DNA from: a virus
Lineage: Duplodnaviria > Caudoviricetes
Strand: one strand, 5' to 3'
IMG/VR virus record: IMGVR_UViG_3300011335_000510
Location: 1 to 30,608 of that record
DNA: 30,608 bases
This document shows positions 1-30,608 of the stretch, piece by piece. The position numbers and the translations under genes are program-made. The notes beneath the pieces were generated by a model that made no database searches, was not told the DNA's origin, and saw only the letters and a list, made by a program, of their open reading frames with translations. The stretch's first letter is position 1. The number at the start of each line of letters is the position of its first letter.

Positions 1-127
1 CAAACAAGCGATCATTGAGTGCGCTTTATTTTGAAGATGTACCTTTGAAGTCTGCTCCATTGCTTATAATTGTTATTGTGTCACCCATTCCGCTTAGTGT
101 AATGCTTCCGCTACCTTCAACCGTTTC
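1..127 (+). repeat. Terminal direct repeat, copy 1 (assembly overlap)
   Basis: Identical to 30482-30608; falls inside coding sequence; 127 is a common assembler k-mer length. Confidence 0.95.
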
Positions 128-2665
128 TCCTGTGTATGCTTGTATTGTTACCGTATTAGCCGCTACTGACTTTTGAATTATAAATTCACGCCCTGCTGTC
201 GTCGTTGCGGAAGGTAAATAGATAGTAATGTCGTTACTTGTTGTATCTGCGAAAACCATTCGGTCGAAATTACTTATAACGTAGTCCGTCGTTATCGTCT
301 TAACAGGCTGCGAAACACCTGCGCTAAATCTAACAGGCGCTCCAAAGTCAGTAGGTGCTAAAGTTGGCGCTTGTGCCGTTAATAAAGAACGCGTTCCGTT
401 GTTTGGCTTGTTGTAACAATCGCCTTTTGTGCTGTTCCAATTATAACCGAAACGTAAACAACAGTCCTCTGTTACCGTTGCAGGGTCGCCGTTGGGTGTT
501 TCCCAATTCATTGTTTGATTTAGGTTAGAAGAAACAGGTGTAAGGTCGCAGTCGTTGTCTACATCAAGAAGACGAATGAGTTTTACCTTAGTTATATCTT
601 GCTCACCCACTACATACCCTTCAATGTCAAGAACGCGCCACCACGAATCGACTATCCATATTTTGTCGCTGTATTGAAAAGTAAAAATGTCGTTTAAAGT
701 AAGTGCAAACATTCCTTCCATTATACGCGCTTGTCCGTCGTAAAGTTCGCGGTAGTAGTTACGCCACCAACGGTTATACAAGTTGTTATAAGGAATGGCT
801 GTTATCGTGTGAAGCGGTATTTCGGGAGCGAAGTTTAAGTCCTTATCTAAAACGTCTGGGTTTGTTGTCGAGTAGTTGTTTAAGCAAGCTACTGAAGTTG
901 AAATTACGTTTCCTGTTACTTCGTCGTAGATGTTTACGTTGAAGTGATTCGCGTAATAAAGAATACGCGGTTTAGGTTGTACGAATTGCCCTTCTGCATT
1001 TATGAACTTCGGAACTATTACCCCTGTATTCTCAACAGTTGAACAAGGAGAAGGGGCGAAGGACAGCTCAACTTTTTCTTCTCCTGTGGCGAACTCGTTA
1101 ATTATCTCGAAGTCGCTTTCTGTTACTTCGTACGTTCCAAAAATATGCCCATTTTCTTTGTATAGCGAATTGTAATAGTCGCCATCTTCGGTGTATGTGA
1201 AAGTGAATTTAGCTTTTTGAAGGTCTGTCGTCGGATAGTACGTTATGTCTTTTGACAAGTCTAGTTTGTGCGTCCAGTCTAACGTGTTTCCACTTGCGAT
1301 GTATTCAACTAATGGTTCAATGCGTAGCGTGTTTGGAAGTGTTCTATCGGGAACGAAGGCAAGATTGAACATCTTTTGTATTGACGTTAAAAAATCAATT
1401 TGCTTCATATCTGGAGCGTTAAAACTCATTACTACTTGGTCGTTTGTTAAAGATGTTCCAACACTTACTAACTCAATACCTGTTCCTGTGTAATCATTTG
1501 CTCCGTTACCTACAAAAGTAATTGTAGCTTCAGCAGGTGGCTGACCTTCTATTTGTTGCAAATTCATATTTAAACGAATTTCTAAAGTATCACCTTCATT
1601 TAAATTTACTGTACTAACAACACTATTTGAAAATATATAATCGGCTAAAAAGTAATCTTGAGGTGCTGAAAAAAAAGTTCCGTTAACATAAAACGAAGGA
1701 TTTATATACAAACTTTGTAAATCGACTGAATAAGTAATTTCGCCACTTACCCAAATTTTAAACGAAAATTGACCACTAAAAGGGGCTGTGAAAATACCAC
1801 TTGACCAATCTCCATTCGGATCGTTGTATTCAGTAAGAGCAGTTGATAAATTATATTGAAAATCGCCAGGTCCGAATGTTTGACCTGTTACATCTGATGC
1901 TAAAGCCAACGTACTTGAAATGTCATTCAATCCCAACGCGCTATTCAAATACTGACCATTCACAAAAGGAACGTACACGTTATCTAAACAGTCTGCTAGA
2001 TTATCGCTCGTCCATTGAACGTTTGCATCTTTCATTATTTGGTCGAATAAATAATAGGCACTTACAGCAGGTGTTAAATGTCCAACTTTTAAAGATTTTG
2101 AAATGAAATTACCAAATCCAGGACTCCAATAAATAGGTTGCCCAAGTTCATTCGTAGCCGTTAAATTCCACTTATCGCATAGCGTCAAAATCGTGTGTTC
2201 GTTGGGTGGTGTTTCAACGTATTCGTGTAGTAGGTCGTAGTCTAAATCACCTGCAACAATACTTTCAATATCTTTCAGTTTTTTCTCGTTCAATAGACGT
2301 GAAAGGTTTGGTACTTCGCCAAAGAAAACAACCTCAAATTCGAATAATTTACCGCTCTGCCAGTACAACTTTTTAACTTGAATGTGTCCTGTTGCAATGG
2401 GTATCGTATTAACCGTTAAAGACGCGTCTACTTTTTTGCGGAAGTCAAACCAACCGTTAAAGTTTACGTTGAAGATAGCGCCGAAAAAGTCTACGTTAGC
2501 TTTACTCGCAGGAATGCGAAACTCTTGTGAGTAGTTACCGATAGAACTAAAATTCGTTAGATCCGTGAACTTGTAGTTGAGGTGTACCTTTTCATTCTCG
2601 TAAAGGTCTATTGTCGCTGCGTTGCCGTCAAAGTCGGTAAGCGTGAGTATTACTTCGTTAATCAT
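26..2665 (-). CDS. Large tail tip/baseplate hub-like protein (879 aa)
   Basis: Last gene of the tail block; N-terminal NYSQEFRIPAS motif typical of Bacteroidota phage tail proteins; central C1q-like GIFTAPFSGQFSF segment; C-terminal fibre-type beta domain. Confidence 0.75.
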   Translation of the reverse strand: MINEVILTLTDFDGNAATIDLYENEKVHLNYKFTDLTNFSSIGNYSQEFRIPASKANVDFFGAIFNVNFNGWFDFRKKVDASLTVNTIPIATGHIQVKKLYWQSGKLFEFEVVFFGEVPNLSRLLNEKKLKDIESIVAGDLDYDLLHEYVETPPNEHTILTLCDKWNLTATNELGQPIYWSPGFGNFISKSLKVGHLTPAVSAYYLFDQIMKDANVQWTSDNLADCLDNVYVPFVNGQYLNSALGLNDISSTLALASDVTGQTFGPGDFQYNLSTALTEYNDPNGDWSSGIFTAPFSGQFSFKIWVSGEITYSVDLQSLYINPSFYVNGTFFSAPQDYFLADYIFSNSVVSTVNLNEGDTLEIRLNMNLQQIEGQPPAEATITFVGNGANDYTGTGIELVSVGTSLTNDQVVMSFNAPDMKQIDFLTSIQKMFNLAFVPDRTLPNTLRIEPLVEYIASGNTLDWTHKLDLSKDITYYPTTDLQKAKFTFTYTEDGDYYNSLYKENGHIFGTYEVTESDFEIINEFATGEEKVELSFAPSPCSTVENTGVIVPKFINAEGQFVQPKPRILYYANHFNVNIYDEVTGNVISTSVACLNNYSTTNPDVLDKDLNFAPEIPLHTITAIPYNNLYNRWWRNYYRELYDGQARIMEGMFALTLNDIFTFQYSDKIWIVDSWWRVLDIEGYVVGEQDITKVKLIRLLDVDNDCDLTPVSSNLNQTMNWETPNGDPATVTEDCCLRFGYNWNSTKGDCYNKPNNGTRSLLTAQAPTLAPTDFGAPVRFSAGVSQPVKTITTDYVISNFDRMVFADTTSNDITIYLPSATTTAGREFIIQKSVAANTVTIQAYTGETVEGSGSITLSGMGDTITIISNGADFKGTSSK

Positions 2666-3900
2666 AAGCCGACAGGTTGTGAGTATTTAAGGTTCAAAGT
2701 AACATTGTAAAGTTTCGAATATCTTTCGTCCTTAATAACAAAATTCTGAGCGTCAACTAAAACAGGTGTCATTGTTCCATCGTCATTGATTATATACACG
2801 TCGTTCGAACGACAAAGCGTTTGTAATAGGTTGAATTCTCCAACGCTTACCCAGTCGCTATTTATTTGCAGTCCTTTCGTCGTGTTAACGTACCTATCAG
2901 TTATTCCTCTGTCGAAGGTGCTAAAAGAAAATGTTGAAGCGTTATAATTACCTACCACTTTTTGGTATTGCTTCCTTTCGTAGTTGTACGATAGCTCCGA
3001 CTTCTTTGTAAAGTTAAAGTAATCCACACCGCCAACAGTATTCGACCAACCCAAACGCACATTGTCAAAGCGGCAATCGTCGTCGATAAGATAAAAACAA
3101 TACACGCGCGAAACAGGTGTGTAAATAGGCGGTGTAATAGACGCACCCGCTTGCACTGTATAGTATTTAACATTTGTGAAATTTACTGCGTCAGCTATTA
3201 AGTTGGAAGGATAAGCACCCAAACGGGTAACGCTATTTAAATCTGTTGAAATTGTGTAGTTTATCGCTTCGATTAAAGTACCGCTATTATCATAAGTAGA
3301 CACGAATAAATCTGTGGCTTCGTTATCTGCTAAAAGTCCGTTATTGCTTACTGAATACAACAAACCAAAGTCAGATAAACGAGTAGGTATGTAAACCCAT
3401 TCGCTCGAAAGACCGCGTCCTGCCGCTTCGCTCCACTTGTGCGTGTCTTTAGTTCTTTCGCTCAACAAGTATTTGTCAGTTCCGTCAAGAGCATATCTAA
3501 AGTTAGGATTAGGTCGATAGCCGTCCGCTATTTGATATTCAGCAAGAAACGCGTACACATCGTCAATGTCAGCCATTCCTGCTCCGCTCACTTCAAATAC
3601 TCCGTCCACAAGCCACCCTTCTTTTATTGTGCAAGAGATGAACGCAACGCTTGTAACTTCTCTTTCTATGGCTGCATTACTTGCCGTTCCCCCTTCGTGT
3701 TCTAATTTCTCGCGAAAGATAGGCGCGAGGTCTAAGATACCTTTGTTCGCAGCGTTTGGTTGAACGTTCACTTGGAACGAACCGAAGTCGAACACGAAAC
3801 GAAAGCCTGCGTTTGATACGTTTGTTGAACTGCATACGATCATTAACCGTTGCCCTATCGGTGTGTATTGGTACGGTTGTTCTTCTATTGTAATTGCCAT
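2662..3900 (-). CDS. Tail structural protein (distal tail-like, 412 aa)
   Basis: VRLGWSNTVGGVDYFNF and NSDWVS motifs typical of the gene preceding the large tail protein in such phages; 4-nt overlap. Confidence 0.7.
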   Translation of the reverse strand: MAITIEEQPYQYTPIGQRLMIVCSSTNVSNAGFRFVFDFGSFQVNVQPNAANKGILDLAPIFREKLEHEGGTASNAAIEREVTSVAFISCTIKEGWLVDGVFEVSGAGMADIDDVYAFLAEYQIADGYRPNPNFRYALDGTDKYLLSERTKDTHKWSEAAGRGLSSEWVYIPTRLSDFGLLYSVSNNGLLADNEATDLFVSTYDNSGTLIEAINYTISTDLNSVTRLGAYPSNLIADAVNFTNVKYYTVQAGASITPPIYTPVSRVYCFYLIDDDCRFDNVRLGWSNTVGGVDYFNFTKKSELSYNYERKQYQKVVGNYNASTFSFSTFDRGITDRYVNTTKGLQINSDWVSVGEFNLLQTLCRSNDVYIINDDGTMTPVLVDAQNFVIKDERYSKLYNVTLNLKYSQPVGL

Positions 3901-3903
3901 ATT

Positions 3904-4506
3904 TTAAATGTCGTTTAATTGATTCTCTATAACTGCGGTAAAATCTTTGCCATATGCTTCAACCACCTTTGATTCGTATTCGTCCCAAATGTTCTCCATA
4001 GCGTAGTCGAACGCTTTCCAACCTTTTATTCCGTCGCGACGAACCTTGAACATAATGAGTTTTGCAACCTGTTGTTTTAGTTCTTCAGTTGACTTCTTAA
4101 ATTTACCACTCGACTTGTCGCGTAGTCGTATGCCTTTTATCGACATCCAGTCGTAAATGGCTTGTTGCATAGGTGACATTTGACCTTTTGCAGGTTTACT
4201 TCCGCTACCTCGTTTAAATGAGTATGGCGCACCTTGCGACTTTTGTGTTCCATTTACACCATTTTCACGAAACAAGAAATACTTTCCTGCCTTACCTTTT
4301 GCGTAGACCGAAACATTTATTGAAGAACCTTTTATCTTCAACCGATAAGCTAACGACTTCTCGAGCGTACCACTTGCAACTGCGTTGGTGTAGTTGCGCC
4401 CTACCTTTCGCTTCATACGATAGTCGGACTGCATCAATTCGACAAAGCGTTTAGCCATATCGTTCACGACAGCGAAGAAGTTGGGTGCGCTCTGTTCGTT
4501 AGCCAT
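3904..4506 (-). CDS. Putative neck/tail completion protein (200 aa)
   Basis: Basic protein with ASGTLEKSL and DGIKG motifs, located in the tail block. Confidence 0.6.
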   Translation of the reverse strand: MANEQSAPNFFAVVNDMAKRFVELMQSDYRMKRKVGRNYTNAVASGTLEKSLAYRLKIKGSSINVSVYAKGKAGKYFLFRENGVNGTQKSQGAPYSFKRGSGSKPAKGQMSPMQQAIYDWMSIKGIRLRDKSSGKFKKSTEELKQQVAKLIMFKVRRDGIKGWKAFDYAMENIWDEYESKVVEAYGKDFTAVIENQLNDI

Positions 4507-4624
4507 TATCGTCGGGTACTTCTTCGGTTACCGTTGTGTATTTTCCCCACTCAATAGCTTCCTGCTCGTTAAGCGTTTCGATGTAACCGTTTTCGGTAAT
4601 CATTCGGTATTTAGTTAGTGTCAT
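4499..4624 (-). CDS. Small hypothetical protein, 41 aa (MTLTKYRMITENGYIETLNEQEAIEWGKYTTVTEEVPDDNG); not in ORF track
   Basis: Start coupled to upstream stop (TAATG); fills the gap and overlaps the next start by 8 nt. Confidence 0.75.
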   Translation of the reverse strand: MTLTKYRMITENGYIETLNEQEAIEWGKYTTVTEEVPDDNG

Positions 4625-6705
4625 TATCTTGCAGTTGTTAAGATGTTTTCGTAACCTAAGTAATCGCAGTAGACAATACGAGCTGTTACTCCAATTGTTT
4701 TAGCTATACCTTGTTTTGGGTTTACAAATCTACTATTTGAACCTAATGGAATGTTAGTTGTATGTGTAGCTACTAAAGTGCCATTTACATAAAACAACGC
4801 TTGCGTTCCTGCTGCATTTATTTCAATTCTTAATTTAGCCCACGCCGCTGCCGTTACTGCGGTGCTTGTTGTGGTAAGTGTACGAACTGAATTAGCAACC
4901 GTTACGCATTGCCAATTCGGACTTGCAGCTGTTCCATTTGCAGTACCCCCTTCATCGTATGTAAAAAACACTCCATCTGTTTCACTTAAAGCAGCCGTTG
5001 CAGAACCATATCCGCTAATCCATCTATAACGCTCTGTTCCTGTACTTAAATTATTAATGTTAAATGAACTTTCGTAATTCCAAACTCCATTACCAAACCA
5101 AAATTGCGTACCTGCGCTACCAACGTGATTAGCGTAATTTGTTGCTGCAATAATCGTATTATAAGCTACCACACCTTGCTGATTTGTTCTATTTGGTATT
5201 GCCGCCCCACTTACAGAGGTTATAGAACCACCACTTGCAAATACTTGAAGTCCATCAAGCGGGTTAGCTGCATTAAGAAAATCAGTAAAGAAAGAAACCA
5301 TTCTCTTTCCTCTATCTATCATAGATAGCGTATTAACCGCGTCAACAGTTGGAAATTTAACCCCTGTTCCGTCTACTGCTAAAGAGTTCTGTTTGTTAGC
5401 TGAATCTTCTTTTAGATTTAATGCAGTTTGTGTAGCTGTCGAAACAGGTTTATTTGCATCACTTGTATTATCTACGTTTCCAAGTCCAACATCTGATTTT
5501 GTTAAATCAATGTTTCCACTACCTAACAAACTTTGACCTTCAATTGTCTTTATGTTTGTCCCACTTACAAGTGTTGCTTGTTTATTTGCGTCTAAATGCT
5601 CCAAAGCAAGTTTAACCGTTGCGCCTGTCACACTTGAATCATTATCTACTTGCGAAGCGTTCAAATGTTGATGTTGCCATTTAGCAGGTGAACCACCATA
5701 CAACCAAACATCGTTTGTCGTTGGTGTTCCGCTCTGCATATCTACTCCGTGAATGCGAGATACATTTGGATTAGGATAAGTACCGCTTAAGTCACCACCT
5801 GCCGTTCCTGTTGGTGGTAGCGATGTTGGTATTATTGGCTTGTTTAATATCTGCGCTACTCCGCTCGTTGCGTTCCAATCTGAATTAACTTGAGCAGCAG
5901 GAATGGTTGGTTTATTGTCTAAGTCGTTGTAGTCATTCGAGAAACCAACCGCGCTAATATCGGCTATGTTGGCTTTCAACGCTATTTCAGTCTGAAGGTC
6001 GTCTATTGCGCTCTCGATGTCTATAATCGTTTGACACGTTCCTATTGTAGCGCACGTCAAACCTACTTCGTCAGCCAGCAAGTACCAACCGCGCACCCCT
6101 TCGTCGTTCGTTCCGTAGTAGTAGTTCGGAGCAGGTGTTGCTTCGTCGTTTACAAGCGACACGTTGCCGTTCTCGTCGCGTGTAATACTATCAATGAACG
6201 TCAAGATTGAACCTGTGCCACCTGTTGAAGATTCGAAGAAATCGTTCCACTCCGCAGGAATGCTACAAGCGTCCCAATAGTAAGGAACAAGAAGGTCAAG
6301 ACTAACCGTCCAACCCGTTAGCGTGTTGTGAAATTCTTCTAAGAATGGTTCGAGCGTTACGTTTTGCACTGTGATTAAGTCACCAAACAAAACGCGGTGG
6401 TTTGTTATCTCAGCTATTAAGTCTTCAGCTATTCGTTGAAGGTCAGATAAGACCTCACGTTGAAATTCAACCTTGTCGTCTTTGTCGCGTGGAAGATCCG
6501 CAAGGACAATCTGAAAAGAGAATGTTTTAGTACCTTTCGCGTAAGTAACGTTGGAAGGAACGACGTGCATAAATGGATATTCCGTGAACTTCTCAAGGTC
6601 AGCGGTGTCTATCTGTCCGTGTGAAAAGGACTTTAATATAAAGTGTCCAGAAGCAAATGCTTTGAACCTATCGATTAAGGCGTTGTAACTTTGAATGTTG
6701 GACAT
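4624..6705 (-). CDS. Tail terminator-like N-terminal domain fused to a long fibre-like region
   Basis: Likely ATG at 6705 (MSNIQSY); about 150-aa N-domain ending YYWDACSIP, then fibre modules (NKPTIP, GGDLSGTYPNP, LVSGTNIKTI, KSDVGLGNVDNTSD) and a lectin-like C-terminus. Confidence 0.7.
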   Translation of the reverse strand: MSNIQSYNALIDRFKAFASGHFILKSFSHGQIDTADLEKFTEYPFMHVVPSNVTYAKGTKTFSFQIVLADLPRDKDDKVEFQREVLSDLQRIAEDLIAEITNHRVLFGDLITVQNVTLEPFLEEFHNTLTGWTVSLDLLVPYYWDACSIPAEWNDFFESSTGGTGSILTFIDSITRDENGNVSLVNDEATPAPNYYYGTNDEGVRGWYLLADEVGLTCATIGTCQTIIDIESAIDDLQTEIALKANIADISAVGFSNDYNDLDNKPTIPAAQVNSDWNATSGVAQILNKPIIPTSLPPTGTAGGDLSGTYPNPNVSRIHGVDMQSGTPTTNDVWLYGGSPAKWQHQHLNASQVDNDSSVTGATVKLALEHLDANKQATLVSGTNIKTIEGQSLLGSGNIDLTKSDVGLGNVDNTSDANKPVSTATQTALNLKEDSANKQNSLAVDGTGVKFPTVDAVNTLSMIDRGKRMVSFFTDFLNAANPLDGLQVFASGGSITSVSGAAIPNRTNQQGVVAYNTIIAATNYANHVGSAGTQFWFGNGVWNYESSFNINNLSTGTERYRWISGYGSATAALSETDGVFFTYDEGGTANGTAASPNWQCVTVANSVRTLTTTSTAVTAAAWAKLRIEINAAGTQALFYVNGTLVATHTTNIPLGSNSRFVNPKQGIAKTIGVTARIVYCDYLGYENILTTAR

Positions 6706-7425
6706 AATTATAATCAATTAGGTAAGTCATAAATGTAAATATCTCCCACGCACTTTTTTCCGTAATTGCGTCAAGTTTTGTTATGTCGCGCCCACACGCT
6801 TCCATAAACAAGTGATACCAACCATAGCGACCGAGAACTTGGTTTAGTCCTTCTCTGTCGTCAATTGCTCCATCTCCTTCGTCAACTTCTTGACCTCTGT
6901 CTCCAAATAATCGAGCGAAGTGTTGTTTAGTTCGTTGAGCAAAGTCGAAAAAAAAAGCATCGCACCGTTGAATTGTTCGAGAGTCATTTGCTCAACATAC
7001 GATTCAACAAGTTCACGATTTGCTTTGCTGTGTGGAACTATTGTGTACTTCGAACCAACGCGCTTGTCGATAGGTCGGTAAAGTGTCCCCATTATTTTCA
7101 CGATGTTTGCGTTCACGTCACTTGCCCAGGTGCTTATGTCCGCATACTCACCCATTGAGATTGAATACAAGTCGGGGATAAAACCAAAGTCCTTGTCTTT
7201 AATCGTAATGGTTTCAAAGAACTTCGCTGATTCATTTGCGAGTGTGTCTTCGAACGCGCCGAGTAGGGTCGGCAAGTGTTGGAAGGGAATTTGTTCCGCT
7301 TGTTCTTTGTTCAAGTTAGAAATTGAAGCAAGGCGCTCAATGTCATTCTTTGCCGCGTGGAAGTCAAGGTATTGCTTGACAGTTACACTTGAATAGTCAG
7401 CTGGTATGCTTACTTTGATGCTCAT
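6668..7425 (-). CDS. Tail assembly chaperone, -1 frameshifted long form (gpGT-like, about 252 aa)
   Basis: T9 at 6948-6956 (minus strand); -1 frame stays open to TAG at 6668 and fills the otherwise empty 6706-6843 gap. Confidence 0.8.
6844..7425 (-). CDS. Tail assembly chaperone, short form (gpG-like, 193 aa)
   Basis: FGFIPDL...SMGEYADI...LYRP motifs; contains a T9 slippery run at MLFF. Confidence 0.75.
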   Translation of the reverse strand: MSIKVSIPADYSSVTVKQYLDFHAAKNDIERLASISNLNKEQAEQIPFQHLPTLLGAFEDTLANESAKFFETITIKDKDFGFIPDLYSISMGEYADISTWASDVNANIVKIMGTLYRPIDKRVGSKYTIVPHSKANRELVESYVEQMTLEQFNGAMLFFSTLLNELNNTSLDYLETEVKKLTKEMEQLTTEKD

Positions 7426-7469
7426 TGTTTTTTGTTTTAAAGTTACACCCGACTTTAGCTTGGTGTTTT

Positions 7470-7552
7470 TGTGTTAGCAGTCCCTAAGTATCTAACACAG
7501 CTACTTGCAATAATGTCGCGACCATCTGCAAGGGACTCTGCGTTTTAGGCAG
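7470..7552 (-). ncRNA. Candidate structured RNA element with pseudoknot upstream of the tail block
   Basis: Stems 7470-7477/7492-7499 and 7504-7509/7527-7532; loop 7479-7485 complementary to 7531-7537. Confidence 0.4.
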
Positions 7553-7560
7553 GTACAGTT

Positions 7561-7716
7561 TTACGATCCGCAATACAAACAACCTTCGTCGTCGTCGTCG
7601 ATAGTGTTTGCTTCGTTGTAAATTCTTATTGCTTCCATCTCTACCTGTTCTTTCGTCCACGTTGGGTTGAAGGCAGATATTTGTGATTTGAGAAAGTTCA
7701 ATTTGTTTTCGCTCAT
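7561..7716 (-). CDS. Small protein, 51 aa, ending DDDDEGCLYCGS; not in ORF track
   Basis: ATG preceded by A-rich leader (AAAACAAACAA); open to TAA at 7561. Confidence 0.8.
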   Translation of the reverse strand: MSENKLNFLKSQISAFNPTWTKEQVEMEAIRIYNEANTIDDDDEGCLYCGS

Positions 7717-7771
7717 TTGTTTGTTTTATTTATGTCACAATTATTTGAAAATTTGTGACAAACGTTTGCCA

Positions 7772-7930
7772 CTAATTGTCTTGTTCTGTCTTTTGTTTGT
7801 CGCAAGTATTGTCAACTTTTGCGACCGATAAACTTGACATTTCCTTCGCCTTGCTCAAGATAGCGTTCCACTCCCATTTGTCTTTTGGTGTGTTCCACAA
7901 TTGTTCGAACATCCAGTCTAACGCGTTCAT
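7772..7930 (-). CDS. Small hypothetical protein, 52 aa (MNALDWMFEQLWNTPKDKWEWNAILSKAKEM...); not in ORF track
   Basis: ATGA overlap with the upstream gene; resembles the 15481-15681 product. Confidence 0.7.
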   Translation of the reverse strand: MNALDWMFEQLWNTPKDKWEWNAILSKAKEMSSLSVAKVDNTCDKQKTEQDN

Positions 7931-8172
7931 ACGATTAAGTCTTCAACGTTTATTTGATGCTCTTGGAGTAAGTCACGAATGTATTCAAAGACTTCTTCAA
8001 TGCCTTCTTGATACGCGGCTTCTTGTCGTTCGTTGTACTTCGTGAACTTGCGGTATCCGTTCATCTGTAACTCCCAAAGCATAAGCGCCATATCTCGCGC
8101 TTTTGTTATGCGGTTGAACTCATAACGATCTTCGCCGTCTGAAAGGTCAAAGGTTAGTGTTGCTTTGCTCAT
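7927..8172 (-). CDS. Hypothetical protein (81 aa)
   Basis: KATLTFDL N-terminus common in phage small proteins; ATGA overlap. Confidence 0.8.
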   Translation of the reverse strand: MSKATLTFDLSDGEDRYEFNRITKARDMALMLWELQMNGYRKFTKYNERQEAAYQEGIEEVFEYIRDLLQEHQINVEDLIV

Positions 8173-8528
8173 AACTTGTCATTGATTATTATTTGTATCG
8201 GTTCGCTGTTTGCGCCTGTAAGTTCGGTCATTTGTTTTGGATTACCAAACGCACGGCTTAACAAAGTTTCCAACGAATACAACGAACCTTTCTTCAACGA
8301 GGTCATCATTGCGTTCGCTATTGTCTTTTCGAGTATCGTTGCCTTCGGATTATCCCAAACGCTTTTTAGTTCGTCTAAGTCCATTGCCATCATTGCTTGG
8401 ATTGTGTCGTTTATCTCGCTCAACTTATATCCGCTTTCCTTTAACAACGAAACGTATTTCTTCGGGCGTCCGTTGGGATTGCGAACCTCTCCTTTCTTCG
8501 CTGGTATTAAATTCTGTTCGTTTGCCAT
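8169..8528 (-). CDS. terS: Putative terminase small subunit
   Basis: NLIPAKKGEVRNPNGRPK N-terminal motif and ELTG...PIQIII C-terminus; follows a ParB-MTase gene as often seen. Confidence 0.7.
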   Translation of the reverse strand: MANEQNLIPAKKGEVRNPNGRPKKYVSLLKESGYKLSEINDTIQAMMAMDLDELKSVWDNPKATILEKTIANAMMTSLKKGSLYSLETLLSRAFGNPKQMTELTGANSEPIQIIINDKL

Positions 8529-8567
8529 TCTTCTAATTTTTCTCTTTATTATTTAGCATAAATGTTG

Positions 8568-8575
8568 TATCTTCG
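8568..8575 (+). promoter_or_regulatory. Variant Bacteroidota -7 element TATCTTCG
   Basis: One mismatch from TAnnTTTG; lies 35 nt upstream of a plus-strand terminator; no clear -33 element. Confidence 0.4.
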
Positions 8576-8579
8576 CTTC

Positions 8580-8643
8580 GTCATTCAACGGAGTGATATT
8601 TTCATTTAGAGAGGTGGTATCCTATTAAGCCACCTCTTTTTTT
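8580..8643 (+). ncRNA. Candidate small RNA A (about 63 nt), antisense to the late arm
   Basis: Bounded by -7 element and terminator; contains UUUUCAUUU. Confidence 0.45.
8610..8643 (+). terminator. Intrinsic terminator oriented opposite to the flanking genes
   Basis: AGAGGTGGT/GCCACCTCT stem followed by a T run to 8643. Confidence 0.75.
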
Positions 8644-8647
8644 ATGC

Positions 8648-9835
8648 TTATATTTCTACTCCGTTACGCTTCACCTTTAACGAAGGGTCGAGTTTCAACA
8701 TCCTGTCTATTATCACTTGACAGTATTTCGGGTCTAGTTCCATTCCGTAGCACTTGCGTTTGAGTTGGTGTGCTGCGACCATTGTACTTCCAGAACCGAG
8801 AAATGAATCTGTAATTAAGTTTCCTACTTCACTACTGTTTTTTAATGCAATTTCAATTAATTCAATAGGTTTTGGTGTTGGGTGATTTCCTTCTCTTTCT
8901 TTTGGTCTTGCAACATCAATTACATCTGCTTGTGCATTATCACCAAACCATTTGTAATCTTCACCAATACAACCAAAAGCAATAAGTTCATATTTTGGTC
9001 TATAACCTTTTTTGCCACTTAATCCAAAAACATTTTTATTCCAAATCAAAGTACGTTTGAAGTTCCAACCGTTTTCTTTAATTGCGCTAATAAATTCTAC
9101 TTGTGTTTTTTGATCGTAGCAAACATAAAAACTTCCCGATTCTTTTATTGGCATTATTGAAAGTGCATCACTAATAAATTGTTGAAGTTCATTTCCACGC
9201 AAATCATCGTTTGCGATTTTAGTTATATTGTCTCTTTCAACAGTTTGTGAACGTCCACCACTTGCGCTAACTCCATAAGGCGGGTCTGTGAAAACCATAT
9301 CCGCCTTCTCTCCGTTCATCAATTTAGCGACTGAATCACTATCTGTTGAATCTCCACACAACAAACGGTGTTCGCCTATCTCGAATAGGTCGCCTATAAC
9401 AATATCCGTTTCAATAGCGTTTGCATCTGTTTCGAAGTCGTCCTCGACAGCGTCCAACTCCACACCTTCAAGATTAGGAACGTCCAAACCCCATTCTTCT
9501 AATTGTTCTGCGTCCCATTCGTTGGCTAACGCATCCCAGTCCCATTCACCAAAACCGACATTATCTTTGATAATAAAAGCGCGTTGTTGTTCTTCTGTTA
9601 GTTCTGAGGCTTTAATGATTGGTATTTCTTTTAGTCCTGCTTCTTTGCAGGCTTTCAATCGCATATTACCACCAAGAACAATCATATCGTCATTCACGAC
9701 TATTGGTCGTAATTCGAGCATCTGTGGAAGTTCTTTGATTGAAGCGACTAACTTTTTGAATTTATCGTCCTTAATGATACGAGGATTATTCGGGTTGGAC
9801 TTTACTTCGTTAATCTTGACATTGATTGTCTTCAT
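8648..9835 (-). CDS. ParB/Srx N-terminal domain fused to N6-A/N4-C DNA methyltransferase (beta class)
   Basis: NPNNPR and GGNMRLKA (ParB-like); TDPPY catalytic motif, HPTPKP, DSFLGSGST SAM-binding motif. Confidence 0.92.
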   Translation of the reverse strand: MKTINVKINEVKSNPNNPRIIKDDKFKKLVASIKELPQMLELRPIVVNDDMIVLGGNMRLKACKEAGLKEIPIIKASELTEEQQRAFIIKDNVGFGEWDWDALANEWDAEQLEEWGLDVPNLEGVELDAVEDDFETDANAIETDIVIGDLFEIGEHRLLCGDSTDSDSVAKLMNGEKADMVFTDPPYGVSASGGRSQTVERDNITKIANDDLRGNELQQFISDALSIMPIKESGSFYVCYDQKTQVEFISAIKENGWNFKRTLIWNKNVFGLSGKKGYRPKYELIAFGCIGEDYKWFGDNAQADVIDVARPKEREGNHPTPKPIELIEIALKNSSEVGNLITDSFLGSGSTMVAAHQLKRKCYGMELDPKYCQVIIDRMLKLDPSLKVKRNGVEI

Positions 9836-9897
9836 ATTAGTTAAATATATTATTGTGCTAATTTACTTCAAATGTTTCTTGTTATGTCACTAAATTC

Positions 9898-9962
9898 AAA
9901 GAAAAGAAAAGAAAGAAAAAGAAAAAGGTAAAAGAAAAACAAACAAAACAAAAAGTCCCCCC
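9898..9962 (+). repeat. Low-complexity A-rich tract (GAAAA/CAAA units) ending in C6
   Basis: Seen directly, within a 390-bp gap lacking a credible ORF. Confidence 0.8.
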
Positions 9963-10104
9963 AAGAAAAACAAAATGTCTTTGCTCTTAAAAGAGCAGTT
10001 GCACGATCCAAGCATTGATGTATTGCAAGTGTAGTCATTGGTTACTTCGCTTTGACTTACGAAGGCTTGTTAGTTGCTTATTCAGTTTGTTTCATTTATC
10101 ATTC

Positions 10105-10157
10105 AAAAAAATATACCCCCAATTGTTTCTTGTCGTCAAACGTAAAACAAAAGGGGG
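10105..10157 (-). terminator. Terminator/attenuator-like hairpin
   Basis: C5/G5 plus TTGTTT/AAACAA stem followed by UAUA-U7 on the minus strand. Confidence 0.6.
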
Positions 10158-10181
10158 CAATACTAAAAACGTTTGACTATA

Positions 10182-10189
10182 CAAATATA
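10182..10189 (-). promoter_or_regulatory. Bacteroidota -7 promoter element TATATTTG
   Basis: Perfect TAnnTTTG in an intergenic region; -33 element not at canonical spacing. Confidence 0.6.
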
Positions 10190-10226
10190 CGTTGGTATAA
10201 TCAAAAGTTGCCTTGAAACTTTTCAG

Positions 10227-10670
10227 TTACTCATTGTTGAAATCAACATTCACGTCTTGCATTGATTCAAGAAACGTCTTAATGTCTTTCTTTACACAAG
10301 CACCACACGTCGAACGCTCGTTGTAAGCACCTGTTGCCTTGTCTTTGAAGGTGTAGAACTTTGAAAGGTCTATTGCGTCAATCCTGCCCTTCTTTTGAGC
10401 GTCTAAAAGGAATGTCTTAAACTCGATTTGTTCTTGAAGCGTTAGCGTTCCGTCCCATTTAGAAGCAGGACAGGAAGCGAAAGACAGTTTCGCCTTAACT
10501 GGCATCACGCAACCGCATAACTTAATCGACTTGCGTTTGAACTTAACTTCAATTTCTTCTTCTGCTCCGACGATAAGTGGACCACAACTTTGCGTTGATG
10601 ATTCGAAGAACTTACACGCTCGACAAATGTCTAAACGTCGTTTGTACTCATTGTGTTTTACGAATAACAT
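10227..10670 (-). CDS. Cysteine-rich, probably Zn-binding protein (147 aa)
   Basis: RLDICRAC, CGC...K...CPASKW and CGAC motifs. Confidence 0.75.
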   Translation of the reverse strand: MLFVKHNEYKRRLDICRACKFFESSTQSCGPLIVGAEEEIEVKFKRKSIKLCGCVMPVKAKLSFASCPASKWDGTLTLQEQIEFKTFLLDAQKKGRIDAIDLSKFYTFKDKATGAYNERSTCGACVKKDIKTFLESMQDVNVDFNNE

Positions 10671-11151
10671 TGGCTCGTATTTTTTGTTTTATATTATCTA
10701 TTGTCCGATACAAGAAAGGCATCGGTATTCCTGTTTGTTTTGAGAGTTCCCGGTAGGTGAAGTCTTCTAATATGTATTCTTGGAAGATAAGACGTTCAAA
10801 CTCGCTCAATCGACTTATAAGAATGTCCAGTTGCTCGTTTGTCATTCGTGCGCCTAACCACGTCTTATCGACCTCATGCGCGTAGTCTTTGAAGTCGCGT
10901 CTGTTTCTGTTCCAGGCTATCGTTTGTTTGTAGAAAGGCGAAGTAGGTGAATTCACCGACAAATACATAACACGAATAAGATAGAATTCAAAATCGCCTG
11001 TATCAATTAAGTTTTCGATGTGCTTACTTCCAAACATAGAAAGTAAAGAGTCGTGCAAGAGATCTTCGTAAAATGGTTCTTTACGAGCGATGTTGTACGC
11101 AAGTTCTTTGAACTTTTTGTAGTGTCCTTCTATGTAATGTTCAAGTGTCAA
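10648..11151 (-). CDS. Sigma-70 (ECF-size) factor-like protein, probable late transcription regulator
   Basis: EDLLHD region-2-like motif; region-4 HTH LSEFERLIF...TYRELSKQTGIP...YRTI. Confidence 0.8.
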   Translation of the reverse strand: MTLEHYIEGHYKKFKELAYNIARKEPFYEDLLHDSLLSMFGSKHIENLIDTGDFEFYLIRVMYLSVNSPTSPFYKQTIAWNRNRRDFKDYAHEVDKTWLGARMTNEQLDILISRLSEFERLIFQEYILEDFTYRELSKQTGIPMPFLYRTIDNIKQKIRANVIRKTQ

Positions 11152-11552
11152 CTGTTGAAGTATTCATCTATAACTTTAATTGCTTCCTCGCTACCTTTAC
11201 AAATATAAGAACTATACCCTCTGTTTCTCAATTGCTCCTGCCACCATTTCTGCTCAGGCGACGCAACACCCCCTTTCTCTTTCTTCATTTCAATCGCAAG
11301 ACCTTTATAGTCTTGAGTTGGTTCGTATATGAATAGGTCGGGAAAGCCTTTGACGTAGCCTGTGCGCTTCATCTTAATCGCTTGAAGGTAACTTGTCCTC
11401 ATTCCCCCTGCGGAAGCACAATACAACGCTTGTGGATATGCTAAACGAAGATATTTTATTACAATTTCTTGTTGGTTGGCTTCTGATTCAGGTGATATTT
11501 TACGCTTCGCACTACTTTTTTTGAAAGTTTTTTTATATGTCTTCACGTTCAT
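11148..11552 (-). CDS. VRR-NUC (PD-(D/E)xK) nuclease
   Basis: GFPDLFI...IEMK...SPEQKWW...GY motifs; ATG at 11552 preferred over TTG at 11558. Confidence 0.88.
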   Translation of the reverse strand: MNVKTYKKTFKKSSAKRKISPESEANQQEIVIKYLRLAYPQALYCASAGGMRTSYLQAIKMKRTGYVKGFPDLFIYEPTQDYKGLAIEMKKEKGGVASPEQKWWQEQLRNRGYSSYICKGSEEAIKVIDEYFNS

Positions 11553-11598
11553 TTTCAATCAGTTATAAATTATTTTCAATTTATTTTCATTTTTTTTG

Positions 11599-11628
11599 TT
11601 GGATATTACAAAAGTTAGCATAGATTTG
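11599..11628 (+). promoter_or_regulatory. Early promoter matching Bacteroidota primary sigma consensus
   Basis: TTG (11599-11601) - 19 nt - TAGATTTG (11621-11628), upstream of the first rightward gene. Confidence 0.85.
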
Positions 11629-11663
11629 TACTCAACAAACAAACACAATCAAAGATAAACAAA

Positions 11664-11972
11664 ATGAAAACAACAACAGAAATCAGAACAGAAAAGAACA
11701 TCACTTTCTTAAAATCAAATCGCGAATTAATCATTGCAGAAATCAACGACGTTATGGGTTACTTCCCATACCGCACTTATAACGTGTCGTTGAAGGACAC
11801 TATGACTGTTCTTTTGAACGAAGTAAGCGGTTATGCTGACTACTCAATTGATAACTTGACAGGTTTGGTTTCAGACGCAATTGCAACAGCAAACACTAAT
11901 AAAGTAGTAGGTGACGTTCACAGCGAAGACCTTTACCGCGCTGCTGCACGTCGTCAAGCAGTTAACTTATAA
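11664..11972 (+). CDS. Hypothetical early protein (102 aa)
   Basis: First ORF after the promoter; A-rich leader. Confidence 0.85.
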   Translation: MKTTTEIRTEKNITFLKSNRELIIAEINDVMGYFPYRTYNVSLKDTMTVLLNEVSGYADYSIDNLTGLVSDAIATANTNKVVGDVHSEDLYRAAARRQAVNL

Positions 11973-12004
11973 ATCAAAATCAATAACAAATAAAACCCAA
12001 AATC

Positions 12005-12199
12005 ATGTACACAGTAAACTTTTACCACAACACCCAATTGATTAACTCATTCACATTTGGCACAGAGAATCAAGCGGAACAATGCTTAATATCACACGCT
12101 GACTACAAAGGTCTTGAAGTTCGCGAAGACAAATACTACGCGTCTTCAGAAGGCAACAAGCCAGAGACAGAAATAGAAATCGTTTATTCAGAAAACTAA
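12005..12199 (+). CDS. Hypothetical protein (64 aa)
   Basis: A-rich leader, operon context. Confidence 0.8.
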   Translation: MYTVNFYHNTQLINSFTFGTENQAEQCLISHADYKGLEVREDKYYASSEGNKPETEIEIVYSEN

Positions 12200-12206
12200 T
12201 AATCAA

Positions 12207-12320
12207 ATGAAAAAAACACTTCTCTTTATCGCGATGCTTTTCGCTGGAATGTTAATCGCAGGAACGATTGACGAACAAACAAGACAATTAGAACAAACCC
12301 CAAACACAACAAACAAATGA
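12207..12320 (+). CDS. Small membrane/secreted peptide, 37 aa (MKKTLLFIAMLFAGMLIAGTIDEQTRQLEQTPNTTNK); not in ORF track
   Basis: Basic N-terminus plus hydrophobic stretch; ATGA coupling to the next ORF. Confidence 0.75.
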   Translation: MKKTLLFIAMLFAGMLIAGTIDEQTRQLEQTPNTTNK

Positions 12321-12487
12321 AAGTAGAACTAATTCAAAAGACGACGTTGACCGATATGTATTACGTCATTAAAGTCAATGGAGAGTTTCATATGAGCTAC
12401 AACGATTTGCAAGATGCAAAAAACGCATACGACCGAATCAAGTCAGCCATACCACGCGAAGAAATAATCGAATCAAAAGAAATCTAA
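12317..12487 (+). CDS. Hypothetical protein, 56 aa (MKVELIQKTTLTDMYYVIKVNGEF...); not in ORF track
   Basis: ATGA overlap; fills the gap. Confidence 0.8.
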   Translation: MKVELIQKTTLTDMYYVIKVNGEFHMSYNDLQDAKNAYDRIKSAIPREEIIESKEI

Positions 12488-12502
12488 AACCCCATAAATC
12501 AA

Positions 12503-12733
12503 ATGAACAATGAAAAATCAAATTTTTACAAATCACTTTTTCTCTTTGAAGACGAAGTACAAATTCTTATTGACGGAATCATTACCGCACAAAATTACTA
12601 CGGTAATCAGAAAGACGGCACAAGTAGCAGGGATACGTTTTGCGAGCAACGAATTGCAGAACTTGAACGAGTATTCTTCAAACTTAATACGTCGCATTGG
12701 AAGGAATTACCAGAGCCACCAACAGAAAAGTAA
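12503..12733 (+). CDS. Hypothetical protein (76 aa) ending HWKELPEPP
   Basis: A-rich leader; HWxxLPEPP is a common phage small-protein C-terminal motif (DUF551-like). Confidence 0.75.
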   Translation: MNNEKSNFYKSLFLFEDEVQILIDGIITAQNYYGNQKDGTSSRDTFCEQRIAELERVFFKLNTSHWKELPEPPTEK

Positions 12734-12869
12734 CTTTATTTGCGTTTCTTCTTCAGCATCAGCATACAACCTAACGCACAACGAGATAAGCGCCAATATC
12801 GAAAAACATCAAAAACTTTCGGAAGCGCGTTGGAACGACCAATTAATTGAATACATTTGTAACCACTAA
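12510..12869 (+). CDS. Possible overlapping ORF in the +1 frame (119 aa)
   Basis: Stays open across the whole 12503 ORF and covers 12734-12869, which is otherwise unexplained. Confidence 0.35.
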   Translation: MKNQIFTNHFFSLKTKYKFLLTESLPHKITTVIRKTAQVAGIRFASNELQNLNEYSSNLIRRIGRNYQSHQQKSNFICVSSSASAYNLTHNEISANIEKHQKLSEARWNDQLIEYICNH

Positions 12870-12884
12870 AAATCAAAATAAACT

Positions 12885-13175
12885 ATGTACTGTCCAAAAA
12901 TCACTTATTGCTTTTCAGCAACAGACCTCAAAGAATTAAACAAACAAATTAAAGTTCTTGCCGTTAATTACGAAGAAACTGAAGGCGGTTGGTTCAACGT
13001 AGTTGAAGGAGATAATGTAACCTTTACAGACGAAGCAGGAAAGATTTTTATCTTATCTATTTGCGGTCAATTCTTTCGTCGTGGCGAAGGCGAATATGAC
13101 CTCGAACACGTTATGTTAATTGCAGACGGAATAACACTACACTTTGAAGTTAGACTATTCGACGATCAATTGTAA
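12885..13175 (+). CDS. Hypothetical acidic protein (96 aa)
   Basis: A-rich leader; TAATG coupling to the next gene. Confidence 0.8.
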   Translation: MYCPKITYCFSATDLKELNKQIKVLAVNYEETEGGWFNVVEGDNVTFTDEAGKIFILSICGQFFRRGEGEYDLEHVMLIADGITLHFEVRLFDDQL

Positions 13176-13969
13176 TGGGTTACTTTAAGCGCATAAACGA
13201 ACAAGCGCATCTGCACGAAAGCCAATTAAAACATATGGAGTCCGACGCGGAACTGGCAGTAAAGTTCGAACAATATCTAAATTCATTCAATAACAACAAA
13301 ATAAACAACAACACAATGAGCATTATTGCACAACCAACAAACAACAACGGCGGTGGACAAACAGTACCCGCAGGAACACATGTAGCACGTTGCTACCAAA
13401 TCATTCACATCGGAACAATCCTCGACACTTATCAAGGCGAAGAAAAGTTAGTCAACAAAGTTCGCTTAGTTTTCGAACTACCACTTGAAACAGCTGACTT
13501 TGGTAAAGGTGAACAGCCTTTCTCAATCGGTCGTGACTTCACCCTTTCAATGCACGAGAAAAGCGGATTACGCGCCTTCGTTCAAGGTTGGTTAGGTAAA
13601 GCTATGTCAGACGGAGAAGCGAACAAGTTCGACATCGCAACGCTTCTTGGCAAGGAATGTATGTTAAACGTAATGCACCGCACCGCGAACACAGGACGCA
13701 CCTACGCAGACATCAAAGGTGCTTCGCCACTTGTTAAGGGAATGACTTGCCCGCCATTGGTTAACTCAGCTTTCCTTCTTGACTACGACAGCGAAGACTT
13801 CGACCTTCGTTTTAAGATTCTTCCAGAGTGGTTGCAAAACAAGGTTAGCAGTTCGAAAGAATTTAGCGACCGATTAGACCGCGCTGCGGATCAAATGAAC
13901 AAGGCGAAAGCGATGCTCGAAAAAAGCGGTTTGGTATCTACTGACGAAAGCGACGATATGCCGTTCTAA
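13175..13969 (+). CDS. Single-stranded DNA-binding protein-like; second likely start at 13316
   Basis: PAGTHVARCY...GT...SMHEKS.LR...LLGKECML core and acidic DDMPF C-terminal tip. Confidence 0.75.
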   Translation: MGYFKRINEQAHLHESQLKHMESDAELAVKFEQYLNSFNNNKINNNTMSIIAQPTNNNGGGQTVPAGTHVARCYQIIHIGTILDTYQGEEKLVNKVRLVFELPLETADFGKGEQPFSIGRDFTLSMHEKSGLRAFVQGWLGKAMSDGEANKFDIATLLGKECMLNVMHRTANTGRTYADIKGASPLVKGMTCPPLVNSAFLLDYDSEDFDLRFKILPEWLQNKVSSSKEFSDRLDRAADQMNKAKAMLEKSGLVSTDESDDMPF

Positions 13970-13975
13970 ATAACT

Positions 13976-14021
13976 TGTCATAAAAAGGCGGTTATATCAT
14001 ACATAATCGCCTTATATGGCA
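13976..14021 (+). promoter_or_regulatory. Long imperfect hairpin after the SSB-like gene
   Basis: TGTCATA/TATGGCA and AAGGCGGTTAT/ATAATCGCCTT with G-U pairs; no U tract. Confidence 0.5.
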
Positions 14022-14060
14022 CAATTGACTGATATAACAAACAATTAAAAATAAAATAAA

Positions 14061-14507
14061 ATGAAAACAAGAAAAGAATTTAACATCGAAAGAGTAAAAG
14101 AATTTTGCAAATTAGTAAACGAAGGAAACTCACCTGTAAAAGCGTTAATAATTATGAGTAGTAGCACTGGCTATGCAACACCTTTAAAAAATGCAGGTTT
14201 CTTTTGGCAAGAAAAGGACGGTACTTATAAAGCTGTTGAGCGTATTTACTCTGAGCGTTACAACTTATTTGTAAATGAAAAGAAAATGTATATCAAAAAA
14301 AGAAATAATAATCAATACGCAGAACAAAAACAATTAAGGCTTAAAGGAATTAATTCAACACAAAAAAGAAACAGCTATAAAGAATATACAAAACAAGCAA
14401 GTCTTTTCAATCAATCCAAACCAAAGCCAACAGCTCCAGTAATGAAGGCTAAACAATCTCAATTAAACTTCATTCAACGCGTTGTAAAATCACTTTTTAA
14501 CTTATGA
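14061..14507 (+). CDS. Hypothetical basic protein (148 aa)
   Basis: A-rich leader; more AT-rich than its neighbours. Confidence 0.8.
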   Translation: MKTRKEFNIERVKEFCKLVNEGNSPVKALIIMSSSTGYATPLKNAGFFWQEKDGTYKAVERIYSERYNLFVNEKKMYIKKRNNNQYAEQKQLRLKGINSTQKRNSYKEYTKQASLFNQSKPKPTAPVMKAKQSQLNFIQRVVKSLFNL

Positions 14508-14743
14508 ACAAACAAATCTATTCAACCCCATTTGGACGACTTGTCAAGATTAACTTTAAGACGCTAACAAACTTCAAGAACGTTCTTCGAATCAGCGACC
14601 CAACAGCAAGACTTTACGTCGCGCATCCAGAACGAATGAGAATAAAAGACTTCAACAATATCTGTTTACACACAGGACTTTCACGAGAGGAAGTATTCAG
14701 CACATTCACACCAACCAAACACATAAACGAAGAAAATGACTAA
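14504..14743 (+). CDS. Putative Cro/XRE-like helix-turn-helix protein
   Basis: TLTNFKNVLRISDPTARLY...ICLHTGLSREEV helical pattern. Confidence 0.55.
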   Translation: MNKQIYSTPFGRLVKINFKTLTNFKNVLRISDPTARLYVAHPERMRIKDFNNICLHTGLSREEVFSTFTPTKHINEEND

Positions 14744-15269
14744 CGAACAGATAAGACAAGAAGTCGCGGAAATGATTCCGTTACGACATATGGAAAGATT
14801 CGAACTATTGTGGACGATGATTATCCCAAAGTACGAAAGATTGACTGCGGATCAAATTAAACAACAGCAAGAAATGGAGAACGAAAGAGATATGTTTTGG
14901 AGTGCTTTAGAAGACGTTACTTGTTCAGTTCTTGGAGTGCCTTCACAAGCTCTTTATTCACCAACGAGAAAGCGCGAGATAGTAACAGCACGACAAATCA
15001 TTTTCTTTATCGTTCGTCCTTGCTATTTGCTTTCGCTTAAGAACGTAGGCGACCGATACAAGAAAGACCACGCTACAATTCTACACGGAATCAACCAGGC
15101 AAGCGCTCAAGTTGAGTGGGATAAGTTTTACCGAGCCAACGTCGAACGCATTTGTTTTTTGCTTGCTGAGATAGGTTATGCTAAACCAATGGTTTTTTTT
15201 AGTAAGTTTGTCGAACACATTGAATACAAGAAAGAATTAGCACTTAAAAAGAAATCTAAAATTAAATAA
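14736..15269 (+). CDS. Protein with DnaA C-terminal (domain IV) HTH
   Basis: SPTRKREIVTARQI...SLKNVG...KDHATILHG matches the Bac_DnaA_C signature; no AAA+ domain. Confidence 0.85.
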   Translation: MTNEQIRQEVAEMIPLRHMERFELLWTMIIPKYERLTADQIKQQQEMENERDMFWSALEDVTCSVLGVPSQALYSPTRKREIVTARQIIFFIVRPCYLLSLKNVGDRYKKDHATILHGINQASAQVEWDKFYRANVERICFLLAEIGYAKPMVFFSKFVEHIEYKKELALKKKSKIK

Positions 15270-15280
15270 ACCTTAAAACT

Positions 15281-15469
15281 ATGTGCGACTACTGCCGTTA
15301 TTGCGACGTCGAAGCAATTGAAGAACGAATTGCTGATATTAAACACAATAGCATTGTTTACGAGAACTGGGACAACTCAGACGTTCAAGAACTATTTGAA
15401 GATGAAATAGGTCTTTGTTACGACTGCCAAAAAGAAGAAGACGCGGATATGGAAAGGGACGAATACTAA
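15281..15469 (+). CDS. Small acidic Cys-motif protein (62 aa)
   Basis: CDYCRYC and CYDC pairs. Confidence 0.75.
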   Translation: MCDYCRYCDVEAIEERIADIKHNSIVYENWDNSDVQELFEDEIGLCYDCQKEEDADMERDEY

Positions 15470-15480
15470 AACTAAAAATT

Positions 15481-15681
15481 ATGACAAAGAAACAAAGTAG
15501 TATTGATTGGTTAGTGGAGCAGTTAATACCAAATGCAATGAGAATGTTTGATGCAACAACTTGCAATGCTATTGAAAAAGCCAAAGCAATGCACAAGGAG
15601 GAGATAAGAGATGCTTGGAATAGTTTTGATGGTAAAACATTTGACAAATACCACAACGAAACATTTGGAGGGGAACAATGA
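15481..15681 (+). CDS. Hypothetical protein, 66 aa (KQSSIDWLVEQL...KAKAMHKEEI...HNETF)
   Basis: ATG at 15481 with A-rich leader preferred to the track start at 15415. Confidence 0.8.
   Translation: MTKKQSSIDWLVEQLIPNAMRMFDATTCNAIEKAKAMHKEEIRDAWNSFDGKTFDKYHNETFGGEQ
15653..15680 (+). repeat. 28-bp direct repeat, copy 1
   Basis: ACAACGAAACATTTGGAGGGGAACAATG; 27/28 identical to 16149-16176. Confidence 0.9.
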
Positions 15682-15947
15682 GTAAGCTATACACAGAAGA
15701 GCAATTAAGAGATGCTATTGCATTTGGTAATATAAGCAGACCAAATATAACTAATGATGATTGGATTAAACGACTAACCCCAATAGAACTACCAACGGAT
15801 GAGGATATATGGGATGAATCAGTAGAAATATACCCATATCCAAATCCAATTACTGTCGGTCTTGAGGTTGGCACTTCTATGAAAAGATCATATTTTACAG
15901 TCGGTGCTAAATGGATGAGAGATAAAATTAAAGGAGGGGACAAATGA
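15678..15947 (+). CDS. Hypothetical protein (89 aa)
   Basis: LYTEEQ...ELPTDEDI...GAKWMRDKI; ATGA coupling. Confidence 0.8.
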   Translation: MSKLYTEEQLRDAIAFGNISRPNITNDDWIKRLTPIELPTDEDIWDESVEIYPYPNPITVGLEVGTSMKRSYFTVGAKWMRDKIKGGDK

Positions 15948-16180
15948 AAACATTTCTTAAAAAACTATTATTTAGTAAGCCAAAATTAATGGTTAAACCA
16001 ATTTATATCAGTGTGTTTAAGGATAGCTACGGAAATTTATATGTTGGTGCGACTAACGGTGCTATTAATCCTGTTAAAAATGGTGTAAATGGTGTTGGTC
16101 ACATAGACACCCCTAAATACTTAGGTCAAATAAAAATTTACACGGACTACAACGAAACATTTGGAGGTGAACAATGCTAA
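15944..16180 (+). CDS. Hypothetical protein (78 aa)
   Basis: ATGA coupling; ends NETFGGEQC, like the 15481 ORF. Confidence 0.7.
   Translation: MKTFLKKLLFSKPKLMVKPIYISVFKDSYGNLYVGATNGAINPVKNGVNGVGHIDTPKYLGQIKIYTDYNETFGGEQC
16149..16176 (+). repeat. 28-bp direct repeat, copy 2
   Basis: ACAACGAAACATTTGGAGGTGAACAATG. Confidence 0.9.
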
Positions 16181-16605
16181 TACTACAACTCAAAAAAAGA
16201 ATCGAGATTCTCGAAGCGAAGGCGCAGGAACAGGAACAAAAAATAAACGAGATACTAAACAAGTTGTCCGAAAGAGCAACAACACCTTCTCTCGTTCCTG
16301 CAAAGAAACAAGCGTTCAAAAAACCAACTGTTGTTGAGATATACGACTACGCTTGTGAACGATTGAGCAACGAAGACGCGCTTAAGTTTACCGAGAAATT
16401 CCACGATCACTACGAAGCAAACGGGTGGAAGGTCGGACGCAATGCGATGAAAGACTGGAAGGCTGCTGTTCGTAAGTGGGACTTAACTACCTTTGATACA
16501 TCAAAAACAAACCAACAAAATCAAACTAAAATTAAGAATGGAAAATTCGACTCCGATGCTGCGCAACGCATCTATAACGACGCTCACAACTACACAAAGG
16601 ATTGA
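16174..16605 (+). CDS. Replication initiator/replisome-organizer C-terminal-like protein with N-terminal coiled coil
   Basis: FKKPTVVEI...FHDHYEANGWKVGRNAMKDWKAAVRKW motif. Confidence 0.7.
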   Translation: MLILQLKKRIEILEAKAQEQEQKINEILNKLSERATTPSLVPAKKQAFKKPTVVEIYDYACERLSNEDALKFTEKFHDHYEANGWKVGRNAMKDWKAAVRKWDLTTFDTSKTNQQNQTKIKNGKFDSDAAQRIYNDAHNYTKD

Positions 16606-17293
16606 TAAAGCCGAACGCGAAAGCGCGTTTGTTGCTGACTACGACCTGCCAACGTTCGTTAAACTTTGCTCGAAGGTGTGCGCTATGTATGGAATAGCAT
16701 TGCCAGAAGCGCAACTGTTGCAAATGTTGCACGAGTTTATTGTTAAGCACTTTCGTTGGGTGACGTTTGAACATTTCAATTTAGCGTTTGAAATGAATGC
16801 AGCTAACGAACTGTCAAAGAAATGCGAACACTTCGGAGCGTTGAGCGTGTCTTTTATAGGCGACGTTTTGACGGCTTACAAACCGCACCGCGACAAAATC
16901 AATTTACAAATACAAAGAGAAATAGCAGAAGCAATAGAGCAGAAAGCGAAAGAAATAAAGGAGAATGAAATGGCAGTAAACGACGACAGCTGGAGAAAGA
17001 TGCTCAAAGAAGACATTGAGAGTTTTAAGGAAGGTAAATTCATCACGTTAGAACTACGCGGAGTGTCAATGATGCGTTGGCTCGAAGAAGCGAAGTATAT
17101 CGACGCGACGACGTTCACGGATGACGAGTACAACACTTGCAAAGCAAAGGCGCGTTTCGTTGTCTTCCAAGAACAGCAACTTTCGAAAGGAATGGTTGAG
17201 CGAATGAGCGACCGCAAAAGACAACTATTAAAGGAATCGTTACACTTTGAAGGGATGCGTCAACTTTATAAACTTTATTTGTCGAAGCAATGA
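16538..17293 (+). CDS. Hypothetical replication protein (possible helicase loader)
   Basis: Follows the initiator-like gene; LAFE...HFGALS..FIGDVLTAY motif; ATG at 16538 preferred. Confidence 0.55.
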   Translation: MENSTPMLRNASITTLTTTQRIDKAERESAFVADYDLPTFVKLCSKVCAMYGIALPEAQLLQMLHEFIVKHFRWVTFEHFNLAFEMNAANELSKKCEHFGALSVSFIGDVLTAYKPHRDKINLQIQREIAEAIEQKAKEIKENEMAVNDDSWRKMLKEDIESFKEGKFITLELRGVSMMRWLEEAKYIDATTFTDDEYNTCKAKARFVVFQEQQLSKGMVERMSDRKRQLLKESLHFEGMRQLYKLYLSKQ

Positions 17294-17640
17294 GCAAATA
17301 CATTTACGATGAAAATGGTATCTGCGTGAATGGAGATACGATGTACTATAAAGCCGACGGAATTTTAGCGCATTATGAAGTAGCAAAGAACAAGCACGGA
17401 TATGCCAGAACGTACGAAGTAGAAGGATCAATTATAAGTATTTGCAGACCTATAAGTTGGGAAGAAGAAGATGTAACAGCAACAAAAGAAGAAGCGGTTG
17501 CATTGGCAAAATATGAATTGAAAAAAGCGTTAATGTCGGCTAACTACAACAATCAATTTGACGGTGTACTGATGGCAATGGGTGAGATTTCTATTCCGCA
17601 AAAAGAAACAATCAGCAAACCTCAACTAAGTTTATTTTGA
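17290..17640 (+). CDS. Hypothetical protein (116 aa) ending QLSLF
   Basis: ATGA coupling; C-terminal QLSLF. Confidence 0.8.
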   Translation: MSKYIYDENGICVNGDTMYYKADGILAHYEVAKNKHGYARTYEVEGSIISICRPISWEEEDVTATKEEAVALAKYELKKALMSANYNNQFDGVLMAMGEISIPQKETISKPQLSLF

Positions 17641-17858
17641 TGATTAAAACAAGAATTATTTCAGAAGAACATTCTGGAAACAAGACATACAAAGTACAAC
17701 GTAAAAAGTGGTATGGTTGGGTGACTGAATCTATTCCTATAATTGCATGGCGTTCTATTGATAAACATTTTCATACAATTGAAGAAGCGGAATTGTACAT
17801 ATTGAAACACTTTACCAAACCTAAAGTTAAAGTGGTGAAAAATCTAAATGTAACATAA
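17640..17858 (+). CDS. Hypothetical protein (72 aa)
   Basis: TGATG coupling; YKVQRKKWYGW motif. Confidence 0.75.
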   Translation: MIKTRIISEEHSGNKTYKVQRKKWYGWVTESIPIIAWRSIDKHFHTIEEAELYILKHFTKPKVKVVKNLNVT

Positions 17859-19153
17859 TGCCCGAAATAATTTACCACGATAAACAAAAACACGCGTTAG
17901 AACTTCTTTCGTACGAAAGTCCTATTTCGCAGGTGCTGTATGGCGGTGGTGTGTTTAGTGGAAAGTCTTTTCTTGGTTGCGACTGGCAGATAAAAAGAAG
18001 GTTGAAGTACCCGGGGACAAAGGGTTTAATCGGTCGTGCTGAATTGAAGAAGTTACGCTTGTCTACAATGCAAACCTTCTTTGAACTTTGCACCTTACAC
18101 GGATTAAAACCAAACGTTCACTACACCTACAACGGACAAGACCACGTTATTAAGTGGTATAACGGAAGCCAAACGATACTTATGGATTTGGCAGATATGC
18201 CGTCAGACCCCGACTTTCAGAGATTTGGGTCGATTGAAATCACAGACTACTTCGTTGACGAGGTAGCTGAAGTTTCGAAGCGTTGTATTGATATTTTGCA
18301 GTCGCGTGTACGTTACAAATTAATTAACGATAGACCGAAGGGTTTAATGACTTGTAATCCTTCAAAGGGTTGGTTATATAACGACTTTTATTTTGCTAAT
18401 CTTAAAGGACAATTAAGAAGTGACCGCGCCTTTGTACAAGCACTTCCAACGGATAACCCATATATCTCGCAGACTTATCTTGAGAACTTGCAGAAACTTC
18501 CAGAGTACGACCGCAAACGTCTGCTCGAAGGGAATTGGGAATTTGACGACGACAGCGACAAGTTGTTCTCAACCGACAACCTTCTTCGTATGTTCCGAAA
18601 TGAATTGATTGAAGGAAAGAAATATATCACAGCCGACATTGCGCGATTCGGAAAGGATAGAACAATTATCTGCGTTTGGAATGGGTTAACACTTATTGAA
18701 ATTGTAGAGATGAATAGAGCAGGAGTTGACGAAGTAGTGAACAGGATTCGTGAATTAGGCAAGAACTATTCAATTTTACTTCAAGACATTTTAGTCGATG
18801 AAGACGGTGTTGGTGGTGGAGTGGTTGACTTCTTGAAGTGTCGAGGGTTCGTCAACGGATCAAAACCCAAACAACCGCAATACCAAAATCTCAAAAGCGA
18901 GTGTTACTATAAACTCGCGCAATACGTTGAGGAAAACAAGATAACAATTCTTGTGAATGGAAAGAAGGAACAAATCGTGAAGGAGTTAGAAATGATTAAG
19001 CGACACCGCGCAGACGTGGAAGGCAAACTTATGGTTACACCTAAGGACGTAATCAAGAACCGCGAAGGAATTTCTCCAGACGTTGCTGACGCAATAATGA
19101 TGCGAATGTTTTTCGAACTAAATCCAAGTTATGGTCAGTATGTTGTAGGGTAA
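17858..19153 (+). CDS. terL: Terminase large subunit
   Basis: Walker A YGGGVFSGKS, Walker B YFVDE, TCNP motif, RNase H-like ITADIARFGKD...DVADA. Confidence 0.95.
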   Translation: MPEIIYHDKQKHALELLSYESPISQVLYGGGVFSGKSFLGCDWQIKRRLKYPGTKGLIGRAELKKLRLSTMQTFFELCTLHGLKPNVHYTYNGQDHVIKWYNGSQTILMDLADMPSDPDFQRFGSIEITDYFVDEVAEVSKRCIDILQSRVRYKLINDRPKGLMTCNPSKGWLYNDFYFANLKGQLRSDRAFVQALPTDNPYISQTYLENLQKLPEYDRKRLLEGNWEFDDDSDKLFSTDNLLRMFRNELIEGKKYITADIARFGKDRTIICVWNGLTLIEIVEMNRAGVDEVVNRIRELGKNYSILLQDILVDEDGVGGGVVDFLKCRGFVNGSKPKQPQYQNLKSECYYKLAQYVEENKITILVNGKKEQIVKELEMIKRHRADVEGKLMVTPKDVIKNREGISPDVADAIMMRMFFELNPSYGQYVVG

Positions 19154-19177
19154 AATAATTTAGCATATATTAGCAGA

Positions 19178-19432
19178 ATGGAAGAAGAAGAATACACTGA
19201 AGCGACAACTCAAATAGTTAGTCAATTACTAAAATACGATTATAAAGATGAAGACTTTGGAGAAGATTCTTTTTACGTTAAAGAGGACATTCAAAGTTTA
19301 ATACATTTATTTGCGTTAATTCATAACATAGTAGGTGAACGCACATCTCCTGAACAATGGGAAATGTTAGATAAAACAAGAGATACTTTGATTCAATATT
19401 TAGAAACATACCATTTAAACAAACAGGAATGA
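19178..19432 (+). CDS. Hypothetical acidic protein (84 aa)
   Basis: ORF in operon context; AT-rich. Confidence 0.7.
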   Translation: MEEEEYTEATTQIVSQLLKYDYKDEDFGEDSFYVKEDIQSLIHLFALIHNIVGERTSPEQWEMLDKTRDTLIQYLETYHLNKQE

Positions 19433-19641
19433 AACAAACACCACTATACGAATCGCTCAAAATGACTTACGAGCGCGAACGCGAAATAGTTAATTCAATC
19501 GCGACATACTTCCAACAAGCCAAGCCAGTAGGCGACATTCTCCTTGAACTTTCGCAGCGCAAGGATATGAACGCAAAGGAGAAGGTTTATCTTGCGTTAA
19601 TGATTGGCACAATGATGACACGAAACAATGAAGAGAAGTAA
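19429..19641 (+). CDS. Hypothetical protein (70 aa)
   Basis: ATGA coupling. Confidence 0.75.
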   Translation: MKQTPLYESLKMTYEREREIVNSIATYFQQAKPVGDILLELSQRKDMNAKEKVYLALMIGTMMTRNNEEK

Positions 19642-19831
19642 TTTACTCACGCAGGTTGTCGATGAATTAGAAGCGAGAGAATTGAAAGGTTTAGACACTT
19701 ACGGAACAACACTCGACCGAACTGATTTAACGCGCTCTGAGTGGCTACAACACGCTTACGAGGAAGCGTTAGACCTTGCATTATATTTGAAGAAACTTAA
19801 AATAGAAGAAGATGCCAGAGAGCAAAAGTAA
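19628..19831 (+). CDS. Small phage protein with all-alpha NTP-pyrophosphatase-like motif
   Basis: GLDTYGTTLDRTDL...WLQHAYEEALDLALYL (EExxD). Confidence 0.6.
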   Translation: MKRSNLLTQVVDELEARELKGLDTYGTTLDRTDLTRSEWLQHAYEEALDLALYLKKLKIEEDAREQK

Positions 19832-19997
19832 AAAAGGAATCTGCGTGTATTTACACAAAGATCTATGGAACGAGATTGACGAAAAGAGAGGTGAGAACAG
19901 CCGTAACACTTTTTTAAGTGAGGCAATAAAGTTCTCTTTGAAGTTCTACGTCGATGAATCTAAAGTAAAATACTCAGAACAAACGTCGACAAAATAG
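19812..19997 (+). CDS. Ribbon-helix-helix (Arc/CopG-like) regulator
   Basis: ICVYL strand, then KDLWNEIDEKRG and SRNTFLSEAI helices. Confidence 0.7.
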   Translation: MPESKSKKGICVYLHKDLWNEIDEKRGENSRNTFLSEAIKFSLKFYVDESKVKYSEQTSTK

Positions 19998-20535
19998 CGA
20001 CGGACGACGTAACGATTAAAGCGCTATTCCTGCGCTTTTTTTGTTTCTCTAACTTTTTCTTTTCAACATTGAGGCTGTTTATTTCTTCGCTCAATAGTTG
20101 TTCCTTTTCTTCGTGTGCGCTTATAACTTCTGTGAGGTTGTTTATCTTTTCCTCCTGTATGCCCATTTGCTGTTCATAAGTCGCTATTATAAGCGAATCT
20201 GAAGCAATAACGCTGTCGCAAGAGTTCACCAAACGGACAACATCAACAATAGTAATAGTATCTCGAACAATAATAGAATCACGAGTTCTTTGATAGGTGG
20301 TTTTGGCTTTAAGTTGAGCGTCTTCATAAGTTCGAAGTTGTTTATAAAGTTCTATTTGTTCTTGAAGAAGTCTGTCGTACTCACAAGCGTTGTAATTGAT
20401 AATGCTATCTTGTTTTTGTACTTCAACGTGTACATCTTTTATAGATTGTTTACCCCACCAATGCCAACACAATACTAACCAAATAAGCGACGTAAAAATA
20501 AATAAAAGTAAAGCTGCGAATAAATTCTTTCTCAT
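19960..20535 (-). CDS. Spanin-like coiled-coil membrane protein
   Basis: Hydrophobic N- and C-termini around a coiled coil; last gene of the lysis block. Confidence 0.55.
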   Translation of the reverse strand: MRKNLFAALLLFIFTSLIWLVLCWHWWGKQSIKDVHVEVQKQDSIINYNACEYDRLLQEQIELYKQLRTYEDAQLKAKTTYQRTRDSIIVRDTITIVDVVRLVNSCDSVIASDSLIIATYEQQMGIQEEKINNLTEVISAHEEKEQLLSEEINSLNVEKKKLEKQKKRRNSALIVTSSVAILSTFVLSILL

Positions 20536-21533
20536 AAGATTTGTCCTTCGTGTATGCGTAAATTCTTAACGCTAAAATGTCCGTTTGCACCCTTCTCAAC
20601 GATAGCAAAACCGTGATTATATTTTGAATAAGGGTTGTAGTCGGGACTTAATTCACTTAAGCAACCAACACCCCAACAAGTAATGAACTTTCCGTTAGCG
20701 TCCCTCTCGTTGTGTTCTGCTGTTTGGTGGTGGTGACCGCACAAAGAAGAAACTTTTGTCTTCAAGAACAAACCACGCGCTACGTTAACCGAAGGAAGGA
20801 ATTGTTTTCCGAACTCGTGTCCGTGAAAGATAGAAAGTTTACCGATATTCAGTTTACTCTTTCCGTCAATCCACGTTATATTGTGTTTGTCTAAATGACA
20901 CAAAGAAGCAAAGTCAAAAGCGTCAATGTCGAATAGTTCGGGCGCTTTAATTCGCATATATCTCCAATAGCGTTCTTCGTGGTTTCCTTCTTTGTAGTAG
21001 ATGTGAGCGTTTGGAAACTGACCGCGTAACGTATCTACAAATTGACGCATCGCGTATAACTCGTCCTTAAATTTTCTTTTGCGTGGATCTTTGACAAAGT
21101 CGCTAATCATGTGGCAATCTAACGCGTCGCCGTTCAAAATTACAGCGTCGCACCCTTGACGAATACCTTCATTAATTGCAACGGACAAAGCGTCGTTATC
21201 CTGGTAAGGGATATGAATATCTGAAAGAATCAAAAACTTCGTTCCTTTCAACTCGACGTGTTTTCTTTTCTTCGCGTACGACTTCGGGAGCGCGTAAGGG
21301 TTAGAAGGTCTTTGTTTAGTGTCTATCAATTCTTTTTGAGAGTTTGAAGTTCTACTATGTTTTCCAATTTTACCACGCACCGTTCGAACGTAATTTCGCG
21401 CATCTTCTTGCGAAGCAAATGCTTCTGGATATTCATTGAATAATTTTGAAGCTAAAGAGTGTGAAGGTGCTTCGGGGAATTTACTACAAATCTCCGCTGC
21501 TATCTTCCGCGCTTCTGTTTGTGGTCGTGCCAT
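20532..21533 (-). CDS. Calcineurin-like metallophosphoesterase
   Basis: SDIH, GDALD, GNHE, HGH, GHHH motifs in order. Confidence 0.9.
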   Translation of the reverse strand: MARPQTEARKIAAEICSKFPEAPSHSLASKLFNEYPEAFASQEDARNYVRTVRGKIGKHSRTSNSQKELIDTKQRPSNPYALPKSYAKKRKHVELKGTKFLILSDIHIPYQDNDALSVAINEGIRQGCDAVILNGDALDCHMISDFVKDPRKRKFKDELYAMRQFVDTLRGQFPNAHIYYKEGNHEERYWRYMRIKAPELFDIDAFDFASLCHLDKHNITWIDGKSKLNIGKLSIFHGHEFGKQFLPSVNVARGLFLKTKVSSLCGHHHQTAEHNERDANGKFITCWGVGCLSELSPDYNPYSKYNHGFAIVEKGANGHFSVKNLRIHEGQIL

Positions 21534-21747
21534 TCTTTTGTTTTGTAAATCGTTCGAGAACTGTTCCTGTAAACAAACCGCCTGTCAAAAGAGCGAGTGT
21601 GTCGAACATCGCAATGGGACAAACGTAATAGGTGAAAGTCGCAACGTAACTCAAAACGATTAAATTAATAATAACAAATATAGCGATTACTCGCTTACTT
21701 GAAACTTTTGAACATGAACTTAACAACGACTTCAACCATTCCTTCAT
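21484..21747 (-). CDS. Putative holin (2 TM)
   Basis: SSKR motif followed by two hydrophobic segments; in the lysis block. Confidence 0.65.
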   Translation of the reverse strand: MKEWLKSLLSSCSKVSSKRVIAIFVIINLIVLSYVATFTYYVCPIAMFDTLALLTGGLFTGTVLERFTKQKNGTTTNRSAEDSSGDL

Positions 21748-21992
21748 AAAAACTTCAAAATGAATTGAACGATTAACCCACCAACGACACCAGCAGCCGT
21801 TGCAATACCACCCAAACGAGCGACCTGCAACCTTTGATTCTGAATGTACTTATCGTGTTTTTGAACCTTGCTAACAAGACCTTCAATTTTCATCTCATCG
21901 TCACCAATAAGAACGTGATAGATGCGGTCTATCTTCTTATTCATATCTTGAAGTTCCTCGTGTATCAATGCTATTTCGTTTTCGGTGTTCAT
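21744..21992 (-). CDS. Small coiled-coil protein with C-terminal TM (holin/antiholin-like)
   Basis: Adjacent to the endolysin; C-terminal hydrophobic helix. Confidence 0.55.
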   Translation of the reverse strand: MNTENEIALIHEELQDMNKKIDRIYHVLIGDDEMKIEGLVSKVQKHDKYIQNQRLQVARLGGIATAAGVVGGLIVQFILKFL

Positions 21993-22432
21993 TTGAAGTA
22001 AAGTTGTATTTCAGCTTCTCTACGATTTACTAAACCTTTAAGCACAACACCACCGCCTTTATTCCACATACGGAACGAATCGGCAATCGTTGGGTCGTTA
22101 GGGTTCACATTTAATTTTCTTAATACGGACGACTTTTTGAAACCACCCACACCGATATTATAAGCAAGTGAAACACACGCGCTAAATTGATTCTCATTTA
22201 GTGGTTGTTTAATCAATGGACGAATTGAATTAGCAAATTGCTCAACGATAAATTTCGCTAATTCGTCAGCGCGTTGTTGTGTTATTACGTCGCCTTCTTT
22301 TACCTTCGTTTTGTCTTCGTAAAAAGTATTTCCATAGCCAATAGTCCACACTTTCGCAGGGCACAAATAAGCCTTCAAACGACAACCTTCGAAACGCTTC
22401 AATAGCGCGTAACCTTCCGCGTTAACTTTCAT
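21989..22432 (-). CDS. Endolysin, GH24 lysozyme
   Basis: FEGCRLKAYLCPAKVWTIGYG (E-x8-C-x5-T), AYNIG, GLVNRREAE. Confidence 0.95.
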   Translation of the reverse strand: MKVNAEGYALLKRFEGCRLKAYLCPAKVWTIGYGNTFYEDKTKVKEGDVITQQRADELAKFIVEQFANSIRPLIKQPLNENQFSACVSLAYNIGVGGFKKSSVLRKLNVNPNDPTIADSFRMWNKGGGVVLKGLVNRREAEIQLYFK

Positions 22433-22538
22433 TCACTAATCGCTTTATTTGTTTCTCTTTTTTCAAAAGGTAACGACGAAACTTTTCTTCGTACACCTTC
22501 TGCTTTACCATATCCTTTTTGCGCCCTGCTTTCGCCAT
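22422..22538 (-). CDS. Small basic peptide, 38 aa (MAKAGRKKDMVKQKVYEEKFRRYLLKKEKQIKRLVNES); not in ORF track
   Basis: A-rich leader; fills the gap and overlaps the endolysin start. Confidence 0.7.
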   Translation of the reverse strand: MAKAGRKKDMVKQKVYEEKFRRYLLKKEKQIKRLVNES

Positions 22539-22552
22539 TTGTTTTGTTTTAG

Positions 22553-23125
22553 TTATCTAATCCAACCAAGACCTTGACGACGATATGTGTACGAACGTCT
22601 ATCGCGTCCGTCGCTAATCTCGAAAGCGTTCGACGGATAAACATTTGTTTGTGACCATATCTGCTGTGTTTCGTTCGTCGTGTACTCTGGAAAGTCTGAC
22701 TGATTAAAACATAAAAAGTCGACCATTCTTTGAGTATAAAACATCGCTTTTGAACGCGATTGATCGCGGTAGTTTTGCAAGTCAGTTTGTGTTATCGGTG
22801 TAGTGTCTTCGCTTGTGCGAATAACAAGACTTCCGTTGTCGGTTTTAACGTACAAATGCGGTAACATTTCGTACAACGACCACCACATAATCATCCGACG
22901 CAAGTAAGTGTCTAAAAGTTCCTCGTATGCTCCTGCAATGTCACCATTTACAACGTCTTCTTTTATCTTGTTGTACAAGTCAGTTCCTAAATACAACTGA
23001 GCGTATTCGTCTTGTGCTAAATAGATAGCAGGGTACATCAAAAGAGGGTCAACGCTTCCGTTAATCCAACTATATTTCTTTATGTAGTTTTCGTCAATGA
23101 GTAGAACTTCGGGTTGTAGTGCCAT
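22553..23125 (-). CDS. Head-tail adaptor-like protein
   Basis: Follows the portal; AQD...LGTDLYNKI...FPEY motifs. Confidence 0.65.
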   Translation of the reverse strand: MALQPEVLLIDENYIKKYSWINGSVDPLLMYPAIYLAQDEYAQLYLGTDLYNKIKEDVVNGDIAGAYEELLDTYLRRMIMWWSLYEMLPHLYVKTDNGSLVIRTSEDTTPITQTDLQNYRDQSRSKAMFYTQRMVDFLCFNQSDFPEYTTNETQQIWSQTNVYPSNAFEISDGRDRRSYTYRRQGLGWIR

Positions 23126-23133
23126 TGTAGTTT

Positions 23134-25077
23134 TTATTTATATTTTAATGATGCTCTGTTTGGCATATCGTTAGGACGTACTGCTTCTTCTCCTTTTGGA
23201 AATAATTCGTTCGCTACTTTTCCTGTTACAACGGTGTCGTTCTTCAATCCATCGTTAGGTAAAAACTTTCCGTCTCTTCTTTTGCGGAAAAACACCTTTC
23301 TAAACCATGCGTGGCGACAATAAACACCGCCTTTATACGTCCAAATTGAGTAAGTGTTTTGTCCTGCAGGCGCGAATTGTCCGTTAACATCGGGGTTTTT
23401 ACCCATTTCAATAATGTCTTCGTAACGGAATAGCGCTCCTAGTTTAGAAAGCGCAACCATTTCTTGACAGAAATCACGCGTTACCATTTCGCCTTCTTTC
23501 CAAGTGTAGTTTCTTGAGTAGTAGTAACGAACTTTATAAAGTCCCGTGTCCTTTTCGTCTTTTTGGTCGGGATTGGAATAACCACGAACACTCATAAATT
23601 CAGAGCGGAACTTTTCTTCGTCATCTGGGTTGGTTACTTCTTCATCCGACAGCAACTGCCACTCTTCTTCGTTGATGTATTCCGCCTTTTCGCGCAAGTG
23701 AGCCAACCACGCGTCGCCTTCTTCTTTGCTTATCTTAACATCCGCAGACTTCGCCTTCTTCGCTACAACTTTTTTTTTTTGAGCGGACAATTTAGCCACC
23801 GCATCGCCGCCTGTTTGAAACATTGACTTCGCAACGTCCACATCTAAGCCCAAGAATTGAACTAAAAATACAATAGCTTGTTCTTGCGTCAATGTACCTG
23901 CGCTAACACTTGCAACGATTTCTAAAGCGGAAGCAATTTGCGCTCCGTTGTAAGTTACGTCTGAAACCTTTTCAGTTATCGCGTTAGGGTCAGTTGTTGC
24001 AGGTGTAGTTGTAACGTCAATAGGTGACGTAGAATCGATTATAATTGCTTCATCGAACACACTATTCATTTTTATTTCAACGTTGCCTAAAATCGGTGTA
24101 AAGACATCTTCGATTATACGTTGGTAAGGCTTCACAACTTGGTTGTTGAATATCTCCATACCAACAAGCATCTCGTCTTTGTTCGAACCGAAGCCGTTAG
24201 ATTCTCTAATTCCGTGAATCAAAGGTGACACAACGCGGTGTCCAACCATAATCTGCTTCGCTGTTTCTTCGCTTAAAAACTGATATTGTTTGTCAGCATC
24301 CGAAAGAGGGAACGCTTGAATGTCCGGTGTTCTTGTTGGATCTTCGTTGAAAGTCATTAAGAACTTACCTGCGTTACTTGCACCGCTCAATCTTTCTTCC
24401 CACTCACGACGAATAGCTTCACGTTCTTCTTTCTGCGGTATGCCGTTTAAGAAGTTAATGATGAACGAAGGGAAAAGACCATTCAAGATATTATTAACGT
24501 GATACATTCCCATTTGATGAGAAAGTTCAATATAATTCAACGCACCAAAGTAGTCGGGTTTAGGATAGTAAGAACTTCCTGCCATCATTCCGTGCGCGTA
24601 AATCACTTGGCGCGGTTGTTCTTGCGCTTGTGAAGGATTAAACGCAGGAATGAACTCTGGCTTTCCTTTCTTGCTTCGTGAGTTTTTCCAGTCGCGAGAA
24701 TACCAAATGCCGGTTATTTCTTCTTCTTCTTTGTCGTAAGCAAGACGACAATTTTCGAAAGGCAAGTGGTTAATCTTTACAACGCGAGTGAAGTCCATTG
24801 ACCAAATAACTTCAGCAACAAACGCACCTTGTAGTTTTAAATCGAAAGAAATACCTTGCAAAGCACTATCGAGAATCGTTCCCGTACCTTGTCCTTCAAT
24901 CATAAACGCGATTGAGTTTGTCAATGCGTTGTGAATTGGTGAGTTGTAGTACAGATTTATCAAATATTGGCTGTAAAGATTGTCATTTCCGTAATCAATC
25001 CAACCGCCACGATTTTCTTTTTCAATCGCCTCTGTTGGTATGTATCGGCTTAACGCTATTTGTTGAATGTTGCTCAT
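23134..25077 (-). CDS. Portal protein with C-terminal minor-head-like domain (647 aa)
   Basis: YGNDNLY, SPIHNA, NGLFPS, GASNAGKF, HRVVSPL...GFGSN motifs; C-terminal RDFC...KGGVYCRHAW. Confidence 0.88.
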   Translation of the reverse strand: MSNIQQIALSRYIPTEAIEKENRGGWIDYGNDNLYSQYLINLYYNSPIHNALTNSIAFMIEGQGTGTILDSALQGISFDLKLQGAFVAEVIWSMDFTRVVKINHLPFENCRLAYDKEEEEITGIWYSRDWKNSRSKKGKPEFIPAFNPSQAQEQPRQVIYAHGMMAGSSYYPKPDYFGALNYIELSHQMGMYHVNNILNGLFPSFIINFLNGIPQKEEREAIRREWEERLSGASNAGKFLMTFNEDPTRTPDIQAFPLSDADKQYQFLSEETAKQIMVGHRVVSPLIHGIRESNGFGSNKDEMLVGMEIFNNQVVKPYQRIIEDVFTPILGNVEIKMNSVFDEAIIIDSTSPIDVTTTPATTDPNAITEKVSDVTYNGAQIASALEIVASVSAGTLTQEQAIVFLVQFLGLDVDVAKSMFQTGGDAVAKLSAQKKKVVAKKAKSADVKISKEEGDAWLAHLREKAEYINEEEWQLLSDEEVTNPDDEEKFRSEFMSVRGYSNPDQKDEKDTGLYKVRYYYSRNYTWKEGEMVTRDFCQEMVALSKLGALFRYEDIIEMGKNPDVNGQFAPAGQNTYSIWTYKGGVYCRHAWFRKVFFRKRRDGKFLPNDGLKNDTVVTGKVANELFPKGEEAVRPNDMPNRASLKYK

Positions 25078-25460
25078 TATGCGCCTGTATATATTACATC
25101 GACAGGAATTGTCGGTGTTGAAACGTCAAAGTAAATTGTTCCGTTTGATAGTATCATTGAACCACGTTCAACGAGACCTACAACGGACTCATCTGTTGGA
25201 TCTAAATTGCTGTTGCTGTTTTGTCCGTACACGTCGTACTTGTATTTACCAGCGTCAGTTAGACCAACTGTTGTTAAACGAATCTTTGTGACACGTTCGT
25301 TTTCGTTTATTACGGTAACGACTTGTGCGAGTTGTTCGCCTGTCATTTCGTACGTTAAAACAAGAAGGTAATTTGTGAATGCAACGTTGAAGTATTGGCG
25401 ACCTTCATCGAGTGAAAGCCACGCATCTTGATTCGCAGTATTTGTATTCAAATAAACCAT
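25077..25460 (-). CDS. Structural protein (127 aa), possible head closure
   Basis: GKYKYDVY.Q...NLDP...VERG motif; between major tail and portal. Confidence 0.55.
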   Translation of the reverse strand: MVYLNTNTANQDAWLSLDEGRQYFNVAFTNYLLVLTYEMTGEQLAQVVTVINENERVTKIRLTTVGLTDAGKYKYDVYGQNSNSNLDPTDESVVGLVERGSMILSNGTIYFDVSTPTIPVDVIYTGA

Positions 25461-25490
25461 TCTAACTTTTATTTGTTCGTTGAAATTACA

Positions 25491-25521
25491 GCACAGAGGG
25501 ACGCTTTGCCCCTCTATGTGT
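25491..25521 (-). promoter_or_regulatory. Hairpin downstream of the major tail gene
   Basis: CACAUAGAGGG...CCCUCUGUG on the minus strand; weak U tract. Confidence 0.55.
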
Positions 25522-25531
25522 AAAAGTTTTT

Positions 25532-26038
25532 TTAGTCAAGGATTGACAAAGGCGCACCGCTCAATTTGTACGCTCTCTTTGGAGTTTCGTGAACGAATGC
25601 CAAAGTATATCCGTTGGCGTCACCCAAAGTAGCTCCAGTCGCTGCTGTTGCAGTAGAAAGGTCTGCTCCGTACTCGTAACCAACAGCCCACCAATTGTCG
25701 TTTGAATCATTAACGAAAATCATTGGACGAGCCTGTGCAAGTGTTTGCAATTCCAAACGCTTTGCGCTTGATAATTTCTGCAACATTACATTCACAGTCT
25801 GCGTGTAAAATACTGTTCCGTTGTCGCGGTTGAAGTTAATTGTTTCTTCGAACGATCCTGTTTGCGTTGGTAATTCGTAAGTGTACAAATCACCTGCAAC
25901 TGGGCCAACGATTGTAGTAACGATTTCGTTTGCGTCCAAAGTCAACGAAGTAACTGTATCGCAAAGAATGATTTTCTTAATGCCACCGATGCCGTCTTTG
26001 CAATCGAGAGTAAATCCTGTACTTAATTCACAAGCCAT
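25532..26038 (-). CDS. Major tail (tube) protein
   Basis: MAC...G...CKDGIGGIK, NGTVFYTQ, GDANGYTL motifs; directly after the capsid gene. Confidence 0.8.
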   Translation of the reverse strand: MACELSTGFTLDCKDGIGGIKKIILCDTVTSLTLDANEIVTTIVGPVAGDLYTYELPTQTGSFEETINFNRDNGTVFYTQTVNVMLQKLSSAKRLELQTLAQARPMIFVNDSNDNWWAVGYEYGADLSTATAATGATLGDANGYTLAFVHETPKRAYKLSGAPLSILD

Positions 26039-26056
26039 ATTATTAATTTTTTATTA

Positions 26057-26100
26057 GCACAAAAGAGGGGTGGTTTTTATGCCACCACCTCTCTATGTGC
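26057..26100 (-). promoter_or_regulatory. Long hairpin downstream of the major capsid gene
   Basis: GCACAUAGAGAGGUGGUGG...CCACCCCUCUUUUGUGC. Confidence 0.6.
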
Positions 26101-26120
26101 AAGGGTTAGAATGGTTGAGA

Positions 26121-27023
26121 TTATGCAGTATATTGGTAGAACGCGATTTCGTCACCGAATCCGTACTGAACACCTGCAAAGAAAGAAGCTGCGAAACGAA
26201 CGTTGTCAGACAAATCTTTGTCGTACATATCCAAAACAGCTACGCTATTCCATTGGTCTAACAAGTTAGTACCGAACCAAAGGTTGCTCTTTTGGAACAT
26301 AGCCATTGTGTCGTCAGACATACCAGGACATTCGATAATGTCGTATTGTCCCTGCCAAGTCATTTTCACAGTTTCTCCTTGATAAAGGTAGCTTCCGCCA
26401 CCAAGACCTAAAATTGCAGTTCTAAACGCTTCAGCAACATTAGAAGATACAGCGATAACAGGCTTCTCAGTAGCACGACGAACTCGTGTTGGTAAAGTCA
26501 AAACTAAACGAGCCATTTCTTCGATTACGTTAGCAGAAGTGATAGCTTCTGGAGTAGCAACGTCAAGAACAGCAGCGTCAGCTAAGAACAAAGTTTCAAA
26601 ACCTGCGTACTCACCTGCAGTTGCGTTAACACCTTGCCACATAACAACCTCGTTGTTAGCTGCAATTCCTGCCATAACGTTAGCAATAATAGCGTCCGTT
26701 AATGAAGCGTGAAGGTTTCCGTCTTGTTCTTCTTTTGCAGACCAATCCGATAAAAACGTGTTTTTGCACAATTGTCTGTGAACTTGGAATTTTTCCAAAG
26801 TCAAGATGCGCTCAGTTAAAGTAACTGTTCCTGTTGGAGTGAAGTCGCAAGTTGCGTTTGCGAAAGTGATGTTGTCAACTAAACGACGAACAACTTGTTT
26901 GTACTCGATGTTTTCTTTAAAAGTAACTGCTGCAAGAGACTCGTTACTCAAGAACGCAGCGCGGATGTATCCTGCTGCTTCACGACCTGCATAGGTAGTG
27001 GTTAATGAAGTGGTAGTAGCCAT
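26121..27023 (-). CDS. Major capsid protein
   Basis: TTYAG, TCDFTPTGTVTLTERIL...QLCK, SNLWFGTNLL...VRF...GVQYG; follows the scaffold gene. Confidence 0.88.
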   Translation of the reverse strand: MATTTSLTTTYAGREAAGYIRAAFLSNESLAAVTFKENIEYKQVVRRLVDNITFANATCDFTPTGTVTLTERILTLEKFQVHRQLCKNTFLSDWSAKEEQDGNLHASLTDAIIANVMAGIAANNEVVMWQGVNATAGEYAGFETLFLADAAVLDVATPEAITSANVIEEMARLVLTLPTRVRRATEKPVIAVSSNVAEAFRTAILGLGGGSYLYQGETVKMTWQGQYDIIECPGMSDDTMAMFQKSNLWFGTNLLDQWNSVAVLDMYDKDLSDNVRFAASFFAGVQYGFGDEIAFYQYTA

Positions 27024-27041
27024 TTTTTATTTGTGTTTTTT

Positions 27042-27602
27042 TTATTTGTTTAAGTGAAATACGAAACGTTCTTCTGCCGACATTCTGTTGTATGGCTTAG
27101 AAGGTGCGCTTTGTTTGTTTTGTTTAACTTCTTTGATTGATTGAACCGCAGGTTGTGCGCTCAACTTTTCAACGTTTGAAGAAAGTTCTGCGTTTGCCTT
27201 CTTAATGTCAGCAAGTTCGCTTTCCAACTTAGCAACCAAAGACAAAAGACCTTCAACTTCTGCGTTGAATGTTTCTTCTTTAGCTTGTTCTGTTTCTTCA
27301 ACAGTTATTTCAACCGATGGTTCTTCTTCCATTGGTCTTAATTCGGTTACAACACCGTCAGCAACAACAACTGTAACTGCTTCTGCTGTCTTGTACTCTC
27401 CGTCCATAACAACAACCTCGTTGCCGTCTACGTCTTTAGTGAATACACGAACACCAACAGCCCACGCGTCGCTATCTGAATAGATGCTTGTACCGTCCTC
27501 AAGAATCGCTTCAACCATTTGCTTCACCTCAACAACTTCTTCAGCTGAAAGGGAAACATTGTGCTTTGCGAAAAGAGCGTTTACTTTTTCTCGTAAGTTC
27601 AT
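27042..27602 (-). CDS. Capsid scaffolding protein
   Basis: Acidic protein with DGEY..V.V.DG motif and C-terminal coiled coil; ATG at 27602 preferred, in-frame ATG at 27659 possible. Confidence 0.75.
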   Translation of the reverse strand: MNLREKVNALFAKHNVSLSAEEVVEVKQMVEAILEDGTSIYSDSDAWAVGVRVFTKDVDGNEVVVMDGEYKTAEAVTVVVADGVVTELRPMEEEPSVEITVEETEQAKEETFNAEVEGLLSLVAKLESELADIKKANAELSSNVEKLSAQPAVQSIKEVKQNKQSAPSKPYNRMSAEERFVFHLNK

Positions 27603-27645
27603 ATAAGTGTTTATTAAATATTTAGTTCCTAAATAGAAAAGAGTG

Positions 27646-27653
27646 TAGATTTG
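27646..27653 (+). promoter_or_regulatory. Bacteroidota -7 element TAGATTTG, antisense to the late arm
   Basis: Identical octamer to the early promoter; no canonical -33 element. Confidence 0.55.
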
Positions 27654-27656
27654 TTT

Positions 27657-27730
27657 CATAATTGATTCTTTTCATAGTTTCTTTTTGATTTTAAGGTTTG
27701 AACGGGGGAGTAGTTACCCCCGTTTTTTTT
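27657..27730 (+). ncRNA. Candidate small RNA B (about 73 nt), antisense to the late arm
   Basis: Bounded by -7 element and terminator; contains UUUUCAUAGUUU. Confidence 0.55.
27701..27730 (+). terminator. Intrinsic terminator oriented opposite to the flanking genes
   Basis: AACGGGGG/CCCCCGTT stem with T8 at 27723-27730. Confidence 0.8.
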
Positions 27731-27905
27731 ACCCTAAAGTTTCAAGAATAGTATTCAGAACTTTCATTTCGTCTTCATTCAATCCGTACGTCTTAAACCC
27801 CATTGCGCCCTGCTCTTTTGTTATTTTAGTAAGAGCTAAAAGAAACAGGTTTGCGTCGTCGTTGAACAATTCGACTTTTAGAAACCCCCCTGCTTCGATG
27901 TTCAT
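27729..27905 (-). CDS. Hypothetical protein, 58 aa (MNIEAGGFLKVELFNDDANLFLLAL...); not in ORF track
   Basis: ATG immediately after the protease stop; open to TAA at 27729. Confidence 0.75.
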   Translation of the reverse strand: MNIEAGGFLKVELFNDDANLFLLALTKITKEQGAMGFKTYGLNEDEMKVLNTILETLG

Positions 27906-28496
27906 TTAGTTCTCTTTCAAAAGTTCGTTTAACTCTTCAAGAATGGCAGCAAATTCTTCGTGAGAGTGCATATACATTTCTTTCTCAGCAATAAAGTTGC
28001 CTTCGATTGAGAAACCTAACACTTCTTTGTTTTGAATCTGTTGCTTTACTTCTTCGTTTTCTACTTTCATGCAACCGAACCACGTTCCTTCTGGAAGTGA
28101 AAACCCGAAGTTCTTACTCTTGTCGTTCTCGCCTTCGATAATCCACGTCTCAACTAACGAAACACCGTCGACAACTTTCGCGTGTTCAACTGTTGCGTTG
28201 TTTTGGTTGGCTTGTTTCAAATAATTATAAGCGATAGCGCGAATCGTTTCTTTTGAATACTTAACGTAGTATTCCTCGTCCGTCTTTTCGTCGCGTCTAT
28301 AAATGAGTTGGTCGGGAATAAGCAAAGCGCCGTATAAAAGACCTCTAAAATCTTCTTTGAACTTCACGCTGTGTTGTTCGCTTAACGCGACAAAATCGAC
28401 ACCTATTGCAGGTTGTTCTACTACGCTAATAGCATAAACACCAAGTGTTCCTTCGTCGTCAATACCGTACTCAATTACTTTAATTTTTTTATTCAT
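27906..28496 (-). CDS. XkdF-like prohead serine protease
   Basis: AISVVEQPAI, GALLIPD..IYR, TVEH, VETW, GTW, GFSIEG motifs. Confidence 0.85.
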   Translation of the reverse strand: MNKKIKVIEYGIDDEGTLGVYAISVVEQPAIGVDFVALSEQHSVKFKEDFRGLLYGALLIPDQLIYRRDEKTDEEYYVKYSKETIRAIAYNYLKQANQNNATVEHAKVVDGVSLVETWIIEGENDKSKNFGFSLPEGTWFGCMKVENEEVKQQIQNKEVLGFSIEGNFIAEKEMYMHSHEEFAAILEELNELLKEN

Positions 28497-28507
28497 TGTT
28501 TTATTTT

Positions 28508-30322
28508 TTAGCCGCCTAAGCGAGATTGATTTTGAATGAGTTGTTGCGCTTCTAAATTGCTCGACACTTGACCGCTTACAACGTATGCTTGTAGTGGCGG
28601 TTGTTGGTTTGGTTGAATACCCAAGTAGGCAAAGTTCGACGCGGCAGGTGCTGTCATTCCACCTCCTGCACTTGGTACGCTTCCGCTACCACCACTTGCA
28701 CCACTCGTGCCACCTGTTCCTTGAAATTGTTGTTTGCTTATAACTGCTACGCGCGCAAGACCTTGAGCAATTGCTATTCCTGCTGCTACTGCTGCGCGAA
28801 CAGGTGCGTCGGGTGTTGTGATAGCCATTTGCGAACGATACGCTCCTTGTGCTGCTAAATATGTATCTATGGTAGCAGTTGCTATACTCACACCTTTTTG
28901 TATCTGAAACGCTTTTCTTTGTTGCGCTTCGCTCTCTCCTGCAAACGCTCCTGCTAAATCGCTAATAATAGATAATGAAGTTGTAACCGCATCTACTCGA
29001 AGTTGCGCTCTTTGTTCTTCTGCTTTTTGCTCCGCTTCAAGTTGTTTTTGTGAATTACTCGCTTTTAATGCTGTTAGCTGATAATGAGCTTCCATTTCAG
29101 CAGTTATCTTATCTTTTCCTTTCGCCTTATATAAACCTTTTTCAATTCTTTGCATTCGCTCATCTTCAGCCATCATTTCGTCGTTTAATTTTTTACGACG
29201 TTCTAACTCTTTTTGGTCTGCATCTTTTTGCGCTTGTTCTTTGTCGTCTTGTGCTTTTTTATCTGCCGCTTTTTTATCGTCTGCTGCTTTCTTGTCCATT
29301 GCCTTAATAGACAACTGCAAACCTGCATAATCGTTCTCCATTGTAGTAATGGCATCTTTATTCTCTTGAATCGTTTTGTTCAATTCAGTTTCCAACTCCT
29401 GCGGATCAATCAATAATCCTGCTGCCAAATTGGTAAAGCCTTCGGCAAGGTTGCTATCAGCACCAACTAATTTAGCTATTTCGTCAACAGCCGTTAGAAG
29501 TAATTGAAGCGGAGCAGTTAAAAAGCGAATAATACCCTCAAGTATTTCTCTATTTCTTTTCGCGGTTTGAACTTGCGTTATAGCTTGTTTTTCGGTAATA
29601 GCTAACTGTGCTTTTCTATCAGCTATTGCCGTTTCTAAAGCCTTCAGTTTTATATTTAAAATCTCTTTTTCACTTTTTCCTTGTAGCTTTAATATGTTGG
29701 TTTGCTTGTCGATATTTTCGTACGCTTTCTGCGATGCGTCCGCCTTTTGTTTTGAAATAGCAAGACTTTCTCTTTCTTGTTCGTTAATGCCACTTAATCC
29801 ACTTTCAACGGAAGGAAACAATTTTATTAATTCGTCGAAGTTGGCAACGACTAAAGCGACAGCACCTGCAAGTAATAAGATAGGGTTAGAAATAATTGCT
29901 TTTGCCAACGACGCAAATCCACTAACTAAACCGCCTATCTCATTTTTTAACGTCTTAAAATCAATTTTGGAAACGTTTGTTCCCATATTTTTCAACGCTT
30001 GACCTGCTCCTGCTAAATCCAAATCCATTAAGCGAGAACCGAACAAACCTACGTTATTCGAAAGACCTTCAAACGCGTTACCTGCGTTGGCACTAATCTC
30101 TGCGGAAAGGTCGCTTATGTTATCCTTTAACTCGGCAGCACGAGCGGAAGCCTTTTTAAATTCTTCGCTCGACCTGTCCATTTGTTGCAACTGGTTCTGC
30201 AACGCACGGAGTTCAGCCTTTGCGCTCTTAAATCCTGTTGCCGTATTTTCGGCTGCCGTAGCGGTTTCGCCAAGTACACGCGTTGCGTTTGTGCCTACAT
30301 TAAAATCTATCGTGTTTGCCAT
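28508..30322 (-). CDS. Tape measure protein (604 aa)
   Basis: Ala-rich helical protein with hydrophobic NPILLL segment, charged coiled coil and LQAYVVS...V...Q end. Confidence 0.85.
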   Translation of the reverse strand: MANTIDFNVGTNATRVLGETATAAENTATGFKSAKAELRALQNQLQQMDRSSEEFKKASARAAELKDNISDLSAEISANAGNAFEGLSNNVGLFGSRLMDLDLAGAGQALKNMGTNVSKIDFKTLKNEIGGLVSGFASLAKAIISNPILLLAGAVALVVANFDELIKLFPSVESGLSGINEQERESLAISKQKADASQKAYENIDKQTNILKLQGKSEKEILNIKLKALETAIADRKAQLAITEKQAITQVQTAKRNREILEGIIRFLTAPLQLLLTAVDEIAKLVGADSNLAEGFTNLAAGLLIDPQELETELNKTIQENKDAITTMENDYAGLQLSIKAMDKKAADDKKAADKKAQDDKEQAQKDADQKELERRKKLNDEMMAEDERMQRIEKGLYKAKGKDKITAEMEAHYQLTALKASNSQKQLEAEQKAEEQRAQLRVDAVTTSLSIISDLAGAFAGESEAQQRKAFQIQKGVSIATATIDTYLAAQGAYRSQMAITTPDAPVRAAVAAGIAIAQGLARVAVISKQQFQGTGGTSGASGGSGSVPSAGGGMTAPAASNFAYLGIQPNQQPPLQAYVVSGQVSSNLEAQQLIQNQSRLGG

Positions 30323-30541
30323 TTAGAAGAAGATTGTATATAAGATAAATATCCAGAACGCGACGTTTACCGAAATACGCGTTACTTTCCACAACCAATA
30401 CTTAAACATTGATAGCTTACGCTTTCCGTTAGCTATTTTTCCGCTCTCGCCTTCCGTCTTGATGTTCAACTTAATGAACTCCAAACAAGCGATCATTGAG
30501 TGCGCTTTATTTTGAAGATGTACCTTTGAAGTCTGCTCCAT
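30323..30541 (-). CDS. Small protein with C-terminal TM (72 aa)
   Basis: Abuts the tape measure start; on the circle it overlaps the end of the 26..2665 gene by 35 nt. Confidence 0.65.
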   Translation of the reverse strand: MEQTSKVHLQNKAHSMIACLEFIKLNIKTEGESGKIANGKRKLSMFKYWLWKVTRISVNVAFWIFILYTIFF

Positions 30542-30608
30542 TGCTTATAATTGTTATTGTGTCACCCATTCCGCTTAGTGTAATGCTTCCGCTACCTTCA
30601 ACCGTTTC
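30482..30608 (+). repeat. Terminal direct repeat, copy 2 (assembly overlap)
   Basis: Identical to 1-127. Confidence 0.95.

Follow-up and report, generated by a model that had tools for sequence, protein, structure and literature searches.

A conserved candidate promoter-terminator unit that may specify a cis-antisense RNA opposite the scaffold leader of a freshwater phage

A short plus-strand unit was found within the head operon of the window (the whole 30,608-base stretch of DNA analyzed here, a complete virus record from IMG/VR that bears direct terminal repeats). As judged by sequence comparison, this unit combines a host-type -7 box, a purine at the predicted start, an unstructured 43-nt body, and a covarying terminator that ends in a T7-T10 tract. 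We propose, with moderate confidence, that positions 27658-27730 of the plus strand form a conserved promoter and terminator unit for a predicted ~73-nt cis-antisense RNA of the sar/sas/OOP kind, which would likely block the upstream translation starts of the scaffold gene. The geometry is that of a cis-antisense RNA: the unit is non-coding, is embedded in an operon but runs opposite to it, spans ATG 27675, and extends as far as the AU of ATG 27659. A first-pass annotation of this DNA had already placed a small RNA here, antisense to the scaffold/capsid leader, and the strong conservation of the short plus-strand unit as box plus terminator in two lineages of relatives argues for that placement. 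The ~45-nt U-rich stretch, the 8-bp stem, and the T8 tract that it described are all present at the positions listed in Table 1, and the single-stranded sequence that it quoted was correct on direct reading.

The genome comprises a minus-strand gene block (26-11558), a plus-strand block (11664-19997), and a further minus-strand block (19960-30541). Along the direction of transcription, the gene for a 604-aa coiled-coil protein is followed by an XkdF-type head protease gene, a 58-aa ORF with a weak match to DUF6934 (E = 0.0015), and a 126-nt gap that holds the antisense unit; past this gap lie the scaffold-like gene, the capsid-like gene, two small genes, and the portal gene. The neighboring genes on both sides are encoded on the minus strand, and the unit is thus opposite to its neighbors, as had been stated in the first-pass annotation. 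The host is likely a member of the Bacteroidota, because a marine flavobacterium is the host of the closest deposited phages, P12024L and P12024S of Nonlabens (Persicivirga), whose capsids are 29% identical to that of the window, and because of the promoter type described below. A near-identity search among deposited phages gave no match to the window, and the capsid, used as a query against species genomes in a search for a prophage or host, gave none either. The phage group is highly abundant in freshwater, with more than 3000 capsid relatives scored and an estimated ~220 viral contig stretches that carry the box motif. A sigma-like ORF in the genome is backed by a single PHROG match only.

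Table 1. Coordinates of the antisense unit, its elements, and the neighboring genes in the window
Feature	Position	Strand	Remarks
-33-like element TTTA	27621-27624	+	21 nt upstream of the -7 box
AT-rich block ATAGAAAA	27633-27640	+	-25 to -18 from the predicted start
-7 box TAGATTTG	27646-27653	+	matches the Bacteroidota sigma-A consensus TAnnTTTG, -12 to -5
Predicted transcription start, A	27658	+	4 nt past the box; inferred from published spacing
Predicted antisense RNA, ~73 nt	27658-27730	+	from start to end of T tract
Predicted single-stranded body	27658-27700	+	exact complement of the scaffold leader; 43 nt
CAU opposite minus-strand ATG 27675	27673-27675	+	79/92 rows
Terminator hairpin AACGGGGG / CCCCCGTT	27701-27724 (arms 27701-27708, 27717-27724)	+	8-bp stem, 6 GC pairs, 8-nt loop
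T8 tract	27723-27730	+	complement contains the TAA stop of the 58-aa ORF
ATG 27675 behind start region CAAACCTTAAAATCAAAAAGAAACT	27622-27675	-	here opens a 17-codon out-of-frame ORF
Capsid-like gene	26121-27023	-	phrog_11320
Scaffold-like gene, long frame 205 aa	27042-27659 (from ATG 27659) or 27042-27602 (inner ATG)	-	
58-aa ORF upstream of the unit	27729-27905	-	identity in relatives: lineage 1, 79-100%; lineage 2, 43-49%
Head maturation protease (XkdF type)	27906-28496	-	Peptidase_S78_2, E = 5.2e-16; phrog_24921, E = 8.7e-44

For lineage 1, scaffold-protein searches of viral contigs gave 176 and then 207 relatives, from each of which the best 80 were taken; the 122 loci with at least 150 nt upstream yielded 91 distinct sequences, which together with the window made up the 92 rows of alignment A1. 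Lineage 2 was discovered by scanning viral contigs for the 19-nt box motif, which gave at least 120 loci. The GGG...CCC hairpin and a T run were carried by 95 of these, and the other 25 consisted of 3 from the new lineage, 3 that were truncated, and 19 that were unrelated. The region was present at 11 loci of lineage 2, in 9 distinct sequences, and identity to the window was 80% for the capsid, 64-65% for the protease, 52-60% for the scaffold, and 43-49% for the small ORF. In lineage 2, a counterpart of ATG 27659 remains, 57 nt from the inner ATG; the box, its spacing to ATG 27602, and the +1 A persist in 9/9 rows, and the A run adjoining the small-ORF stop codon and a plus-oriented terminator are also present. 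Its hairpin is unrelated in sequence (AAAGGTGCTAAACGTAGCACCTTT) and has the same place and orientation, and its RNA body is different. The first-pass annotation had attached weight to a CAU motif between promoter and terminator; the promoter-terminator unit was found in 92/92 and 9/9 rows of the two lineages, but the CAU was less constant, being replaced by TAT in 2 and absent from 11 of the 13 deviating lineage-1 rows and absent from 6 of the 9 lineage-2 rows. The antisense unit was absent from all distant relatives examined (capsids 31-39% identical), in which the protease and scaffold are mostly fused or are separated by another small ORF; in the Nonlabens phage, gp01 (349 aa) contains protease and scaffold in one gene. 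For a relative with a capsid that is 45% identical (P0123, L503), the contig ends just upstream of the scaffold gene. Relatives occurred in 20 sequencing runs, 1 of them recorded as RNA and 2 guessed to be RNA, all of which exist as contigs only; in the four runs compared with the unit region (X18, X19, X20, and X3), pieces of relatives covered it, mostly 85-95% alike, but showed neither strand nor ends.

Terminators were scored strictly: the stem had to be perfect, with 6 bp or more and no fewer than 4 GC pairs, and the T run had to reach 6 or more. On the plus strand, the unit has the structure of an intrinsic terminator, namely, a GC-rich stem-loop followed directly by a U run, and just two strict terminators were found in the window, that of the antisense unit and the one at the end of the plus-strand block (20018-20038). 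Among 100 mononucleotide shuffles, the mean number of strict terminators was 0.01, and the combination of box and terminator occurred in none. It had been cautioned in the first-pass annotation that A/U-rich matches arise easily by chance. Taken alone, TAnnTTTG is at chance frequency; the terminator at 27701-27730 is not a chance feature. Moreover, all 627 of 627 stem cells in the aligned relatives were paired, 4 of the 7 pairs had changed on both sides, and 0 of 500 shuffles equaled this result; when the stem was slid to other positions as a control, 59-69% of cells were paired. The stem variants CGGGGG, CGAGGGG, CGGAGGG, and CGGTGGG all had matching partners. The T tract measured 7 nt in 20 of the 92 rows, 8 in 55, 9 in 16, and 10 in 1. 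On the gene strand, an A run precedes the hairpin and TTCAAACC comes after it, and for this reason the hairpin would terminate plus-strand transcripts only.

The predicted RNA measures 71-75 nt in the 92 lineage-1 rows and varies from 76 to 86 nt in lineage 2, and its strand contains no ATG. Folding of the plus-strand RNA gave -20.7 kcal/mol (z = -2.86), a value reached by 1 of 200 shuffles. When the 66 distinct RNAs were folded jointly with RNAalifold, the terminator hairpin alone was predicted (9 pairs, 4 with double changes), and columns 1-46 were unpaired. The conserved blocks of this body in alignments A1 and A3 were UUUUCAU and UUUGAUUUU(A)AGGUUUG. No Rfam family reached its cut-off anywhere in the window.

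In sigma-A promoters of Bacteroidota, a -33 element, TTTG, is found ~19-21 nt upstream. The octamer of the antisense unit had been recognized in the first-pass annotation as an early-promoter -7 box, and it is indeed identical to the box at 11621-11628 of the rightward early promoter, which reads TTTG-N22-TAGATTTG (11595-11628). The box of the unit is followed by TTTC, A27658, and then a U-rich stretch up to 27700. In lineage 1 it reads TAnATTTG in 92/92 rows, with variation at one n (TATATTTG in 58, TAGATTTG in 17, TACATTTG in 13, and TAAATTTG in 4), and GTAnATTTGTTTC was unchanged across all 92 distinct rows, the n excepted. All 9 lineage-2 rows match as well, with TATATTTG, TAGATTTG, TACATTTG, TAGTTTTG, and TAATTTTG differing at n positions only. 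At the predicted +1, 50 of the 92 lineage-1 rows have A and the other 42 have G; all 9 rows of lineage 2 have A. The block ATA(G/T)AAAA at -25 to -18 was nearly invariant in alignment A1 and has its lineage-2 counterpart in AAATAGAA. The -33-like element was weak, reading TTTA in 55, TTTG in 36, and TTTC in 1 of the 92 rows, at 21-nt spacing, and TTCA in lineage 2.

These elements were compared with published accounts of Flavobacterium promoters. The box is placed at -12 to -5 in F. psychrophilum (PMC9723704); for F. johnsoniae, the published account describes T-12, A-11, T-8, T-7, T-6, and G-5 as nearly invariant, the -33 motif as "much less evident," and AT-rich motifs as centered at -18 and -28 (PMC6847099). 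The distance of the box from the purine in the unit, -12 to -5, agrees with this Flavobacterium spacing (PMC9723704, PMC6847099). In the same F. johnsoniae study, G at -10 is described as almost never found, which refines the consensus to TAHHTTTG, with no G at -10 or -9 (PMC6847099). The window departs from this refinement in having G at -10, as do 17/92 rows, and 75/92 rows have no G there. The early promoter at 11621 carries the same G at -10, and therefore the host may tolerate G at this position. Taken by itself, TAnnTTTG was not enriched in the window (41 matches versus 35.5 ± 6.0 in shuffled sequences; 19 of 100 shuffles reached 41). The weak -33 element, the G at -10, the chance frequency of TAnnTTTG, and the overlap of the box with codons are counterpoints to a cis-antisense reading, as are the lack of the unit in the distant relatives examined and the position of ATG 27602, the point from which the protein sequence is conserved, outside the predicted RNA.

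The codons in question are codons 2-5 (Lys-Gln-Ile-Tyr) of the long scaffold frame, and with this overlap, part of the conservation of the box may serve the gene strand. Changes at the n positions give Ile, Met, or Asn in the gene-strand frame. At the Lys, Gln, and Tyr codons that the box overlaps, the wobble base was the same in all 101 distinct sequences, and in the undoubted coding part just 3 of 18 conserved two-fold codons had an invariant wobble base. Again, relatives in which ACG replaces ATG 27659 retain the same 13 nt. Since lineage 2 varies at both n positions, and since variation at the second (TAGTTTTG, TAATTTTG) turns gene-strand codon 4 from Ile to Asn, the aligned sequences point to a promoter constraint on the box rather than a coding constraint. 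A gene-strand A/U helix surrounding the box was also considered; its core AAAA/UUUU always pairs, its flanking pairs were mixed, and it was not convincing, there being no clear covariation.

On the gene strand, the inner scaffold ATG at 27602 was invariant, and codon-periodic conservation starts there. The 57 nt upstream of it showed no codon periodicity (entropy of 0.52/0.45/0.59 versus 0.12/0.05/0.64 downstream), and the stretch between the two scaffold starts was not conserved at the amino acid level. The upstream frame was open in 64/64 rows, compared with 10 and 1 of 64 for the other two frames, and the length of the 57-nt stretch was fixed, with 1-nt indels compensated within 10 nt. An in-frame upstream start, either 57 nt (ATG/GTG) or 72 nt (ATG) before 27602, was present in 92/92 lineage-1 rows, 89 of them with ATG, and in 9/9 lineage-2 rows. 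Where relatives have an 18-nt spacer, the equivalent of ATG 27675 shares the reading frame of the scaffold; it is missing in 13/92 rows. Scaffold translation probably starts upstream (at 27659 in the window). We read the extra 19 scaffold residues as mattering little as protein, with their DNA doubling as the antisense promoter.

A pattern modeled on the unit (TTTTCAT, 6-12 nt, TTGATTTT, 0-2 nt, AGGTTT) was searched in a collection of species genomes and matched ~310 stretches. By their titles, 46 of the first 80 listed were Bacteroidota, and Flavobacterium genomes were included. Of 120 pattern loci that were fetched, 81 have a real ORF that starts at the opposite-strand ATG, and 61 of these 81 show a signal-peptide-like N terminus; among all 120, a hairpin and T run were found downstream in 1, a box upstream in 6, and both in 0. 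On these sequence matches, AAACCT..AAAATCAA..ATGAAAA is a common Bacteroidota start region, of which the gene strand of the unit is one example. This accounts for the earlier observation that the reverse complement of the unit looks like a Bacteroidota translation start: the gene strand is a canonical start region with in-frame upstream starts. Two look-alikes at the starts of early genes (12869-12887 and 15268-15283) had also been pointed out; they are present, because several early genes of this phage share the same start motif, but their duplex energies were no better than those of shuffled RNAs. Neither ATGAAAA nor TAAAATCAAA was enriched in the window.

It is possible, if unlikely, that the gene strand explains the region by itself and that no plus-strand RNA is made. 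The region would then consist of a structured leader, a canonical start, and an N-terminally extended scaffold, with TAnnTTTG as a by-product and the hairpin past the 58-aa ORF as an mRNA processing or stability element. Such an explanation fits the in-frame upstream starts and open frame in every row of both lineages, the canonical start motif, and the overall chance frequency of TAnnTTTG, and also the fixed, indel-compensated 57 nt next to a leader that, between the hairpin and the upstream start, varies by 8-10 nt in lineage 2. However, an A run of 7-10 nt abuts the stem and no U run comes after it, which fits a terminator on the other strand rather than an element of the gene strand, and lineage 2 has a different hairpin in which this orientation is kept. 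Moreover, the box varies at the two n positions only (Ile to Asn, Ile to Met) and three adjacent wobble bases are fixed, the 13 nt persist in relatives with ACG for ATG 27659, and the weak A/U helix around the box does not clearly covary.

Alternatively, the RNA may be made but have its main job in trans, its U-rich CAU body pairing, in the manner of the FopS RNAs, with AAACCU..AAAAUCAA..AUGAAAA starts of host or early phage mRNAs, an alternative that we regard as distinctly unlikely. There is a precedent in B. thetaiotaomicron, whose FopS small RNAs (65-70 nt, from canonical sigma-A promoters) are described as blocking translation of susC mRNA by pairing with its start region; 4 of 14 FopS RNAs are antisense RNAs, and a FopS sequence was noted in a phage by the authors (PMC11697453). 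The unit resembles Bacteroides FopS/GibS (RF04319) in its predicted size of ~70 nt, its candidate sigma-A promoter, a single-stranded 5' UUUUCAU, its complementarity to a start region, and its terminator (PMC11697453). When the FopS model was run against this genome (E ≤ 10), its sole match was the unit, on the plus strand and over the full length, with 21 bits and E = 0.011, and the aligned blocks UUUUCAU.GU and GAU.UUAAGGUU coincide with the conserved blocks of the unit. However, the scores were far below the Rfam gathering cut-off of 56 bits for RF04319 BTncRNA_FopS (21 bits for the window, 24 for the lineage-1 locus L234, and 31.9 for the lineage-2 locus L250), and two unrelated families, L20 leader and AniS, matched the same stretch at scores like those of FopS. 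Since the FopS consensus also reads as the reverse complement of a start region of this kind, a likeness to FopS is expected from the cis geometry, being automatic with a canonical start region on the gene strand, and the likeness to the model does not show family membership. There are also differences: FopS RNAs belong to gut Bacteroidaceae, where they bind RbpB and regulate susC-type mRNAs in trans, whereas the unit is a single copy in a freshwater phage, is cis-encoded opposite a perfect target, and has a CAU that is not universal.

Pairing in trans was evaluated with the single-stranded body and 50 phage start regions, with dinucleotide shuffles as the control. The best duplex with a phage start had -20.2 kcal/mol, compared with -18.5 ± 2.2 for shuffled sequences, and 22% of the shuffles were as good; for the mean of the top 5 duplexes over the same 50 starts, 13% were as good. 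The mean over all 50 starts did stand out, with 1.5% of the shuffles as good, which favors action in trans, as does the commonness of canonical start regions of this type in Bacteroidota (the ~310 stretches above); such a mean is, however, expected whenever an RNA is the reverse complement of a translation start region. No covariation was seen between the start region of orf 12885 and the variable segment of the unit in the genomes of 4 relatives, and the seed-like UUUUCAU block was present in 79/92 rows, the CAU missing from 13/92 lineage-1 and 6/9 lineage-2 rows counting against a function in trans. The suggestion in the first-pass annotation that the RNA acts in trans on specific phage starts was therefore not borne out, in view of the best duplex being matched by 22% of shuffles and of the result for orf 12885. 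We consider it quite improbable that the unit is a FopS-like anti-start-region RNA that masks both its cis target and host AAACCU..AAAAUCAA..AUGAAAA leaders, those of secreted and outer membrane proteins, and so stops their translation. If this were true of host leaders, SusC-like transporters, possibly phage receptors, would be shut off, and the outcome would be host take-over or superinfection exclusion by start codon occlusion in a phylum without Shine-Dalgarno sequences.

It is very improbable that the terminator is real but merely shields the head genes from plus-strand antisense read-through, with the box irrelevant: leakage past the 20018-20038 terminator would run antisense across the head genes, and terminators can sit in intergenic gaps only, but this would leave unexplained why, in both lineages, an invariant box and a purine precede the hairpin by a conserved 43-60 nt, and three other gaps of the block have no plus-oriented strict terminator. 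Two further candidates were rejected. The 17-mer after the hairpin is not a repeated late promoter, having no second copy at up to 3 mismatches, with GAAACAAATNTAC and TGAAACAAA at chance frequency. A second unit proposed at 8599-8643 has no box, and its intergenic part was unmatched in the 5 relatives' genomes searched.

Under the preferred reading, that of a cis-antisense RNA, host RNA polymerase with the main sigma factor would transcribe the unit, as it presumably does the early promoters. The promoter, embedded in the opening codons of the long scaffold frame, would direct transcription toward the protease gene, and the RNA would end at the terminator adjoining the stop codon of the 58-aa ORF. 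Such an RNA would be fully complementary to the head mRNA at the junction between protease and scaffold, over a stretch bounded by the stop of the 58-aa ORF and the AU of AUG 27659, and would cover AUG 27675 and its start region but not the inner AUG 27602. Ribosomes would thereby be kept from the upstream starts, and the duplex would probably serve as an RNase III substrate. Synthesis of the scaffold (and capsid) might then be delayed or tuned, or initiation might be moved to the inner AUG 27602; if 27602 is the main start, masking would not be direct there, because the RNA does not cover that ATG. Repression, delay, cleavage, or an isoform switch by the predicted RNA is what we infer from this arrangement.

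Antisense small RNAs that time or tune genes are textbook regulators in enterobacterial phages, among them sar of P22, which is read from a promoter facing its target gene. The unit resembles sar, which is described as a 68/69-nt phage antisense RNA complementary to an intercistronic leader and the start region downstream and as repressing translation initiation of ant by pairing (PMC12197685). It differs in that the target of sar is an antirepressor and its phage a temperate one of enterobacteria, whereas the unit, a predicted RNA gene, would target a scaffold gene in a Bacteroidota phage from a sigma-A(Bfr)-type promoter and has no Shine-Dalgarno sequence to mask. The 105-nt sas RNA of P22 is reported to switch sieB between two in-frame products and covers the upstream start only (PMC12197685). 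The unit is similar in having an upstream and an inner in-frame start of which only the upstream one is covered, but the two scaffold isoforms are predictions. Like the unit, the 77-nt OOP RNA of lambda is a short antisense RNA that has a constitutive-type promoter and ends at a terminator; once it has paired, the target mRNA decays in an RNase III-dependent manner (PMC12197685). OOP differs in overlapping the 3' end of cII rather than a leader, and a role of RNase III for the unit is conjectural.

To our knowledge, antisense small RNAs are almost undescribed in Bacteroidota phages. Promoters and translation starts of Bacteroidota obey different rules. Should the cis-antisense RNA predicted here prove real, it would reveal how scaffold/capsid output is set in a phage after the protease and scaffold genes have been split. 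Moreover, it would be a case of natural start-region masking in a phylum without Shine-Dalgarno sequences, with the same logic as that of the Bacteroides FopS RNAs.

Among the species genomes examined, a recurrent start region of the form AAACCT(0-2 nt)AAAATCAA(6-12 nt)ATGAAAA was found (loci L383-L502), which was for the most part of Bacteroidota origin. The genes that follow it mostly encode proteins whose N-termini resemble signal peptides. In the Rfam consensus of FopS, the Bacteroides sRNA family that pairs with start regions, the single-stranded part reads as the reverse complement of this start region.

In most of the distant relatives examined, protease and scaffold are fused. For example, Nonlabens phage P12024L encodes both in a single 349-aa gene (L133 179-1228), the protease part of which is 41% identical to the product of 27906-28496 (-), and the scaffold part shows 28% identity with the scaffold of the window across about 108 residues (E = 1e-4). 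Protease and scaffold are split in the lineage of the window (27042-28496, -), and the 58-aa ORF and the antisense unit of predicted promoter, RNA, and terminator lie between the halves. In two close relatives, the protease gene is separated from the 58-aa ORF by about 335 additional bases (L188 1157-1490; L190 1274-1607). In another phage lineage with split protease and scaffold genes (L175-L178, L183, L187, and L189), the gap contains a Cys-rich ORF approximately 50 aa long and no antisense terminator.

A second plus-oriented hairpin followed by a T run was found within a minus-strand block (see the table). TTTTCAT lies immediately upstream of this hairpin, and no TAnnTTTG box was found upstream of it. 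The gap that holds it was never matched in the genomes of five relatives; only the flanking coding parts were matched, in two of the five. On the gene strand, the hairpin after the capsid-like gene may be a partial terminator that delimits a scaffold-capsid transcript. The two intergenic palindromes look like operators.

Additional features of the window
Feature	Position	Strand	Details
Perfect palindrome TTGTCACAAAT...ATTGTGACA	within 7717-7771	-	Intergenic gap
Hairpin with T7, AGAGGTGG...CCACCTCT	8599-8643	+	12-nt loop; within minus-strand block
Perfect palindrome GTCAAACGT...ACGTTTGAC	within 10039-10226	-	Intergenic gap; adjoins minus-strand TATATTTG box
167-aa ORF	10648-11151	-	Match to phrog_1740, E = 6.3e-9
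TTTG-N22-TAGATTTG	within 11559-11663	+	Divergent early region
TATCTTTG	within 11559-11663	-	Divergent early region
Additional box TACATTTG	12852-12859		26 nt upstream of ATG 12885
Hairpin	25492-25518	-	Gene strand; after gene next to capsid-like gene
Hairpin	26069-26086	-	Gene strand; after capsid-like gene; then TTTTGTG

Besides the boxes of the divergent early region, an additional box lies just upstream of ATG 12885, so the gene that starts there may be transcribed from a promoter of its own, with a short leader. The 167-aa ORF matched no Pfam family, and the phrog that it did match is annotated as an RNA polymerase sigma factor. If this sigma-like ORF is real, the late promoters of the phage may be different from the host type.
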